The position numbers were made by a program, and so were the translations under genes. Below, piece by piece: positions 1 to 64,000 of a stretch of DNA of 64,000 bases. Within the stretch, counting starts at the first letter, position 1. The number at the start of each line of letters is the position of its first letter. Under the pieces are notes generated by a model. That model saw only the letters and a list, made by a program, of their open reading frames with translations, did not search any database and had not been told where the DNA came from. The stretch lies in contig CAKVHQ010000006.1 in the NCBI GenBank assembly GCA_934749845.1, forward strand, positions 6,194-70,193. Direction: 5' to 3'. This DNA comes from an uncultured Clostridia bacterium. GTDB lineage: Bacteria; Bacillota; Clostridia; Christensenellales; UBA1242.

Positions 1-62
1 CTTTCTTTAATAAATTTATAGTTTTTTATTTAATAAACTATTTCTTGCACTAATTTCTATTT

Positions 63-647
63 TTAGAAAATTTTTATTTTATTTATGGTTTGTATTTTAA
101 TGATAATTATTGTTAAAAACAAAATAATAGTAACTACTACAATACAAAAACACAAAAAACTTTTATCTAAATCGTTTTTTATTTCATAATATTTCATGCT
201 ATAAAATAGTCTTATTTTTTTAGAAAAAATAATTCTAAATAAATTTATTATAAATAAAAGCAAAGCGAAAATTGATAAAAGTATTACTGAAATAAAAATG
301 CTTAGCATTTTACCTAAAAAATTACTGCTTTCTTTTTTTTCGACCTTGTATTCTCCATTTCCATTATTTTCTATATATAATTCAATTTTATTATAATTAA
401 AACTCATTATCCCATCATAAAAGCCAGTATTTATTAATTCACCTAATTTAGGCAATAAATATAGCGAAAAACAAGAAATAATTACATCAATGATTAATAA
501 CCAGTTAATACCAGCCTTTACAGAAATAAAACATACCCAAACTATCCAAGAAATGACACCTAAAATAACTATACTTGGAATAAGTGTTTTAATCAGCAAA
601 AAAAGCAATGCCTTAAAAAAATTTAAATTATTTTCTTTTTCAACCAT
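63..647 (-). CDS. hypothetical polytopic membrane protein (194 aa)
   Basis: Long ORF with several hydrophobic helices (LLFLLIKTLIPSIVILGVISWIVWVCFI, LLSIFALLLFIINLF, FCIVVVTIILFLTIIII). No recognisable catalytic motif. Confidence 0.4.
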   Translation of the reverse strand: MVEKENNLNFFKALLFLLIKTLIPSIVILGVISWIVWVCFISVKAGINWLLIIDVIISCFSLYLLPKLGELINTGFYDGIMSFNYNKIELYIENNGNGEYKVEKKESSNFLGKMLSIFISVILLSIFALLLFIINLFRIIFSKKIRLFYSMKYYEIKNDLDKSFLCFCIVVVTIILFLTIIIIKIQTINKIKIF

Positions 648-669
648 TTAATCTCCAAAAAATTATTTT

Positions 670-957
670 TTAGAAAGTTGTTCTATTAAAAATATCCATT
701 CCCTCTTTTGAAAACTGAATTAAAGACTTTTTTCCATCTTTAAAAAACACTTTTACATTCGTATCACCAAAAGCATTTGAAGTTTGAATTTCGTATGAAT
801 CAATGTCGTCATGAGTGATTTTGAGCATCTTGCCTATTAATGGATTTATATAGAAATAATTATCAGTTTCCCATTTTGCACTTATCTTAGCCCCTTTATA
901 ATCTCCTTCCAAAACCTTTCCATAAGCTTTAGCAACTAAATTTGAAAACAATCCCAT
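670..957 (-). CDS. hypothetical small soluble protein (95 aa), possibly a bacterial PH-like fold
   Basis: Intact ORF 22 nt upstream of the 63..647 ORF on the same strand and divergent from the XRE gene at 1070. No motif recognised, so the PH-like idea is only a guess from size and beta-rich composition. Confidence 0.35.
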   Translation of the reverse strand: MGLFSNLVAKAYGKVLEGDYKGAKISAKWETDNYFYINPLIGKMLKITHDDIDSYEIQTSNAFGDTNVKVFFKDGKKSLIQFSKEGMDIFNRTTF

Positions 958-1013
958 ATTTTTCTCCCTTTATATTTATGTATCAATATTTGTTGATTGA
1001 TATTTAAAATAGT

Positions 1014-1051
1014 ACTACTAATTTTTAGTAGTGTCAACTAAATTTTAGTAG
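1014..1051. promoter_or_regulatory. two palindromic operator-like sites in the divergent promoter region of the XRE gene
   Basis: A perfect inverted repeat ACTACTAA-TTT-TTAGTAGT lies at 1014-1032. An imperfect copy, CAACTAAATTTTAGTAG, lies at about 1035-1051, just upstream of the ATG at 1070. Confidence 0.45.
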
Positions 1052-1069
1052 TTTTGGTAAACTATTTAT

Positions 1070-1279
1070 ATGCAAAACTTAATTAAAGAAAGATTAAAGG
1101 ACTTAAGAAAAGAAAATGGTTTAACCCAAAAACAAATTGCAAAAATCTTAAATAAATCTGAAACGGGTTATGCAAGTTGGGAACAAGGTCTTGCCGAGCC
1201 TAGCATTAACGATTTAATAATTTTAAGCAATTTTTACAATGTGTCTATTGACGAACTTGTAGGAAAAGAAGAATTATAA
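1070..1279 (+). CDS. XRE-family helix-turn-helix transcriptional regulator (69 aa)
   Basis: Classic Cro/C1 HTH pattern (LKDLRKENGLTQKQIAKILNKSETGYASWEQG...PSINDLIILSNFYNVSIDELVG). Confidence 0.8.
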   Translation: MQNLIKERLKDLRKENGLTQKQIAKILNKSETGYASWEQGLAEPSINDLIILSNFYNVSIDELVGKEEL

Positions 1280-1280
1280 A

Positions 1281-1303
1281 AAAACACCTTTGAGGTGTTT
1301 TTA
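1281..1303 (+). terminator. rho-independent terminator after the XRE gene
   Basis: AACACC-TTTGA-GGTGTT hairpin followed by a T-run, immediately after the stop codon. Confidence 0.6.
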
Positions 1304-1559
1304 ATTAACTTGTCCTTCAACTTAAATTTAAAACTTTAATTTAGATTTATAAATGTTCATTATTACTTCTAACTCAGCCAATGTGGCCTTAACAAGTTTT
1401 ATATTATTTGTATTCATAATTTTTCCTAAACTTTGTTATACCAAAAATCACAATGTTATAAAAACTAATAATCAGTATTAATATAATTTGCTAAATATAG
1501 CTTTAAATTTGATTATACTTTTTTGCTTTCGTATGATATACTAATAATAGGAAATTGAT

Positions 1560-2087
1560 ATGAAAAAGAGATACAATTTTATATTTTTCTTTATTTGGGG
1601 ATTACTTTTTGGTGGCATTCCACTTGGCATAATGTTTATTCCTGATAATACTATGGGCGGAAACAAATGGTTTTTGCTGATTTTTGTTATTATCGGCTTT
1701 GCAGCAATAGCATATTCCATCTACAGTTTTGTTAAAATGGTTAAAGACAGCCGATTGCTTAAAACTGGTAAAGAAGCAGTTGGAACATATGTTACAAAGC
1801 AAGGTTACGGTTCTGTTAACAACGTGGCAATGTTTAAAGTTGTGTTTGAATTTAAAAACGACCAAAACGTAACACAAAGAGTCATCTCAAACGAAATTTA
1901 CACTATAGACGAAGTTGAACGCTTGGAAAAATGTGAAAACTTTAAAATAAAGTATAAAGGAAACAACGCAGTAATTGTTCCTGACGGAGAACTTAAGCCA
2001 AAGCAAAAAGATGTTTGCGAATATTGTGGAACGAAATTTGAAGGCGAAAAATGTCCATACTGCGGAGCATCAAAAAATTATAAATAA
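1560..2087 (+). CDS. membrane protein with a DUF3592-like domain and a C-terminal zinc ribbon (175 aa)
   Basis: Two N-terminal TM helices, then a beta-rich domain (TGKEAVGTYVTKQGYG...FKVVFEFKNDQN), ending in CEYCGTKFEGEKCPYCG (CxxC-x8-CxxC). Confidence 0.5.
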   Translation: MKKRYNFIFFFIWGLLFGGIPLGIMFIPDNTMGGNKWFLLIFVIIGFAAIAYSIYSFVKMVKDSRLLKTGKEAVGTYVTKQGYGSVNNVAMFKVVFEFKNDQNVTQRVISNEIYTIDEVERLEKCENFKIKYKGNNAVIVPDGELKPKQKDVCEYCGTKFEGEKCPYCGASKNYK

Positions 2088-2159
2088 TTCTAGTTTTATC
2101 ATAATTTTATATTTGCATATAAAAATTTTATATGATATCTTGATTATGGAGGTAGTTTT

Positions 2160-3059
2160 ATGAAAAAAACAAAGAACATAATTTTAAGCCTATTTATCGC
2201 CTGTGTTATGATATTATCCACATTCACTTTGTGTGCTTGTTCTAATACAAAACCTACAACAAAAATTAACGACATTTACAGCATGGGTATGGTCACCGCA
2301 GTACGATTTTTAAATGTAAATAATCAAAGTCGCCATGCAAGAAAAGTAAGTGACCTTACTGATACAAGCAAAAATACAATAACTAAATTCGCGGATATGT
2401 TTGATGGACTTGCTGGAAACATTATCTCGCCAGTTGAATCTAAAACCACACAAGAAGATGGAGTTTATAGCGTCTACCCTAACAAACTATCTTTAACTAT
2501 CAATAATGAAAAGTACACTATGTACTTCCATGAAGTTATTGAAGGAACAACTCAAGAAATCGACGAAAATGAAATTGAAACAGAAACAAAATCTTTTCTA
2601 TATGGAATAGTGGTAAGAGAATCAGGCGAAATCAAAATTGAATTAAATGTTGTTGGCAGTAGAGAAATTGAAGTTGAAAACAAAAACGGAAACATCAGTA
2701 CAGAAAGCGAATTAAAACTCTTATTCTCAAGTGAACAACTTTTTGCATCTAACACTGATTCATTTGAAGACATTGAACTATTAAAAATAAATAACTATGT
2801 TTTAATTGAGCAAGAATTAGAAGATAATGAAATCGAATATTCTTATACTACCAAATATAATGGCACTGAAAAAAAAGTTGAACTAGAATGGGATAATAAC
2901 AAAAAATTTGAAATAGAGTTTGAAGAAAATGGCGTTAAAACAAAATATAAATTAGTTAAACTAGCACAAAATTATTACGAAATAAAAGTAATAAATGCTA
3001 ACTCAAAAGATAAATTTTTTATACAAAAAGAAAATGAGAATTGGTTATTTAAAGATTAA
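2160..3059 (+). CDS. hypothetical lipoprotein (299 aa)
   Basis: Signal peptide with a lipobox (ILSTFTLCACSN). The mature part is acidic and repeat-like with no known motif. RBS GGAGG lies upstream. Confidence 0.55.
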   Translation: MKKTKNIILSLFIACVMILSTFTLCACSNTKPTTKINDIYSMGMVTAVRFLNVNNQSRHARKVSDLTDTSKNTITKFADMFDGLAGNIISPVESKTTQEDGVYSVYPNKLSLTINNEKYTMYFHEVIEGTTQEIDENEIETETKSFLYGIVVRESGEIKIELNVVGSREIEVENKNGNISTESELKLLFSSEQLFASNTDSFEDIELLKINNYVLIEQELEDNEIEYSYTTKYNGTEKKVELEWDNNKKFEIEFEENGVKTKYKLVKLAQNYYEIKVINANSKDKFFIQKENENWLFKD

Positions 3060-3090
3060 ATAAAAAGCCACTATTTAAAGTGGTTTTTTA

Positions 3091-4881
3091 TTACATTTTT
3101 TCAGGGGCGTTAACCGAAATGCAATTCAAGGCATTAGCCATTACATTTTTTACGCATGAAACGAAAGCCATCATAGATTTTGTGTATTCTTCGTTGCTTT
3201 CATCAACAAGTTTGATATCAGTTCCCCAAAGTGAATGGAAAAGTGACGCAAACTCTTTTAAATAATCAACTATCATGTTAGGTGCAAATTTTTGTGCAGA
3301 TTGCAAGATAACTTGTGGATATTTTGCCATAAGCACGATTATTTCTTTGATGAGTTTTGGACAATTTTGCACAAATCCATCAAAGTCTTTTGCATTAAAA
3401 CTATAATCATAGCCAAATTTTGACTTGAAATTTCTTAAAATTGAATTTGCTCTTGCATAGGCATATTGAATATAGTAAACCAAATTTTCTTTTGATTTTT
3501 CCTTAACCTTAACAAGGTCAAACGTCATTTGAGTATCTGGGCTTTTTGAAAGCATAAACAATTTTAGTTCGTCAACATTTATTTCTTTTGCAACATCGCT
3601 TAACAGCACGAATGTGCCTTTTCGTTTGCTCATTTTAAATGGTTCGCCATTTTTTTCTAATGCTACCATTTGGCAAAGCACAACTTCTAGTTTTGCTTGG
3701 TGCTGTGAAAGTGCATCAACAGCACTTGTTATTCTCTTCACATAGCCGCCATGGTCTGCTCCAAAGATATCAATCATTTTGTTAAAGCCACGGTCGAATT
3801 TGTCTTTGTGGTATGCAATATCGCTTGCAAAATAAGTTGTTGTTCCGTCTGGTCTAGCAATTACCCTGTCTTTGTCGTCCCCAAACAGTGTTGACCTAAA
3901 CAATGTTTGAAGTTGATTTGAATACTTTGACTCTTCTTGTTCTTCTTCGTTTGCACTGCCACCAATTGGAGCATCTAACTTGCCTTTGTAAACATAAGGA
4001 AGTTCAACTTTATTGCCATCTTCGTCTATTTTTTCCGCCTTCATGGTTGATAGATATTCGATTGCTTTTTGAATTTTGCCCGCATTAACGATGTCGGTTT
4101 CGGACACAAACGAGTCATATTCAAGCCCTAGCAAACGCAAATCGCTTTTAATAATTTCCATCATAGCATTTACCGCTGGCTCTTTAAACTTATTATAAAA
4201 ATCTTGCTCGCTTATTTTAACAAACTTGTCGCCATACTCTAGTTTTATTGAATTTGCATAATCAAGCAAATAATCGCCAGGGTAACAACCTTCTGGAACA
4301 TTCTCTCCCACATGAAGTCCACATGCCTGCTCGTAGCGGAATTGAATGGACTTAACAAGTGTGTGAATTTGAACGCCATAATCGTTTATATAGTATTCTT
4401 TGGTAACATCATAGCCCGCTTTTTTCATAAGTCTTGCAATGGCAAGCCCCAAAATTGCTCCTCTGCAGTGACCAACATGAAGTGGTCCAGTTGGGTTGGC
4501 AGAAATAAACTCCAATAAAACTTTTTCCTTTGCTTCTCCATTACCAAAATTGTCTTTATCTAAATTTATTTCAGTTAAAAATTTCTCCCAAAGTTCATGC
4601 TTAAATGTTATGTTAATATAACCGTTTATTGCGGTTACATCAAGAATATAATCCAAATTTTTTATTAAAGCAGAAAGTTCCTGTGCAATTTGATTTGGGT
4701 TTTTTTGCAAAGTTTTTGCATAAATCATAGCAACATTGGTTGAATAGTCTGCCCCCGCCTTTACTGGTGGTATGGTAAAGCGAATGTTATTTGCTAGTTT
4801 TGGGTTTTCTATATACGCTTCCCCCAAATATTTTTTTATTATTTCAATTAAATCCGCGTCAACTTTTTTAAATAAGTCCAT
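3091..4881 (-). CDS. argS: arginine--tRNA ligase
   Basis: Class I synthetase motifs: HIGH-like SANPTGPLHVGHCRG and KMSKS-like FKMSKRKG, plus an ArgRS-type C-terminal anticodon-binding domain. The likely start is the ATG at 4881, preceded by AGGAGAAATT; the ORF track extends to 4911. Confidence 0.95.
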   Translation of the reverse strand: MDLFKKVDADLIEIIKKYLGEAYIENPKLANNIRFTIPPVKAGADYSTNVAMIYAKTLQKNPNQIAQELSALIKNLDYILDVTAINGYINITFKHELWEKFLTEINLDKDNFGNGEAKEKVLLEFISANPTGPLHVGHCRGAILGLAIARLMKKAGYDVTKEYYINDYGVQIHTLVKSIQFRYEQACGLHVGENVPEGCYPGDYLLDYANSIKLEYGDKFVKISEQDFYNKFKEPAVNAMMEIIKSDLRLLGLEYDSFVSETDIVNAGKIQKAIEYLSTMKAEKIDEDGNKVELPYVYKGKLDAPIGGSANEEEQEESKYSNQLQTLFRSTLFGDDKDRVIARPDGTTTYFASDIAYHKDKFDRGFNKMIDIFGADHGGYVKRITSAVDALSQHQAKLEVVLCQMVALEKNGEPFKMSKRKGTFVLLSDVAKEINVDELKLFMLSKSPDTQMTFDLVKVKEKSKENLVYYIQYAYARANSILRNFKSKFGYDYSFNAKDFDGFVQNCPKLIKEIIVLMAKYPQVILQSAQKFAPNMIVDYLKEFASLFHSLWGTDIKLVDESNEEYTKSMMAFVSCVKNVMANALNCISVNAPEKM

Positions 4882-5003
4882 AATTTCTCCTAAACTTGAA
4901 AAGTTTAACATATTAGCATATAAAATGTCAAACTATATAATTTATTCTTGAATTAAATACTTTTTAGTAGTAAATAAACTATTAGAGATGTGTACACAAA
5001 AAC

Positions 5004-5032
5004 AAAAAAAGGCTAAAGTTTAGCCCTTTTTT
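5004..5032 (-). terminator. rho-independent terminator downstream of RNase P RNA
   Basis: On the minus strand this reads AAAAAAGGGCTAAACTTTAGCCTTTTTTT, a GGCTA/TAGCC stem flanked by A and T runs. Confidence 0.6.
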
Positions 5033-5376
5033 AATGAGTCAGTCTGTAAGCCGAGTTCTGTATTAAACGGTCATCTATCTAGGCATACTGTTCCCAATAT
5101 GCTCGAGCGGTGTATATGGCTTGACGAACAGCCGTTTAGCGCCATTTTTACCTTACATCAGGTGGGGTTTACAATGCCCTGCTTGTCACCAAGCAAGCGG
5201 TGGTCTCTTACACTCGCCATTTCAACCTTGCCATTTGATAAACAAATTCGGCGGTTTGTTTTCTGTTGCACTTTCCTTAAAGTCGCCTTCACTAGCAGTT
5301 AACTAGCACCCTGTTCTGTGATGCTCGGACTTTCCTCGTGGGTTATTACCCCCGCGACCGTCTGGCTAACTCACTA
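5033..5376 (-). ncRNA. rnpB: RNase P RNA (M1-type ribozyme)
   Basis: The minus strand contains the universally conserved CGAGGAAAGTCCGAGC (plus-strand cggactttcctcg at 5325-5337). It also has the 3' conserved ACAGAACTCGGCTTA (plus-strand taagccgagttctgt at 5047-5061). The 5' and 3' ends can pair as P1, the region is a GC-rich island in AT-rich DNA, and the ORFs called here are short and overlapping. The ends are approximate. Confidence 0.85.
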
Positions 5377-5381
5377 TGTGT

Positions 5382-5409
5382 ATTTTACACCTTTTTAAAA
5401 GTTTGTCAA
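5382..5409 (-). promoter_or_regulatory. sigma-A-type promoter for rnpB
   Basis: Minus strand reads TTGACA-16 nt-TAAAAT, ending about 6 nt upstream of the proposed RNA 5' end. Confidence 0.5.
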
Positions 5410-5432
5410 CTACTATTTTTTGGAAATTGAAA

Positions 5433-6137
5433 TTACGACTCAAAAATATTTTTTCCTTTCAAATATCTCTTTATCGTGTTAAGTGCCTTATTCTCCAATC
5501 TTGAAATGTAAGACCTGCTAATGTTAAGCATTTTTGCCACTTCTCGTTGAGTGTAGGCAGGCGTATTATTTAAGCCAAAGCGCAAAGAAATTATTTGATA
5601 TTCACGCTGTGGCAATATCGTTTTAATTAGCCTTTCAACATCGCGAGACAGCATATTATTTTCCACTGACTTTGTTAAGTCATCAACCTCGTTTGGAATT
5701 ATGTCTTGAAGGCAAATTTCGTTTCCATCTTTGTCTTTTCCCAAACTTTCTTCCAAACTGTACACTTGGTTGTGCTTTTTTGTCATTCTAAGGAGCATTA
5801 AAATTTCATTTTCGATACATCGTGCAGCATAAGTTGATAGTTGAGTGTTTTTTCCAAGTTCATATGTATTTATTGCTTTTATTAAACCTATCGTGCCAAC
5901 GCTTATTAAATCGTCCGCCTCCCCTGCAGTTGAGTACTTTTTAACTATATGTGCCACCAAACGCAAGTTGTGTTGAATAAGCCTATCTTTTGCCTTCATG
6001 TCCCCGTTTTTAAAAGCCTTTATGCATTCAGTTTCTTCCTCTTGGCTTAACGGTTTGGGAAACCCAGTTGCGTTATTCACAAAGCCTGTAAAACACATAA
6101 TTTTGCTTAAAAAATTGATAAAACTTTCTATTATCAT
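5433..6137 (-). CDS. sigK: sporulation sigma factor, pro-sigma-K type (234 aa)
   Basis: N-terminal pro-sequence followed by NNATGFPKPLSQEEE and HNLRLVAHIVKKY, close to B. subtilis SigK (NNAFPQPLS...HNLRLVAHIVKKF). Region 2 reads STYAARCIENEILM and region 4 reads QREVAKMLNISRSYISRLE. RBS AAGGAG is present. SigE is the alternative. Confidence 0.8.
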   Translation of the reverse strand: MIIESFINFLSKIMCFTGFVNNATGFPKPLSQEEETECIKAFKNGDMKAKDRLIQHNLRLVAHIVKKYSTAGEADDLISVGTIGLIKAINTYELGKNTQLSTYAARCIENEILMLLRMTKKHNQVYSLEESLGKDKDGNEICLQDIIPNEVDDLTKSVENNMLSRDVERLIKTILPQREYQIISLRFGLNNTPAYTQREVAKMLNISRSYISRLENKALNTIKRYLKGKNIFES

Positions 6138-6306
6138 TAACGAACTCCTTAAAGTTTTGATAATAGATTTATATGCCGAATAATGTCTAATATTGCTTGT
6201 ACAAACAAAACATACAAATGATTATTTCACCCAAAAAAAACAAAAATGCAGTATTGACTTATACTCACTTTAATGCTAAAATTGTTAAAAATAATTGAGG
6301 AAAGAA

Positions 6307-6927
6307 ATGAAAGTTAAACAATTAAATGACCTTGTTGTGATAACAAACTTACAGCGTTATATAAAAAATATAAGAACTTCACTTGACGCCGATAAAATTA
6401 TAGTTGCGTGCGACAAAAACGACAGACTTGTTATGCTATGCCAACGCAAATTGATTCACAAATCATATATATCCTTAACCGAAATTACCATTTCACAACT
6501 TATTTTAAAAGACGACAAATCAATCGACCGCTGTATTGTTGGACACTGCGATTATTACTACGAATCCGAACTCTTAAGAAGCAAATCAATTTTTCTTGAT
6601 GAAATTTCCGTTCATATGGGAACGGATATTGACAGAGGCTATGGCAGTTTGATGATAAGATACTTGCAAGCCGTTGCTAAAAAAAGCCTAACCACCCAAA
6701 TCAAAGGCGTGTTTGTTCCATTCTTTCCTGGAAACGAATCGACTGCTAGAAATTTTTATATAAGAAATGGCTTTAAATTTGTTAACTCAAAAGAAAATGG
6801 TTGCACTTTTATTGTTAAAAAGCGTTATGCTTTCACTCCTCTTAAAACAAAAAATTTGTTAGGAATTGACTTTTCGCTAGACACTTTTAAGCGCCACGAA
6901 AAAGAAGAAATTTTTGATTATCTATAA
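6307..6927 (+). CDS. putative GNAT-family acetyltransferase
   Basis: C-terminal half shows GNAT-like motif A (DRGYGSLMIRYLQAVA) and motif B (ARNFYIRNGFKF). The ATG at 6307 is preceded by GAGGAAAG, and the TTG at 6295 lies within that RBS. Confidence 0.45.
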   Translation: MKVKQLNDLVVITNLQRYIKNIRTSLDADKIIVACDKNDRLVMLCQRKLIHKSYISLTEITISQLILKDDKSIDRCIVGHCDYYYESELLRSKSIFLDEISVHMGTDIDRGYGSLMIRYLQAVAKKSLTTQIKGVFVPFFPGNESTARNFYIRNGFKFVNSKENGCTFIVKKRYAFTPLKTKNLLGIDFSLDTFKRHEKEEIFDYL

Positions 6928-6958
6928 AAAAAACGATTGAATTTTCAATCGTTTTTTT
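6926..6958. terminator. bidirectional terminator between the GNAT gene and rnj
   Basis: AAAAAAAA-CGATTGAA-TT-TTCAATCG-TTTTTTT, a perfect 8-bp stem with A and T runs on both sides. Confidence 0.65.
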
Positions 6959-6968
6959 AATTATAATA

Positions 6969-9077
6969 TTAGTTTTCAACCACTACTGCAAGCACCATTG
7001 GTTTACGCTTTGTCTTTTTAAAGAAAAAGTTTGCTAGTGCTTTTTTAATGCTGTTTTTAAGTGCTTGAACATCCCAATCTTCAAGGTTTGTTTGAGAAAC
7101 TACTTCTCTAACAACCTGTCTGCCTTCTCTTATTAAGCTTTCCATTTCGCTTTGATAAATTAAGCCACGAGAGATAATATCTGGCCCAGATGTTATTTCC
7201 TTTGTAACTTGGTTAATTCCAACGATAGCAACTGCCAAACCGTCTTCACTGAGTTGTCGTCTATCTCTTAAAACAGAACTATCACTGTCGCCAAGACCAA
7301 GTCCGTCAACAAGTCTTTCGCCTGCTGGAACTTTTCCTGCAACCTTAATTGACCTTGAATTTACTTCAACAACATTGCCAACTTCTGCTAGCACAACATT
7401 TCTTGGCTCCATGCCAAGTCTAACAGCCAAGTCTTTGTGGAGTTTTAAGTGTCTGTATTCGCCATGAACTGGCATAAAGAATTTTGGCTTAACAAGTTTG
7501 TGAATTAGTTTTATTTCTTCTTGGTGTGCGTGACCAGAGGCATGAACTGCTTCAAGCGAATTGTAAATAACCTGACAGCCAAGTTTGTATAAAGCATTGA
7601 TAACATTGTTGATTGATTTTTCGTTACCTGGAATTGGTGCTGCGCTAATAATAACAGCATCGTGTTCGTTAAGTTTAATTTTTTGGAATTCGCCACTAGC
7701 CATTCTTGTTAATGCACTCATAGGCTCGCCTTGACTTCCTGTTGTGATAACCAAAACTTCTTTATCTTGATATTTACCAATATCGTCAATATCAATAAAA
7801 ATTTTAGGATTAAATTTAAGTTCGCCAATTTTGTAGGCAGTTTCGGTTACATTTTGCATGCTTCTGCCTGTGAAAGTTACTTTTCTATTATATTTTTCGG
7901 CAAGAGTTAAAAGTTGTTGAAGTCTATGCACATTACTTGCAAAGGTTGCAACAATAATTCTTTCATCGCTAAATCTATCAAAAAGTTCATCAAGTTTTTT
8001 GCCAACCTGACTTTCACTCATGGAGTGACCTTCTCTTTCGATGTTTGTGCTTTCACAAGTTAAAAGCAAAACTCCTTGATTGCCAAGTTCTGCAAAACGA
8101 GCAAGGTCTGTGGTTTTTCCGTCTATAGAAGTATAGTCAATTTTAAAGTCGCCAGTGTGAACCATAACGCCAGCAGGGCAAGTTATTGCCATGCCCATTG
8201 AGCCTGCAATACTATGGTTTACTCTAATAAATTCAACACTAAAACAACCAAGTTTAACAACTTCTCTTTCTTTAACGCAATTTAATTTTGCTTTAATTTT
8301 TGGAAATTCTCTTAATTTGTTTTGAATGAGAGCAATAGTTAGTTTGCTTCCGTAAACAGGAACTTCAAGCTCGTTCAAAACATAAGGCATTGCGCCAATA
8401 TGGTCCTCGTGACCATGAGTCACAACAATACCACGAATTCTTTCCTTGTTTTGTGTTAAGTATGTTATTTCCGGCACAACAAGGTCTATACCTGGCATCA
8501 ACTCGCCATATGGGAATGTTGAGCCACAATCGACAACAATAATATCTCTGCCATATTCAAGTGCCATCATATTTTTGCCAATTTCGCCCACACCGCCAAG
8601 GAAGATAACTTTTAATGAGTTTTTTGATTTCTTCTCTAGGTTTGGAACTTTTTGGTTTTCACTATCGTCTAACGAAATGATTTGTTCCATGCTGTGCTTA
8701 TGATTTTCCGCATCAATTTTTTCAAACAAATTAAGTTTTTTTGGTTTTTGCACTTGTTTTTTCTTGAAATCATTTGCGGTTTCGGTTGAATAGGTTGTCA
8801 TTCTTACTGGTTTTTGTTCGTTTGTTTGAGCAACAGTTGTTGCTGGTTTTCTTACTGTTTTTCCAGACAAGTCAACACCATTTAATTCAACATTATTAAG
8901 TCCATCTGTATTTTTTATTTTGCTTTTAAATGGATTTGAATATCTTTTTGTTGGTCTTTTGCCAATAACATCTTTCGCCGTTTTTTGCGGACTTTGTTTT
9001 ACACTTTCTGTTTGTGCTTGAACAGGCTTTGTTGACACACTATTTAGAAAAATGTTTTTTGTTGGTTTTTCGTTCAT
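6969..9077 (-). CDS. rnj: ribonuclease J (metallo-beta-lactamase/beta-CASP) with an N-terminal extension of about 150 aa
   Basis: The conserved core starts at LKVIFLGGVGEIGKNM. It has the MBL motif VTHGHEDHIGAMPY plus beta-CASP and C-terminal domains. The best start is the ATG at 9077, preceded by AAAGGAGTTATT. Confidence 0.9.
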   Translation of the reverse strand: MNEKPTKNIFLNSVSTKPVQAQTESVKQSPQKTAKDVIGKRPTKRYSNPFKSKIKNTDGLNNVELNGVDLSGKTVRKPATTVAQTNEQKPVRMTTYSTETANDFKKKQVQKPKKLNLFEKIDAENHKHSMEQIISLDDSENQKVPNLEKKSKNSLKVIFLGGVGEIGKNMMALEYGRDIIVVDCGSTFPYGELMPGIDLVVPEITYLTQNKERIRGIVVTHGHEDHIGAMPYVLNELEVPVYGSKLTIALIQNKLREFPKIKAKLNCVKEREVVKLGCFSVEFIRVNHSIAGSMGMAITCPAGVMVHTGDFKIDYTSIDGKTTDLARFAELGNQGVLLLTCESTNIEREGHSMSESQVGKKLDELFDRFSDERIIVATFASNVHRLQQLLTLAEKYNRKVTFTGRSMQNVTETAYKIGELKFNPKIFIDIDDIGKYQDKEVLVITTGSQGEPMSALTRMASGEFQKIKLNEHDAVIISAAPIPGNEKSINNVINALYKLGCQVIYNSLEAVHASGHAHQEEIKLIHKLVKPKFFMPVHGEYRHLKLHKDLAVRLGMEPRNVVLAEVGNVVEVNSRSIKVAGKVPAGERLVDGLGLGDSDSSVLRDRRQLSEDGLAVAIVGINQVTKEITSGPDIISRGLIYQSEMESLIREGRQVVREVVSQTNLEDWDVQALKNSIKKALANFFFKKTKRKPMVLAVVVEN

Positions 9078-9147
9078 AATAACTCCTTTTAGTTTAATTT
9101 TTACACTCATTTAATGAGTTTTGTTATAAATTTTCAAAACAAACATA

Positions 9148-9188
9148 AACGCAAAAACCTCGACTTCAAAAAGTCTTTTTCGTGCGTT
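9148..9188 (-). terminator. stem-loop terminator after the 9229..10158 membrane-protein gene
   Basis: Nested inverted repeats (AACGCA/TGCGTT outer, GACTT/AAGTC inner) followed on the minus strand by a T-rich tract. Confidence 0.4.
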
Positions 9189-9228
9189 ATCTTTTGTTTT
9201 TTAATTTAAAATATAAAACAAAGCAAAA

Positions 9229-10158
9229 TTAAATAATGTTTTTAACTTTGCTAAATTTATCCTGTTCTTCAAGTTTTTTTGGCATTATTATGTTTTGACC
9301 GTCACAATAATATCTCATTCCCAAACATTCGTAGTAAACAACATTTTTAAATATAATTATGGTTAGTAATGACATCGGCAAAATAATTACCAAAGCAACG
9401 CCAAATGTGAAAAATACTGCAAACATATTTAAAATGAAAAGTAAAACGGAAATAACTAAACTATTGCTGAAAATTGATAGAAATTTTCTGCATATAGCCT
9501 TTGTTCCCTTTTTAATTGCGGTAAACACGCCATAGTTGTTAACTGCCATTGAAACTTCCCAACCAGCAGTTATTGTGATTTTTAAAGCAATCATGAGTAA
9601 AACATACAAAATGCAAATTAAAGGTGCAATAAACGATTTGGATAGAAGGATATAAATTCCCACTGCACCAAAAGCGATAATTAAGTCCCAAATATAAATT
9701 GTAATAAGTTTAACCAAACCATATTTAACAGACTTTCCAAAATTTGCAACATAACAATTCATAAACCCAAGTTTTAAAGTTGTGCTCATAAACGAACGAA
9801 CATCGTCTGTTACTGGCAAAGTGCAAAGTCCGTCAACAAAATAATATAGCGTTACAGAAACTATGCCAACTGCTAAAAATAGAGGCATTAAGTTTGCGTT
9901 TACAATTATTTCATAAAACTTTTTTGCTATTAAAATTAAAATTTCAATCAAATTATTAAAATTAAAATTTAAAAACATTTTACTCAAGTTTTCTTGTAAA
10001 AATCCAAAAAATCCTTGATTTATCAGTGTATTGATTATAGGCAAAGAAACGACGGTTGTCAAGCCCATTATACAAATAAACACAATTATTTTGTACAAAA
10101 GGATTTTCCAAACCGAAGAAAAATTGTTAATTAAAAGTTTAAAAGTGTTTTTAAACAT
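9229..10158 (-). CDS. hypothetical polytopic membrane protein (309 aa)
   Basis: At least 6 hydrophobic helices, RBS AAGGTGA, no recognisable motif. Confidence 0.4.
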   Translation of the reverse strand: MFKNTFKLLINNFSSVWKILLYKIIVFICIMGLTTVVSLPIINTLINQGFFGFLQENLSKMFLNFNFNNLIEILILIAKKFYEIIVNANLMPLFLAVGIVSVTLYYFVDGLCTLPVTDDVRSFMSTTLKLGFMNCYVANFGKSVKYGLVKLITIYIWDLIIAFGAVGIYILLSKSFIAPLICILYVLLMIALKITITAGWEVSMAVNNYGVFTAIKKGTKAICRKFLSIFSNSLVISVLLFILNMFAVFFTFGVALVIILPMSLLTIIIFKNVVYYECLGMRYYCDGQNIIMPKKLEEQDKFSKVKNII

Positions 10159-10180
10159 ATCGTCACCTTATCTTTTGATA

Positions 10181-10996
10181 TCAATAGTTATAATATTTCC
10201 TATTGTCGTATCTGTTTATGTTTGAAAGTTCAAAGTATGAAGTCATGCAAAGCGAAGTGTAATAAATGAATAATAGTAAAACGCCCAAAATGTTTGTGAT
10301 ATATGCAAGGTTGCCCTTAAGTAAGCATGCAAGCGGAATTATAACCACAAAAGGTACAAGCATTGCAAGCAAGTAAGAGAAAGTGTTTTTGTTCATGAGT
10401 TTAATTGAATTTGCTATTGCCTGTTTTGTTGGGTATCCGCTAATAAGCATATTTGGAATGGTTAAAAATATAATTGATGTTATGAACATGAAAATTATAA
10501 ATTTAATCACGCACAAAATTACTGCCAAAACAATATTTAAAACTGTTGGTTGATTTCCTATTCCACTGCAAATTATATGAAGCAAAATAATTAAACCAGA
10601 AAGCAAAAATTGCAAAACAAACCAAATTAGCAAAATGATTGACAAGTTTACAATAACAACAAGGATATTGTTGTTTAGGTATTGGAACATGCTTTTGTAG
10701 TTGAGTTTTCCACTACGCATATGATTTTCCATTTGACCGATTGCAAGACTTACGAAAACTGAAAGTACGGCAATTCCAAGAACAACCAAAATTATTGGCA
10801 AAATTTTAAAATCAATTAAAGAATAAAAAATGTCGCCAAAACTTCTAACCGTTATTTTTGAATAGTTTGTCATAAATTCAAAAGTTTTGAATGGCGAAAG
10901 CAAACCGCCAAAATATGCGGTTGGAACAATCGCTAACAAAAAAATGTATAGAAAATTTTTAAAAATATAACCAAAACTTAATTTAACATATTTCAT
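10181..10996 (-). CDS. hypothetical polytopic membrane protein (271 aa)
   Basis: At least 6 hydrophobic helices. It sits directly upstream of the 9229 gene on the same strand. Confidence 0.4.
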   Translation of the reverse strand: MKYVKLSFGYIFKNFLYIFLLAIVPTAYFGGLLSPFKTFEFMTNYSKITVRSFGDIFYSLIDFKILPIILVVLGIAVLSVFVSLAIGQMENHMRSGKLNYKSMFQYLNNNILVVIVNLSIILLIWFVLQFLLSGLIILLHIICSGIGNQPTVLNIVLAVILCVIKFIIFMFITSIIFLTIPNMLISGYPTKQAIANSIKLMNKNTFSYLLAMLVPFVVIIPLACLLKGNLAYITNILGVLLLFIYYTSLCMTSYFELSNINRYDNRKYYNY

Positions 10997-11122
10997 AATT
11001 CTACCTGTATAAATTATATATCAAAAACAATTAAGTTGCAACAATTATTATTAAACAATCGGCAAAATAATTTAGTTAGACAATTTATTGACAAATTTTT
11101 TACTTTTTAAACTGATTAAATG

Positions 11123-11153
11123 CAAAAAAAGACGGCTTTTTAGCGCCGTCTTT
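11123..11153 (-). terminator. rho-independent terminator closing the phage-like operon
   Basis: Minus strand reads AAAGACGGCGCTAAAAAGCCGTCTTTTTTT (GACGGC/GCCGTC stem plus T-run), 18 nt after the last holin-like gene. Confidence 0.65.
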
Positions 11154-11170
11154 CCCTAGTTTGTCTATGG

Positions 11171-11461
11171 TTATTTTTGGTCTTTATCATCTTGGTTTGT
11201 GTGCTGTTGATTTTCACCTTCATTAGATTGTTCTAAATTTGTTTCATCGTTAGTTTTGTCGTTGACATTTTCTGTTTCATCTGTTTTTTTGTCTTTTTTT
11301 ATTATTCCCAAAGTAACGAAAATACCAAGCACCGCGGTTACAACGCTTGTTATTGCAACTTCGTCCACACTAAACCCGAATGTTGTGCCCAAAGTGTTTA
11401 TTAAAAGAATTATTGCTCCAAGTAAACTGATCCAAAAGGTATAATTTTTAAATTTTTTCAT
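11171..11461 (-). CDS. holin-like membrane peptide (phi-LC3/Phage_holin_1-like), 96 aa
   Basis: KNYTFWISLLGAIILLINTLGTTFGFSVDE...VVTAVLGIFVTLGII gives two TM helices around an FGF turn, followed by a highly charged C-terminal tail. It is the last gene of the late operon. Confidence 0.45.
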   Translation of the reverse strand: MKKFKNYTFWISLLGAIILLINTLGTTFGFSVDEVAITSVVTAVLGIFVTLGIIKKDKKTDETENVNDKTNDETNLEQSNEGENQQHTNQDDKDQK

Positions 11462-11711
11462 TTTTTTCTCCTTCTTGTTTATTTACTAAACTCACATTCT
11501 TTTTCTTGTTTTTATAAACCACTTGTTTAACTTCTTCAACTTCTTTTTTAATCTCGTGAACAACTCCCAAGTGGTCTGTTAAATCTTTGATTGTTTGTTG
11601 ATATTTGTTTTCTCTTTGTTTGCTGTCTTTAAGCACAAATATTAGCAAGCCCAAAAATAATACAGCCCATAGTCCGTTTTTTATTGCCAAGTCAAAAATG
11701 TCTTGCCACAT
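11448..11711 (-). CDS. BhlA/UviB-family holin-like peptide (87 aa)
   Basis: A single N-terminal TM with the family signature (NGLWAVLFLGLLIFVLKDSKQRENKYQQTI, compared with BhlA QGPFAVLFCWLLFYVMKTSKERETKLYNQI), followed by a coiled charged tail. Confidence 0.65.
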   Translation of the reverse strand: MWQDIFDLAIKNGLWAVLFLGLLIFVLKDSKQRENKYQQTIKDLTDHLGVVHEIKKEVEEVKQVVYKNKKKNVSLVNKQEGEKNEKI

Positions 11712-11717
11712 AACAAT

Positions 11718-11972
11718 TTAGGAAAAATTTTTTAAATTTATTAGTTTTTCAATATCATCTTGTTGAGGCTCTTTTTCTTCTTTAACATTTTCTTTTAAGG
11801 CTTCTTCGTTTGAGGAAATAATTTGCTCAAAACTTTTTACTATTTTGTCATGCTCCTCTTTTGTTAATCTTGAATCAAACATAAACAATTCTCCATTTTT
11901 TAAAATTTGTTTTAACCTTTGTCTTTCAAACTCTTTAACATATTGCGAAAAACTTTTAAATTGCATTTCCAC
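11718..11972 (-). CDS. hypothetical protein (84 aa), acidic/coiled
   Basis: Intact ORF overlapping the end of the 505-aa gene by 17 nt. No motif. Confidence 0.35.
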   Translation of the reverse strand: MEMQFKSFSQYVKEFERQRLKQILKNGELFMFDSRLTKEEHDKIVKSFEQIISSNEEALKENVKEEKEPQQDDIEKLINLKNFS

Positions 11973-13473
11973 TTTCCATAAGTTCGATATTCATCATCAA
12001 ATTGGAAATGTAGGCTTTCTCTTCATCGGTTTCAATTTTAAAACCAATTTGCTTTCCGCTTAATCTTACAGGAAACTTATTTAAAAGTTCGCTTCCACAA
12101 ACTTTAAATGACTTACTCTCTTTTTCGGTAAATATAGTCAAAGTGCAGTCGTATTTTGAAATTAAACTTATTTCCTTAACCAATTTCTTTTTGTTGGAAT
12201 AGCCTAAATCCGACAACGGCGAACACCAATATTTGTGAGTAGTTGCATTAAAAAATTTACCAGTTGTGCTAATTTCGCCCAGAACTCCACTATTCACTGT
12301 GTTATAGCAAAAAACCATTTTGTTCAAACTTTCAGATTGTAGCGAGATTAAATCGGCGATGTCTATTCCTCGAGTAATAGTGTAATCGCCTGTTTGAACA
12401 TCTAACAATAGCAAGGTGTTGTTTTTGTATGACGATTGGTTTTCGCAACCAATTTTTTTGTCGTCGCCATAATTAAGCCTGCAGGCTAGTGCATACTTGC
12501 CATTATGGAAACAAGCCTTTGCGTTTTTATTGTCCACATTTTCAAGCAATTTGCCAAATTTTAGGTCTATTTTTTTAGCAGTAACGCCATCAAACTTAAC
12601 AATTCCACCACGAGTTAACATAAACATTTGGTCGCCACAAATTTGTAAAGTGTCGGCATAAATTTTATTGCCGGACATGTACACATTTGATATTGAACGC
12701 ATGTCCTCGTAACAAGTGATTTTTAAAATATTGTAATCTCGAATTACATACATGTGACCTTGAAAGTTTATTAAACGATTGATTTTTCCCTGACCATCGT
12801 TAATTTCAAACGAACCCTCATCGTAGTCGGCGTTAGGTGTGTCAGTCCATTGTGTTAAGTGGTAGTTATTGCTGTAATTTATAAACTTCTGTTCCCCGCC
12901 TGTTATGTAATAAAGTTTGTTTTTGTAGTCACACAAACTAACAATTTTAGGGCAATTTTCAAATCTCATTGGAACGCCATCGCCATTCCAATAGCCTAAA
13001 TTATCAACTCCGCTAGAAACAATAACACTATCCAAATCAACAATTTTTGTGTTAAACATTTTAGGCTGTTTTGTGAATGCCAAGTGCGAAAGTTGAGTTG
13101 TGGTTGGATAAATGCTATTAAGCAAAATATACCAAACATAGCCATCACTTGCATAAAACAAAAGTTTGTCTGTATATTCATTTCTTGCTCTACTATAGTG
13201 TCCAAAATGCCATAGCGATTTTATTTCTTTATCAAAGTCATCATAGTAAATTCCTATTTGATTTTCTTCACTTTCTTTGCTTGTTGGTGTTGTGAAATTT
13301 TTAAAGCCTATTCCTTCTTTTAAAACGCCACTATTAAAATCAAAATTATAGCAAACGATGGCACTATCCATTGAGGTAATATTTTCGCCATAAGTAATGT
13401 CGAACCCACGAGCAAAATCATTGATTTTTAAAACAATTTTTTTGTTGCTATCATCTTTACTTATAATTGCCAT
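11956..13473 (-). CDS. hypothetical phage structural protein (505 aa), beta-rich; candidate tail, nozzle or receptor-binding component
   Basis: Largest unknown ORF downstream of the capsid genes. The ATG at 13473 is preceded by GAAGGTGG and overlaps the upstream stop as TAATG. The sequence is rich in aromatic/Gly beta-strand-like repeats. The function is inferred from position only. Confidence 0.4.
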   Translation of the reverse strand: MAIISKDDSNKKIVLKINDFARGFDITYGENITSMDSAIVCYNFDFNSGVLKEGIGFKNFTTPTSKESEENQIGIYYDDFDKEIKSLWHFGHYSRARNEYTDKLLFYASDGYVWYILLNSIYPTTTQLSHLAFTKQPKMFNTKIVDLDSVIVSSGVDNLGYWNGDGVPMRFENCPKIVSLCDYKNKLYYITGGEQKFINYSNNYHLTQWTDTPNADYDEGSFEINDGQGKINRLINFQGHMYVIRDYNILKITCYEDMRSISNVYMSGNKIYADTLQICGDQMFMLTRGGIVKFDGVTAKKIDLKFGKLLENVDNKNAKACFHNGKYALACRLNYGDDKKIGCENQSSYKNNTLLLLDVQTGDYTITRGIDIADLISLQSESLNKMVFCYNTVNSGVLGEISTTGKFFNATTHKYWCSPLSDLGYSNKKKLVKEISLISKYDCTLTIFTEKESKSFKVCGSELLNKFPVRLSGKQIGFKIETDEEKAYISNLMMNIELMESGNAI

Positions 13474-14099
13474 TATAGCCACCTTCTTGATTTAATTTTT
13501 ATTTCACCAACCTTTTTAAAATTGTTTGATAGTGACTTTTCAAACTTGGTTTGCCAAGCCTCACTTTCATCGGTAATACCCTTAATTAAACAAAACTGAC
13601 TGCATACACCATACGAAAGCGAAAGTATTGTTAAATTTCCGTTATGTGTTTCCAAATTGCTTGTGAAATCAACATCGCTAGGAAGATAGGCATACTTAAT
13701 TTTATATTTGCCATTATTAAGCACAATTTTATCCTTAACAAACGAATACTTAACAGGCTCGTCATTTTGCGTTATTTGTTTAACTTTATAAAGTTTTTGA
13801 GACAAAGTATCAATAGAAATTTCGCCATCTGTCACTTCTATTTCTTCTTCAAATAAAAGTGAATGGAAATCTGTGCAAATTTGCATTTGAGCGATGTTAA
13901 TGCAATCGAGAATTAGTTTCAAATCTTTTTCTGCCTGAATGGTTAAAAATTCGGGCAAATCTGTTTGAGTATCATCATGCAAGTAGCCTAAAAAAGTTGT
14001 TAAAGAAAGATTGTTTGTTTCGCAATATTCTGCGCATTTTTTATCATCACTTTCATTAAGTAATCTTGTAACTAATTTAATAACATCTAAAACTTTCAT
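13473..14099 (-). CDS. hypothetical phage protein (208 aa), candidate head-completion/adaptor protein
   Basis: The ATG at 14099 is preceded by TTAGGAGAATGT. It lies between the capsid genes and the 505-aa ORF. The function is by position only. Confidence 0.35.
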   Translation of the reverse strand: MKVLDVIKLVTRLLNESDDKKCAEYCETNNLSLTTFLGYLHDDTQTDLPEFLTIQAEKDLKLILDCINIAQMQICTDFHSLLFEEEIEVTDGEISIDTLSQKLYKVKQITQNDEPVKYSFVKDKIVLNNGKYKIKYAYLPSDVDFTSNLETHNGNLTILSLSYGVCSQFCLIKGITDESEAWQTKFEKSLSNNFKKVGEIKIKSRRWL

Positions 14100-14107
14100 A
14101 CATTCTC

Positions 14108-14512
14108 CTAAATCCATTTTGTTTTATAACTATCATTAAAATTCACATTTTCACCTGTCTTACTTTCGGCATACTTTAACATATCTTTGGCTTTAAAACT
14201 AGCTTCATCAAGCAAGCGATTTTGCTTTTCTGTTTCAAGTTTTTTATTGTTTTGCTCCATTTCATCCAATAGTTTTTTGTGATTTTCAACACTTGTTTTC
14301 AAAACCAAATCGAGTGTTCTTTTATCTAAATTTGTGTATGGCAAAACAAGTTGCAAAGTGTTTGTTGATGCTTTATGGTGAACTTCAAATTTTTTTGAAT
14401 TTAAGTTATAAACAATAAAATAATTTTTATCAATTTTTTTTAATCTTTTGATTATATTAAAAACATCATGCTTTATAAAAATTTTTCCCATTTCAATTAA
14501 CCAAAATGGCAA
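14108..14512 (-). CDS. hypothetical phage protein (134 aa or 127 aa from the ATG at 14491)
   Basis: Intact ORF directly after the capsid gene. The C-terminal half is a charged coiled coil. No motif. Confidence 0.35.
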   Translation of the reverse strand: MPFWLIEMGKIFIKHDVFNIIKRLKKIDKNYFIVYNLNSKKFEVHHKASTNTLQLVLPYTNLDKRTLDLVLKTSVENHKKLLDEMEQNNKKLETEKQNRLLDEASFKAKDMLKYAESKTGENVNFNDSYKTKWI

Positions 14513-14545
14513 GAAACTAAATTCCTTGCCATTTGATTACTCCTT

Positions 14546-15004
14546 TTAATTATTATCCGCCGTTGTTAAAGCAGAAACAATACCTGAAATTTTTGCTTGT
14601 CCTGCTGGTTTTGAACAAATTAAGTCGGCATATTTAACTAGGGTTGCTGAATATGTAGCATATCCTGCGTTTTGTTTAAGAACTTTGCCGTCCTCGCCTT
14701 CTAACCATTGCCAATCGCAAAGTTGATGAAGAGCAAATTCTTTAGTGTTAAGTAAAAACATAGTGCCGTTATCAATAAATCTATCTGCTACAACTGGAAT
14801 ACCACTGTAACTCATTGCCTTGTATCCACCTTGCAAGTCCATGATGTCGATGTTTCTTTTGTTTGTTGCAAGATAGTTTTGATACAATCTCTTAACATCA
14901 TAAGAGCATGCAATAAAGTCAACTGTACTTCCAACATTTTCGTCAAGAGTGTCGATTGCTTCTTGGATAACTGCGTCTGTTATCAATTTTTCTGTTCTGT
15001 CCAT
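14546..15004 (-). CDS. HK97-fold major capsid protein, C-terminal fragment (152 aa)
   Basis: GGYKAMSYSGIPVVADRFIDNGTMFLLNTKEFALHQLCDWQWLEGEDGKVLKQ...YSATLVKYADLICSKPAGQ matches my recollection of the C-terminal A-domain of Firmicutes-phage HK97-family capsid proteins. It is in the same reading frame as 15005..15733. Confidence 0.7.
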   Translation of the reverse strand: MDRTEKLITDAVIQEAIDTLDENVGSTVDFIACSYDVKRLYQNYLATNKRNIDIMDLQGGYKAMSYSGIPVVADRFIDNGTMFLLNTKEFALHQLCDWQWLEGEDGKVLKQNAGYATYSATLVKYADLICSKPAGQAKISGIVSALTTADNN

Positions 15005-15733
15005 TTATTTAACCATCCATGCATTTGCACTTCTGTCAACACCATAAAGTGTGCCAGTTGAAGCAAAAATTTTGCCAAGACCTGTTAATTCGTTGTCTTT
15101 TGAGCCTTGTACTGTGAAATAGCAGTTTGCAACGATAGAACTTGTTAAAGTTTTGTTAATTTTGATTGTTTTGTTTGCTCTATCAACAGCAATAACTCTA
15201 ACGCCTGCAAAACCTTCTACAACTGCATTTGCTGATGTGTAAGCATCAACAACCATGCCTTCGATAAAGTTTTTAACGCTATCCATTGTGATAACTTGAC
15301 CAGAAACACTTTTAATTGTTCCAAGTTTTCCAGAACCGTCACCATATAACATTCTTCCAAAGTTGAATGTGCTTGCCTTGATTAAGCCTTCCATTTCGGC
15401 ATTAAGCAAATTAACGAATGCGCCAACAGAGTGTTCGCTTGCTCTAACTGCTTTGTCTGTTAATTCAATTTTTCCGTACAAGTTTTTAAGTTCTGTTACA
15501 AATTTAACGTAACTGTTTCCTGCACTTTGTGGAAGTGCGCCATCTTCTGTACCTGCTCCAATACCGCCATTGATACCAAATGGTGCTAGTTTTACAATTT
15601 CTTTGCCATAAACATCTGCTGATGTTTGTTGAATTTTTGTGAGTAAAGGATTAACTTTGTCGTTTAATTGATTTGATACAACATCAAGATATATTTTCTT
15701 GAGTGCGTTGTCTGCACTTGATAATGTAACCAT
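15005..15733 (-). CDS. HK97-fold major capsid protein, N-terminal fragment (242 aa)
   Basis: Follows the scaffold gene and has a strong RBS (TAAGGAGAAAAATT-ATG). Its sequence (ELKNLYGKIELTDKAVRAS...NLLNAEMEGL...FGRMLYGDGSG) fits the N-arm, E-loop and P-domain part of such capsids. It ends at TAA 15007-15005. Confidence 0.7.
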   Translation of the reverse strand: MVTLSSADNALKKIYLDVVSNQLNDKVNPLLTKIQQTSADVYGKEIVKLAPFGINGGIGAGTEDGALPQSAGNSYVKFVTELKNLYGKIELTDKAVRASEHSVGAFVNLLNAEMEGLIKASTFNFGRMLYGDGSGKLGTIKSVSGQVITMDSVKNFIEGMVVDAYTSANAVVEGFAGVRVIAVDRANKTIKINKTLTSSIVANCYFTVQGSKDNELTGLGKIFASTGTLYGVDRSANAWMVK

Positions 15734-15744
15734 AATTTTTCTCC

Positions 15745-16395
15745 TTATTTATTATTCAAAAGTGCCACCATGTAGTCTCCCGCTTCCTTTATTGAAGATG
15801 GTTTGTTTTTTGGAGTGACCATAACATTGCCACCGCCATAATTGCTCATAAGTGGCACGCCTTTATTAGACACAATTTTAGATAAATAGTCACCTATTAT
15901 CTTTTCTTTAATGACTGGGTTAGTTAATATGTAGCCATCTATAAAATTTTGGTCGTTTGCTAACTCGTCATTAGTTTTAAATTTGCTTGCTTTAACTTTT
16001 TCGTAGGCAAGTTCAAGGGAGTTGTCGCTTGAGGCTAAAACTTTGTCGCTTGAAATTACTTTTGAAATGTCGTCGGCAAACTGTTTGGCAGTTGGGTTAA
16101 GTTCAAAAAAATTTTGAACTTTTTCCATCCAGCCATCTTGCATGTATTGTGGTGCGGAAGGTTTTTCTTCTGCATTGTCACCCACACGCTGTTTCAAATC
16201 TTTTAGTGCTTGACATTTTTTTGTAAATTCTTTTTCCAAATTTACATAGGCCTTTTCAAGTTCGCTAAAATTTTTGAATTTTGTAATTGAGGAGCCGTTA
16301 TCTCCAATTTGTTGAGCCATTTCTTCTTGCGTAAGTGCTGTCTCCTTGCTCTCAGTTTGGTTTAGTGGTTGTTCCTCGTTTATAATTTCTTCCAT
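15745..16395 (-). CDS. phage scaffolding protein (216 aa)
   Basis: Sits between portal and capsid. It has an acidic N-terminus and a helical KFKNFSELEKAYVNLEKEFTKKCQALKDLK segment typical of scaffold proteins. Confidence 0.55.
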   Translation of the reverse strand: MEEIINEEQPLNQTESKETALTQEEMAQQIGDNGSSITKFKNFSELEKAYVNLEKEFTKKCQALKDLKQRVGDNAEEKPSAPQYMQDGWMEKVQNFFELNPTAKQFADDISKVISSDKVLASSDNSLELAYEKVKASKFKTNDELANDQNFIDGYILTNPVIKEKIIGDYLSKIVSNKGVPLMSNYGGGNVMVTPKNKPSSIKEAGDYMVALLNNK

Positions 16396-16396
16396 A

Positions 16397-18271
16397 TTAT
16401 TCTCCTTGTTTCATCAATTTTTTGTGCTCATTTATATGTTCTAGAAAAATTTGTTTAATCTTTTCGTTATTTTTGAATTTTTCATATTCGCCACCAAGCA
16501 TAAATGCGATATGTTCATCCAAATGCAATTTATGGTCGTCTATAGTTAAAACTTCTTCTTTGCTTCCACCTAGCATAGCAAGATTTTCTTTGCCTGCTTT
16601 TCTCATGTGAAGTTCGGAAATATCATTTTGTGCTTCCCAAATTCCATAGCCAAGCATTTCAAGAGTTTTGCTTCTAACTCTGTTGGAAATTTTTCCGTTT
16701 TCATCGCTTAAAAGTCCTGCTTCTAACAATTTAAAAATCATATTTCTCTTTTGAGCCAAGGTGTCGCCTATTTCGTTAGCGGTTTCAAGTACAACATCGT
16801 CCGAACCAATATCACTGTTGTTAAAGTAGAACATCTCCACGCTTCCATCTTGACCGATTATCTTGCAAATTCGGCTTACTGAAGCGAACTGTTTGTATAG
16901 TTTCAAAATGTATTTGCCTATAAGTTTAGTTGCGGTTTTAATTTCATCGGCGGAGCAACTTAATCTATTGTTTTCTTGTTCAATTAAAATTTCAAGGGCT
17001 GTTCCTGACATATTATTTTTAATTAAACTTGAAGTGAGCATTGTTTCGGTTATTCCACTAATTTGAGTAAATTCGTTAATTAGTTTTTCTTCTTCGGTGT
17101 CAAATTCGGTTGGCATAGAGCCTTGGTCCATTATTTCTGGTTTGTTTGAACCTTGCCTATAAACAAGCACTTTGCCCGGGCTCATACCTTCTTCTTCCAA
17201 GTTGTCGGTGTCGATGCTTCCATCTTCAACTGTTAAAATGCCCATTGCCATGCGGTTTAAATATTCGTGCTTACGATTTTTAACCGCGTTATATGCTCGT
17301 TGAACAGGAATTAGCCTTTCAATTACGCTAACACCCCAAAAACTGTTTGGCTCGGCAATACATACTTGTTTAATAAATGGGAATCCTCGTTTGCTATCGT
17401 CTAAATTAACAAATGGGAGTTCTCCTAAATACAAAAGTTTGTCGCCTGCAATAATGGTTAATCTTCCGTTTGGCGCATCGCTTGTTGGTGCTTCATATTT
17501 TTCAATAACTAATGCGCTGTTTTCGGCTTTATGTCCAATAACTTTGTTGATTTGTGATGAATAGCCCAGTCCGCCAAGCGATGAAGAATTTGAATTAAGT
17601 GTGATGACATCAAGTTCTTCTGGCTCAACATCAACACCCCAAATGGTTTTAATTGTTCTAACATCATAGGTCTTTGCATGAATAATACTCATGCAATCTT
17701 CCACTTTTTCGCAAGAGTTATTGTCTGGGAAAATTTCGTAAGGTGGGCAAACTGTAATTTCAACATCGCCTTGCTTTATGCTTTTGCCATTTTCATCTTG
17801 ACCAACACAAAGCCCATGATTATAGTTCCAAGTAACTTTATAAAAACTTGTTCCGCAAATTTCGCTCCAATTTGTTGCTTGCGAAATTAAGTTGCTAACA
17901 TCTAATTTATAGTAAATGGAATTTAAAATGTTTTTGCTTACCTTTGCGGTGTTTAAATCGCTTTCACTATTGGTTGCTGGAACAACACTCATTTTTGGTC
18001 TTACTGTGGATAGTCTGCATTTTCGTGCTTCAATAATTGGTGCGATGTGGTTATAAACTTCTCTTTCTTGCCAAAAAAATTGTTTGTGAAAATCTTCAAC
18101 TTCGCCAAGACTTGTTATACCACAGTATTGATTTCCGTTTAAAAAATTCATGTTAAGTTGCCATTGTCTTTCATAAGATTTTCGCTTTTGCTGGCGTTTT
18201 AAAAAATCTTCTTTAACTGCTTTTACAATATCTTCTGCAAAGGTTAAATCTTGCTTTGTTTTTTTACTCAT
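16397..18271 (-). CDS. phage portal protein (624 aa)
   Basis: In the canonical position between the terminase and scaffold genes, with the size of a large (podovirus/P22-class) portal. It has a conserved-looking core (FWGVSVIERLIPVQRAYNAVKNRKHEYLNRMAMGIL). Confidence 0.65.
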   Translation of the reverse strand: MSKKTKQDLTFAEDIVKAVKEDFLKRQQKRKSYERQWQLNMNFLNGNQYCGITSLGEVEDFHKQFFWQEREVYNHIAPIIEARKCRLSTVRPKMSVVPATNSESDLNTAKVSKNILNSIYYKLDVSNLISQATNWSEICGTSFYKVTWNYNHGLCVGQDENGKSIKQGDVEITVCPPYEIFPDNNSCEKVEDCMSIIHAKTYDVRTIKTIWGVDVEPEELDVITLNSNSSSLGGLGYSSQINKVIGHKAENSALVIEKYEAPTSDAPNGRLTIIAGDKLLYLGELPFVNLDDSKRGFPFIKQVCIAEPNSFWGVSVIERLIPVQRAYNAVKNRKHEYLNRMAMGILTVEDGSIDTDNLEEEGMSPGKVLVYRQGSNKPEIMDQGSMPTEFDTEEEKLINEFTQISGITETMLTSSLIKNNMSGTALEILIEQENNRLSCSADEIKTATKLIGKYILKLYKQFASVSRICKIIGQDGSVEMFYFNNSDIGSDDVVLETANEIGDTLAQKRNMIFKLLEAGLLSDENGKISNRVRSKTLEMLGYGIWEAQNDISELHMRKAGKENLAMLGGSKEEVLTIDDHKLHLDEHIAFMLGGEYEKFKNNEKIKQIFLEHINEHKKLMKQGE

Positions 18272-18494
18272 ACTTACCTTCCTTTAATTTTTTTACAATT
18301 ACATTTTGTGGACTTTTTGGTGTTACAAATTTTCCAATATTTTTATACATTTTGTTTAAACAATCTTTGCACAAACAAAATTTTCTTTTAAAAATATTTT
18401 TGTATGTAACGCACACAGTTGCGATGTTTTTACAGTTGTCTTGACAACATTTTTTAATGTGCTTAACTTTTTCAATTTCAATTATCATTTTCAT
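18264..18494 (-). CDS. small Cys-rich (zinc-binding?) phage protein (76 aa or 74 aa)
   Basis: Eight cysteines (CCQDNC...C...CLCKDC). It overlaps the portal start by 8 nt. Confidence 0.35.
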   Translation of the reverse strand: MKMIIEIEKVKHIKKCCQDNCKNIATVCVTYKNIFKRKFCLCKDCLNKMYKNIGKFVTPKSPQNVIVKKLKEGKYE

Positions 18495-18837
18495 TCTCCT
18501 TTAACCTAGAAATGATTTCGTTTATTTTTTCGTCTAATTCTTCATTAGACATTTTTGAAATATCATCATCAAAATTGGAACTTTCAAATTCCAACAAAAC
18601 TTTGGCAGCAGATATATCTGGCGGAACATTTTTTATCGTCACTTTTTTCTTAACAAGTCGTTCGTTTTCATTTTCATCTAACGAATACTCTTCGATAACT
18701 TCGTTGGTTTTATAGCCTAAAGCGCGTTGCTTTAAAGCATTTAAAATTTCTTCACTTGAACTTAAATTTTCACTTTTTTGCACAATTTTTTGAGTTTTTT
18801 TGCGTTTTTTAATGATTTTTTCATCCATACATACCAT
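18478..18837 (-). CDS. terminase small-subunit-like protein (119 aa)
   Basis: ALKQRALGYKTNEVIEEY...VKKKVTIKNVPPDISAAKVLLE resembles the (A/G)FGY...K..PPD..A motif I recall from Firmicutes-phage small terminases. It overlaps the TerL stop, and it lies downstream of TerL rather than upstream. Confidence 0.4.
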   Translation of the reverse strand: MVCMDEKIIKKRKKTQKIVQKSENLSSSEEILNALKQRALGYKTNEVIEEYSLDENENERLVKKKVTIKNVPPDISAAKVLLEFESSNFDDDISKMSNEELDEKINEIISRLKENENDN

Positions 18838-20263
18838 TTTTCTCCCTTTTCAAGTTGTTGATTAGTTTAAGTTTATACTTTTGAGAATCTGTTAAAATTG
18901 GCTTATCTAGTTCTTGTGGAACAATAGACATAATGTAGTATCGAAGTTCGTCCATGGCATGATCGTTTCGCTTAACAGGAGATTCATCACTGCCCCATGA
19001 ATACGATTTTATTTCTCGAATCATGTTCACGCAGTTTTTAAAAATAAACAATTTTCGGTTTCCGTTTGCGTCACAAATATACTTTCTAACCATTTGAAGA
19101 CCAACCAAACTTTTGTTAACTTTTGTGTTTACTAGAATTTTATTTTCGTAAAATTTTTGAGCAACCGAGTCTTGACAGGCTAAAGTTTTTTGAAGCGATG
19201 CACTGTCGATTATTGCTTTTAAATATCCTTTACTATCTCTTTGCCAACCTAACTTGTCAGCCACTGCATGAATGTTTGATGAATGCTCTTCTATTGGTTG
19301 CTCTTTTGCATAAACTTCGGCAATCACATAAATGTTGTCATCAAAATCTCTTGCGTAAAAGTGACAAGAAAGTGGATTTGTAAAACCAGGGTCGATTGAA
19401 ATGTTATCGTACCATTCTTTTGGAACATCAAAAGGTTCAATAACATTCAAGTTTTCATCAAAGTTTGGATATACTAATCCGTTTGAACTTGTAAATTTAC
19501 CATCGCACCTAGATTCAATTTCCTTTTCACTCATCTGCGACTTTAATTTTAAAATTTCGTCTTGGTTTAAAAATGGATTGTCCTGCCAAGAAATGTTTTC
19601 ATACCAAATGTCGTCATCATTTCTTTCGTTTAGGTACACCTCATTATATACCCATGTTAACCCCTTAAGTGGAGTCATAGTGCCAAAAATTTCTCCGCAC
19701 TTATCAATAACACGCATTTTACATTCCATGTAAATATCTTCTGGTGGCTCTTCATCAAACCAAACATAATCAAGCGATGTTCCTTGAAATTTTTCTCTGC
19801 CTTGGTCCACGCTTTTAAAACCAATAGTGCTAATCTTGCCCGAAACATTGCGAACTAAAATTTTGTCTATTATGCCGTACTCCATGCTTTCTTTTTTGCC
19901 ACTTTGCATAACAACATCAACAATCCAATCTTTGTTTAGATAGTATAAAATTTTTTGTTGAGCGACATCTCGTTGCACTTGCGTTGAAAGCGAAACAACC
20001 CAACCGTTTGTTTGCTCTTTGTTTTGTTTATAGGGGTGATTTCCCCTTGCAAGCCAAACTGTTTCCACCGCGCCACATTCCGTTTTGCCTGTTCGGTTTC
20101 CACCAAAAACCCAGCGATTTTTTTTGGTGCATTTATGAAATAAGATTTGTTTTTTATGAACCAATTCGCCTTGATTGTACCTAGACAAAGTATCTCCCCT
20201 TTGCCTACGCTGTTTTTCCAAACAAAGTTTATTAAGCATTTCAGTTAGTTTTTGTTTTCTCAT
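18821..20263 (-). CDS. phage terminase large subunit (480 aa)
   Basis: Walker A reads GGNRTGKTECGA and Walker B reads LDYVWFDEEP. The C-terminal nuclease-like half has acidic motifs (IDPGF...; NDHAMDELRY). RBS AAAGGTAG is present. Confidence 0.85.
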   Translation of the reverse strand: MRKQKLTEMLNKLCLEKQRRQRGDTLSRYNQGELVHKKQILFHKCTKKNRWVFGGNRTGKTECGAVETVWLARGNHPYKQNKEQTNGWVVSLSTQVQRDVAQQKILYYLNKDWIVDVVMQSGKKESMEYGIIDKILVRNVSGKISTIGFKSVDQGREKFQGTSLDYVWFDEEPPEDIYMECKMRVIDKCGEIFGTMTPLKGLTWVYNEVYLNERNDDDIWYENISWQDNPFLNQDEILKLKSQMSEKEIESRCDGKFTSSNGLVYPNFDENLNVIEPFDVPKEWYDNISIDPGFTNPLSCHFYARDFDDNIYVIAEVYAKEQPIEEHSSNIHAVADKLGWQRDSKGYLKAIIDSASLQKTLACQDSVAQKFYENKILVNTKVNKSLVGLQMVRKYICDANGNRKLFIFKNCVNMIREIKSYSWGSDESPVKRNDHAMDELRYYIMSIVPQELDKPILTDSQKYKLKLINNLKREKNGMYG

Positions 20264-20325
20264 ACATCTACCTTTGTTTATTTTTTATAATTAAGTTAAT
20301 AATAAAAACATATACTAATTTGGAA

Positions 20326-21081
20326 ATGAAAAGATTTTTAATAATAATTGCTTGTTTTTTATTTATTTTTGTTTCAATTTTTGTTATTCGGTCAACTATG
20401 ACTCAAGAAGTGGGTGCAAACCAAACCAGTGGCTACGCCATGGTAAAAGACAATAACTCTTATTTTTACCGTTACACCTTGGAAAACCCAGCCGTAAATA
20501 ACAAATACTTTTTGCTGGAAAAATCATACTTCGTTAAAATAATCGAAAATTCAAACGAAAATTTTTACAAAGCGGAATATAACGGTCTTAAAGGATATGT
20601 AAAAAAAACAGATGTGGAATTTGTTGAAGAAATACCAGAAAATCCGTTTTTAAGTGAAATTACATTTGATATTTACTCGGCAAGCAGTGTTGAATTGAGA
20701 ACCGAACCTAGCACCGAGAATGGAATTGGAAGCATAATAACCACATTGCCAAGTGGATATAAAAATTTGAATTATTATGGAAAATTAACGGGAGAAGAAA
20801 GCATAAAAGGACTGGGAAATATATGGCTTTACTGCTCATTTACAACTCCAGAAAACAAACAAGTTTTTGGTTATGTTTACTCTCCACTAACTGTAAATTT
20901 AAGTCCAATAAATGAAAACGGCGAAAATTTAACGCCAGTTTCCGTAACCGATTATGTCCCTATAAATTCGCTACTTTACCTTTCTTTGTCCACAAAAAAT
21001 TTAATTATAATTGCAATAACAATTCCCGCTTTATACATTGCCTATTTGTTTGTTAAACCAACAAAAATTTTAAAAGAGTAA
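20326..21081 (+). CDS. membrane-anchored protein with two SH3b-like domains
   Basis: N-terminal TM or signal sequence. Two bacterial SH3-like segments are present (GYAMVKDNNSYFY...YKAEYNGLKGYVKKTDVEFV and VELRTEPSTENG...VFGYVYSPL), followed by a C-terminal TM helix. No catalytic domain was seen. Confidence 0.5.
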   Translation: MKRFLIIIACFLFIFVSIFVIRSTMTQEVGANQTSGYAMVKDNNSYFYRYTLENPAVNNKYFLLEKSYFVKIIENSNENFYKAEYNGLKGYVKKTDVEFVEEIPENPFLSEITFDIYSASSVELRTEPSTENGIGSIITTLPSGYKNLNYYGKLTGEESIKGLGNIWLYCSFTTPENKQVFGYVYSPLTVNLSPINENGENLTPVSVTDYVPINSLLYLSLSTKNLIIIAITIPALYIAYLFVKPTKILKE

Positions 21082-21109
21082 TAAAAAACACGGATAAATT
21101 CGTGTTTTT

Positions 21110-21640
21110 TTATGCCTTACATTTATTTAAAGAATTTGTGTAACTAGAATTAAACTCAAATTCTTCATCGGTGCAAATGTTAGACTCTTTTTGTTTTGCA
21201 AAGTGGTTATAATATTCTTTAATCCAACTTTCTTTAAACAAAAGTTGTTCAAGTTTTTCGCTTGTATAACCAAAATTTTTTAATCGAATTGCAAATTCTT
21301 CCACTGCCCTATCAATTTTTCTAAAAAATGTCCTTCTTGACATTTCAAGCAATTTAAAGCACATTTCTGGCTTTACATGATCGAAATATTTCATAACCAA
21401 AATTCTTGCACTTTTTGTATCTATTGAAGCAATTACATTTTCAATAATCACTTTTAAATTTATCATCATTTTTTTTCTTTGAATTAAACTAATTATCTTT
21501 TCAGCGTTTTCCATTGTTGATAAATGATTACAACAAGAATTAACACCTTGTGAAATAACCAACTTGTCTATTGCGTCAGAAATTGGTTCTAGACAATTAT
21601 AAGTTGAAAGTAAGGTTTTTGCCCATATTTTTTGTTTCAT
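21110..21640 (-). CDS. hypothetical regulator with a sigma-70 region-4-like HTH (176 aa)
   Basis: ARILVMKYFDHVKPEMCFKLLEMSRRTFFRKIDRAVEEFAIRL resembles the region-4 HTH of ECF/ArpU/RinA-like factors. The ATG at 21640 is preceded by AAGGAG. Confidence 0.4.
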   Translation of the reverse strand: MKQKIWAKTLLSTYNCLEPISDAIDKLVISQGVNSCCNHLSTMENAEKIISLIQRKKMMINLKVIIENVIASIDTKSARILVMKYFDHVKPEMCFKLLEMSRRTFFRKIDRAVEEFAIRLKNFGYTSEKLEQLLFKESWIKEYYNHFAKQKESNICTDEEFEFNSSYTNSLNKCKA

Positions 21641-21865
21641 TTTAAAATCTCCTTTTGCTCGCACTTATTATAAAAACCAAGTTTGCACCATGTCAAAGTT
21701 TTGTGACAAAATTTTTGTAAAAAACTTATATTATTACATTATTTTACAAAAACTTGCTTATCATGTCGAACAACTGTTCTAATAATAGCACACTTAATAT
21801 GACACTATGACTGTCAAGTTTGCTAAATTTTTTAGAACAAATGCTTTAAAAATGAAAAAACACCC

Positions 21866-21890
21866 TTTCGAGTGCTTTCGTTTTATTAGT
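21866..21890 (-). terminator. terminator after the OB-fold gene
   Basis: Minus strand reads CACUC-GAAA-GGGUG followed by UUUUUU. Confidence 0.5.
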
Positions 21891-21896
21891 TCTAGT

Positions 21897-22595
21897 TTAA
21901 TTAGTCCCAGTGTAATTAGTGGTATCCATCGTCTGTTGCGCCGAAATTAAATTGAATGGTGCTTCAGCTAATTTTTCCAAAGAAGAAAATTTGTTTAACT
22001 TGATAATTGAAATTTCATAAGCGGTTCTTTTTTGAATGTCGCCATTATCAAGTTTTTTCTCGTAGCCACGACTTTGAATTCTTCCTAGAATAGAAACCTT
22101 TTCTCCCACCTCTAAATTTTTTGCGAACCTAGCATTCCTTCCCCATGCGATACATGGAAGATAATCGCTTTTGTTGTATGCCCTGTTAACAGCCACCAAA
22201 ACATCGCAAATTTCACGCTTAAATGGCGTTGTTCTATAAATAGGTTCTTTGCATATAAATCCCACAAGTTCAATGGTGTTGGTGTTACTTTCCACCTTGG
22301 CTTCGGTTAACTCCCTAACAAAAACCGTCAACACAAGTTTACTTTTGCCATCCACTTGTTTATTATAACTTCTAAATTGTCCGTTTATTGCTATTGTCTT
22401 TCCAAGAGCAAAATCATTTTCACTTAATAATTTTTCCGAAATTGTTATTGGAATAATATCCACACTTTCGGATAGTCTTGGAACTTCCAAGTCGATTTCG
22501 TAAAAATTTTCATCATAAACTTGATGTGAAAGTCTTGGAAGGGTTAGTATTCTTCCTTCTAAATGCACTTTATTGTTGTTCATTTGTTCAAACAT
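21897..22595 (-). CDS. tandem OB-fold, SSB-like protein (232 aa)
   Basis: Two SSB-like repeats are present (VHLEGRILTLPRLSHQ...INGQFRSYNK...LVLTVFV and IELVGFICKEPIYRTT...CIAWGRNARFAKNLEVGEKVSILGRIQSRGYEKK...AYEISI). It has a strong RBS. Confidence 0.5.
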   Translation of the reverse strand: MFEQMNNNKVHLEGRILTLPRLSHQVYDENFYEIDLEVPRLSESVDIIPITISEKLLSENDFALGKTIAINGQFRSYNKQVDGKSKLVLTVFVRELTEAKVESNTNTIELVGFICKEPIYRTTPFKREICDVLVAVNRAYNKSDYLPCIAWGRNARFAKNLEVGEKVSILGRIQSRGYEKKLDNGDIQKRTAYEISIIKLNKFSSLEKLAEAPFNLISAQQTMDTTNYTGTN

Positions 22596-22609
22596 TTTTA
22601 TATTTCCTC

Positions 22610-23377
22610 CTAAATTCGTGGTGACTGCATACCGTTGTTGTCAATAAAATAATCGCCTTTCAAAATTAAATCGCCCACACAACCAACTGTAAAGCCCTTC
22701 TTTTGCAATCTGTCAAGCACAAGTGGCAAAGCCTCTAAAATGTGGTCAGAATTGTTATGACAAAGGATTATACTTCCATTTTTAGCACCATTTATAATTC
22801 GAGTTGTTATTTCCATACTAGACAAGCCTTTCCAATCCAAACTGTCAACATCCCATTGAATTGTGGTTAAACCAAGTTCAGTGGCAGTATCTATTAAGGT
22901 GTCGTTGTATGCCCCAAAAGGTGCTCTAAAAAGTTCAACTTTTTTGTTAGTTATGTCTGTTATCAACTTGCAACAATCTTCAAGCTCACTTTTCATTTGG
23001 GTTTTGGATAATTTTGTCATGTCGGGATGAGTGCTGGAATGTGTGCCAATTTCAAAACCGTTTTCATCAATTTTTTTAACCATTTCAGGATAGTCTTCAA
23101 TCCAAAAACCAGTTAAAAAGAAAGTGGCTTTAACATTGTATTCCTTGCAAATTTCCATGATTTTTTCTGTTTTGTCCGCACCCCATGCGGCATCAAAACT
23201 TATGGCAACTCTAGCTTCTTCTGTGTTCACATAGTATATTGGAACTTTTCTTAAAGACGCTCCAAAATACACACTCGCTGGCACATATCCGTTAATGTTG
23301 ATTGCCAAAAGTGATATAGTCAAAATCAATAGAAAAATAATTTTGAGAGTTCTTAGTTTTATGCAACAAAAATGCAT
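22610..23377 (-). CDS. polysaccharide deacetylase (NodB domain), PdaB-like
   Basis: FDAAWGADKTEKIMEICKEYNVKATFFLTGFWIEDYPEMVKKI..GFEIGTHSSTHPDM, preceded by an N-terminal TM or signal sequence. Confidence 0.8.
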   Translation of the reverse strand: MHFCCIKLRTLKIIFLLILTISLLAININGYVPASVYFGASLRKVPIYYVNTEEARVAISFDAAWGADKTEKIMEICKEYNVKATFFLTGFWIEDYPEMVKKIDENGFEIGTHSSTHPDMTKLSKTQMKSELEDCCKLITDITNKKVELFRAPFGAYNDTLIDTATELGLTTIQWDVDSLDWKGLSSMEITTRIINGAKNGSIILCHNNSDHILEALPLVLDRLQKKGFTVGCVGDLILKGDYFIDNNGMQSPRI

Positions 23378-23551
23378 CAATCAGTCCTCCTGATAATTTT
23401 ATATTATTAAATATTTTTTGTAATGCCTATGCCATTAAAATAAGTGCAAGTTTTGTCGTATGTTGTCAAACTGGCACAGACTTCTATATAATTTTATTGG
23501 ACGAACTTTAAACTTATGCAAATTAGGCAATAAAAAAACTTGATTTTTTAA

Positions 23552-24250
23552 TCAAGCCTTTTCGATGTAAATTAGTCTGTGACATGATGGACATTCAAGT
23601 TTGCCATTATGTCTTATTTTTTCAAGTTCTTTGCTTGGTAGTTCCATTCTGCAACCGCCACATCTTGAATCAATAAGTTTTACTACAATAGGAAATACTC
23701 CGTCTTGTTTAAGGGTTTTGTACTTGCTAACAAATGATGAATCAAGGTCTTTTTCAAGTTTAGCCATTTTGTCCTTTAAAGCCTTAATTTCAGGCTCTTT
23801 TTCGGTATAATATTCATCAAATTTACTTTTGCTCTCTTGGTGTTTTGATTTTGCGATGCTTGTTTTCTTTTTTAAAGCATCAAATTCTCCAATAAGTTGT
23901 TTTGCTCGTCTTTCAGTGGCAAGCAATCTGTTTTCAAGTTCTTTAAGTTGTCTGCCTGTTTGGCTCAACTTATTTCTCAAGTCTTTAAGTTCATCTTGAT
24001 TTAACGATTGGTTAAATTGTCTTGAATACTTATCAACAAGGCTAATGCCCTTCTCTTGAACTTGTTTTAGCTTTTGAAAATCGTCACAAAGTTTATTAGC
24101 ATTTTTATCAAGTTCTAGAATTTGATTTTGTGCTTCTTTAACAAACGAAACCATTGCTTGAGCATTTTTCTTGTGTTCATTTTTGTTAATTTCTCTTTCT
24201 AGTCTAAACAATTCTGTATCCAATTTTTGATATTCTAATATTTTTTCCAT
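23552..24250 (-). CDS. COG1579-type coiled-coil protein with a C-terminal C4 zinc ribbon
   Basis: A long coiled coil followed by RCGGCRMEL...LECPSCHRLIY. The probable start is the ATG at 24250 (RBS AAAGGGAAT), not 24313, which would overlap trmK. Confidence 0.75.
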   Translation of the reverse strand: MEKILEYQKLDTELFRLEREINKNEHKKNAQAMVSFVKEAQNQILELDKNANKLCDDFQKLKQVQEKGISLVDKYSRQFNQSLNQDELKDLRNKLSQTGRQLKELENRLLATERRAKQLIGEFDALKKKTSIAKSKHQESKSKFDEYYTEKEPEIKALKDKMAKLEKDLDSSFVSKYKTLKQDGVFPIVVKLIDSRCGGCRMELPSKELEKIRHNGKLECPSCHRLIYIEKA

Positions 24251-24266
24251 TCTCAATTCCCTTTTA

Positions 24267-24977
24267 CTATTTATTTGATTTTTTGTCTTCTGTTTCTTCT
24301 TGTTCTGGCTCAAACAATTTTAATGCTTCATTAACTAAATTTAAAAGCCTTTCGTTTTCATCATTAAGCACCATGTATTTTTCTTTTAGCGGAGTTAATT
24401 TGTCGTGCTTCTCTTTTAAATATTGATATAGCACTTCATAGTTTTCCCTAAAGTTTGAAAAGCCAAATTCAATTTCAAGGTCGCTTAATTTTTGTTTTCC
24501 TTTGGCAACTTTAATAACATTATAATACTTTCCGTCTTGATAAATAAGTTTATCTATAACAAACCTGTATTTGTTAGCCAGCAAAAATCTACGAAGTTCC
24601 ACAACATCACTCATAGGTTGCAAAACGAAATTCCACAATTTTTTAGGCTTTTTTTGCATAATTTCAATAATTTTTTTGCCACCCATGCCAGCAATAACTG
24701 CTTGTTCAACTTTGTCGTGCTTGGTTACAAGTGCAAAGCCGTCGCATTCTCTAAAACTTATAAAAGGCAAAATATTGATTTTATTTGCAAGCATAATAGC
24801 CTTGTTTAAACATTCTCTGCTAATTTCGGTGCTAACAACTTTATCTGCTTTTTCTTCCAAAATAAGTTCAGCAGTAACAAGCCCGTGGTCACAGCCAATG
24901 TCGGCAATAACTTTATGCCTATCGCAAAGGCTAACTATGGTTTCAAGTCGTTTATCTAAATTTAAAATCGTTGCCAT
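24267..24977 (-). CDS. trmK: tRNA (adenine22-N1)-methyltransferase
   Basis: IADIGCDHGLVTAELI (SAM-binding) and IAGMGG motifs. It is in the conserved position after sigA. Confidence 0.8.
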   Translation of the reverse strand: MATILNLDKRLETIVSLCDRHKVIADIGCDHGLVTAELILEEKADKVVSTEISRECLNKAIMLANKINILPFISFRECDGFALVTKHDKVEQAVIAGMGGKKIIEIMQKKPKKLWNFVLQPMSDVVELRRFLLANKYRFVIDKLIYQDGKYYNVIKVAKGKQKLSDLEIEFGFSNFRENYEVLYQYLKEKHDKLTPLKEKYMVLNDENERLLNLVNEALKLFEPEQEETEDKKSNK

Positions 24978-25039
24978 ATTTTCTCCTTGTTAAATAATAA
25001 CAAAAGTTAAGTAAATTAACAAAACAAAACTAACACTAA

Positions 25040-26083
25040 TTAGTCACAAAAATCTTTTAATTTCTTACTTCTTGTTGGATTTCTTAATTTTCTTAATGCT
25101 TTTGCTTCAATTTGTCTAATTCTTTCTCTTGTAACATTAAATTCTTGTCCAACCTGTTCAAGAGTTTTTGGATAGCCGTCATCAAGGCCATATCTTAATC
25201 TTATAACCTTTTGCTCACGAGGAGTCAAAGTGTCGATAACTGCAAGAAGTTGACCTTTAAGCATACTTCTTGTTGCACTTTCAACTGGGGAAATGCCTGT
25301 TTCATCTTCAATAAAGTCAGCAATTTTGCTATCCTCTTCTTCACCAATAGGACTTTCAAGCGAGATTGGGTCAAGGGCAATTTTTTGAATTTCTCCCACT
25401 CTTTCAACTGTCATGTCAAGTTCTTTTGCAAGTTCTTCAACGGTTGGCTCACGACCAAGTTCTTGAAGCATTCGCTTGCTTACTCTGCCTAATCTGTTTA
25501 TTGTTTCTACCATGTGAACAGGAATACGAATTGTTCTTGCTTGGTCTGCCATGGCTCTTGTGATTGATTGTCTAATCCACCAAGTTGCGTAAGTAGAAAA
25601 CCTAAATCCCTTTGTGTAGTCAAACTTTTCAACCGCTTTAATCAATCCAATGTTTCCTTCTTGAATTAAATCAAGCAAGTGCATGTTTTTTCCTGTATAT
25701 TTCTTTGCAATGCTAATTACTAACCTCAAGTTAGATTCGCAAAGTTGTGCTTTTGCTTGTTCATCTCCTTGCAAAATTCTTTTAGCAAGGTCAACTTCTT
25801 GTTCGGCAGTAAGTAGTGGTGCTTTTCCAATGTCTTTTAAATACATTTTAACTGGGTCGTCAACACTAACTTGGCTTGCAAGTTGGTCAAAGTCAATTTC
25901 TTCTTTAACTGCTTCAACAACTTTGATGCCGTTTTGTTTCAAAAGTTCAATAACCTCTTGAGTTTCCTTTGCTGTCGCATCATATTTCATGAATTGCAAA
26001 ACAATGTCTTCTTCCACCAAAGACCCTTTCTTTTTTCCTACTTCGAGTAATTTTTCGTATAATGGTTGATATTTTTCGTTCAA
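25040..26083 (-). CDS. sigA: primary RNA polymerase sigma factor
   Basis: Contains regions 1.2 to 4.2 ([59 protein letters not shown]). TTG start preceded by GGAGGAA. Confidence 0.95.
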
Positions 26084-26086
26084 AAC

Positions 26087-27844
26087 TTATTCCTCCGTCT
26101 TCTTTGTTTGAATTTCTCTTATTGTTGCTTGCAATTCACTTAAAATTGCCAGTTTTTCGCTTTGAGAAGCGGTTTGCAATTTTATCTGCAAACTGGATTG
26201 TTTTTGTTGAAGAGCCCTTAATTCAAGTTGTTTCAAACAACCTTTGTATTGAAGTTCTTCATTTTTTATTTTGTCAAAATTATAATTTATTATTTGTTTT
26301 AATTGCTCATTTGCATCAATATCGTAGTCATCAAGCACTTGAGAAACTTTTGGGTTATTGTCTATCATGTACTGATTAAATTGACTGTAAAAATTGTTTT
26401 CAAACAAGTTACTGCTAACATCCTTTGCGAATGGTTTTTTGTATAGCCTGCAAGCAAGAACAAATTGCTCTGCTTGGTAAAGTTTATTTTCTTTTGCAGA
26501 GGCAACTGTTACCACTTTTTTCTGTGCAGTTGGCTTTGACTTTTCAAGCAATTTTTTGTTTAGTTCTCGACGCAAAATTTCTTCGTTCATGTTAGCTTTT
26601 TCTGCAACAAGTTTTAAGTATAAATCTCGGTCGGTAACATTTTTGAAAGTTGAAAGCAAGTTTAATGCCGACTCTATAAACTTTGGCACATTATTTTTGT
26701 CCTGCAAATTATATTTTTCAGCCAAAGTGTCAACTTGAAATTCCTTAACAGTTATTGCATTTTCAAGTTGCTTTTCAAAAGCCTCACTTCCGTATGCCTT
26801 GATAAACTCATCTGGGTCCATTTTGTTTGGCAAATTAACAACTTTAACATCAAAGGTGGTGTCTTTTAATAGTTCAACGCTTTTTTCGGTTGCTTTTTTA
26901 CCAGCCGAGTCACCATCAAAGCAAATATAAATGCTATCAACAAATTTGCTAATTGTGTTTATGTGATTTTCGTTAAAGGCTGTTCCAAGAGTTGCGATTG
27001 CGTTTTTATAGCCCGCTTGATACAAACTTACAACATCAATTTGTCCTTCAACCAAAATTGCGTAATTTTTATTTTCTACCCTTGCTTTTCTTAAATTATT
27101 TAACCCAAAAAGCAAAGTGCTTTTGTTAAAAATTTCGGTTGCTTGAGTGTTTTTATATTTTGCAAGTGCGTCATTATCAAGTGCCCTGCCAGAAAATCCC
27201 ACAACTTTGCCAACATGATTAAAAATTGGAAACACAAGACGCTGTGCCATGGCATCGTATAGCCTACCATTTTTTTCGTTAGCCACCCCTGCATTAAGCA
27301 TTTCTTGTTGTGAAATTTTAAGTGAAGATAAATATGTAATAAGTCCTTGCCAATTTGGGCTATAACCTATGCCTAGTTTAGTGACTGTTTCATCACTAAT
27401 TTGCCTTTTTTGAAGATAATTTCGGGCAACTTGTCCAGTTGGTTTTAAAAGTTCAGCATGATAGAATTTGGCACTTTCTGTTACAATATAAATAAGTCTA
27501 TCTCGTTCTTTTTTCTTTTTAATAATATTCTCGTCGCCAGTAAACTCTGGAACTTCCATATTTATGCTTTCGGCAAGATTTTTAACCGTTTGCATAAAGT
27601 CGATGCCTTCGATGTGTTGAACAAACGAAATAACATCGCCACCAACCCCACATCCAAAGCAGTGATAGTAACCTTCGTATTCATTCACGGCAAACGATGG
27701 AGTTTTTTCATGATGAAACGGACAGCAACCCCAATAGGTTCTGCCCTTTCGTTGAAGTGGAACATATCTTGAAACAACAGAAACAATGTTGCAACCAGAT
27801 TTCAACTTCGATAAAAAATTTTGTGAATAGCCTTTATCCTGCAT
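26087..27844 (-). CDS. dnaG: DNA primase
   Basis: Zinc finger CCPFHHEKTPSF...CFGCG and a TOPRIM domain (EGQIDVVSL...CFDGDSAGKKA). Confidence 0.95.
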   Translation of the reverse strand: MQDKGYSQNFLSKLKSGCNIVSVVSRYVPLQRKGRTYWGCCPFHHEKTPSFAVNEYEGYYHCFGCGVGGDVISFVQHIEGIDFMQTVKNLAESINMEVPEFTGDENIIKKKKERDRLIYIVTESAKFYHAELLKPTGQVARNYLQKRQISDETVTKLGIGYSPNWQGLITYLSSLKISQQEMLNAGVANEKNGRLYDAMAQRLVFPIFNHVGKVVGFSGRALDNDALAKYKNTQATEIFNKSTLLFGLNNLRKARVENKNYAILVEGQIDVVSLYQAGYKNAIATLGTAFNENHINTISKFVDSIYICFDGDSAGKKATEKSVELLKDTTFDVKVVNLPNKMDPDEFIKAYGSEAFEKQLENAITVKEFQVDTLAEKYNLQDKNNVPKFIESALNLLSTFKNVTDRDLYLKLVAEKANMNEEILRRELNKKLLEKSKPTAQKKVVTVASAKENKLYQAEQFVLACRLYKKPFAKDVSSNLFENNFYSQFNQYMIDNNPKVSQVLDDYDIDANEQLKQIINYNFDKIKNEELQYKGCLKQLELRALQQKQSSLQIKLQTASQSEKLAILSELQATIREIQTKKTEE

Positions 27845-28055
27845 AGTCCCCGCTTTTAATGATAATTTTTCTCACTGATAATTAGTATCAACAAGTGATT
27901 GAGAATTAAACTCATTTATCGCAAAAAAATAAATACACTTATATATTCGACACTTTTTTGAAAAAACCTTTATTTTTTTAAAAATATTTTTAAATTAAGC
28001 ATAAAAAAGCCAAATAGAGCATATATTCTCCACTTGGCTTGGTGTTTTAATCTAA

Positions 28056-30827
28056 TTATGACCACAAGTAAACATAAGCCGATTTAAGTTTTTCTGGCTT
28101 TGTTGCCTTTACTATTCCCTTACCCTTTGTGGTTCTATTTTCAACTGCAACTTGTTCTGATTTAACCGAAATCACTTTGTTTTTATCATTCAAAGCATAA
28201 ATTTCAAAATCACTTCTAACAACTTTTGCAAATAGGATGATAGCATCATTTTTGTCAAACGATATTACTTTCACGCCTTTTCGGTTTCTACCAAGCACAT
28301 CAATTTGACTTAATTCAACTTGTTTTGCATAGCCGTAGTTTGTAACAAGAAGAACTTTATTTTTTTGGTCAACTTGGCTTGCGTAAATCACTTTGTCGCC
28401 TTCACTTAAGTTTATTCCTTTAACGCCACTAGCGGTTTTGCTTTGCGAAGGAACATCGCTTATGTTTGCGTTAAGTGCAATTCCCTTTTGGGTTACAAAC
28501 AAAAGTGTCTTATCCTTTTCAACTTTTTGAATGGAAATTAGTGATTGATTTTCGTCTAACTTAAAGAACACAAAAGATTGCTTTTTAACATCAAATTCGG
28601 CTAAATCGCATTTTCTAATTAGTCCATCGCTTGTTGTGAACAAAAGTTGTCCTTTTGGAAGCGAGTTTTTGTAGTCTAGAATATACAAAATTCTCTCGTC
28701 TTTTTGATAGCCCAAAAGTTCATCGGTAAGCAAAGTTCCACGGTCTTTCCAACGGGCTTCCATAATCCTGTCTTGACTAATTTTGTAACAATTTCCTTTA
28801 TTTGAAAATAATAACAAATCTTTATCTGTTTGAGTTTTAAATATGATTGAATGCACTTCGTTTAATGTGCTTGTTGCACTAGCACTTCTAGCACTAATCA
28901 TAAAACTTTTTTCAGGAATTTTTTTAAGAGCATTTCTTTCACTATAAGCAATGTAAATATCTTTAACTGGCTTTGCAATAATGTCGTCTGCAATGTCAAA
29001 TTTATTTTCATCGCTTTCAATTTCTGTTTCTCTTTTTTTGCCGTATTTAGTTTTAATTGCAAGCATTTCAGTCTTAACGGTTTCCATTTGAAGTTTTTTG
29101 GAATTTACTATTGCTTTAAGTTTTTTAATTTGTTTTTCCAAACTTGCTAATTCTTCTTCAATTTTTCCAACTTCCAAACTTGTAAGTCTTGCTAGTCTCA
29201 TATCCAAAATTGCTTGTGCTTGAATGTCAGTTAAGTCGAATCTGCTCATAAGTCTTTGTTTTGCTTCAACTGTTCCTGCACTTGTTTTGATAATTTTAAT
29301 TACTTCATCAATATTTTGAATAGCAATTAAAAGTCCTTTCAAAATATGGGCCCTGTCTTCGCAGGCTTTTAAGTCGAATTTGCTTCTTCTTAAAATAACT
29401 TGTTGCTGATAGTTTACATAAAACGAAAGTATTTGTTTTATATTCATTAGTAGTGGCTTTCCGTTTGCAATCGCAACCATGTTAATGCCAAAGGTGGTTT
29501 GCAAATCGCTGTATTTAAACAAGAAATTAAGAATTTTTTCTGGGTTTGAATCTTTTTTGCAGGTTATAACTGCTCTAACACCATTTCGGTCACTTTCGTC
29601 ACGAATATCTGTTATTGCGCCCAAAATTTCTTTATGTTTTTCTCTTAAATCAACAATTTTTTGAAGCAAAGCAGATTTATTAACTTGATATGGAAATTCG
29701 GTTATAACAATGTTAGTTTTGTCGCCTTTTTCTGCTTCAAAATGTGTTTTTGCTCTAACCAAAATTTTGCCTTTACCTGTTTCGTAGGCTTGTTTCAGTT
29801 CTCCGCTTCCCAAAATTATTCCGCCAGTTGGAAAGTCTGGTCCTTTTAAAATTTTCATAATATCAGGAATCGAAATATCCGGGTTATCAATTACTGCAAT
29901 AGATGCGTCGATACACTCTGCTAGGTTATGAGTTGGAATGTTTGTTGCAAGTCCAACAGCAATTCCCGATGCTCCGTTAACAAGAAGATTTGGAAATCTT
30001 CCCGGAAGCATATCAGGTTCTAGCCTACTATCATCGTAGTTGTACGACCACCTTACTGTATCTTTTTCAATATCTCTTAATAATTCAAGTGCCAAAGGTG
30101 CAAGTTTTGCCTCGGTGTAACGCATAGCCGCTGCACCATCTCCATCAACAGAACCAAAGTTACCATGTCCGTCAATAAGCACTTCTTTCATATTGAAGGT
30201 TTGAGCAAGTCTAACAAGTGCGTTATAAACACTGGTATCGCCATGTGGATGATATTTACCAAGAACATATCCAACAGTGTTTGCACATTTTCGATATGGC
30301 TTGTCTGGAGTTAAACCTTCTTCATACATAGCATACAAAATTCTTCTTTGAACAGGTTTTAAACCATCTTCAACTCTTGGCAAAGCCCTGTCCATAATAA
30401 CATACTCACTATATGGAATCATGCTGTCGTGAAGAACATGGTCCAAACTTTTTAATAAGTTGCCCGAGTCGTCCCTATCAAATGTGCTTTCATAGGTGTG
30501 TTCTTCTTCGTCACTAACAGGCTCTTCTGTAGGCTGTTCATCCATCTCTCTTTCAACTTCTGCTTCTAAATCTTCTTCAACAGGTTTTTCATCTTGTTTT
30601 TTTGCCTTTTTTGCAACTTTTTTTGTTGATTTTTTCTCTTCTTTCGTGGCTTTTAAAGTTTCTTCTTCAACAATGCTTGGCTTATCAGTTAACACTTTTG
30701 GCGAAGACTTTGTTTTTTTAGGTTTTTCAATGTCGTCAAAAGATAATTGAGTGTTTGTTACTTTATGTTTTTTTCTAGTTTCTTCTTTATCTTCAACTTT
30801 TTCTATATCTCTTTCATCAAAAATCAT
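28056..30827 (-). CDS. parC: type IIA topoisomerase subunit A, topo IV (ParC)-like, with a charged N-terminal extension of about 128 aa
   Basis: The core has DGLKPVQRRILYAM, GKYHPHGD and AAMRYTE (catalytic Tyr). I found no GyrA-box (QRRGGKG) in the C-terminal beta-pinwheel. The locus is not in a dnaA/recF context. Confidence 0.65.
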   Translation of the reverse strand: MIFDERDIEKVEDKEETRKKHKVTNTQLSFDDIEKPKKTKSSPKVLTDKPSIVEEETLKATKEEKKSTKKVAKKAKKQDEKPVEEDLEAEVEREMDEQPTEEPVSDEEEHTYESTFDRDDSGNLLKSLDHVLHDSMIPYSEYVIMDRALPRVEDGLKPVQRRILYAMYEEGLTPDKPYRKCANTVGYVLGKYHPHGDTSVYNALVRLAQTFNMKEVLIDGHGNFGSVDGDGAAAMRYTEAKLAPLALELLRDIEKDTVRWSYNYDDSRLEPDMLPGRFPNLLVNGASGIAVGLATNIPTHNLAECIDASIAVIDNPDISIPDIMKILKGPDFPTGGIILGSGELKQAYETGKGKILVRAKTHFEAEKGDKTNIVITEFPYQVNKSALLQKIVDLREKHKEILGAITDIRDESDRNGVRAVITCKKDSNPEKILNFLFKYSDLQTTFGINMVAIANGKPLLMNIKQILSFYVNYQQQVILRRSKFDLKACEDRAHILKGLLIAIQNIDEVIKIIKTSAGTVEAKQRLMSRFDLTDIQAQAILDMRLARLTSLEVGKIEEELASLEKQIKKLKAIVNSKKLQMETVKTEMLAIKTKYGKKRETEIESDENKFDIADDIIAKPVKDIYIAYSERNALKKIPEKSFMISARSASATSTLNEVHSIIFKTQTDKDLLLFSNKGNCYKISQDRIMEARWKDRGTLLTDELLGYQKDERILYILDYKNSLPKGQLLFTTSDGLIRKCDLAEFDVKKQSFVFFKLDENQSLISIQKVEKDKTLLFVTQKGIALNANISDVPSQSKTASGVKGINLSEGDKVIYASQVDQKNKVLLVTNYGYAKQVELSQIDVLGRNRKGVKVISFDKNDAIILFAKVVRSDFEIYALNDKNKVISVKSEQVAVENRTTKGKGIVKATKPEKLKSAYVYLWS

Positions 30828-32794
30828 TATTTATCATCTCCGTCCTTTTTAAAATTGTCAACTCTGTTAAAATCGGCGTATTGAGAAATATATTTTTTTC
30901 TTGCATCAACATTATCGCCCATCAATGTTGTTATTAGCGTTTCTGCTTTAAGAGCATCATCTATTGTAACTTTAACAAGTAAGCGATTTTTTGGATTTAA
31001 AGTTGTTTCCCAAAGTTGTTCTGGGTTCATTTCTCCAAGTCCTTTGTATCGTTGAACTTGTGCACCTCTACCAACAAATTTTTTCTTTTCTTCAAGGTCC
31101 GCGTCAGTATAGGCATAAGCAATTTTATTTTTTGTGTAAACTTTATATAGTGGTGGCATACCAAGATAAATGTTACCATTTAAAATTAATTCACGCATGT
31201 ATCTATAGAAGAATGTTAACAAAATGCATTTTATATGTTCACCGTCTTGGTCGGCATCGGCTAGAATTACAACTTTGTGAAATTTTAAATTTTCAAGTTT
31301 AAACGAGTTTGAAATTCCTGTTCCAAGTGCACCAATAATTGTTCTAATTTCTTCGTTTTGAAGAACTTGTTCGAGCCTTGTTTTTTCAACATTAAGTGGC
31401 TTGCCTCGAAGTGGTAAAATTGCTTGGAAAAATCTATCTCTACCCTGCTTTGCACTTCCGCCAGCACTGTTTCCTTCCACGATAAATAGTTCGTTAAGTT
31501 CTGGCTTTCTGCCCGAACAGTTTGCAAGTTTTCCAACAAGGCTTATCGTTTCGGCACTGTTAATTTGTCTTGCATGCTCTTTGGCTTTTTTGGCAGCCTC
31601 TCTAACCTTTGCTGCGCCTTTTGCCTTTTCAATAATTTTTTCAAACGCCTTTTTATTGTCGTTTTTAATTAAAACTTTGGCAAGTTCTTCACAAACAATG
31701 CTTTCAACTTCCACTCTTGCTTCTGGGTTGCCAAGTTTTGTTTTGGTTTGACCTTCAAACTGAACATTACGCATTTTAACCGTAAGCACGCATGTCAAGC
31801 CTTCTCTAAAATCGTCGCCTAACAAGTTTGCGTCTTTATCTTTCAAAAAGTTTAACTTTCTTGCGCAGTCATTAAACATTTTTGTCATCGCGCTTCTTAA
31901 TCCCGTTTCGTGAGTTCCGCCCTCGCTTGTTGGAATGTTATTAACATACGATAACATCGTTTCGCTGTAGTCGCTTGTGTGAATAAACGCAACTTCAACT
32001 TTCATTATGTCACTAGCCCCAGCCATGTAAAATGGGGTGTCGTATAACTTTGTTTTTGCTTCGGTTAAGTATGAAACAAAGTCGGCAATTCCGCCAGTGT
32101 ATTTAAATTGTTTAACAACAGGTCGTTTATTTTCGTCCACTCTTTCGTCAACAAGTATAATTTCTATTCCCTTGTTTAAAAACGCAAGTTCTTTAAGCCT
32201 GTTTGCAACGATGTTGTAATCAAAAGTCGTGGTTTCGCCAAACACTCTTTTATCAGGTTTAAATCTAACCAAAGTTCCAGTCGATTTACTTTCGCCAACA
32301 ACTGTTAATGGCTTAACTGTGTGACCACTTTTAATATGTCCATCTTTTTCGGTTACGCTTTCAAATCTAATATTATATCGTTTGTTATCTCTATCAACAA
32401 AAACTTCGCACCATTCACTTAAAGCATTGGTTACACTTGCACCAACGCCATGCAAACCACCCGAGTATTGATAGTTTTGACTTTCAAACTTACCACCAGC
32501 ATGAAGTTGAGTGAAAACAACTTCAACACCGCTTATGCCAAGTTTTGGATGCTTATCTGTTGGAATACCCCTGCCATTATCAACAACAGAAGCACTTCCG
32601 TCTGTGTGCAAAGTTACCGCAATTTTATTTCCATATCCGTTTGCAATTTCATCAATAGCATTATCTACAATTTCCCAAAGCAAGTGATGAAGCCCCTTTG
32701 AGCCAGTTGTTCCAATATACATTCCGGGACGCATTCTAACTGCATCTAGCCCTTCCAAAACAACTATATCTTTAGAATTATAACTTTTTGCCAA
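30827..32794 (-). CDS. parE: type IIA topoisomerase subunit B, topo IV (ParE)-like
   Basis: GHKL ATPase domain (GLHHLLWEIVDNAIDE, GGLHGVGASV) and TOPRIM domain (EGNSAGGSAKQGRDR, PLRGK, DADQDGEHI). TTG start with AAGGAG. Its stop overlaps the parC start (TAATG). Confidence 0.65.
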   Translation of the reverse strand: MAKSYNSKDIVVLEGLDAVRMRPGMYIGTTGSKGLHHLLWEIVDNAIDEIANGYGNKIAVTLHTDGSASVVDNGRGIPTDKHPKLGISGVEVVFTQLHAGGKFESQNYQYSGGLHGVGASVTNALSEWCEVFVDRDNKRYNIRFESVTEKDGHIKSGHTVKPLTVVGESKSTGTLVRFKPDKRVFGETTTFDYNIVANRLKELAFLNKGIEIILVDERVDENKRPVVKQFKYTGGIADFVSYLTEAKTKLYDTPFYMAGASDIMKVEVAFIHTSDYSETMLSYVNNIPTSEGGTHETGLRSAMTKMFNDCARKLNFLKDKDANLLGDDFREGLTCVLTVKMRNVQFEGQTKTKLGNPEARVEVESIVCEELAKVLIKNDNKKAFEKIIEKAKGAAKVREAAKKAKEHARQINSAETISLVGKLANCSGRKPELNELFIVEGNSAGGSAKQGRDRFFQAILPLRGKPLNVEKTRLEQVLQNEEIRTIIGALGTGISNSFKLENLKFHKVVILADADQDGEHIKCILLTFFYRYMRELILNGNIYLGMPPLYKVYTKNKIAYAYTDADLEEKKKFVGRGAQVQRYKGLGEMNPEQLWETTLNPKNRLLVKVTIDDALKAETLITTLMGDNVDARKKYISQYADFNRVDNFKKDGDDK

Positions 32795-33057
32795 AATTTT
32801 TCTCCTTAAATTAGGTATTTTTATTCTAATTTTTCACAATTATTATGATAGCACAACAATTTTATTTTTAAAAGACTTTTGTTGAAATATTTTTTATAAA
32901 AATTCACATTTTACTTTACATAATGTTTTCCATGTTGTTTAAATGAAAAAGTTGTGCATATTTATAAGTTTTATTGTATTTTTATTCACTTTTTAAAAAC
33001 TATATAAAAATTATAATTCAACAAAAAGTTGCATAAAATAACACTAGCGGAGAAGTT

Positions 33058-34104
33058 ATGAAAAAGAAAATTGTTTTAACGGGTGGCGGAACTGCTGGAC
33101 ACATAACGCCACATTTGGCACTTATGCCATATTTAAAAAGAGATTTCGATTTTGCCTATATTGGCTCAAAAAACAGCATGGAGCAAAAAATGATGCAAGA
33201 TTTAATGCCATTCTATGCTATTGAAACCACAAAGTTAAAAAGAAAGTTATCCCTATCTAACCTTCTTATTCCATTCAAACTTGTTAAGGGAATTTGCCAA
33301 GCAAAAAAATTGTTAAAAAAAATTAAGCCTAACATAATTTTTAGCAAGGGTGGTTTTGTTGCCGTTCCAGTTGTTATTGCAGGACACATGCTTAAAATTC
33401 CAGTTATAACTCATGAAAGCGATTATAGTTTAGGGCTAGCAAACAAACTTATTAAAAACAAATGCACCTATGTTTGCACTTCTTTTGATGTTACATGCAA
33501 AAACCTGAAAAATGGAATTTTTACAGGAAGTCCAATTAGAGAGCAAATTTTTAAGGGAAATAAGCAAAATATTTATAAAAAATACAATTTTGATAAGTCC
33601 AAAAAAAGCATACTTTTTATTGGTGGAAGTTTGGGAAGCCAAAGCATCAATAGTACCGTTTTTGGTACATTAAAACAATTAACAGAAAAATATAATGTCT
33701 TGCATATCGTGGGAAAAAATAATATTAACGAAAATGTAAAATACAATAATTATGTGCAACTTGAATTTACCAACACTGTTGAAGATGCTTTTGACTTTGC
33801 CGATGTTGTTGTAACTCGAGGCGGAGCGAATGTTTTGTTTGAACTACTTGCAATTAACAAACCTATGTTAATTATTCCACTTAGCAAAGGAGAAAGTCGT
33901 GGCGACCAAATTTTAAATGCAAATTACTTTAAGCAAAAAGGTTATGCGAATGTTTTGATGGAAGAAGAGCTATCGCCTAAGACTTTGCTTAAAGAAATTG
34001 AAAACACATTAAACAATGCTGAAAATTTCAAAAAAAACATGAAAAATCAAACAACAAATGGCACAAAAAAGATTGCCAATTTAATCAAAAAAAATGCAAA
34101 ATAA
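33058..34104 (+). CDS. murG: undecaprenyldiphospho-muramoylpentapeptide beta-N-acetylglucosaminyltransferase
   Basis: N-terminal LTGGGTAGHITP glycine loop and a C-terminal GT28 domain (VVTRGGANVLFELLAINKPMLIIPL). Confidence 0.85.
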   Translation: MKKKIVLTGGGTAGHITPHLALMPYLKRDFDFAYIGSKNSMEQKMMQDLMPFYAIETTKLKRKLSLSNLLIPFKLVKGICQAKKLLKKIKPNIIFSKGGFVAVPVVIAGHMLKIPVITHESDYSLGLANKLIKNKCTYVCTSFDVTCKNLKNGIFTGSPIREQIFKGNKQNIYKKYNFDKSKKSILFIGGSLGSQSINSTVFGTLKQLTEKYNVLHIVGKNNINENVKYNNYVQLEFTNTVEDAFDFADVVVTRGGANVLFELLAINKPMLIIPLSKGESRGDQILNANYFKQKGYANVLMEEELSPKTLLKEIENTLNNAENFKKNMKNQTTNGTKKIANLIKKNAK

Positions 34105-34118
34105 ACTTTTGCATTTTT

Positions 34119-34445
34119 TTATAATTGATAAATTTTATTGATTTTTTCAATTAAAATATTGTTTTTTACACTTTTTTCTTGCGATTTTAATAATTTTAAT
34201 AAATACTTTACTTCTTCAAGCGTTAAGAAATTATCATCAATTTTGAAACTAGAATCAATTTCCATTCCACCATTCTTTCCGCTAAAACATATTATTGGTA
34301 CGCCCGAAGCCGACAATATATCAACATACCTATACACTGTTCTTATGCTTATTTCAAAATCTTCACTTAATTCTCTTGCTTTCACTCTGTTATTACGCAT
34401 TAACTTGAAAACAATTCCTATTGCTACGCTACTTTCCATGCACAT
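34119..34445 (-). CDS. HTH_11/DeoR-like DNA-binding protein (108 aa), a YafY-like N-terminal domain without a WYL domain
   Basis: VKARELSEDFEISIRTVYRYVDILSASGVPI...GKNGG. Confidence 0.6.
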   Translation of the reverse strand: MCMESSVAIGIVFKLMRNNRVKARELSEDFEISIRTVYRYVDILSASGVPIICFSGKNGGMEIDSSFKIDDNFLTLEEVKYLLKLLKSQEKSVKNNILIEKINKIYQL

Positions 34446-34500
34446 AGTCTAATACGATAAATTCACAAAGTCAAGTATTTTAGAACATTTGTTCGATTTT

Positions 34501-35688
34501 TTATATAACCTTACTTTCAAACACAAAAGTGTTTTGATTTCTCTCTTTATGCTCTAGTATTGCAATATCAATTATATAATCTAATTCATCTTTAAAAGAG
34601 ATGCCTTTATATTCCCATAAATAGAATGCAAGTGAGCCGGGAATTGTATTAACTTCATTAACATAAAGTACCTTTTTTGTCTCATCAAACATAAAATCTA
34701 TTCTAATAACGCCCTTGCATTTTAAGCCTATAAAAATCTCTTTTGCATACTTTTCAACAAGCGATTTTGTTTTATCATCAATATTCGCTGGCACAATTCG
34801 ACTTAACGACTGCATGCCATTTTTTATTCCCTTTTTTAATGATTGTTGTTTTTTAACGGCACATTGTTCAGTTTTTGTTGGTTTGAATTTTAATTTACCA
34901 TTATTTTTCTCTCCGCAGTATTTATCAGTAAAAGTTAATAATTCATGGCTTGTTACAGGTTGCTCTGTCGTGCTTAATTTTATATCGTCTTTATACCCAA
35001 GAACACTTATGTTAATTTCTTTTAGTTTTTTTATTGCCTTTTCGATAACCACACAATCATCAAACTTAAAAGCAAGTTCAAGCGCCGACTTTAATTGTTT
35101 ATTGTTTTTGCAAAAACTAATGCCTATACTTGAGCCTAGTCTGTTTGGCTTCACTACTACTGGGAAAATTAAACCATCTAGTTTGATTTTATTGCCAAGT
35201 TTTTCAAATTCGGCTTTAGTTAGAGTAAGATAAGGCACAACGGGAATATTAAAACTTTCAAACATTTGTTTTTGAGCGATTTTGTCTATGCCTATGCTAC
35301 TAGCAAGTATTCCACTTGAAGAATAAGGAATGTTTGATAGTTCCATTAAGCCTTGCAAAGTGCCGTCTTCGCCATTCATACCATGCATAATTATAAATGC
35401 GCAGTCGATTTTCTTGTATGGCACATATTTTCCAAGTTTTTTAACAAAAAGCATATCACTGCATGGCAAAATTGCAACTTGTTTAAGATTTTTGCAATTA
35501 AAATTTTTGAAACTTTCGATTTTTTTAAGTTTCTCGCCATAAAACCATTTTGATTCTTTAGTTATGTAAACTGGAAAAATTTCATATTTTTGCTTATCAA
35601 ACGCTTCCATTGCTTGCAAACTAGACAGAATGCTTATATCATGCTCGGTCGATTTTCCACCAAAAATAACCATTATATTCTTTTTCAT
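34501..35688 (-). CDS. ddl: D-alanine--D-alanine ligase
   Basis: IMVIFGGKSTEHDISILS at the N-terminus, an ATP-grasp core, and C-terminal RIDFMFDE...YVNEVNTIPGSLAFYLW. The ATG at 35688 is preceded by AGAGGTGA. Confidence 0.9.
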   Translation of the reverse strand: MKKNIMVIFGGKSTEHDISILSSLQAMEAFDKQKYEIFPVYITKESKWFYGEKLKKIESFKNFNCKNLKQVAILPCSDMLFVKKLGKYVPYKKIDCAFIIMHGMNGEDGTLQGLMELSNIPYSSSGILASSIGIDKIAQKQMFESFNIPVVPYLTLTKAEFEKLGNKIKLDGLIFPVVVKPNRLGSSIGISFCKNNKQLKSALELAFKFDDCVVIEKAIKKLKEINISVLGYKDDIKLSTTEQPVTSHELLTFTDKYCGEKNNGKLKFKPTKTEQCAVKKQQSLKKGIKNGMQSLSRIVPANIDDKTKSLVEKYAKEIFIGLKCKGVIRIDFMFDETKKVLYVNEVNTIPGSLAFYLWEYKGISFKDELDYIIDIAILEHKERNQNTFVFESKVI

Positions 35689-35946
35689 ACTCACCTCTTA
35701 CACATATTTTAAGTATGAAAAAAAACAGCATATTGTTAAAACTATTTTATCTTAACGCCATATTCGTTTAGTTTTGGCGTTTTAAAAGTTTTAAATAGTC
35801 TTCATCATGGTTGTTTTTTCTAGTTTTTTTACTATTTGACTTATTTTCAAATTGAATTTGTTTAGATTTTAAATTAATGTCAATATTTTATTAGGTCTTT
35901 AGACATATGTCAAGTCCATTGACCTAAACTAGTATAGAATGAAATT

Positions 35947-36144
35947 ATGAAATACAGCGAAATAATAAAAGATTTAATGATTGAAAATAAATTAACACAG
36001 CAAAAAATGGCTGAAATTTTGCAAGTCAATCAAACAACAATTAGTCAATGGCTACTTGCTAAAAAGAAGCCTTCTTTTGACAACATCGTTTCAATATACA
36101 CACATTTTGGGATAACACCAAACGAACTTTTGGGCATTGAATAA
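35947..36144 (+). CDS. XRE-family HTH regulator (65 aa)
   Basis: LTQQKMAEILQVNQTTISQWLLAKKKPSFDNIVSIYTHFGITPNELLG. An inverted repeat GTCAA-N5-TTGAC sits in its promoter at about 35909-35923. Confidence 0.75.
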   Translation: MKYSEIIKDLMIENKLTQQKMAEILQVNQTTISQWLLAKKKPSFDNIVSIYTHFGITPNELLGIE

Positions 36145-36197
36145 CAAAAAAGCCTATTAGTTTTAAATAGACTTTCAAAGTATCCTTTTTAGCAGTT

Positions 36198-37070
36198 TTA
36201 TCTGCAATATTTTACATTTATATTTTTCTTGCTAAAAATTAAAAATAATATTATACACAAAATTATAGGAATTGAGAGAGAATTTATTACAATACCTGTT
36301 GATGCAACATTTTGATAGTCTATAGAATATATAGTTGTTCCATAAGGAAGCATCTCATCATTGGAATAATTGTTTCCACCTGTTTTTTTAAATTTTGCTG
36401 CATTTAAACCTGTTTTACTAAAAGTTTGACTACCATTTTCGGGTAATATAATCATTTTTAAATTATCACAGCCATAAAAGTTAAGACTTCCTAATCCTCG
36501 CAAATCTAATTTCTCTAATGTATTGCAATTAGAAATATCACAAACAGGCTTAGTATCAGCCCTAAAACTATAACTATCGCTGTTAAATTTAAAACCAGAA
36601 AAATCAATTTGAGTTAACAGATTACAATTGTAAATTCTCACTGTAACCCCAACTGAAATCTTTTTGCCAATCGCAAAAGATAAATTCCACAAATCAAGAC
36701 CAGTTATGTTAGGCATATCTTCCAATTCAATAATGCTTGTTTTAGAACTGTTAGGAAAGCCATCGATTGTTTTTCCAAAAACCAGATCACCAGATAAGTT
36801 TTTATCAACAAGACTATATCTCCAACTTATTAAACCACCACTTTTATTTTCAAATTCTATTTCACTCCATTGTTTAATTAACTCTGTTGTTCCACTCTTA
36901 TACAATCCAGGGGTTGCACGCCTATACTCAATTTGTTCATTTGTTAGTGTTGTGCTTGCTGTAATTTTTGTTTTCTTTAAATTAGGAAATATAACTATTG
37001 CTATGGCTAACGTTAAAACAGAGATAACTAAAGCAACTAGTTTTGTTAACGAAAATTTTGTTTTTACCAT
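36198..37070 (-). CDS. membrane-anchored leucine-rich-repeat (BspA/LRR_5-like) protein
   Basis: N- and C-terminal TM helices. Central repeats resemble NCNLLTQIDFSGF, CNTLEKLDLRGLG and CDNLKMIILPEN. Confidence 0.4.
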   Translation of the reverse strand: MVKTKFSLTKLVALVISVLTLAIAIVIFPNLKKTKITASTTLTNEQIEYRRATPGLYKSGTTELIKQWSEIEFENKSGGLISWRYSLVDKNLSGDLVFGKTIDGFPNSSKTSIIELEDMPNITGLDLWNLSFAIGKKISVGVTVRIYNCNLLTQIDFSGFKFNSDSYSFRADTKPVCDISNCNTLEKLDLRGLGSLNFYGCDNLKMIILPENGSQTFSKTGLNAAKFKKTGGNNYSNDEMLPYGTTIYSIDYQNVASTGIVINSLSIPIILCIILFLIFSKKNINVKYCR

Positions 37071-37102
37071 TTTGTTTTTTTCTCCTTTTTTATTTTTTTA
37101 AC

Positions 37103-37135
37103 GAAAAAACAGCCAACCTTTTGGTTGACTGTTTT
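37103..37135. terminator. bidirectional stem-loop
   Basis: AAAAAACAGCCAACC-TTTT-GGTTGACTGTTTT. Confidence 0.5.
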
Positions 37136-37161
37136 AAATGCTTTTCACCTTAACTCACTTA

Positions 37162-37192
37162 CTGGTCAACCATGTCGCTGGTCAACCATGTC
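37162..37192. repeat. tandem direct repeat, 2 x CTGGTCAACCATGTC
   Basis: Exact 15-nt copies at 37162-37176 and 37178-37192 separated by 1 nt, in the intergenic region upstream of the murF-like operon. Confidence 0.8.
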
Positions 37193-37308
37193 CTAACTTT
37201 TTCGTTAGTTTATTCGCTATCTTTTCTCTTTAAGAGTTTCCCATTTTCGCTGTTTTATTGTCAAACGTTTTTGCACTGTTTTGCAAATATATTTTGAATA
37301 TTTTGTTA

Positions 37309-38949
37309 TTAGATGTAGTTATCTGGCAAGTCGTTTTCAAGCAAGACAACATCTCCACGGCGAAGCAAAGTTTCAAACAACTTTGTAGCGTCTGCAAGGG
37401 TTTCAACCATAAATAAGTTTTCCTGTGGAAAATTTTGACTATTTAAACCGCTTTTCAAGGCTTCTGCATTGTTTTTGTTTACGATAACCGCAATATCACA
37501 AACTTTTGCAATTTCTTTGCCAAACTGTTCATTTACTTCGGCTTCCATATCGCCCAGTTCAACAAGCCCCGGTGTTACAATAACCTTTCGCCTATTTTCA
37601 AAATAGGATAATGTTTTTAACGCACATTTTGTGCCTATTATGTTAGCATTAAAACTATCATCAATAATTATTACGCCGTTTTCGGCTTTTTTTAATTCAA
37701 GTCTATGTGAAGCAGGTTCAAGTTTAGAAATTGCCTGTGCTATTTTTTTTGCACTAACTCCCAAGTCGTAACTAACCGCCGAAGCAATAAGTATGTTTTC
37801 GATGTTATGTTCGCCAAGAATTTTTGTTTTACAATCCACAATTTCATCTTTAAGTTTCAACTTAAATTTTAATCCTTCTTCATCGGCTGTAATATCAAAA
37901 GCAGTGTAATCCAAATTTTGATTGTTTATTTGTGTTTCGTATTTATCTTTCAAATTGCATCTTTTAAAAAGGTCGTCAACATCTTGCGAGTTGTTGTTAA
38001 AATATGCTTTTCCATTTTCATCTAAACTTTCAATCAACTCAAATTTAGTGTTTTTTATGTTTTCTTTTGTTTTAAAGGTTGTTAGGTGTTGATTTCCTAT
38101 TGCTGTTAAAATTGCTATGTCTGGTTTAACAAAATCGCAAATTTCCTTAATGTCGCCTTTTCTAATAGCGCCCATTTCAGCAATAAAAATTTCATCAGTG
38201 TTTTTAAGTTCCCCTAAAATAACTTTCGAGAGCCCCATAGGAGTGTTAAACGAACTAGGAGAAGCATAAACCCTGTATTTTGTTGATAAAATTTGATTTA
38301 AAAAGTTCTTTGTGCTTGTTTTTGCGTAACTTCCGGTAATTCCAATAATTTTTAAATCTTTTATGCTTTGAAGTTTCTTTTTTGATTTTTGCTTATAAGA
38401 ATGTTTTATCATATTCTCTAGCGGACGAATTAAAAAGTTTGCAAGTGGAATTAAAATTGGAATAAGTAAAACTGTTCCGGTTATGCTAGCGTATCTAAAA
38501 TAGTAAGTAAAGTCAATCGCAACATACAAAAGTCCAAAACTAAAAATTAACATCAAAAAGAAATATAAAACTATTAGTCGCCACATTCTTTTTGTAAGTT
38601 TTAAAGGTGTTTTTTGTGGCACTTTAAACATATTTAAAATGAATATTAGCATAAATGCAAAGTAGAACACCAAACCAATATAGCCATAAAGTTTGTTAGT
38701 GTCGTAAGCCCCAAACAGAACGTTGCAAACCACCATTGCTAGACACGAGAAAAAGAAAAGTATTAAAATTCTTGAAACCCACTTTGCTTTTGTGTCTTTA
38801 AGCCAATGAGCATACGCCCTATTGGAGTATCCGCCAAGTTGCATAACTTGCAAAAACTTGTATCCAGCAAAACACATGGTAACACTATTTAAAAGCGTTA
38901 GTACTATTGAAATATACAAGTTTGGGTTATGTAAATTAAAAAAATTCAT
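37309..38949 (-). CDS. murF: MurF-like Mur ligase (UDP-MurNAc-tripeptide--D-Ala-D-Ala ligase family) fused to an N-terminal five-TM domain
   Basis: Residues 1 to about 185 form 5 hydrophobic helices. These are followed by a P-loop (IIGITGSYAKTSTKNF), a central domain, and a MurF-type C-domain (IIIDDSFNANIIGTKCAL, TPGLVELGDMEAEVNEQFG). It lies near ddl. Confidence 0.7.
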   Translation of the reverse strand: MNFFNLHNPNLYISIVLTLLNSVTMCFAGYKFLQVMQLGGYSNRAYAHWLKDTKAKWVSRILILFFFSCLAMVVCNVLFGAYDTNKLYGYIGLVFYFAFMLIFILNMFKVPQKTPLKLTKRMWRLIVLYFFLMLIFSFGLLYVAIDFTYYFRYASITGTVLLIPILIPLANFLIRPLENMIKHSYKQKSKKKLQSIKDLKIIGITGSYAKTSTKNFLNQILSTKYRVYASPSSFNTPMGLSKVILGELKNTDEIFIAEMGAIRKGDIKEICDFVKPDIAILTAIGNQHLTTFKTKENIKNTKFELIESLDENGKAYFNNNSQDVDDLFKRCNLKDKYETQINNQNLDYTAFDITADEEGLKFKLKLKDEIVDCKTKILGEHNIENILIASAVSYDLGVSAKKIAQAISKLEPASHRLELKKAENGVIIIDDSFNANIIGTKCALKTLSYFENRRKVIVTPGLVELGDMEAEVNEQFGKEIAKVCDIAVIVNKNNAEALKSGLNSQNFPQENLFMVETLADATKLFETLLRRGDVVLLENDLPDNYI

Positions 38950-38957
38950 ATTAACTC

Positions 38958-39701
38958 CTATTTAAAAAATTCTTTTACGATTATCAAAAAGTCATCATGA
39001 TGTTCAAGGTAACTAAAATGTCCACTGTCTTTAAAAACTATTAGTCCACTGTCTTTGATTTTTTTATTCAATATTTTTGCCATATATAGTGGCGTGGATT
39101 GGTCCTTATCCCCCCAAATAATTAAAGTTGGGCAAGAAATGCCACTTAATAAATTTGTTAAATCTTCATTTACAACTCTAACAAAAACTGGCTTCATTTG
39201 GCTTGGCAACGCCTTAAAATCCGCACTGCCATAATCGTCCAAATTCTTTTTTGTTAAATTATGCTTCTTAAGCCATTTTAAAAATTTATAATGCCTAACC
39301 TTTAAAAATTTTGAAAAACTAAATTTTGGCTTAATTCCAGCACTGTCCACAAGAACTAATTTTTCAATTAAATCTGTTTGACTAGCAAGTTTAATTGCAA
39401 CTCTACCACCAAACGAGTGAGCCACAACCATAATTTTTTTAACATTTATTGTTTCAAGCATTTGCTTAACAATTATAACATAATCATCTAAACCAAAAGT
39501 ATCTTTAGGCAGTTCGCTGTTTCCAAAACCGGGAAAATCCAAGTTTATAACGCTGTATCCGTTTAAAATTAAAAAGTCTTCCAACCCTCTAAAACTATTT
39601 AAACTTCCTCCCCAACCATGCAAAAGCAAAACAAATTTATCTTTGTTTGGATTGGTGTGAAACCTAAAATTTATTTCAATTCCGTTTAATAGTCTTTTCA
39701 T
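38958..39701 (-). CDS. alpha/beta-fold hydrolase
   Basis: HGWGGS oxyanion region, the nucleophile elbow VAHSFGG, and a C-terminal DSGHFSYLE. Confidence 0.7.
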   Translation of the reverse strand: MKRLLNGIEINFRFHTNPNKDKFVLLLHGWGGSLNSFRGLEDFLILNGYSVINLDFPGFGNSELPKDTFGLDDYVIIVKQMLETINVKKIMVVAHSFGGRVAIKLASQTDLIEKLVLVDSAGIKPKFSFSKFLKVRHYKFLKWLKKHNLTKKNLDDYGSADFKALPSQMKPVFVRVVNEDLTNLLSGISCPTLIIWGDKDQSTPLYMAKILNKKIKDSGLIVFKDSGHFSYLEHHDDFLIIVKEFFK

Positions 39702-39731
39702 ACTTACCTATACTTATATGATTTAGATTAC

Positions 39732-40805
39732 TTATTTGTCTTTTAGCATAACAAAGCAGGCATCTCCATTTTTATAATAGTTTTCACGCCTAGATATAGT
39801 TTTAAAACCAAATTTTTCATAGAATTTTATAGCGGTTTTATTGTTAACATCAACTTCCAAAAACACCTTGTTCAGTTCTTGTTTTGATTTATATTCAAAA
39901 ACTTTTTCAAGCAGTTTTGATGCAACTCCGCAATTTCTATAATCCTCAAGAACAGCAATTTTTTGAATATTCAAATAATCGCCCATTTTTTCAAATCCCA
40001 CATAGCCAATGTATTTATCTTCAAATTTAGCAACAAAGTAGAATTTGTAATTTTGCATCAATTCTTCTTTAAAAATGTTTTCGCTCCAAGCAAGTTCGTT
40101 AAAGCACGAATTTTCTATTTCTTTTAATTGGTCATAATCGCTTACAGGTTCAATCGTCATATTTTCAAGAATTTTTTCACTTCTTTGTCTTTCTGCTTGG
40201 CTTAATTTAACATAAACAGGTGCAAGTTCGTTTAAAGCACAAAACTCATTTTTTGCACATTTATTTTGAAAAATTTCGCTTAATGTATCTTTTCTTAACT
40301 CGATAAACTGTGCATCAACATCGGCAAGTTTAGTTTTCTCACACACATTTGCAAAAACTTCGATGGAATGTTGCTTTGCATATTCGTTAATTTGACTAGA
40401 CTTCATCGAGAATATTTTCACTAATTTTGCTTTTTCGTATTCCGCAACATATCTGTCTTCATTTCCACTGTCAAGAACAACCAAAAAATTAAATGCACTA
40501 ACATTTTGAGCAATCAAATCGAAACTGGTTATTGAAACCAACTTTGCTTTTTTGTTAACAACAGCCATGGCTTTTATAACAGCAACGCCAATTCTAACGC
40601 CTGTGAACGAACCCGGTCCAACAACCACGCCAAGGGCGTCAAAATCGTCAACTTCCAAATCATGTTTACAAAGCATGGAATCTACTGCTGGCATTAACTT
40701 TTCGCTGTGCGGACTTGAAATTTGAACTATATCTTCGTTCATTCCATCAACCAAGCACACTTCAGCAATATTTGAACTTGTGTTTAAGCATAATCCTCTT
40801 TTCAT
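39732..40805 (-). CDS. tsaB: fusion protein: TsaB (t6A biosynthesis) N-terminal domain plus RimI-type GNAT acetyltransferase C-terminal domain
   Basis: N-terminal half has VVGPGSFTGVRIGVAVIKAMA. C-terminal half has YRNCGVASKLLEKV and NKTAIKFYEKFGFK. Its start overlaps the tsaE stop by 1 nt. Confidence 0.8.
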   Translation of the reverse strand: MKRGLCLNTSSNIAEVCLVDGMNEDIVQISSPHSEKLMPAVDSMLCKHDLEVDDFDALGVVVGPGSFTGVRIGVAVIKAMAVVNKKAKLVSITSFDLIAQNVSAFNFLVVLDSGNEDRYVAEYEKAKLVKIFSMKSSQINEYAKQHSIEVFANVCEKTKLADVDAQFIELRKDTLSEIFQNKCAKNEFCALNELAPVYVKLSQAERQRSEKILENMTIEPVSDYDQLKEIENSCFNELAWSENIFKEELMQNYKFYFVAKFEDKYIGYVGFEKMGDYLNIQKIAVLEDYRNCGVASKLLEKVFEYKSKQELNKVFLEVDVNNKTAIKFYEKFGFKTISRRENYYKNGDACFVMLKDK

Positions 40806-41233
40806 TAGTGTAAGCCCTCCATACCTAAAATTTCAAACTTTCTAGATGTTTCGCCCAATTTTTCGATGTTAATTGTAATTAAATTTTTTGGCAAAATATG
40901 CTTAATGTTTTGCGCCCACTCTATCATGCAAACTCCGTTAGAGTAGAAATAATCGTTAAGCCCAAGTTCTTCTGCCTCGCTTTCGTCTTCAATTCTGTAC
41001 ATATCAAAATGATAAAGTGGCAATCTTCCACTTGTGTAGATGTTCATCAAAGTAAATGTTGGACTCGTTACATTTTCTTTTACTTTTAATGCCTTGCATA
41101 GTGCTTTTGTGAATGTTGTTTTGCCTGCGCCCAAGTCGCCATTAAGCACAACAACTTCTCCGCCTTTCAATTTCTTTTCAAATTTCTTTGCAAGTTTAAT
41201 TGTATCTTTTTCGCTTTTAGAAATAAACTCCAT
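40805..41233 (-). CDS. tsaE: tRNA t6A biosynthesis ATPase TsaE
   Basis: LNGDLGAGKTTFTKAL, SPTFTL and HFDMYR motifs. Confidence 0.9.
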   Translation of the reverse strand: MEFISKSEKDTIKLAKKFEKKLKGGEVVVLNGDLGAGKTTFTKALCKALKVKENVTSPTFTLMNIYTSGRLPLYHFDMYRIEDESEAEELGLNDYFYSNGVCMIEWAQNIKHILPKNLITINIEKLGETSRKFEILGMEGLH

Positions 41234-41323
41234 ATTTTCCTCTCGGTTAATTATATCACTTTTTTTACTAATTGTATCTTATTTATAGATATATTTAAAA
41301 AAATTATTGTCAATACTTTTAGC

Positions 41324-42145
41324 ATGGAAAAAACTTTACTTTCAAAAATATTAGATAATCTGTTTTTAATATTCGCCGTTTTTGTGGTGTCTTTTTTGTG
41401 GATAAGATACTATGAGCATAACACTTTTTTAATTTTGCTATACTCCAGTTTAATTACATTTTTTTCGTGTGCTGTTTTTTATTTCTTTAACAAAAAAAAG
41501 AATGCAAAAAAAGAACTTTCGCTAAAAGAATGTAAGAATATAAATGCACTAACCACCAGTTTAATGTTTTCATCACAAAATAAGTGTCTGTCAGTTTTTG
41601 AGCAGACTTTGCAAAAGCGAAATATTACTTATCAAAAAAACAAAACTTGCTTAATTTTTGACGAAAACGCTATTAGACCATGCTTTAACAAAACAGAAGT
41701 TGACGACAACGCCTTGCTGGAAATCGTGCTGGAAATTAAAGCAAAAAATCTAAAAATTAAAACCCTTTGCGTATGTGCAAAAAAATTTACAGACAGTGCA
41801 AAAAAACTTGCTTCAAGCATAGACGATTTTAACATATTGCTTTATGACGACAAGCAAACTTACTGCGTGTTTTTTAAACCAGTAAACTTTGAAATTGAAC
41901 AAAAACCAAAAACACAAACAAAAACTCCTTTTAAGCAAAAAATGAAAATGCTAGCCGATGTCGCATTCAACAAAAAAAGGTTTAAAAGTTATTTTTTAAG
42001 TGCCGTTGTCCTGTTTATTGCAAGTTACTTTATGCGCTATAACATCTACTATTTATGCTTTTCAAGTTTACTGATTATATTTGCATTTTTCTCATATTTT
42101 AACCGACCTTTCAACAAGAAAGAAAAAAACTTGTTTGGAGAATAA
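41324..42145 (+). CDS. hypothetical membrane protein (273 aa)
   Basis: Two N-terminal and two C-terminal TM helices around a soluble central domain. No motif. Confidence 0.4.
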   Translation: MEKTLLSKILDNLFLIFAVFVVSFLWIRYYEHNTFLILLYSSLITFFSCAVFYFFNKKKNAKKELSLKECKNINALTTSLMFSSQNKCLSVFEQTLQKRNITYQKNKTCLIFDENAIRPCFNKTEVDDNALLEIVLEIKAKNLKIKTLCVCAKKFTDSAKKLASSIDDFNILLYDDKQTYCVFFKPVNFEIEQKPKTQTKTPFKQKMKMLADVAFNKKRFKSYFLSAVVLFIASYFMRYNIYYLCFSSLLIIFAFFSYFNRPFNKKEKNLFGE

Positions 42146-42172
42146 AAAAGTGACTTGATAGTCACTTTTTAT

Positions 42173-42541
42173 TTATAATGTGTTAATTTGAACATCTTTT
42201 GGAGAAAGCACATAAATGTCGCCTTGAAGCCTTGAAATCATGCCACCCAAAGCATACATTCCGCCTCCCAAGTAGTCAAGCACGCTTTTAATATCGTCAT
42301 TACCTAGTCCCGCCAAATTTATTATGCATGGCTCGCCTTTTTTTATGTAGTCAATAAGCATTTTAACTTCGGTGTTACTTTTTGGAGCATAACAAACCAA
42401 AGAACTGATGCTATATGATTTTTCAGTTTTTTGTTGTTGATTTTGCTCGTTTATTGGATTTACCCTTGTTTGAACCTCATTATCTTGTGGCACTTCTTGT
42501 TTAAAGCCAAGACCATTCATAAGTTTACTAAATATTCCCAT
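42173..42541 (-). CDS. sepF: cell division protein SepF
   Basis: DUF552 core: PKSNTEVKMLIDYIKKGEPCIINLAGL...DYLGGGMYALGGMISRL..DIYVLSP. Confidence 0.8.
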   Translation of the reverse strand: MGIFSKLMNGLGFKQEVPQDNEVQTRVNPINEQNQQQKTEKSYSISSLVCYAPKSNTEVKMLIDYIKKGEPCIINLAGLGNDDIKSVLDYLGGGMYALGGMISRLQGDIYVLSPKDVQINTL

Positions 42542-42601
42542 AATATCCTCGTGGAAATATTATAACATAAACTTAAAATTTTTACAATGGAAGTTTTTAA
42601 A

Positions 42602-43399
42602 TTATTTTCCAATTTCTTGCCTAAAAGACGAATATAACTCTATGCACTTAAAATATGTTGCTTTTATTTCTGCCTTAAAGTTATCTTTACAAGTTTCCAG
42701 TTGGCTTAATGCTTGCGACAAATCGTCCATATACAATTTTAAGTAAACTAAAACAGCGTCGCTTATTTCGTTATTCTTTGTGCTTATCCCATTTTTGCTC
42801 TTACTTACATTTTCTTGAATTACCTCAATTTGATTTAAAGCTTCACTTTTTGATAATGCATTTTGGTCATAATCTATGCTAATAGAATACAGAGCATCAA
42901 AGGAGTTATAAAACACATTTAATGCACTTTTAACTTTCATTTTATCATTATTCTCGTCACTAATTTTCATGCTTATTTTTTCAAGCGAAATTACGCATAA
43001 TTCTGCCTCGATATTTTCATAAGACAAATTCTCAATAACCTTTAATGCACTATCTTTTTTCGGGTATGCGCTAAGCAAAACATGATATGAATTATCACGC
43101 TTTAAAACATACCCCGCCCCACCTTGTTTTTTTATTGTTTCGCTAAACGCAAAAGCGGTGGAATAATCTTCAAAAACTCCAGCACTAACACAATACACTT
43201 GCCTATCATTAACTAATAAGTTATTATCTATTCCAACAAAAGAAGGTATCATTTTAGAAAGCCACAACGCGCCAATAACAACACCAAAAACTATCACAGC
43301 AAAACCTATAAATTTAAAAAAGGGCGGAATACTTTTTTTAGGTTTAACATTCGACTTATACACATAGCCATATCCTGAATTTGTTTGAATTATTGGCAC
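42602..43399 (-). CDS. SPOR-domain membrane protein
   Basis: An N-terminal TM followed by a SPOR-like segment (VYCVSAGVFEDYSTAFAFSETIKKQGGAGYVLKRDNSYHVLLSAYPKKDSA). GTG start. Confidence 0.55.
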   Translation of the reverse strand: MPIIQTNSGYGYVYKSNVKPKKSIPPFFKFIGFAVIVFGVVIGALWLSKMIPSFVGIDNNLLVNDRQVYCVSAGVFEDYSTAFAFSETIKKQGGAGYVLKRDNSYHVLLSAYPKKDSALKVIENLSYENIEAELCVISLEKISMKISDENNDKMKVKSALNVFYNSFDALYSISIDYDQNALSKSEALNQIEVIQENVSKSKNGISTKNNEISDAVLVYLKLYMDDLSQALSQLETCKDNFKAEIKATYFKCIELYSSFRQEIGK

Positions 43400-43584
43400 T
43401 AAATGTTGACCTCCCTGTTTTTAATGAGTAAAATTTTTTTGCAACTCAAAATATTTTATGAATGTTGGTTATTTTGTATGAAAAAATGAAAAGTTAAATT
43501 TAGTTTTCAACAAAAGGAAAAACAAAAATATTTTACTATTGCAAATTTTTTGTCTATAATATAAACATATTAAAGGAGAACAAA

Positions 43585-43872
43585 ATGAAAATAACACCAT
43601 TATTAGACAGAGTTGTTGTTAAAGAAATTGAACAAAAGGAAACCGAAACCGCTAGCGGAATTTTGCTTCCATCAAGCGCACAAGAACGCCCAAGCATTGC
43701 ACAAGTTATTGCAGTTGGCGAAGGCGGAATGGTTGACGGAAACGAAGTTAAAATGCTTTTAAAAGTTGGCGACAAGGTTTTGTACAACAAATTTGCTGGA
43801 AGCGAATTTAAACTAGACGGAGAAACCGTGTTCATCTTAAAACAAGATGACATTTTAGCAAAAGTGGAATAA
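43585..43872 (+). CDS. groES: co-chaperonin GroES
   Basis: ITPLLDRVVVKEIEQKETETASGILLP...VGDKVLYNKFAGSEFKLDGE. Confidence 0.97.
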   Translation: MKITPLLDRVVVKEIEQKETETASGILLPSSAQERPSIAQVIAVGEGGMVDGNEVKMLLKVGDKVLYNKFAGSEFKLDGETVFILKQDDILAKVE

Positions 43873-45501
<1,629 letters not shown>

Positions 45502-45525
45502 AAAAGTGCAATAAATGCACTTTTT

Positions 45526-46035
45526 TTAATGTATATTTTCCAAATCTTCTTCTGGCTCTTTATTGCCCCAAACCAATCTTTGTTGGTCAGTGTATGTTTC
45601 ATGGCTTAAAATTTCATCCACTCTTTGCTTGGACTTTTCCATAGAAGCAATAATAATGTTTGCTATTGAAATTAAGTTTTGATAGTATTCAACAAAATGA
45701 GTATCTCTTGAAGGATTTTTTGAAACTTCAAGCAATTTATACACTGCCTTTTCTTGAAGATAAAAAACTTCAGTTTCTTGATATATATTCATTTCTTGCT
45801 TTGCTTTGGACTGCTTTTCGTATTTTCTAAATTTATCCAAACCTTTAAAAGAATTGAAAAGTTGTTTGTCGGCAAACTTTAATAGTTTTCGCTCAAAATC
45901 GTAAACATTTTTGTACGAACGCATTGTTTTTGATAGTTTTGCTTCAAAATCTTGACGCAAGTCTTTTGCCATCTTTAAAAACTTTTCTCTTTTTTGTTCC
46001 AAACTTTCAAGTTCAAAATATTCATATGGTGACAT
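45526..46035 (-). CDS. hypothetical helical protein (169 aa)
   Basis: Intact ORF with a charged, coiled composition. No motif. Confidence 0.35.
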   Translation of the reverse strand: MSPYEYFELESLEQKREKFLKMAKDLRQDFEAKLSKTMRSYKNVYDFERKLLKFADKQLFNSFKGLDKFRKYEKQSKAKQEMNIYQETEVFYLQEKAVYKLLEVSKNPSRDTHFVEYYQNLISIANIIIASMEKSKQRVDEILSHETYTDQQRLVWGNKEPEEDLENIH

Positions 46036-46158
46036 AATTTTACCTCAAAAACATTCTAACACCAGCAAATTGCATAGTCAATACACAAATAAAATATTTT
46101 TTAAAACTTTTTTTGAAAAAATATTGATATTCGTAGCAATAAATGTTAAGATTTTTAT

Positions 46159-46725
46159 ATGAAAAATCAAACAAAAACATGTTCAAATTATGACATTGGC
46201 GAATTAAAAGATGTATTGCAATTTGCGTGCGAAAAACATGCAGGGCAATTTAGAGATGACGGAAAGCCTTACATTACCCACCCACTTCGAGTGGCAGAAC
46301 TTGTGGCGAAATACAAAAAGTCTAAAAACATAAAACTTTTGATGAGCGCCGCTCTTTTGCACGATACTCTTGAAGACACCTACACTTCTCCTAAAGAACT
46401 TTACGACTTTTTTGGCGAAGATAGTCCTGTTCCAAGTTTGGTTATCGAATTAACCACTGCAAAATATGTTCCAAAACTAATTGGAAAGGCTCAATATTTG
46501 GCACAAAAGATGGAACACATGACTTCGTATGCACTTGTTATTAAACTATGTGATAGGCTGGACAACATTAGCGACTTAAAAGGTTGTTCACTAGAAAAGC
46601 AAAAACGAACGATTAACGACACAATTTACATTATAGATTACTTAAAATCTCATCGAGAATTAACTAACACACATAAAGTAATTATTAACGAAATTGAAAA
46701 AGTAATAAATAGTTATAAATTTTAA
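46159..46725 (+). CDS. HD-domain protein, small (p)ppGpp-hydrolase-like (RelA/SpoT HD_4 type)
   Basis: EKHAGQFRDDGKPYITHPLRVAELV...AALLHDTLEDT. Confidence 0.7.
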   Translation: MKNQTKTCSNYDIGELKDVLQFACEKHAGQFRDDGKPYITHPLRVAELVAKYKKSKNIKLLMSAALLHDTLEDTYTSPKELYDFFGEDSPVPSLVIELTTAKYVPKLIGKAQYLAQKMEHMTSYALVIKLCDRLDNISDLKGCSLEKQKRTINDTIYIIDYLKSHRELTNTHKVIINEIEKVINSYKF

Positions 46726-46795
46726 TGTACTCAATTATAAATCCTAAAATTTAATATGTTCTTACAAACAAAAACTCACCTAACTGGTGAGTTTT

Positions 46796-47491
46796 TTAAA
46801 ACTTTTTATTAAGATTAAAATAATTCCAAGGAATTTCATCTTCTGGCGGATAGCACACAAAGTTTAAGACTTGTTTGGTTGTTGGATGAATGAACACAAG
46901 TTTATATGCCCAAAGAGCCAAATTATAGCCTTTAACTATGTCTCCTTTATATTTAACATCGCCAAAAACAGGATTGCCTATCGTGCTCATTTGTACTCTA
47001 ATTTGATGGCTTCTGCCTGTTAAAAGTTTAACATTAAGTAAAGAAAGTTTGTCGTTATAGTCCAAAGTTTTATAAATTAGTTCGCATTTTTTTGCGCCAC
47101 TTTCTAGCATAGGAACAACTCTAACAACATTGTTTATTTCATCTTTTTTTAAGTAGTGAGTGAGTTTTGCGCTTGCTTCTCGTGGTCTGCCAACAACAAC
47201 GGTTAAGTATTCTTTGCTAAATTCGCCGTTTTTTATTTGTTCACTTAATCTCGACGCTGCCTTGCTTGTTTTTGCAAAAACCATTAGCCCACCAGTTGGT
47301 CTGTCCAATCTGTGAACAAGTCCAACAAAAGCCTCACCCGGTTTATTACTTTTATTTTTTATGTATTCTTTGCACATAGAGAGCATATCTTCATCGTTGG
47401 TACTGTCTTGCTGACTTAAAACATTTTGTGGCTTCACAACAACCAAAAGATGATTATCTTCGTATACTACATTTAATTCATGCTTGTCCAT
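46796..47491 (-). CDS. RluA-family pseudouridine synthase (no S4 domain)
   Basis: VHRLDRPTGGLMVFAKT catalytic Asp motif and GRSHQIRVQM. Confidence 0.85.
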   Translation of the reverse strand: MDKHELNVVYEDNHLLVVVKPQNVLSQQDSTNDEDMLSMCKEYIKNKSNKPGEAFVGLVHRLDRPTGGLMVFAKTSKAASRLSEQIKNGEFSKEYLTVVVGRPREASAKLTHYLKKDEINNVVRVVPMLESGAKKCELIYKTLDYNDKLSLLNVKLLTGRSHQIRVQMSTIGNPVFGDVKYKGDIVKGYNLALWAYKLVFIHPTTKQVLNFVCYPPEDEIPWNYFNLNKKF

Positions 47492-48207
47492 TAGTAATTC
47501 TCCAAAATATTGTTTATATCCATAACATCGGCAACGGAAACGATGCCAAGCGGTTTATCGTTGCGGTCGCCATGTTTTGTGATTAAAATAACCAAAAGTT
47601 TTCTGTTTCGATAAAATAAATCCACTGCTTTTTCCAAAGTTAATTCTTCGGTTTCAATAGCATAATATGGCTCGCCCACATTAAATGAAATAACTTCCTT
47701 TATTGTGGTTTCTTTTAAATATTCATTTATATCGTAGCCATTGTTCAAAACCTTACCAATATTATCTATAAGTTTTTGACCATTAGCCACACCAATAAGT
47801 TGGCCATTTTCATAAACAGGCAGGTTGCTATAACCACTTTTGCTAATTGTGATGATTGTGTTTTCAAGTTTTTCATCCCCCGAAATGCACAAAACATCTT
47901 TTTTGCAAACTGTATCCAAAACCTTTGGTGGCGTGCAAATTAGTTTTGCAATTTTTTCAAGTTTTTCAACAACATTCAAGTGTGGTTCAGCAATAACTTC
48001 TGTTTCATTGCCACTATGAATTATTGCGTTTCTTAAACGACCGTAGTCAATTAACAAATCCTCATATTTTCTTACAACGCTGTTCAAAACAACGCTTCGT
48101 CTTATAACATCCGAAAAAGCCATGCTTCTTTTAAAGTTATATTGTGTTCTTAAAGCATAATCAAGACTGTTATATGCTTTTAAAAATCTAGTTGCATTAT
48201 CACTCAA
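47491..48207 (-). CDS. HEPN-like (RX4H) N-terminal domain fused to a CBS-pair protein
   Basis: The N-terminal helical domain of about 95 aa ends in YGRLRNAIIHS (R-N-A-I-I-H, i.e. Rx4H). The C-terminus has two CBS-like repeats (SGYSNLPVYENGQLIGV..., LVILITKHG...PLGIVSVADVM). TTG start with GTGAGGA. Its stop overlaps the rluA-like start (TAATG). Confidence 0.55.
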   Translation of the reverse strand: MSDNATRFLKAYNSLDYALRTQYNFKRSMAFSDVIRRSVVLNSVVRKYEDLLIDYGRLRNAIIHSGNETEVIAEPHLNVVEKLEKIAKLICTPPKVLDTVCKKDVLCISGDEKLENTIITISKSGYSNLPVYENGQLIGVANGQKLIDNIGKVLNNGYDINEYLKETTIKEVISFNVGEPYYAIETEELTLEKAVDLFYRNRKLLVILITKHGDRNDKPLGIVSVADVMDINNILENY

Positions 48208-48338
48208 ATTTTTATCCTCACTTATTTAGTATAATAACATTTATTGCCAATTTTCGCAAACAAAATAGTTTCGTTCGACAGTATTATTTATAATAGTATA
48301 TGCAAATCGCAAAAAAGTAGCAAATAATGAAAAAACAC

Positions 48339-48367
48339 TTGAATTTTTGTTCGGTTTTGTTTATAAT
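48339..48367 (+). promoter_or_regulatory. sigma-A promoter of the SRP RNA gene
   Basis: TTGAAT (48339-48344), a 17-nt spacer, then TATAAT (48362-48367), about 8 nt before the RNA 5' end. Confidence 0.6.
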
Positions 48368-48375
48368 AATCGTGA

Positions 48376-48639
48376 CTGTGCTATGTGGGGAGTTAGCGGT
48401 GCCCTATTCTTGCAATCCGCTTTAGCAAGGCAGAAAGTCTTTCTCGGGAATGCGTGTCGAAGCAGGATGAATTTGGCTTGCGATGAAGGAAAGGTCTTGT
48501 GCAAAAGTTACTTGTGAATCATGTCAGGTCTGGAAGGAAGCAGCATTAAGCAAATCTAACTTTGTGCCACAAGGAAACTTTTCTGGAGTAAGACAAACCG
48601 TGACCACTTCGGTTCGGGTTTACAAAAAAGAATGCACAG
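48376..48639 (+). ncRNA. ffs: signal recognition particle RNA, long (Bacillus/Clostridium) type with an Alu domain
   Basis: Contains the domain IV signature ATGTCAGGTCTGGAAGGAAGCAGCATTAAG. It also has the Alu-domain stretch GTTAGCGGTGCCCTATTCTTGCAATCCGCTTTAGCAAGGC, closely parallel to B. subtilis scRNA. The 5' CTGTGC pairs with the 3' GCACAG, and a T7 run follows. Confidence 0.9.
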
Positions 48640-48708
48640 TTTTTTTATGCAAAAAATTTATAATAAACAATAAAAAAACGCACTGCTTTAAACAGTGTGT
48701 TTTTTAAA

Positions 48709-49311
48709 TTACTTATTATTTCTTCTTAATAAAGCATAGCCATACCAAGCCAAGCCAGCGAATATTCCACTCCAAACTAATGAGCCATAAGAAACTCCAT
48801 TTGTTTGAGCATTATAAGCCTTGAATATTGCCAACATTTTTGAAACAGCAGCAACTTCGTAAACAATAAAAATTGTGAATATAATTGCCATTACAAGTGA
48901 GAAAATTTTAAATATTTTCATATCTTTAAATATTTCTTCGTTCTTTGCAACTGATTTTTTATACTTGTTTGCGTAAGTGAAAAATAAAAGTGCAATAACA
49001 AAATTTACAATCATAAGAATCAACTCAACTAATGCTAAAACACCAATAGTTTTAACATCACTGTTAGATTCTCTTAAAAGAATAAACATATCTCCAATTT
49101 GCGCTAATGAGAATATCATTCTTAATGCCATAAGCACAAGCAAGAATATAGACATAGAGAATATGTAGTTAGTCACCTTAATTTTTTCTGGCGATGATTT
49201 GTAAGGTTCATCAACTTTTTGTTCAACTGTGGCGTCTGCAACAGTTTCTGGTTCGTTAACAGTTTCAACAACTTCTTCAACGACTTCGTTTTTTGGTTCT
49301 AATTCGTCCAT
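48709..49311 (-). CDS. hypothetical membrane protein (200 aa) with an acidic N-terminal tail
   Basis: Four hydrophobic helices after an Asp/Glu/Val-rich N-terminus. No motif. Confidence 0.4.
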   Translation of the reverse strand: MDELEPKNEVVEEVVETVNEPETVADATVEQKVDEPYKSSPEKIKVTNYIFSMSIFLLVLMALRMIFSLAQIGDMFILLRESNSDVKTIGVLALVELILMIVNFVIALLFFTYANKYKKSVAKNEEIFKDMKIFKIFSLVMAIIFTIFIVYEVAAVSKMLAIFKAYNAQTNGVSYGSLVWSGIFAGLAWYGYALLRRNNK

Positions 49312-49324
49312 TTTTTACCTTCCT

Positions 49325-49882
49325 TTAATTTGTTTTCTTTCTTAATTGAGCAAGTGCAACTGGGTCAAGAGCGTCATAGAATCGTTTCATAACAGCTTCA
49401 GTGTCGTAAGGTATATCCAAAATTTCGTATTGAAGAACTGGAATGTCAACTGCTTGCAAAGCTTTTGCCACTGCCTTATCCATTTCCTTAATGGTACTGT
49501 CGGTTATGCTTGGGTAAAAGCAATCAATAACCATTACAGGTTCCATGTTCGAACGCTTGAAAATGCAAAAGTCAACATACTTTGTTTTAACCGCATTGTA
49601 CATAAGCAAACTTCCATGAGGTTTAACAATTTTGTCCACGCCAACTTTTGGAACCATTAAATATTCTTTTGGAAGTTGAGTTCTAAACATATCATAAAAT
49701 TCTACTTCCTTTGGCCATAGATAAGGAACATGTTTGATTAACTGATTTTTAATATCAATCTTGTCAAAATCTATAGATGTTTTATAGTTGTTATCCATTC
49801 TTTTTTTTGCTTTAATTCCAAGATATATACCAAGGGTTGCAAACAATAATACGATTACAATACTTATTATAATTTCCCACAT
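49325..49882 (-). CDS. membrane-anchored DUF2726-like (restriction-endonuclease-fold?) protein
   Basis: An N-terminal TM, then MVPKVGVDKIV...TKYVDFCIFKRSNMEPVMVIDC, which resembles the DUF2726 core. The ATG at 49882 has AAGGAG upstream. Confidence 0.35.
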   Translation of the reverse strand: MWEIIISIVIVLLFATLGIYLGIKAKKRMDNNYKTSIDFDKIDIKNQLIKHVPYLWPKEVEFYDMFRTQLPKEYLMVPKVGVDKIVKPHGSLLMYNAVKTKYVDFCIFKRSNMEPVMVIDCFYPSITDSTIKEMDKAVAKALQAVDIPVLQYEILDIPYDTEAVMKRFYDALDPVALAQLRKKTN

Positions 49883-49954
49883 ACTAAAATATCTCCTTTC
49901 AAGCAATATTTTATCACAAAGTTTTTATAATGTAAATAGTGAAATTATATTTTT

Positions 49955-50617
49955 TTAGTCAGTTGACCAATTTATTGGTAATTGATTGTTTTTAACTAAA
50001 AAATCATTCGTTTTGATAAAATGTCCACATCCAAAAAAGCCATTGTAGGCCGATAAAGGACTAGGATGAGCACACTTTAAAACCAAGTGATTGGGATTGT
50101 TTAAAATTTCTGCAAACTTTTGGGCTTGACTTCCCCAAAGCAAAAACACAACAGGAGTTTGAAGTTCATTAACCTTTTTAACAATCTCCAAAGTGATATT
50201 TTCCCAGCCCATGCCTTTGTGAGAATTTGCCTTACCCCTTTCCACCGTTAAAACTGTGTTCAAAAGCAATACGCCTTGTTTAGCCCAAGCGGTTAAATTT
50301 CCTTTGGTGTTTTTTATGCCAGTTTCAGTTTCAATCTCCTTAAAAATGTTTTTAAGTGAAGGCGGAAGTTCGCTATGCTCAACGCTAAACGACAAGCCAT
50401 GTGCTTGGTTTGGCTCGTGATATGGGTCTTGACCAATAATCACAACTTTAACTTTATCAAGCGGAACTTGATTTATTGCGTTAAAAACATTTTCGCTTCG
50501 TGGATAAATGGTTTTTGTTGCATATTCTTTTTGCAAGAAATTTTCAAGATTTTTATAGTATGGTTTTTCAAATTCGCTTTTAAGCAACTCATACCAACTT
50601 CTTCTAATTACAAACAT
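49955..50617 (-). CDS. ung: uracil-DNA glycosylase (family 1)
   Basis: VVIIGQDPYHEPNQAHGLSFSV, GVLLLNTVLTV and HPSPLSA motifs. The ATG at 50617 is preceded by AGGTGA. Confidence 0.93.
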   Translation of the reverse strand: MFVIRRSWYELLKSEFEKPYYKNLENFLQKEYATKTIYPRSENVFNAINQVPLDKVKVVIIGQDPYHEPNQAHGLSFSVEHSELPPSLKNIFKEIETETGIKNTKGNLTAWAKQGVLLLNTVLTVERGKANSHKGMGWENITLEIVKKVNELQTPVVFLLWGSQAQKFAEILNNPNHLVLKCAHPSPLSAYNGFFGCGHFIKTNDFLVKNNQLPINWSTD

Positions 50618-50686
50618 GTTTTCACCTAAAAACATTTTACTTGATATTACAAAAAAGGTCAATTATTGTTGAGCGTAAATTAAATT

Positions 50687-51175
50687 TCACATAAACTCAT
50701 CTAGTTTTTTTAGTTGCTGTCCATGCACGATTTTAACAAAATCTTGACTAACAGGGCTAATTAGTTTACAAGTTTTTAAGTTAACTTTTTTTAAATTTTT
50801 TGAACTTTCAAAACACGTTTCTATAACGCTAATTTTTGTTTGGCTTAAACTTTTTCCACTTCCACTAATCATTTTAAGTTCAATAGTGTCATTATTTTCA
50901 ACAATAAAAATTCCAAGGTCAAATTCGCAAAAATGAGTGCAAATGCAAAAAATTTCAAAATTTTTTATGTTTTTGAAGCAAATTTCACAATTTTTTTGCA
51001 ATTTTTTAAATATTTTTTTCAAATAATCATTTTCGTAGTTAAATAAAATTCTTGGCTTATCAATCTCAAAACTAAACAAAGCAAATATTGAATTACAAAA
51101 AAGATTATTGAATTTTAGTTCTTTCAATAATCTTTTAGATACTATTATATTTGAGTTTTCTATTTTAAAATTCAT
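50687..51175 (-). CDS. hypothetical Cys-rich protein (162 aa)
   Basis: Intact ORF upstream of ung. No motif. Confidence 0.3.
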   Translation of the reverse strand: MNFKIENSNIIVSKRLLKELKFNNLFCNSIFALFSFEIDKPRILFNYENDYLKKIFKKLQKNCEICFKNIKNFEIFCICTHFCEFDLGIFIVENNDTIELKMISGSGKSLSQTKISVIETCFESSKNLKKVNLKTCKLISPVSQDFVKIVHGQQLKKLDEFM

Positions 51176-51229
51176 ATTTGTATATATGATTTTAAATGCA
51201 CATTTGTTTACGAAAATTTAGAAACTTCT

Positions 51230-52180
51230 TTATGCATTTTGTTTACGCTTTTGAGTTTTAACAAATATGTTTGCCTTTGTTGCTGCAATCGCACCATCTG
51301 CACAAGCGGTTACAATTTGTCTTAACTCTTTTTTTCTGCAATCGCCTGCTGCATAAACTCCTTCGATGTTTGTTTCCATACTATCATTTGTTAGGATGTA
51401 ACCTTTTTCGTCTTTGTTCACAGCGTCTATAGAAACTGTATCTGGGTCTCTTCCAACAGTGATAAAAAGTCCTTCAAGTTCAATTTTTTTGCTATCGTTG
51501 GTTTCAAAATTTCTAACCGTTATGCCTTCAACTTTGTTTTCGCCATAAACTTCGGTCACTTCACTATTCAAAACAAGTTCAATTTTACCTTCTTTTGCAA
51601 GATTAAAAACTCTTTCTTGCAAAATTTCTTGACCACGAAACTCGTTTCGTCTGTGAATTAAATAAACCTTTTGTGCGATATCGCTTAAATATGCAGCGTC
51701 TTCCAACGCACTATCGCCACCACCAACAACTGCAACAACTTTATTTTTATATAAAGCACCGTCGCATATTGCGCAATAACTAACGCCCATTCCCTTAAAC
51801 TTATCTTCGCCTTTAACGCCTAATTTTCTTGCGTCTGCGCCCATACACAAAATAATGCTTCTTGCTTTATATTGCTTGCCATATTCTGTTTTAACAACCT
51901 TGATTTCATTTTTAAAGTCAAAGTCCAAAACGCAATCGTTAACTGTTTCAAGACCGCATTTTTTTGCTTGTGAAAGCATTTTATCAATTAAATCAGGTCC
52001 ATTTATATTTTCATAACCAGGATAATTTTTAATTTCAAAAGTTGTGGCAACCTGACCGCCATAAACATACTTTTCAAGCATTAAAGTTTTAAGCCTTGCT
52101 CGGCAAGCATAAATTCCCGCAGTTATTCCCGCAGGCCCACCGCCAACAATAATTAAATCATAAATATTTTCATTTTCCAT
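51230..52180 (-). CDS. trxB: thioredoxin-disulfide reductase
   Basis: IVGGGPAG FAD site, redox CAICDG, NADPH site GGGDSALE, and a C-terminal GDC. Confidence 0.92.
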   Translation of the reverse strand: MENENIYDLIIVGGGPAGITAGIYACRARLKTLMLEKYVYGGQVATTFEIKNYPGYENINGPDLIDKMLSQAKKCGLETVNDCVLDFDFKNEIKVVKTEYGKQYKARSIILCMGADARKLGVKGEDKFKGMGVSYCAICDGALYKNKVVAVVGGGDSALEDAAYLSDIAQKVYLIHRRNEFRGQEILQERVFNLAKEGKIELVLNSEVTEVYGENKVEGITVRNFETNDSKKIELEGLFITVGRDPDTVSIDAVNKDEKGYILTNDSMETNIEGVYAAGDCRKKELRQIVTACADGAIAATKANIFVKTQKRKQNA

Positions 52181-52241
52181 TAAGATAATCTCCTAAAATT
52201 ATTATAACATAATTTATGCTTATTATAAATAAATTTGCGAA

Positions 52242-52442
52242 CTAATCAATAAGACCAAGCAAGTAATCCGCCGAAACAGCAAAAAATTTGCTTAAAGCCA
52301 CAACATAACTTGCTTTTGGCTCGTTTATCCCCTTTTCCCAAAAATCAATCGCTTTTTGAGAAACTCCAATAAGTTTGGCAAGTTGTTGTTGCGACAGTCC
52401 TTTTTCGCTTCGCAGTTCTTTTAATCGTTCTTTAAATTTCAT
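52242..52442 (-). CDS. XRE-family HTH regulator (66 aa)
   Basis: LKELRSEKGLSQQQLAKLIGVSQKAIDFWEKG. It is a paralogue of the 1070..1279 product. Confidence 0.8.
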   Translation of the reverse strand: MKFKERLKELRSEKGLSQQQLAKLIGVSQKAIDFWEKGINEPKASYVVALSKFFAVSADYLLGLID

Positions 52443-52452
52443 AAAAAAATTA

Positions 52453-52504
52453 TAGTAGAAATCTACTAAAAAGACTTGACAAAGTAGAAATCTACTTATA
52501 TAAT
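52453..52504 (+). promoter_or_regulatory. sigma-A promoter with two copies of a 14-16 bp palindromic operator
   Basis: TAGTAGAAATCTACTA lies at 52453-52468 and AGTAGAAATCTACT at 52483-52496. The promoter is TTGACA (52476-52481), a 17-nt spacer, then TATAAT (52499-52504). The second operator fills the spacer. Confidence 0.7.
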
Positions 52505-52539
52505 AGTCATGTAATTAAATTTTTAAACGGAGGAAGAAT

Positions 52540-52788
52540 ATGTTTTGTCATCATTGTGGAAAAGAAATTGATGATAACGCAGTTGTGTGCGTGCATTGCG
52601 GAGTTGAAACAAAAAACTTAAATAAAAACGATAAGCAAATTAACATTGTTAATCAGTCCAGTTCAAGTTCTAGTTCATCAAGAAAAGGAATGCCCAGAGT
52701 GTACAATCCTGTCGTTGATTTCTTTATGATATGTTTTACTGGTGGTTTATGGCTTATTTGGATGCTTTGTAGACCAAAATATTATTAA
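52540..52788 (+). CDS. zinc-ribbon plus TM small protein (82 aa)
   Basis: CHHCGKEIDDNAVVCVHCG, a poly-Ser linker, and a C-terminal hydrophobic helix. Confidence 0.55.
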   Translation: MFCHHCGKEIDDNAVVCVHCGVETKNLNKNDKQINIVNQSSSSSSSSRKGMPRVYNPVVDFFMICFTGGLWLIWMLCRPKYY

Positions 52789-52915
52789 AATAGTTATTAC
52801 AACCCCCTTGTAATAAAAAAAGCAGAGTTTAACTCTGTTTTTTTAAATTTTGCGTTAATAAATAACAAAATTTAAAACAAAAAAACGGAACATAAATTCC
52901 GTTTTTTTATAATCA

Positions 52916-53332
52916 TTATCTCTTGCTGAATTGTGGAGATTTTCTTGCTTTTTTAAGACCGTATTTTTTACGTTCTTTTGTTCTTGAATCTCTTGTTAAG
53001 AATCCTGCTTTTTTAAGTTCTGCTTTGTATTGTTCATTGTAAACAACAAGTGCTCTTGCAATTCCGTGACGGATTGCGCCTGCTTGTCCTGTTAAACCGC
53101 CACCGCAAACATTAACTGTAACATCAATTTTTGCTTCGTTTCCTGTTAAAACAAGTGGTTGTCTTACGATTTGTTGTAATGTTCCAAGACCAAAGTAGTC
53201 GTTAATATCTCTATCGTTAATTGTGATTTTGCCACTGCCATTTGGAGTAATTCTTACACGAGCAACACTTTGTTTTCTTCTACCTGTGTTAAGTGGCTCA
53301 AGTTTCTTTTCAACTTTTTTTGCTGCTGCCAT
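52916..53332 (-). CDS. rpsI: 30S ribosomal protein S9
   Basis: [19 protein letters not shown]...[25 protein letters not shown]. Confidence 0.97.
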
Positions 53333-53333
53333 A

Positions 53334-53777
53334 TTATCTTACTCCTCCTTTAAGTGTTATGAGTTCTGGTTGTTGTGCTTGATGATTGTGTTCTGCACCC
53401 TTGAACATTTTAAGTTTTTTAATCATTTTTCTGCCAAGTTTGTTTTTTGGAAGCATTCCCTTAACTGCAAGTCTTAATGCTTCGTCACTATTTTTTGCCA
53501 TCATGTCTTTGTATTGAATGTATTTTGCATTACCTACATAACCTGTTGGTTGGAAATGTGTTTTTTGAATAAGTTTCTTACCTGTTAAAACAATCTTGTC
53601 TGTGTTGATAACAACAACATAGTCACCAGTGTCGATGTGTGGAGCATATGTTGGTTTGTTTTTTCCTTTTAAAATTGATGCAACTTGACTAGCAAGTCTT
53701 CCTAGTGGCATTCCTTCTGCGTCAACTAGATACCATTTTCTATCAATGGTTGCCTCTTTTGGCATATATGTTTTCAT
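53334..53777 (-). CDS. rplM: 50S ribosomal protein L13
   Basis: [45 protein letters not shown]. Confidence 0.97.
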
Positions 53778-53906
53778 TTTAAATTTCTCCTAAAATAATT
53801 AGTCAAACTTTAAACTCACCTTGGCTAATGCGGTGGGCTAGACCACAAAAAAACCGCTTAAAATTTAAGACTTTGATAGTTTACAACAATTGACAATATT
53901 TGTCAA
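53778..53906 (-). promoter_or_regulatory. rplM promoter plus a structured 5' leader of about 94 nt (possible L13 leader)
   Basis: Minus strand reads TTGACA (53906-53901), a 17-nt spacer, then TAAACT (53883-53878). The leader contains a GCGGT...ACCGC hairpin. Its identity as the Firmicutes L13 autoregulatory leader has not been checked. Confidence 0.3.
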
Positions 53907-53914
53907 CAATTTTT

Positions 53915-55714
53915 TTATATTTTTAATATACTCATGAATGCTTCGCTTGGAATGGAAACCGAACCCACCTGACGCATTCGTTTTTTACCTGCTTTTTGTT
54001 TTTCAAGCAGTTTTTTCTTACGAGTTATATCTCCGCCATAGCATTTTGCTAAAACATCTTTTCTTAAAGCCTTAATGGTTTCCCTAGCAATGATTTTGCT
54101 TCCTATTGCGGCTTGAATTGGTATTTCAAACATTTGGCGTGGAATAACCTCTTTAAGTTTTTCGGTTATGGCTTTTCCCCTTGGATATGCCTTGTCCTTA
54201 TGCACGATAATTGAAAGTGCATCGCAAGTTTCTCCATTAAGCAAAATATCCATTTTAACAAGGTCGCTTTGCCTGTAATCCAACAACTCATAATCTAAAC
54301 TTGCATAGCCTTTGCTTCTTGATTTAAGGCTATCAAAAAAGTCGTAAACAATTTCGTTTAGTGGAATTTCAAATGTTAAATTAACACGCTTTTCGTCAAT
54401 ATATTTTAAATCTTTTTGTATGCCTCGTTTTTCAATGCATAAATCAATTAAAGAACCAACATATTCAGGTGGAGTGTAAATTTCCACTTTAACCCATGGT
54501 TCTTCCATGCGGTCGATCATAGCCACTGGTGGCAAATTAACAGGATTAGAAATTTCAAGCATTTCGCCCTTGGTTGTGTAAACATGATAAGAAACACTTG
54601 GTGCAGTTGTTATAATGTCAAGATTAAATTCTCTTTCCAATCTTTCGGTTATTATTTCCATGTGAAGTAATCCCAAAAAGCCACATCTAAAGCCAAAGCC
54701 TAGTGCCTGTGAAGTTTCAGGAGCATAAGATAGCGCTGCATCGTTTAATTGCAATTTTTCAAGTGCATCTTTAAGTTCTTGATACTTGCTTCCGTCACTT
54801 AAAAATATTCCACAGAAAACAACTCTCGTTGCTTCCTTATAGCCTTCAAGAGCACTATCGCAAGGGTTTAATGCATTAGTTATAGTGTCACCGACTTTGG
54901 TGTCTTGCACATTTTTTATGCTAGCCGCAATATAGCCAACTTCGCCAGCAAGCAATTTATCTTCTGCCTTTGGATGCGGAACAAATTTACCCACTTCAAC
55001 AACATCGTACTCTTTATTAGTTGTCCACATTCTAATTTTATCGCCCGCTTTAACTTCACCGTCAAACACTCTAACCAAGCAAATAGCACCTTTATAGTTA
55101 TCATAGTAACTATCAAAAATTAGTGCCTTTAATGGCTTTTGTTCATCTCCACTTGGGCATGGAAAATCGGTTACTATTCTATCCAAAACTTCCTTTATGT
55201 TTATGCCTTCCTTGGCACTAACTTGTGGTGCTTTTTCTGGGTCAATTCCAATTAAATCTCTAATCTCGTTTTTGGTGTTTTCAATATCTGCACTTGGCAA
55301 GTCTATTTTGTTAATTACTGGCATAATTTCAAGATTATTTTCCACCGCCAAATACAAATTTGCCAATGTTTGTGCTTCCACCCCTTGTGAAGCATCAACA
55401 ATCAAAATTGCGCCTTCACAAGCAGCCAAACTTCTGCTAACTTCGTAGGTAAAATCCACATGTCCGGGAGTATCAATCAAGTTAAATTCATAAACTTCGC
55501 CGTTGTATTCATAGTTCATTTTTGTTGGCGTAAGTTTAATGGTAATTCCTCGTTCTCTTTCAAGGTCCATGCTATCCAACAGTTGACTTTCCATATCACG
55601 CTTTGCAACAGTGCCTGTATACTCAATCAATCTATCTGCAAGTGTACTTTTACCATGGTCAATATGTGCAATTATGCAAAAATTTCTTATAAGTTCCTGT
55701 CGTGTTTTTGCCAT
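53915..55714 (-). CDS. lepA: translation elongation factor 4
   Basis: [29 protein letters not shown] and NKID motifs, plus the LepA-specific C-terminal domain. Confidence 0.96.
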
Positions 55715-55855
55715 TCGTATCTCCTAAAATATAATGATATTATATATAAAATGTGCAAATTTGCAAAACATTTATTCGTTGTTATCTATAAACCAACTTA
55801 AACACTTGGCAAACCCCGCTTTGTTATGCTAAAATAAGTCTATTAGGAGAATTTT

Positions 55856-56587
55856 ATGGACGAAAATATTTTTGATTCTTGGCTATGTAATCAATACATC
55901 GCACACAGAGGTTTTCATGACGAGCAAAATCCAGAAAACAGTCTTGGGGCATATGAAAGAGCAATTCAAAATGGCTATGCTATTGAACTTGATGTAAGGT
56001 TAATTAGCGACGGAACAGTTATCGTTCTTCATGATGATAGTTTAAACAGAGTTTGTGGAAAAGATAAATATGCTAGTCAGTTAAGAAAAGAAGATTTGCC
56101 TTCTTGCAAACTTTTTGGAACAGAATACACAATTCCTACTTTTGAAGAAGTTTTAAAATTTGTTGACGGCAGAACTCCACTTTTAATTGAAATAAAGCAA
56201 CTTGAAAAAATTGGCGAACTTGAAAAGAAAGTGTACGAACTTCTAAAAAACTACACTGGAAAATATGCTATTCAAAGTTTTAATCCTTTCACTTTGCAAT
56301 GGTTTAAAAATCATGCACCTGAAATTTGGAGAGGTCAACTTTCATGTTTCTTTAAGGGTGAAAAGATGTCGATTGTTAAAAAAGGACTTTTAAAACGACT
56401 TTCGTTAAACAAAATTGGCAACCCAGACTTCATATCTTATCACGCCGAGGACTTGCCTAATAAATGGGTTAGAAAGCACGAAAACTTGCCTATCCTTGCA
56501 TGGACAGTAAACAGCCAACAAAAATATTTAAGAGCCGTTCAATACAGCGATAATATAATATTTGAAGATTTTGTTCCAAAAATCTAG
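55856..56587 (+). CDS. glycerophosphodiester phosphodiesterase family protein
   Basis: IAHRGFHD..NPENSLGAYERAIQNGYAIELDVRL..DGTVIVLHDDSL. Confidence 0.8.
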   Translation: MDENIFDSWLCNQYIAHRGFHDEQNPENSLGAYERAIQNGYAIELDVRLISDGTVIVLHDDSLNRVCGKDKYASQLRKEDLPSCKLFGTEYTIPTFEEVLKFVDGRTPLLIEIKQLEKIGELEKKVYELLKNYTGKYAIQSFNPFTLQWFKNHAPEIWRGQLSCFFKGEKMSIVKKGLLKRLSLNKIGNPDFISYHAEDLPNKWVRKHENLPILAWTVNSQQKYLRAVQYSDNIIFEDFVPKI

Positions 56588-56631
56588 TAAAACAAAAAAC
56601 GCATTAAGTAGCTAACTTAATGCGTTTATTA

Positions 56632-57057
56632 TTACATTATTTTTTCTTCTATACCAATTTTTTGATTTGCTCTGTCTAGATATTTGTCGCTAGCTTCTTT
56701 TCCGTATTCTTTTTCTATGTAACTTGCAACAAAGTCACAGTATTTTTTTCTTCCTTCCAAATGTTCAGGTATTGATTCAATTTGGTCAACTTTTTTATCT
56801 TTGTTATACATAACTCTTGAGTATTCAAGTTCATAATCAAAAGTGTCTAGTCTAAAAGTAATAAAATTGTCGCCATCATCGCTTCCAAAAACCATAACTA
56901 ATTTATTAGAGATTGTGTCGTAACTTTGCAAAACTTTATCTTGAATATCATAGTAGTCAGCGCAAAGAGGGTCTTCCAATCTAACCTTTAAATCGTATTT
57001 TAAAAATTCAACTATTTTTTCTTGTGGTATTTTTTTAATAACTTCGTTTATATTCAT
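56632..57057 (-). CDS. hypothetical protein (141 aa)
   Basis: Intact ORF immediately downstream of rarA. No motif. Confidence 0.3.
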   Translation of the reverse strand: MNINEVIKKIPQEKIVEFLKYDLKVRLEDPLCADYYDIQDKVLQSYDTISNKLVMVFGSDDGDNFITFRLDTFDYELEYSRVMYNKDKKVDQIESIPEHLEGRKKYCDFVASYIEKEYGKEASDKYLDRANQKIGIEEKIM

Positions 57058-57066
57058 AATTATCTC

Positions 57067-58341
57067 CTATTTAACCTTTTTTCTTTTTAAATTTTTTTCT
57101 CTACCATTTTTTAATGGCTCATAATACACCCTATCTTTTAGTTCATTAGGCAAATACTGTTGCTTAACATATCCACCGTAATCGTGAGGGTACTTATATT
57201 TCCCGCTTCCATCATCATTGGTTGAAGGATGATTTTTTAATGCATTTGGAACTATTACTTTTTTAACATTTTTTGCATCTTCCAACGCCCTATTTTCTGC
57301 AACGATAACAGAATTGCTTTTATCTGCTTCGCAAGCATAAATTATTGCGTGTGTCATGGGAATTAACCCTTCTGGTTTTCCCATATGCTCATAAGCCGTT
57401 AAAGCACTAACTGCAAGCAATAATGCGTTGCTATCTGCCATGCCAATATCTTCGCTTGTATGTGCAATTAACCTTCTTAAGATAATCAAAGGGTCAACCC
57501 CGCACTCAATAAGCCTAAATGCATAAAATAACGCACCTTCAGCATCACTTCCACGAATGCTTTTGCAAAACGCCGATAACATATCATAGTATTCATCTTC
57601 ACTAATTGCCATAACCTTTTTTTCTAGGCAATCTGCAATAATAACTTTGGTTAATACTATTTTGCCGTCAGTTAACGCACAAGTTGAGCAGGCTAATTCC
57701 AAACCATTCAAAGCCATTCTTAAATCACCGCCCACACTAAAAGCCAAAAAGTCTAATGCATCTGGAAGAATTTCAATTTTTAAATTGCCTAAACCGTCAG
57801 GCGATTTAATCGCATTTAACACAGCAAGTTTAATGTCGTTTTTATCAAGAGGCTTAAATTCAAAAACCTTGCACCTAGAAACAATCGCCCTAGTCATGTT
57901 TGTAAATGGATTTTCTGTTGTTGAACCAATAAAGATTATTGAGCCATCTTCTATTGCTTCTAACATACTGTCACTTTGAGCCTTGTTAAACCTATGACAT
58001 TCGTCAAGCAAAAGATAAGTGCGTTTGCCATAAAGTTTAAGGTTGGTTCTAGCTTCTTCAATCACCTGTTTAACTTCGCCAACATTGGAAGAAACTGCAT
58101 TTAGTTTTCTAAAATTTGCATTACAATTTTTTGCAATTATGTTTGCTAGCGTTGTTTTGCCAGTGCCCGGTGGTCCAAAGAAAATGCAAGAACCAAGCGT
58201 GCCTTTTAAAATGGCTTGCTTAATTATTCCACCATCCTTAATAATATGCTTTTGCCCAACAAATTGGTCTAAACTTTGAGGTCTAACCCTGTCTGCTAAG
58301 GGAGCATATTTTTTTGTGTTTTGAGAAAATAAATCTTCCAT
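57067..58341 (-). CDS. rarA: replication-associated recombination protein A (AAA+ ATPase)
   Basis: PLADRVRPQSLDQFVGQ, Walker A GPPGTGKTTLA, Walker B LLDECHRFNK, and the MgsA C-terminal domain. Confidence 0.92.
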   Translation of the reverse strand: MEDLFSQNTKKYAPLADRVRPQSLDQFVGQKHIIKDGGIIKQAILKGTLGSCIFFGPPGTGKTTLANIIAKNCNANFRKLNAVSSNVGEVKQVIEEARTNLKLYGKRTYLLLDECHRFNKAQSDSMLEAIEDGSIIFIGSTTENPFTNMTRAIVSRCKVFEFKPLDKNDIKLAVLNAIKSPDGLGNLKIEILPDALDFLAFSVGGDLRMALNGLELACSTCALTDGKIVLTKVIIADCLEKKVMAISEDEYYDMLSAFCKSIRGSDAEGALFYAFRLIECGVDPLIILRRLIAHTSEDIGMADSNALLLAVSALTAYEHMGKPEGLIPMTHAIIYACEADKSNSVIVAENRALEDAKNVKKVIVPNALKNHPSTNDDGSGKYKYPHDYGGYVKQQYLPNELKDRVYYEPLKNGREKNLKRKKVK

Positions 58342-58427
58342 GCATATATTATATCAAATATTTTTTAAATTGCAATAGAAAACAAATTTTTCTTTCAATT
58401 AAAAAACAGCGTTTGTCGCTGTCTTTA

Positions 58428-58712
58428 TTATGAAAATACGCTTCCACCCGCGATAATAGCAAGTATTACAAATATGAAATATACAAGCAGTAAAATGCAT
58501 AGGCTGATTATTGCACCAACTATTAGCCTTTTGGCACACATTGGCTTTTTTGTTCGCCAAACAAAATATAAAACTATTGCAACTATAGGCAAAACTAGCG
58601 CGAACACAAACCACCAAAAAGAATTGCTATCTTTAATGGCAATTTTTTTACAATTTGGACAAATTCCACTTTCGGTCATTTCGCCATCGCATTGTGGACA
58701 TTTCATTTGCAA
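58428..58712 (-). CDS. zinc-ribbon plus 2-TM small protein (94 aa)
   Basis: CPQCDGEMTESGICPNC followed by two hydrophobic helices. The overlapping ORFs at 58399..58617 and 58474..58740 were rejected. Confidence 0.5.
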   Translation of the reverse strand: MQMKCPQCDGEMTESGICPNCKKIAIKDSNSFWWFVFALVLPIVAIVLYFVWRTKKPMCAKRLIVGAIISLCILLLVYFIFVILAIIAGGSVFS

Positions 58713-58758
58713 ACCTCCTATTAAGAAAAAGTATCAATAAAATTGATACTCAATCTCA

Positions 58759-60138
58759 TTAGTATAAACAATTATTTGGTGTTCGTGGGAATGGAATTGC
58801 ATCACGAATATTATCAATTCCTGTTAAATACATGATAAGTCTTTCAAAGCCCATTCCAAAACCCGAGTGAACGCAAGTGCCAAATTTTCTCAAATTCAAG
58901 TACCAATCAATCGCTTCTGTAGCAACTCCAAGTTCTTTACATCTTGCAACTAATTTATCATAGTTCTCTTCTCTTTGACTTCCGCCCATCAATTCGCCCG
59001 AACCTGGAACAAGCAAGTCGACCGCAGCAACTGTTTTATTGTCTGGGTTAAGTTTCATGTAGTAAGATTTAATTTCTTTTGGCCAATTTTTAACAAATAC
59101 TGGTCCATTAAAATGCTCGGTTAAATATTTTTCATGTTCTTTTGCAAGGTCGCCACCTTCTTCTGGCTCGAACTCCCATTTAACTTTTGCTTGTTTAAGA
59201 AGTTTAATTGCGTCAGCATGGTCTATTCTTACAAACTTGCTATTTACTATGCCATTCAATTTATCAATTAAGCCTTTTTGCACAAAAGTATCTAAAAATT
59301 TCAAATCATCTGGGGCTTTTTCCAAAACATATTTAGTAATAAACTTTAATGAATCTTCTTCGATATCCATAAGCATATCAAGGTCGCAGAAGGAAATTTC
59401 TGGCTCTATCATCCAAAACTCGTTTGCATGGGTTTTGGTGTTAGAATTTTCTGTTCTAAATGTTGGTCCAAAAGTGTATATCTTGTTAAACGCACTTGCC
59501 ATTGCTTCGCCATGAAGTTGTCCACTGCCTGTGATGTATGCCAATTTGCCAAACAAGTCCTTTTTAATATCAACTGTTCCGTCTTCTTTTTTTGGTAAAT
59601 TATCAAAGTTTAATGTGGTAATTTTAAACATTTGGTCAGAACCTTCACAGTCTGCAGTTGTAATTAAAGGAGTGTGAACATAAACATATCCATTTTGTTG
59701 GAAATATGTGTGAATTGCCATTGATGCCAAACTTCTAATTCTAAACACGGCTTGAAATAAGTTTGTTCGTGGTCTTAAATATGCTTGTTCACGCAAAAAC
59801 TCTCTTGAGTGTGGTTTTGGTTGAATTGGATAGTCATCAGTGCAATCGCCTAGCAAAACTAACTTTGATACCTTAACTTCAAACAACTGGTTTTTGCCTT
59901 GAGATTTAATAACTTTTCCTTCAACTTCGATGCACGAACCAATTTTAAATTTTTGAACTTCATCAAAATTTTCAATATCTTGCTCGTATACAACTTGAAC
60001 TGTTTTAAAACAAGTGCCATCAAAAAAATCTATAAAGCCAAAATTCTTTTGTTTTCTGTGATTTTTTACCCAGCCTTTCAAAGACACTTGTTTGTCCAAA
60101 TATTTTTCATAATCTTCGTTTAAATGCTTTAAATCCAT
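58759..60138 (-). CDS. asnS: asparagine--tRNA ligase
   Basis: Class IIb: an N-terminal OB domain (GWVKNHRKQKNFGFIDFFDG), YPIQPKPHSREFLREQAYLRPRT, motifs 2 and 3, and a C-terminal PFPRTPN. The size is about 460 aa. Confidence 0.9.
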   Translation of the reverse strand: MDLKHLNEDYEKYLDKQVSLKGWVKNHRKQKNFGFIDFFDGTCFKTVQVVYEQDIENFDEVQKFKIGSCIEVEGKVIKSQGKNQLFEVKVSKLVLLGDCTDDYPIQPKPHSREFLREQAYLRPRTNLFQAVFRIRSLASMAIHTYFQQNGYVYVHTPLITTADCEGSDQMFKITTLNFDNLPKKEDGTVDIKKDLFGKLAYITGSGQLHGEAMASAFNKIYTFGPTFRTENSNTKTHANEFWMIEPEISFCDLDMLMDIEEDSLKFITKYVLEKAPDDLKFLDTFVQKGLIDKLNGIVNSKFVRIDHADAIKLLKQAKVKWEFEPEEGGDLAKEHEKYLTEHFNGPVFVKNWPKEIKSYYMKLNPDNKTVAAVDLLVPGSGELMGGSQREENYDKLVARCKELGVATEAIDWYLNLRKFGTCVHSGFGMGFERLIMYLTGIDNIRDAIPFPRTPNNCLY

Positions 60139-60210
60139 ATCGTTCTCCTGAATTTGATTATAATTTTATTAGTTTTTTATGTCAAGCAAAGTTTGCGCAT
60201 AGCCTTTAAG

Positions 60211-60552
60211 TTAGGCTGGTGACCAACCAAGTGCCTGACCACCAACAATATGCACATGCAAGTGTGGCACACTTTGCCCTGCATCATCGCCTTGATTTAT
60301 TATCATTCTGTAGCCTTTTTCAAGTCCTAAATTATTTGCTATCAAAGGAATAGTTTTAAAAATGTCTAATAGCATTTTTTCGCCTTCAGCGTCCATTTCG
60401 CTTAACAATTTAAAATGCTTTTTTGGTATTGCAAGATAGTGATATTTTGCCTTTGGCTCAATATCGCAAATAACAAAGAAATTGTCATTTTCAAAAACTT
60501 TTTTTGAAGGTATTTCGCCTTTATTTATTTTACAGAATATACAGTCACACAT
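60211..60552 (-). CDS. HIT-family (histidine triad) nucleotide hydrolase
   Basis: CIFCKI...GQSVPHLHVHIVGG. Confidence 0.9.
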   Translation of the reverse strand: MCDCIFCKINKGEIPSKKVFENDNFFVICDIEPKAKYHYLAIPKKHFKLLSEMDAEGEKMLLDIFKTIPLIANNLGLEKGYRMIINQGDDAGQSVPHLHVHIVGGQALGWSPA

Positions 60553-60566
60553 AAAATTTTCTCCTT

Positions 60567-61850
60567 TTATTCAATTATTCCAATAACGCCATCTTTATAA
60601 ATGTCGCCAATTTTTACATTAACAAAGTCGTACATTTTTGCATTTTTTGGCAAGTAAACCTTTATGTAATTTTCGGTATAGCCAACAACATTGTTTTCAT
60701 CAATGGTTTCAGTTAAAACAACCTGTTTTTTGCCTTTCATATAGTTTAAGTACTCACTATGAAATTGATTATCCAGTTGTTCCAAAATTTTAACCCGCTT
60801 CTTCTTCACATCTCCACTTATTTGCTTCATTCGTGATGCTTTTGTGCCTTGCCTTGAACTATATGGGAATATGTGCATCTTAAAAAATCTTGCTTTTTTT
60901 ATAGTGTCAATAGTCTGTTCAAAATCCTCTTCGGTTTCGGTTGGAAAGCCAACAATAACATCGGTGGTTATGCTTGCATCAGGAAAATATTTCCTAATCA
61001 ATTCAACCTTTTTTAAGTACTCGTCCACTTTATAGTGCCTATTCATTAACTCTAAAATTCTGTCGCATCCACTTTGCATGGATAAATGAAATTGTGGGCA
61101 GAAATTTGGCATATCTTTTAGTGTCTTTAAAAAATCATCGTCGATAACATTAACTTCAAGCGAACCTATTCTAATTCGAGATTTCAAGTGCGAAAGTGCT
61201 TTTAAAACTTCGCCCAAACTTAATTTTTCGCCAATTTTATAGTCACTCATGTTAATTCCTGTTAACACAATTTCGCCGTTTGTTTGGCTTAAAATTTCGG
61301 CTTCTTTAACTATTTCACATAGTTCTCGACTTCTACTTCTTCCCCTAACAAAAGGGATTAAACAATACGAACAAAAATTGTTGCAACCGTCTTGAATTTT
61401 TAAATATGCTCGTGTTCTAGAAGTTGTGTTAGCCTTAAAATTATCATATTCAAGCGTCATTTTTTCATAGTGATTACGCTCATCACTTGTGCTTTGATTG
61501 TTTATATAATTATCTAAAAATGAACTAATTTTGTTTTTATAGCCGTTTCCAGAAACATAAATCACGCTAGGATTTTTTAAAAATTGCTCTTGATTATGCT
61601 CACTTGCACAACCACAAATTAAAATTTTTGCATTAGGATTTTTATTTAAAATTTTAGTCATGTAACTTCTGCTTTTATGCTCTGCTTCGTTGGTGACAGC
61701 ACAAGTGTTCAAAATGTAATAATCGGCCATGCAAAAATTAGTGACGGCATCGTAACCCATACTAACGAGTTCTTCCTTGATTGCGCCACTTTCGTACTGG
61801 CTTACCTTACAGCCTAATGTAATTACGCTAACTTTAATTTTTTCACTCAT
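60567..61850 (-). CDS. mtaB: tRNA (t6A37) methylthiotransferase
   Basis: UPF0004 N-domain (VITLGCKVSQYES) and the radical-SAM motif CNNFCSYCLIP. It shows the conserved synteny dnaJ-(prmA)-rsmE-mtaB. Confidence 0.85.
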   Translation of the reverse strand: MSEKIKVSVITLGCKVSQYESGAIKEELVSMGYDAVTNFCMADYYILNTCAVTNEAEHKSRSYMTKILNKNPNAKILICGCASEHNQEQFLKNPSVIYVSGNGYKNKISSFLDNYINNQSTSDERNHYEKMTLEYDNFKANTTSRTRAYLKIQDGCNNFCSYCLIPFVRGRSRSRELCEIVKEAEILSQTNGEIVLTGINMSDYKIGEKLSLGEVLKALSHLKSRIRIGSLEVNVIDDDFLKTLKDMPNFCPQFHLSMQSGCDRILELMNRHYKVDEYLKKVELIRKYFPDASITTDVIVGFPTETEEDFEQTIDTIKKARFFKMHIFPYSSRQGTKASRMKQISGDVKKKRVKILEQLDNQFHSEYLNYMKGKKQVVLTETIDENNVVGYTENYIKVYLPKNAKMYDFVNVKIGDIYKDGVIGIIE

Positions 61851-62595
61851 TCAAATTCCATTCCCCAAGGCAAAACATAACAGCACTTGTTAGTGCAATG
61901 CTTGCAGTTTCTGCTCTCAAAATTCTTTCTCCCAGCGAAACTGTTTTAACACTTGGAATTTTTGATAGTTCTTCAACTTCGGCTTCACTAAATCCACCTT
62001 CGCTTCCAACTATAATTGCCACATTATTTGCTTTTTTTGTTTTTTCATTAAACATATTTGCGGATAAACTGTATTTTGCCTTTTCATACGCAAACACAAC
62101 AATATCATACTTGTTCAAACAATCCAGCATTTGCTCAAAAGTGCAAACATTTTGTATTTTAACTTTTTTTGCTCGACCGCACTGTTTTAATGCTTCTATG
62201 CTTATTTTATCAAGCCTATCCAGCCTTGTGGTGCTTTTTTTAACTTGGCAAAACTCACTTTCAAAAGGGATAATTTCGTTAACGCCTAGTTCTGTTAATT
62301 TTTGAGTTATCAACTCAAACTTATCGCCTTTAACCAATGCTTGAAACACCGCAACATTAGTTTTTGCCTCTGCTTTTGACTGTTGCTTGTTTTCAATTTT
62401 AATTGTAAAAGAATTTTTTGAAATATTGTCAATCACTGCCGTGTAGTCGTAGCCATAACCATCAATAAGGCAAAGTTCATCGCCTTTTTTGTGCCTTAAG
62501 ACTTTTATAGCATGAACAAACTCATCGCCACCAAGTTCAAGCGATTGCCCAATTTCATAACCTTTTTCACATTCTAAATAAAACTTTCTTGCCAT
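61843..62595 (-). CDS. rsmE: 16S rRNA (uracil1498-N3)-methyltransferase
   Basis: PUA-like N-terminus (HAIKVLRHKKGDEL) and a SPOUT C-terminus (IIVGSEGGFSEAEV...LGERILRAETASIA). Confidence 0.88.
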   Translation of the reverse strand: MARKFYLECEKGYEIGQSLELGGDEFVHAIKVLRHKKGDELCLIDGYGYDYTAVIDNISKNSFTIKIENKQQSKAEAKTNVAVFQALVKGDKFELITQKLTELGVNEIIPFESEFCQVKKSTTRLDRLDKISIEALKQCGRAKKVKIQNVCTFEQMLDCLNKYDIVVFAYEKAKYSLSANMFNEKTKKANNVAIIVGSEGGFSEAEVEELSKIPSVKTVSLGERILRAETASIALTSAVMFCLGEWNLNE

Positions 62596-62596
62596 A

Positions 62597-62878
62597 CTAT
62601 TTCTTTTTCTTGTTTATTGCCCCACAAGACTTGCATTTGTTATCATTTTCGTCAAGTTCGCCACCGCAATACTCGCAATAGTTTTTGTACTTATCTGGAT
62701 TTAATGATTTGTTAATAGATAGTTTAATGTTATCTATAATTTTATTATCGTCAACGCCATCAACCCCAAAATCTTTTCTCATATTTTTAGATTTTTTAAT
62801 AATAGTAACAAAAACGGTAATGAAAATTACAAAAAATATAACCGCAAAAATAATCGGAATAAAAAAATACCACTCCAT
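62597..62878 (-). CDS. TM plus zinc-ribbon small protein (93 aa)
   Basis: An N-terminal TM (WYFFIPIIFAVIFFVIFITVFVTII) and a C-terminal CEYCGGELDENDNKCKSCG. Confidence 0.5.
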   Translation of the reverse strand: MEWYFFIPIIFAVIFFVIFITVFVTIIKKSKNMRKDFGVDGVDDNKIIDNIKLSINKSLNPDKYKNYCEYCGGELDENDNKCKSCGAINKKKK

Positions 62879-62972
62879 ATTTAACTCCTTATAGTTTGAT
62901 TATATCAAAAAAATGTAAAAGTTGTTAACACTTTTACACTTTTTTTATCTAAATTATTTGCCTATTTTTTAT

Positions 62973-64000
62973 TTATAGTTTGCTTAAATAGTCTTTATAC
63001 TTTGAATAGCTGTTTTGTGAAATTAACGAAGCAATTTCTTCTAGTTTTTGTTTTGTTTGCCTATCTAACGATTTTGGAATTTCAACAATAACTTTAACTT
63101 TCAAATCGCCACGACTATCCTTTTTGTTAAGTTTTGGAACACCTTTTCCACGAAGATTAAAAGTTGTGTTGGTTTGAGTTAATGCAGGAATAACAAGTTC
63201 GATAGTTTCGTTTATCCCTGGAATTTTAATTTTTCCTCCAAGCAAACTTGTTGTAAATGGAATTGGCACATCAACCAATAAGTCGTAGCCTTCACGCCTT
63301 AACAAAGTGTGTGGAGTAACTGTGATATACAGTTTCAAGTCGCCTTTTGCACCCTTTGTTCCGTTTGCGTGACCTTCTCCTTTCAAAGTTAAAACTTGTT
63401 CGTTATCAATTCCCGCAGGAATGGAAACGCTTATGGTTGCATCCTTTCTTTCTGTGCCTGTTCCGCCACAAAATTCGCATTTGTTTTTAATTTTCTTTCC
63501 TGTTCCGCCACAATCTTGGCAAGGTCCAACATTAACAACTCTGCCTAAAAATGTTTGTTGAGAATATCTAACTTGACCTGTTCCATTACATGTTGGGCAA
63601 GTTACAACATCGCCAGCATTTTTAGCGCCTGTTCCATCGCAATGCGAACACTTTTCAATTCGGCTAACTTTTATTGTTTTTTTACAGCCCGTACATGCTT
63701 CCATAAAACTTAAAGTTAGTCTTAAACTAATGTCTTCTCCAGCAACGGTTTGAGCAGTTTTCGTTCTTCTTCCCGAGCCAAAACCACCAAACAAATCGTC
63801 AAAAATGCTTCCAAAACCGCCAAAGTCTTCTGCCGAAAAATTACCAAAATTTCCAGAAAATCCGCCACCATGAGAGAAGCCACCAAAACCACCTGCTCCA
63901 AATGGATTTCCATCAGCCGAGCCAAACTGGTCATAGTTTTTACGCTTTTGCTCATCTCCTAAAACTTCATAGGCTTCGTTTATTTCTTTAAACTTTGCAG
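62973..64000 (-). CDS. dnaJ: molecular chaperone DnaJ, with its 5' end outside the window
   Basis: The reading frame stays open to the window edge (KFKEINEAYEVLGDEQKRKNYDQFG, the end of the J-domain). It continues through a G/F-rich region, four CxxCxGxG zinc repeats (CSHCDGTG, CPTCNGTG, CQDCGGTG, CEFCGGTG) and the C-terminal domains. Confidence 0.95.
   Translation of the reverse strand, partial: AKFKEINEAYEVLGDEQKRKNYDQFGSADGNPFGAGGFGGFSHGGGFSGNFGNFSAEDFGGFGSIFDDLFGGFGSGRRTKTAQTVAGEDISLRLTLSFMEACTGCKKTIKVSRIEKCSHCDGTGAKNAGDVVTCPTCNGTGQVRYSQQTFLGRVVNVGPCQDCGGTGKKIKNKCEFCGGTGTERKDATISVSIPAGIDNEQVLTLKGEGHANGTKGAKGDLKLYITVTPHTLLRREGYDLLVDVPIPFTTSLLGGKIKIPGINETIELVIPALTQTNTTFNLRGKGVPKLNKKDSRGDLKVKVIVEIPKSLDRQTKQKLEEIASLISQNSYSKYKDYLSKL

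Follow-up and report, generated by a model that had tools for sequence, protein, structure and literature searches.

A compact block of phage genes for the head, the neck and DNA packaging, about 9–10.5 kb in size, lies among the housekeeping genes of an uncultured Clostridia bacterium. The question raised by this locus is whether it is the residue of a prophage, a mobile capsid-forming satellite, or a particle-making operon that the host keeps for itself. In the 64 kb stretch of DNA analyzed here (the window), 13 co-directional open reading frames run on the minus strand from TerL (20263) to an intrinsic terminator (Table 1). They represent 12 genes, with the gene for the major capsid protein (MCP) in two pieces, and are spaced by overlaps and small gaps, including a TAATG at 13473; 56 bp separate TerL from a divergent gene. 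The terminator was read directly from the sequence and is absent from the list of an automatic scan. A first-pass annotation had described this layout, the terminator and the 56 bp gap, all of which are confirmed in the sequence, as are the flanks, which consist entirely of housekeeping genes (RNase J, argS, pda, trmK, sigA, dnaG, gyrA/B, murG, ddl, groEL, lepA and dnaJ). The whole window contains no integrase, repressor, replication or lysogeny gene, tape measure, tube or sheath, and no tRNA gene; the element itself has no excisionase or primase, and no att-like repeats were found flanking it. No fiber or receptor-binding protein, ejection protein or endolysin was found in the operon or the rest of the window. 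The base composition of the element is that of its flanks.

Table 1. Features of the element, with positions counted from the first letter of the window.
Feature	Position	Strand	Basis
Sigma-70-type promoter-like site	21667..21696	-	TTGACA, 18 nt spacer, TATAAT; 12/12 consensus matches; directly 5′ of regulator gene
ArpU/RinA-like (DUF1492) putative late-gene transcriptional activator	21110..21664	-	Pfam DUF1492; phrog_36, phrog_248 (transcriptional regulators)
SH3_3-domain membrane protein, divergent	20320..21081	+	Pfam SH3_3 just under cut-off
TerL, large terminase	18821..20263	-	Terminase_6N 5e-15; phrog_2 7e-33
119 aa candidate small terminase (TerS-like)	18478..18837	-	phrog_309, E 1.5e-4
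76 aa Cys-rich protein	18264..18494	-	Overlaps both neighbors; translation read
Portal, P22/SU10 type	16397..18271	-	Pfam P22_portal 6e-27, SU10_portal, phrog_156 9e-44
216 aa scaffold-position protein	15745..16395	-	Position portal-MCP, as in P22-like phages
MCP, HK97-fold, podovirus type	14546..15733	-	NCBIfam NF033394 capsid_maj_Podo; phrog_14242
134 aa conserved virion-module protein	14108..14512	-	Directly 3′ of MCP
Predicted head-to-tail adaptor, 208 aa, podovirus gp11/gp4-class	13473..14099	-	AlphaFold2 + Foldseek
Predicted tail nozzle or hub, 505 aa, beta-propeller, T7 gp12/P22 gp10 class	11956..13473	-	AlphaFold2 + Foldseek
84 aa acidic protein	11718..11972	-	Translation read
BhlA-family holin	11448..11711	-	Pfam Holin_BhlA 5e-17
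Phage_holin_1 family holin	11171..11461	-	Pfam 4e-6; phrog_297 9e-12
Intrinsic terminator closing operon	about 11123..11153 (hairpin ~11125-11152)	-	GACGGC, loop, GCCGTC, T7

The first-pass calls of TerL, portal, MCP and two holins are all borne out by family matches. The translation of TerL has intact Walker A (GGNRTGKT) and Walker B (VWFDEE) motifs; the protein is 52–69% identical across the related genome loci compared, and its match to the PBSX-family terminase model falls below threshold. The portal's homologues number more than 5,600; the best 120 are all at least 55% identical, and many of these sit on contigs of 100–900 kb. The 119 aa protein is a weak candidate for TerS. The earlier TerS-like call gains a phrog_309 match, but one with an E value of about 1e-4 that covers only a short internal stretch of the TerS profile (positions 197–243 of 319), and a profile search against PDB sequences gave no match. 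The L152 orthologue matches phrog_309 at 1.5e-5, and the protein is detected in 46 of 47 fully flanked loci. The 76 aa Cys-rich protein, possibly a zinc ribbon, matches no Pfam or PHROG family and is detected in about 60% of related loci. The 216 aa protein also lacks family matches and is not Prp-like; it is kept at 25–50% identity in nearly all loci and is a scaffold candidate by position only, between portal and MCP.

The idea of a capsid-only element with no tail, put forward on first reading, is ruled out by structure prediction, which recasts two of the three unknown proteins as podovirus-type parts rather than tail components of siphoviruses or myoviruses and fits another of the original options, a very short-tailed particle. 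For the AlphaFold2 model of the 208 aa protein (pLDDT 96.7), the top Foldseek/PDB matches are tail or neck-complex chains of KHP30, Pa223, LME-1, SU10, A4, crAss001 and GP4 (E values 4e-6 to 6e-4), with weak matches lower down (E about 0.1–0.25) to chains labelled T7 gp11 “tail adaptor” and KP32 tail tubular protein A. On this predicted fold the protein, whose family comprises 639 clusters at 50% identity, is a podovirus head-to-tail adaptor. For the model of the 505 aa protein (pLDDT 88.4, pTM 0.87), each of the top 27 Foldseek/PDB matches is a phage tail, portal-tail or virion complex (E 8e-19 to about 1e-7), nearly all of them from short-tailed phages (Pa223, VP1, SU10, P22, GP4, Pan3, T7, Kp9 and PhiM1) and one of them labelled T7 tail nozzle protein gp12; as modelled, this protein is a podovirus tail nozzle. 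The 134 aa protein has no sequence match in Pfam, PHROG or PDB. Its identity in element loci is 25–54%, and it is found with its position kept in phage contigs L133, L134 and L138 (34–39% identity, tblastn). In many other species the position after the nozzle is occupied by a 300–340 aa DUF7934 protein (seen in L033, L084 and L152); the 84 aa acidic protein shows no similarity to the L033 DUF7934 protein or to a 155 aa protein of L086. The BhlA holin is conserved in 22 of 24 and 23 of 23 fully flanked loci.

Two genes upstream of the operon also enter into the picture. The regulator gene, whose product gives only sub-cut-off matches to the RinA and ArpU families of NCBIfam, accompanies TerL in 21 of 24 fully flanked species loci, and so does the divergent SH3_3 gene, with position and orientation kept. 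Because both travel with TerL in this way, we assign them to the element, including the divergent gene that had been taken as host-like. The SH3_3 protein is 29–47% identical across loci (tblastn) and has hydrophobic N- and C-terminal stretches resembling membrane anchors; a role in lysis or at the cell wall would be a guess. From its consensus match only, we infer that the sigma-70-type site acts as a promoter.

Portal relatives occur in at least 558 species-representative genomes, and the 80 of these that were fetched are all uncultured Clostridia, Christensenella-like or Caccovivens MAGs. An identical portal is found in the same context in several gut metagenomes. The block is kept as a whole (119 aa protein, portal, scaffold-position protein, MCP, 134 aa protein, adaptor, nozzle and holins), and in many genomes it sits between the same host flanks, with gyrA/pda/SSB on one side and a 309 aa membrane protein plus RNase J on the other, an arrangement that persists down to about 50% portal identity. 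Relatives carry this same reduced operon and not a full prophage. TerL lies 3–8.6 kb from the head block in 14 species and outside the available upstream sequence (4–10 kb) in 24, and these 24 cluster in the portal tree; in some clades the distance between TerL and the head genes has thus grown to between 3 and more than 10 kb. By analogy, this separation may reflect the tendency of GTAs to be spread over several loci.

Within the species, the element and the host flanks have pS values of 0.060 and 0.065, respectively, and pN/pS of the element is 0.048; TerL shows 25 synonymous differences and the portal 18, with no nonsynonymous difference in either. Between species, dN/dS ranges from 0.03 to 0.3, and TerL, portal and MCP have the same dN as dnaG and rnj. 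Portal and TerL distances correlate with host-flank distances at Mantel r values of 0.93 and 0.91, respectively (p ≤ 0.0005, 16 species), beside 0.86 for the host-versus-host comparison. The element is therefore conserved as tightly as housekeeping genes and is neither decaying nor mobile. The initial impression of a maintained rather than decaying operon is borne out by how well the locus is conserved, by its synteny, by the purifying selection on it and by its co-divergence with host genes, and the GTA-like option is the best of those first listed. We favor, with moderate confidence, the reading that the locus is a chromosomally fixed, vertically inherited podovirus derivative, kept by the host as a particle-making operon and most likely a GTA-like element. 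Judged from its genes, it is most likely an undescribed and very widespread member of the podovirus-like GTA kind. If so, a host-owned DNA-packaging particle would exist in hundreds of uncultured gut Clostridia species.

The first-pass statement that no podovirus-like GTA had been described in Clostridia no longer holds. FpGTA of Faecalibacterium prausnitzii, consisting of operons I and II (bioRxiv 2024; Nat Commun 2026, PMC12946183), is the only podovirus-like GTA-like element with experimental support, and its first operon has the gene order TerL, portal, X, MCP, small protein, adaptor, nozzle (PMC12946183). Its particles are 40 nm in size, show no visible tails and contain about 9 kb of random host DNA, and its second operon lies 125 kb away (PMC12946183). 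Likened by gene order, FpGTA appears to be the closest known system. Like the element described here, it is a ~10 kb operon in a gut Clostridia chromosome, with the same gene order, a short TerS candidate lacking a DNA-binding domain, and no replication or integration genes (PMC12946183). It is near-ubiquitous in its host genus (PMC12946183), and the present element is likewise widespread. The two differ in host order, Faecalibacterium versus uncultured Clostridia MAGs, several of them labelled Christensenella or Christensenellales. The FpGTA capsid is named “N4-gp56 family,” whereas every capsid here matches capsid_maj_Podo only, a distinction drawn by annotation names, and the “Prp”-annotated gene between portal and capsid in FpGTA has no Prp-like counterpart here. 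Compared as names, these annotations argue against close kinship. In addition, the main operon here includes the holins, which FpGTA has in operon II, no second operon (fibers, endolysin) was found within the window, and particles and packaged DNA have been observed for FpGTA, whereas the present element is known from genes alone. The FpGTA study also reports GTA-like packaging of 4–7 kb fragments in the MAGs HGM11616 and QANA01, which it assigns to Christensenellaceae and for which it identified no gene cluster (PMC12946183).

The RcGTA-type elements of Alphaproteobacteria (Rhodobacter, Caulobacter and Bartonella) are likewise clusters of head and packaging genes that have been domesticated, pass vertically and evolve under purifying selection; they are multi-locus, have a TerS without a DNA-binding domain, and depend on lysis for release (PMC12946183), as we presume for the present element. 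Their particles, however, are siphovirus-like, with tail tube, tape measure and fibers, their protein families are unrelated to those of the present element, and they are regulated by host CtrA, GafA or GafYZ, whereas only an ArpU/RinA-like activator is seen here.

As a GTA-like element, the operon could work as follows. The ArpU/RinA-like activator, behind its consensus promoter, would turn on the operon; portal, scaffold-position protein and HK97-fold capsid protein would form a procapsid; TerL and the short TerS-like protein, which has no recognizable DNA-binding domain, would load a headful of DNA; and adaptor and nozzle would shut the portal and make a minimal stub tail. Release would occur by lysis through the two holins and an unlinked or unrecognized muralytic enzyme. 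From these genes we can only infer that the operon is expressed, that particles form, that they package random host DNA and that they deliver it to recipient cells. At present, delivery is doubtful because the window lacks genes for fibers or receptor-binding proteins, ejection proteins and endolysin; the endolysin, fibers or receptor-binding proteins, if they exist, would be located elsewhere, paralleling the second operon of FpGTA.

These missing delivery genes also speak for a domesticated particle that does something other than transfer genes, such as lysis-coupled release of DNA (eDNA), a decoy or defense role, or PBSX-like damage to competitors, with capsid, terminase and stub tail kept for that purpose and not for DNA delivery. 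The conservation and selection evidence fits such a particle as well as it fits a GTA, and the FpGTA authors themselves leave DNA delivery by their particles open (PMC12946183). We nevertheless regard it as unlikely: conservation is strongest in TerL, the portal and the TerS-like protein, a pattern suggesting that selection acts on DNA packaging; no killing apparatus is obvious in a stub-tailed podovirus-like particle; and fiber genes could be at another locus, as in FpGTA II.

The absence of fibers beside head, packaging and neck genes, together with the small size of the element, could also suggest a satellite that forms its own small capsids and steals helper-phage tails or fibers for its spread, an option raised at first reading. 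Like the present element, cf-PICI and other satellites are small and have their own terminase, portal, capsid and connectors and no complete tail, and IMG/VR lists 64 related contigs as viral. Satellites, however, move horizontally and have att sites, an integrase and modules for regulation and replication, whereas here integrase, excisionase, primase or replication gene, repressor and att repeats are all lacking, inheritance is strictly vertical, and position and neighbors stay fixed in species whose portals are only 50% identical. Moreover, the podovirus nozzle and adaptor already finish a short tail, no connector for docking a siphovirus or myovirus tail is present, and a mobile element would not survive having its TerL drift gradually away from the head genes. 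The satellite explanation is thus contradicted on several counts and quite improbable.

An inert podovirus remnant that by chance has not yet decayed would account for the many missing phage functions and for an in-frame TAA in the MCP gene (15005–15007) in this assembly. It had been noted that all reading frames but one are intact; the broken one is the MCP gene, although the break itself is probably not real. Over 21,875 bp, the window differs from the conspecific contig L001 only by four C-to-A changes within 15 nt, and these create the stop. Because the otherwise identical L001 has none of the four, the break looks like a sequencing or assembly artifact or a private lesion; taken at face value, it would mean that this strain could not make particles. 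The intact L001 copy matches NF033394 capsid_maj_Podo at 254 bits, and the MCP is intact (392–460 aa gene calls) at all other loci with gene calls apart from L002, where a run of N in the scaffold is the only apparent break in any gene among the related species with gene calls. With housekeeping-level divergence across hundreds of species as well, the selection and synteny data effectively refute an inert remnant. That the locus is the structural arm of a complete prophage, its rest lost to misassembly or lying just outside the region, has only the incomplete gene set in its favor and is the least credible explanation, since independent assemblies from different samples and species (contigs of 170–900 kb) show the same compact arrangement within the same housekeeping bounds and the rest of the window is all housekeeping.

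Among chromosomal phage-like elements of Firmicutes, the defective PBSX of Bacillus subtilis also packages random host DNA (~13 kb) and is released by lysis, but it is a killer particle with a long contractile tail and structural proteins unrelated to those here. The element shares its portal, capsid, adaptor and nozzle folds, as well as its gene order, with the short-tailed phages SU10, P22, T7, Pa223, VP1 and KHP30 and with the uncultured podovirus contigs L132–L134 and L138, although the phages have genomes of 35–65 kb and contig L133 carries tail-fiber-like genes after the gene at the nozzle position. Element portals form one clade relative to phage contigs in the portal tree. Uncultured phage contigs are 41–42% identical to the element in the portal, 39–46% in the capsid and 34–45% in the 134 aa protein. 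Identity to the closest cultured phages (Arthrobacter Jasmine/Adat, Microbacterium Shocker and Cellulosimicrobium DS1) is only 21–29%.

The element is a tight array of 13 ORFs on the minus strand, called from 11171 to 20263. The cluster spans 9.1–10.5 kb in the window; some clades have it divided over more than 10 kb. Protein genes in the rest of the 64 kb window comprise argS, a sigma factor, the genes for RNase J and a pda homolog, an SSB paralogue, trmK, sigA and dnaG, along with gyrA/B, murG, ddl, tsaE, groEL, lepA and dnaJ; the RNase P and SRP RNAs are also encoded, and no tRNA genes were found in the window. Window-wide family searches detected no replication, integration or excision genes accompanying the phage-derived structural and packaging cluster, and neither att-like repeats nor a compositional break surrounds it. 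The first-pass annotation had described a dense ORF array closed by a terminator, flanked by housekeeping genes and free of mobility genes, and the gene calls and family searches agree with it. The only regulator of the element recovered by family searches is an ArpU/RinA-like late activator, whose gene is preceded by TTGACA-18-TATAAT, a perfect promoter match by sequence consensus.

Features of the element and its surroundings, with positions in the window
Feature	Position	Size	Remarks
TerL		480 aa	Terminase_6N, phrog_2
Candidate small terminase		119 aa	Matches a small-terminase profile weakly, over a short internal part of it
Cys-rich protein		76 aa	
Portal		624 aa	P22/SU10-type
Scaffold-position protein		216 aa	Occupies scaffold position
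Major capsid protein		242 + 152 aa	In two pieces
Three further proteins		134, 208 and 505 aa	
Acidic protein		84 aa	
BhlA holin and Phage_holin_1 holin			
Terminator	~11125-11152		Hairpin, then a run of T (T7); ends operon
Membrane protein	20320-21081		SH3_3 domain; divergent; upstream of operon
ArpU/RinA-like regulator	21110-21664		DUF1492; upstream of operon
Two polytopic membrane proteins	9229-10996	271 and 309 aa	Adjacent; between holins and RNase J; no Pfam/PHROG match
SSB-like protein	21897-22595	232 aa	N-terminal extension before OB-fold SSB domain; NCBIfam PRK05813, 295 bits; also matches phage family phrog_26861
Sigma-70-family factor	5433-6137	234 aa	Regions 2 and 4; 5 kb downstream of element
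RNase P RNA, class A	5031-5373 (-)		269 bits; ordinary housekeeping
Large SRP RNA	48376-48639 (+)		160 bits; ordinary housekeeping
Three ORFs amid housekeeping genes	36198-37070, 41324-42145, 42602-43399	265-290 aa	No Pfam match

Two neighbors of the operon deserve mention. The SSB-like gene was considered as a member of the element and rejected: it is a host PRK05813-type paralogue that tracks pda and gyrA and is missing where the element sits elsewhere. The 309 aa membrane protein is kept at 27–33% identity in species that retain the RNase J flank; it and its 271 aa neighbor may be host genes or accessory genes of the element.

When the 134, 208 and 119 aa families were compared as profiles with PDB sequences, no matches were returned; fold comparison, which covered the 208 and 505 aa proteins, succeeded. 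The AlphaFold2 model of the 505 aa protein (41 homologues; pLDDT 88, pTM 0.87) has its best PDB matches among tail and portal-tail complex chains of short-tailed phages, at E values from 8e-19 to about 1e-7. The matched chains come from Pa223, VP1, SU10, P22, GP4, Pan3, T7, Kp9 and PhiM1, and one is labelled as the T7 nozzle protein gp12. The model of the 208 aa protein, built from 81 homologues found by a representative-library search (pLDDT 96.7), best matches tail or neck complex chains of KHP30, Pa223, LME-1, SU10, A4, crAss001 and GP4, and matches the labelled T7 adaptor gp11 weakly. These predicted structures indicate that the operon encodes a head with a minimal podovirus neck and nozzle. 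The element had been proposed to be tail-less, a description that does not hold once the adaptor and nozzle are recognized in this way. The 134 aa protein received no family assignment from the searches, those with PDB-sequence profiles included; its gene directly follows the capsid gene in uncultured phage relatives too.

Fibre, spike, receptor-binding and ejection (internal) proteins and an endolysin were sought in the operon and throughout the 64 kb window, and none was found. Among the uncultured podovirus contigs related to the element, one (L133) carries tail-fibre-like genes after the nozzle-position protein, and in another (L138) the head genes are followed by one for an internal virion protein. 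In many species the nozzle gene is followed by a gene for a 300–340 aa DUF7934 protein (for example at 16304-17191 in L033, 16406-17392 in L084 and 16468-17493 in L152, all contigs of related species). The corresponding slot in the window is filled by the 84 aa protein, which is unrelated to DUF7934; it was considered as a DUF7934 remnant, and no similarity was found.

The capsid gene is divided into its two pieces by a single in-frame TAA. A conspecific gut metagenome contig (L001) differs from the window at just four positions in 21,875 bp. All four are clustered within 15 nt (window 14996-15010) and are changes from C to A on the gene strand, G to T on the plus strand. These convert GTT CCA TAC ATG GAC AGC in L001 to GTT AAA TAA ATG GAC AGA in the window and so create the stop; the intact protein of 395 aa scores 254 bits against the NCBIfam model capsid_maj_Podo. 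An apparent second capsid break, in the conspecific contig L002, consists of consecutive N in the scaffold. Because the four clustered changes are absent from L001 and the L002 break is an N run, the interruption is a local artefact or private lesion rather than a property of the element, and its clustered C-to-A pattern resembles what an error in the reads or the assembly, or a lesion confined to this spot, would leave. Recoding or read-through of the TAA was also considered and rejected, since the stop lies among the only four differences from an otherwise identical assembly. In L152, which represents an abundant gut species, the capsid protein (12649-14028) is 460 aa long and carries a Flg_new (Ig-like) domain, which suggests a built-in decoration domain.

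Homologues of the portal number more than 5,600. The best 120 are 55–100% identical, and many of them lie on contigs of 100–900 kb. Portal sequences form more than 5,000 clusters and adaptor sequences 639 clusters at 50% identity. Identity to the nearest cultured phages does not exceed 29%. With each GTDB species represented by one genome, a pattern scan placed a portal relative in at least 558 genomes, and all 80 loci fetched from these belong to MAGs of uncultured Clostridia, Christensenella-like bacteria or Candidatus Caccovivens. The element is fixed in this group: gene-by-gene tblastn recovered the block of 119 aa protein, (76 aa protein), portal, scaffold-position protein, capsid, 134 aa protein, adaptor, nozzle and holins in essentially all loci. 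In many of them, at portal identities of 50–86%, the flanks are also those of the window: gyrA/pda/SSB and then the ArpU-like, SH3 and TerL genes lie at one end, the membrane proteins and RNase J at the opposite end (e.g., L025, L029, L038, L045, L086, L156 and L157), so that the same operon does occupy the same locus in related genomes, a check the first-pass annotation had proposed. The gut species represented by L152 (49% GC) has a gene-for-gene homologous operon at another chromosomal locus, with identities of 58% for TerL, 46% for the portal, 54–57% for the capsid, 24% for the adaptor and 25% for the nozzle. L102 is a candidate high-GC relative (GC 0.55).

The element is under purifying selection, the second check proposed. 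Within the species (L001 versus L002), its synonymous divergence of 0.060 is close to the 0.065 of the host flanks and its pN/pS is 0.048; TerL shows 25 synonymous and 0 nonsynonymous changes and the portal 18 and 0. Against two related species, dN/dS is 0.03–0.3 for every gene, with dS saturated, and the dN of TerL, portal and capsid (0.07–0.10) equals that of dnaG and rnj. Among 16 species sharing the flanks, Mantel correlations with host-flank distances are r = 0.93 for the portal and 0.91 for TerL (p <= 0.0005), compared with 0.86 for rnj against pda, and the mean divergence of TerL is below that of RNase J. These correlations, together with the low dN/dS and pN/pS, establish vertical inheritance under housekeeping-level constraint.

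Several other explanations can be weighed against this record. A mobile capsid-forming satellite, one of the possibilities raised in the first-pass annotation, would be expected to carry hallmarks such as an integrase, att sites, a primase or rep gene, or a repressor or derepression module, none of which was found in the window; the lack of an integrase, of replication genes and of att sites, combined with vertical inheritance under constraint, excludes it. The same inheritance and constraint exclude a decaying remnant. Of the parts of a complete P22/SU10-like prophage, the element has only the head proteins (portal, capsid and the one in the scaffold position), the adaptor and nozzle, and the holins; lysogeny and replication modules are not present. 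A PBSX-like or tailocin tail is dismissed, as no sheath, tube, tape measure or baseplate gene occurs in the operon. Another possibility in the first-pass annotation, a domesticated GTA-like element, stands: what is found covers the genomic traits by which GTAs are defined, namely a phage-derived structural and packaging cluster devoid of autonomy genes, vertically inherited under purifying selection. The best-supported mechanism would be headful packaging of DNA into a host-controlled particle with a stub tail, which is released by lysis. By analogy, such particles would be expected to form, to package DNA at random and to transfer it.

Multi-locus dispersal is known for GTAs, and the position of TerL varies among relatives of the element. 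TerL lies upstream of the head block in 43 of 67 informative species loci, and in 14 of these 43 it is separated from the block by 3–8.6 kb of other genes. In the remaining 24, TerL and the ArpU-like and SH3 genes are all absent from the 4–10 kb of upstream sequence at hand. The 24 TerL-less loci make up two clades of the portal tree, with loci of intermediate spacing inside or beside them, and the head genes are conserved throughout, TerL-less loci included. It looks as if the element is gradually being dispersed over several loci. In the TerL-less loci, a gene of 476 aa that precedes the head block was considered as a hidden terminase, and searches gave no support. Between TerL and the head genes, some species carry large inserted genes of 750–830 aa (L033 5881-8379, L062 2788-9258 and L076 1451-3778). 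Of three such products compared with Pfam, two have weak matches to M26_N, Flg_new_2 or Glug and one has none; these may be surface proteins of the host, or else the fibre or receptor-binding proteins that the operon lacks.

To our knowledge, FpGTA (2024/2026), from a single genus, is the one podovirus-like GTA-like element with an experimental description. The first-pass annotation had taken a podovirus-like GTA in Clostridia to be without precedent, but FpGTA of Faecalibacterium had already been described (bioRxiv 2024; Nat Commun 2026; PMC12946183). FpGTA operon I, of about 10 kb, encodes a TerS without a DNA-binding domain, TerL, portal, a protein of unknown function, capsid, a small unknown protein, adaptor, nozzle and further proteins, while operon II, 125 kb distant, encodes fibres, holin and endolysin (PMC12946183). 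Its particles are 40 nm in size, with tails not visible, and contain 8.4–8.9 kb of random host DNA (PMC12946183).

The element reproduces exactly the FpGTA order of TerL, portal, intervening gene, capsid, small protein, adaptor and nozzle, as read from the annotations of RCH50852 to RCH50846. Compared by annotation names, however, the FpGTA capsid belongs to the "N4-gp56 family" and a "Prp" gene lies between portal and capsid, whereas all six capsids of the element's family that were tested match capsid_maj_Podo (NF033394) only and the scaffold-position proteins are not Prp-like. The holins of the element are in the main operon, whereas that of FpGTA is in operon II; a second operon with fibres and endolysin was sought across the rest of the 64 kb window, which yielded housekeeping genes only. 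FpGTA also encodes an abundant particle protein, RCH50844 ("TolA"), in the same operon, a few genes past the nozzle. No Faecalibacterium-named protein was among the best 120 matches of two portal searches. The annotation names of the capsid and of the gene between portal and capsid suggest that the element belongs to a lineage other than that of FpGTA.

We rate the element as a very widespread addition to the recently described podovirus-like kind of GTA. Its family is far broader than the one genus of FpGTA, and the constraint on its core genes is as tight as that on the genes for RNase J or DnaG. GTA-like packaging has been reported in MAGs assigned to Christensenellaceae (HGM11616 sp900761075, 4–7 kb; QANA01 sp019420265, 6.3 kb) and in other gut Clostridia, in each case with no gene cluster reported (PMC12946183); further MAGs with such packaging are UMGS856, UBA1829, CAG-115, Onthomonas and Gemmiger. 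In a 2026 preprint, CAG-917 contigs are part of the bacterial DNA enriched in VLPs from mouse gut. Tentatively, and with somewhat less than even confidence, we suggest that a single podovirus was domesticated long ago, at the level of the order and independently of FpGTA, that hundreds of uncultured gut Clostridia with reduced genomes now use its descendant as a multi-locus GTA, and that this is the cluster behind the 4–7 kb packaging in HGM11616 and QANA01 and possibly that in the other Clostridia MAGs. If the element is a GTA, it would constitute a major path of gene flow among uncultured gut anaerobes, one that annotation had so far missed, and its sequence would serve as a marker by which GTA producers can be detected in metagenomes. 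It would also offer a stepwise view of how a phage operon turns into scattered host genes, as TerL moves away from the head genes.

The IMG/VR database contains 64 relatives, and about 60 of its "viral" contigs (L088–L147) are pieces of the chromosomal element, several of them including gyrA, pda, SSB or RNase J flanks. Virus-calling tools thus misfile a host locus, and such filing of chromosomal loci as viral inflates virome counts.

Follow-up and report, generated by a model that had tools for sequence, protein, structure and literature searches.

On its minus strand, between the genes for SSB and RNase J, the 64-kb stretch of DNA analysed here (hereafter the window, taken at its full length) carries a head, packaging and lysis module of ~10.5 kb (11171..21664), recognisable from Pfam, PHROG and NCBIfam matches. 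The module begins with a RinA/ArpU/DUF1492-like regulator, an SH3 membrane protein encoded on the plus strand and TerL, followed by genes for proteins of 119 and 76 aa and for a portal of P22/SU10 type; it continues with a scaffold gene, the gene for the major capsid protein (MCP), four genes whose products of 134, 214, 508 and 84 aa have no match in Pfam, PHROG or NCBIfam, and two holins. The same order recurs in a syntenic contig of the same species (L001), in L002, L009, L011 and L012, and in others. Past the capsid gene, at 11956..14512, lie three of these genes whose products (134, 214 and 508 aa) are conserved; presumably they supply the particle with its adaptor, short tail and receptor-binding components. 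None of the genes in the cluster could be recognised as encoding an endolysin. The gene for the SH3-domain membrane protein (20320..21081, plus strand) is divergent from TerL, and two multi-pass membrane proteins of 271 and 309 aa are encoded on the minus strand between the holins and RNase J (9229..10996); all three of these membrane proteins accompany the module in several species (L009, L015, L020). The rest of the 64 kb is dense in housekeeping genes (gyrA/B-like, dnaG, rpoD, lepA, dnaK/J and groEL).

Apart from the capsid gene, the genes of this island are intact and collinear with L001, from which they differ by 88 nucleotides and by 9 amino acids. With ~90% of within-species changes synonymous, the island is, on these counts, under strong purifying selection and without decay; neither other disrupted genes nor relaxed selection, the marks of a decaying cryptic prophage, were found. 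Integrase or recombinase, replication and lysogeny genes are absent within 10 kb on either side of the module in the five species contexts inspected.

The capsid gene itself is interrupted. As the original prediction had described, the deposited sequence holds two ORFs in a single shared frame, separated only by TAA-ATG: an N-terminal piece of 242 codons plus the premature stop (15005..15733, minus strand) and a C-terminal piece of 152 codons (14546..15004, minus strand). On the minus strand the junction reads ...GCA TGG ATG GTT AAA TAA ATG GAC AGA..., with the premature TAA at 15007..15005 and the ATG immediately 3' of it at 15002..15004. Together the pieces make 242 + 1 + 152 = 395 codons, precisely the length of an intact homologue (P0001), so that their expected summation to an MCP of normal size for the HK97 family also holds. 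PHROG 14242 ('major head protein', 396 positions) is covered head to tail, positions 4-240 by the first piece and 251-389 by the second; in the Pfam scan a match to SU10_MCP, and a weak one, was returned for the C-terminal piece only. What all 163 related loci encode as one uninterrupted polypeptide is thus broken in the window at codon 243.

With the fused sequence as query, more than 5,800 relatives were retrieved; all of the best 120 are uninterrupted, with lengths of 382-411 aa. The intact allele P0001, 99% identical to the fused sequence, scores 253.8 bits against the NCBIfam model NF033394 (capsid_maj_Podo; cut-off 80), its residues 3-385 aligning to profile positions 1-310 of 311. Since a profile search of the PDB by sequence gave no significant capsid match, the fold was compared instead, using an AlphaFold2 (AF2) model built on 82 homologues (pLDDT 75.9, pTM 0.73). 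Foldseek matched this model to the capsids of Pa223, Mic1, A-1(L), SU10 and HK97 with a probability of 1.0, and its top PDB matches are all phage capsid or encapsulin HK97 folds. Taken together, the two pieces make up a single major capsid protein of HK97 fold. In 50,697 deposited phage genomes its nearest counterparts reach only 23-29% identity, and Clostridia chromosomes by the hundreds carry copies that are 58-90% identical.

In the AF2 model residue 243 falls within a short strand (243-245), so placed that the break lies 3' of the spine helix (103-129) and several P-domain strands and 5' of two A-domain helices (253-267 and 278-291). The original prediction had guessed that the break divides an N-arm/E-loop/P-domain part from a part with the A-domain. 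This is roughly right, the break separating the spine and P-domain from the A-domain helices, although some later strands of the fold also lie in the C-terminal piece; because of these strands, the model suggests that the two pieces would not be independent folding units.

Alignment with homologues accounts for each codon at the junction. Where the window has AWMV-K-stop-M-D-R-TEK, its close relatives have AWMV-P-Y-M-D-S-TEK, and the ancestral codons CCA TAC ATG GAC AGC are common to L001, L002, L003, L009 and L010. Pro is invariant at position 242 of the 82-sequence alignment and fills that position in 158 of 162 loci; Tyr is found at position 243 in 152 of 159 loci (TAT in 78, TAC in 74); and Met occupies the position of the ATG in 55 loci, all of the closest relatives included. 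The argument that chance nonsense mutation should not yield an ATG beside the stop is therefore refuted: no ATG was created, the one present being the conserved codon for Met244, which follows Tyr243 in all close relatives, and the stop arose by TAC->TAA. Since the ATG is ancestral, the main case for termination-reinitiation coupling falls. Nor does the same TAA-ATG recur in related strains, as a two-piece capsid would lead one to expect, an internal stop in the capsid gene being found in 0 of 163 loci with a relative. Two apparent exceptions were discarded: a stop in L101 is the natural end of its gene, and in L003, another assembly of the same species (from the ZEEV15-1 sample), the capsid gene (8539..9740) is called as 121 + 282 aa on account of a 10-N scaffold gap and a short duplication rather than a mutation. 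Before an ATG beside a premature stop is taken as a sign of coupling, it clearly needs to be compared with homologues.

The change from TAC to TAA did not come alone. The exact portal protein of the window led to a metagenome scaffold, scaffold_125 of ENA assembly ERZ28614050 (sample SAMEA4765641), which was compared as three stretches (L002, L005 and L006) covering 50,517 positions of the window. Over these the two sequences differ at four positions only (14996, 15005, 15009 and 15010), all within the 15 nt of 14996..15010. Every one of the four is G->T on the plus strand (C->A in the coding sense), and each changed G is preceded by T. Relative to scaffold_125 they replace Pro242 with Lys (CCA->AAA; 15010 and 15009), Tyr243 with the stop (TAC->TAA; 15005) and Ser246 with Arg (AGC->AGA; 14996); the first 241 residues of the N-terminal piece are the same as those of the intact allele in L002. 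Divergence of the window from the other assemblies of the species amounts to 1-2%, with transitions prevailing, and by this measure the window and scaffold_125 must be the same clone. L001, for example, is 99.03% identical to the window over 20.7 kb; transitions make up 73% of the differences, and only 9 are C>A, 4 of these being the ones in the junction. All four changes in the patch alter the protein, against an island background in which ~10% of changes do so (Fisher p ~3e-4, computed from the 88 nucleotide and 9 amino-acid differences to L001). As four independent changes in one 15-nt span are effectively impossible, the patch is, on this pattern, the product of one event.

The patch is also private. 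NCBI and ENA alike record the 242-aa and 152-aa products from a single 71.9-kb contig, the one to which the window belongs; intact alleles (395 aa) that fall into the same 90% cluster are carried by at least six further contigs. When the collections genome_contigs, metagenome_contigs and viral_contigs were scanned with exact and degenerate 35-mers, neither allele was returned, as must be expected of collections that lack the species itself: the closest capsid relative in genome_contigs is only 84% identical. Comparison with the relatives shows the lesion to be singular, non-conserved and, from the lack of other substitutions, evidently recent. Two mechanisms that might write several changes at once were considered and set aside. 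A local quasi-repeat acting as template, through mutation or gene conversion, is not supported, since the window has no second stretch of 12 nt or more that matches the derived patch; and hypermutation of the DGR type was rejected, all other strains having one sequence and Pro-Tyr being conserved across species.

We therefore consider this to be an ordinary capsid gene for a single HK97-fold polypeptide, of which one assembly's copy has acquired a private patch of four changes; one of these would have turned Tyr243 (TAC) into TAA, the next ancestral codon happening to be that for Met244. As to how the patch arose, we lean towards a technical rather than a biological origin, and think it somewhat more likely than not that the patch is an artefact of sequencing or consensus building. 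G<->T and A<->C are the classic pairs of Illumina cross-talk and oxidative-damage errors, and each of the changed G's has a T before it. A technical origin is preferred because four identical transversions so close together, within 15 nt, are what one bad read or damaged template typically leaves and what natural mutation very rarely produces. If the patch exists only in the consensus, it would be an assembly or sequencing artefact derived from a low-quality or damaged template, and the cells would make the normal 395-aa capsid protein. Two points tell against this. The rest of the contig is free of any other discrepancy in 50.5 kb, which means that the assembly is not generally error-prone, and an assembler with good coverage normally prefers the better-covered, correct path.

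The third option of the original prediction, a very recent mutation or a sequencing error, is accordingly the one that the private, single-clone patch and the intact gene of relatives favour, and its first half deserves serious weight even though we give it rather less than an even chance. Here the patch would be a genuine, very recent loss-of-function allele, in which one complex multi-nucleotide mutation truncates the capsid at residue 242. To a similar degree it is conceivable that the strain, or a subpopulation of it, no longer builds the particles of the module, the gene being a pseudogene around which no other decay has yet set in. The stop does stand in the deposited record, with both fragment products recorded in NCBI and ENA; the sister assembly is otherwise without a difference in 50.5 kb, which would make the event extremely recent; G:C->T:A is also a signature of oxidative (8-oxoG) damage in vivo; and individual strains do lose genes of phage modules that are domesticated or defective. 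However, four identical transversions in 15 nt would be very unusual as one natural event, an intact allele is present in the otherwise identical clone, and the other genes of the island, intact and apparently under strong purifying selection, give no sign of a dispensable module.

Far less probable is that the interruption is functional, whether as a two-piece capsid (residues 1-242 and 244-395, both made through reinitiation at TAA-ATG and co-assembling) or as a leaky stop whose low-level readthrough would yield full-length protein in sufficient amount; we regard this as a slender chance. The direct, in-frame adjacency of TAA and ATG would suit reinitiation, and adjacent stop-start pairs can support 70S reinitiation without a Shine-Dalgarno sequence; the ATG, however, is ancestral and not acquired, and no Shine-Dalgarno sequence is present in the 22 nt before it (at 15004). 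The starts of TerL's neighbours, of the portal and scaffold genes and of the capsid gene itself do have AAGGAG-like sites. The predicted position of the break between secondary-structure elements, just before the A-domain helices, would likewise be convenient for a split, but the same event that introduced the stop put Lys in place of the invariant Pro242, and every relative is unsplit, the otherwise identical clone included. The signs of an evolved split are thus missing on both sides: it is not conserved in relatives, and the downstream piece has gained no start signal of its own. Zero other substitutions in 50.5 kb would moreover have left no time for selection. Readthrough is disfavoured by the same lack of a split in any relative and the same loss of the invariant Pro, and by the stop codon itself, TAA being the dominant normal stop here; UAA, recognised by both release factors, leaks less than either of the other stops. 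That the stop is real and particles are still built from both capsid polypeptides (1-242 and 244-395) by TAA-ATG termination-reinitiation strikes us as scarcely credible. Were it true, we would be looking at a split HK97-fold capsid that had arisen naturally and only just come into being, within a head module that is domesticated and GTA-like.

A change of genetic code was another matter to consider, and the original prediction was correct that no other gene in the island has an in-frame stop, which holds under code 11. TAA ends 34 of the 44 long ORFs in the window and TGA 4 of the 44, and Trp is TGG throughout. Public gene calls on the sister contigs (L001 and L002) do run through stops, extending the genes that map to window 23435..24250, 18809..20263, 18463..18837 and 10151..10996 by 4 to 39 codons. 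The codons passed over are TGA only, with TAA following within those 4 to 39 codons; apparently the public gene caller chose code 4 for this 33% GC organism, and an alternative code was rejected, the internal stops that had been flagged being true TGA stops and the extensions an artefact of code-4 calling. Reassignment or suppression, by which TAA would be sense in the island or the host, finds in those extended calls its one point in favour and is otherwise so contradicted, by TAA terminating most long ORFs, by the lack of any other in-frame TAA in island genes, by the Tyr that relatives have at the site and by the lack of a tRNA gene (or tmRNA gene) within the 64-kb window, that its probability is negligible.

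As capsid biology, then, the lesion is ordinary and matters little, and its reading as a split capsid or as recoding is a false lead. The context of the module matters more: this is a head and lysis module without an integrase, held at a fixed site across many Christensenellales-type Clostridia of gut and rumen. Two genome scans found more than 540 species-representative genomes each with a relative, nearly all of them MAGs of Christensenellales-type Clostridia from gut or rumen. In 38 loci (a few contigs being represented twice) the RNase J gene is found on the same strand, 5.3-9 kb further downstream, and this linkage is kept even where RNase J is only 45-60% identical. The identity of the MCP tracks that of RNase J (Pearson 0.94, Spearman 0.63) and is always the higher of the two; in some lineages the module is found elsewhere, adjoining YqfD/PhoH. 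Head, packaging and lysis genes unaccompanied by integrase, replication or lysogeny genes, together with a fixed chromosomal locus, vertical co-divergence with the host and purifying selection, are the traits of a GTA-like element. The island looks, from this pattern of descent and gene content, like a vertically inherited, domesticated element of this kind and not like an ordinary prophage.

The capsid and its lesion each compare with familiar cases. Pfam PF17236 (SU10_MCP) is a distant relative of the capsid family in the window, and the window capsid gene, like those of podovirus-type HK97-fold capsids, follows genes for a P22/SU10-type portal and for a scaffold; it differs from them in being interrupted, in this copy, at codon 243. 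The patch resembles the nonsense pseudogenes and consensus errors of MAGs in occurring in a single assembly, affecting conserved residues, lacking compensating features and sitting among intact neighbours, and is set apart from them in that four identical transversions are packed closely together, in place of one base change or a homopolymer indel.

For the module the nearest comparison is FpGTA, a podovirus-like gene transfer agent of Faecalibacterium of similar size (PMC12946183, Nat Commun 2026). The same work describes GTA-like packaging of Christensenellaceae DNA in faecal virus-like particles (VLPs), for which the responsible genes were not identified; this gives indirect support to the idea that particles of the module may package random host DNA. 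Because the module described here lacks an integrase, sits at a fixed site and has a capsid more conserved than RNase J, it is possibly the gene cluster behind that packaging, and we put it forward as a candidate. In the second genome scan, which used an Oscillospiraceae-labelled seed, no Faecalibacterium was found, only Christensenellales-type genomes. The FpGTA capsid (RCH50849.1) is annotated as 'N4-gp56 family' (PMC12946183, supplementary file 4), whereas the window capsid is assigned to capsid_maj_Podo, the only model returned by the NCBIfam scan, with no N4-gp56 match at E<=0.01. Since this annotation places the two capsids in different named NCBIfam families, we have not filed the module as a member of the FpGTA family. 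The two are alike in several respects: both are operons of ~10.5 kb in gut Clostridia that encode a terminase, portal, scaffold, capsid and some structural proteins of unknown function, and neither has integrase or replication genes. Gene order sets the two apart, in that the window module has a putative small terminase-like gene after TerL and carries its holins inside the cluster.
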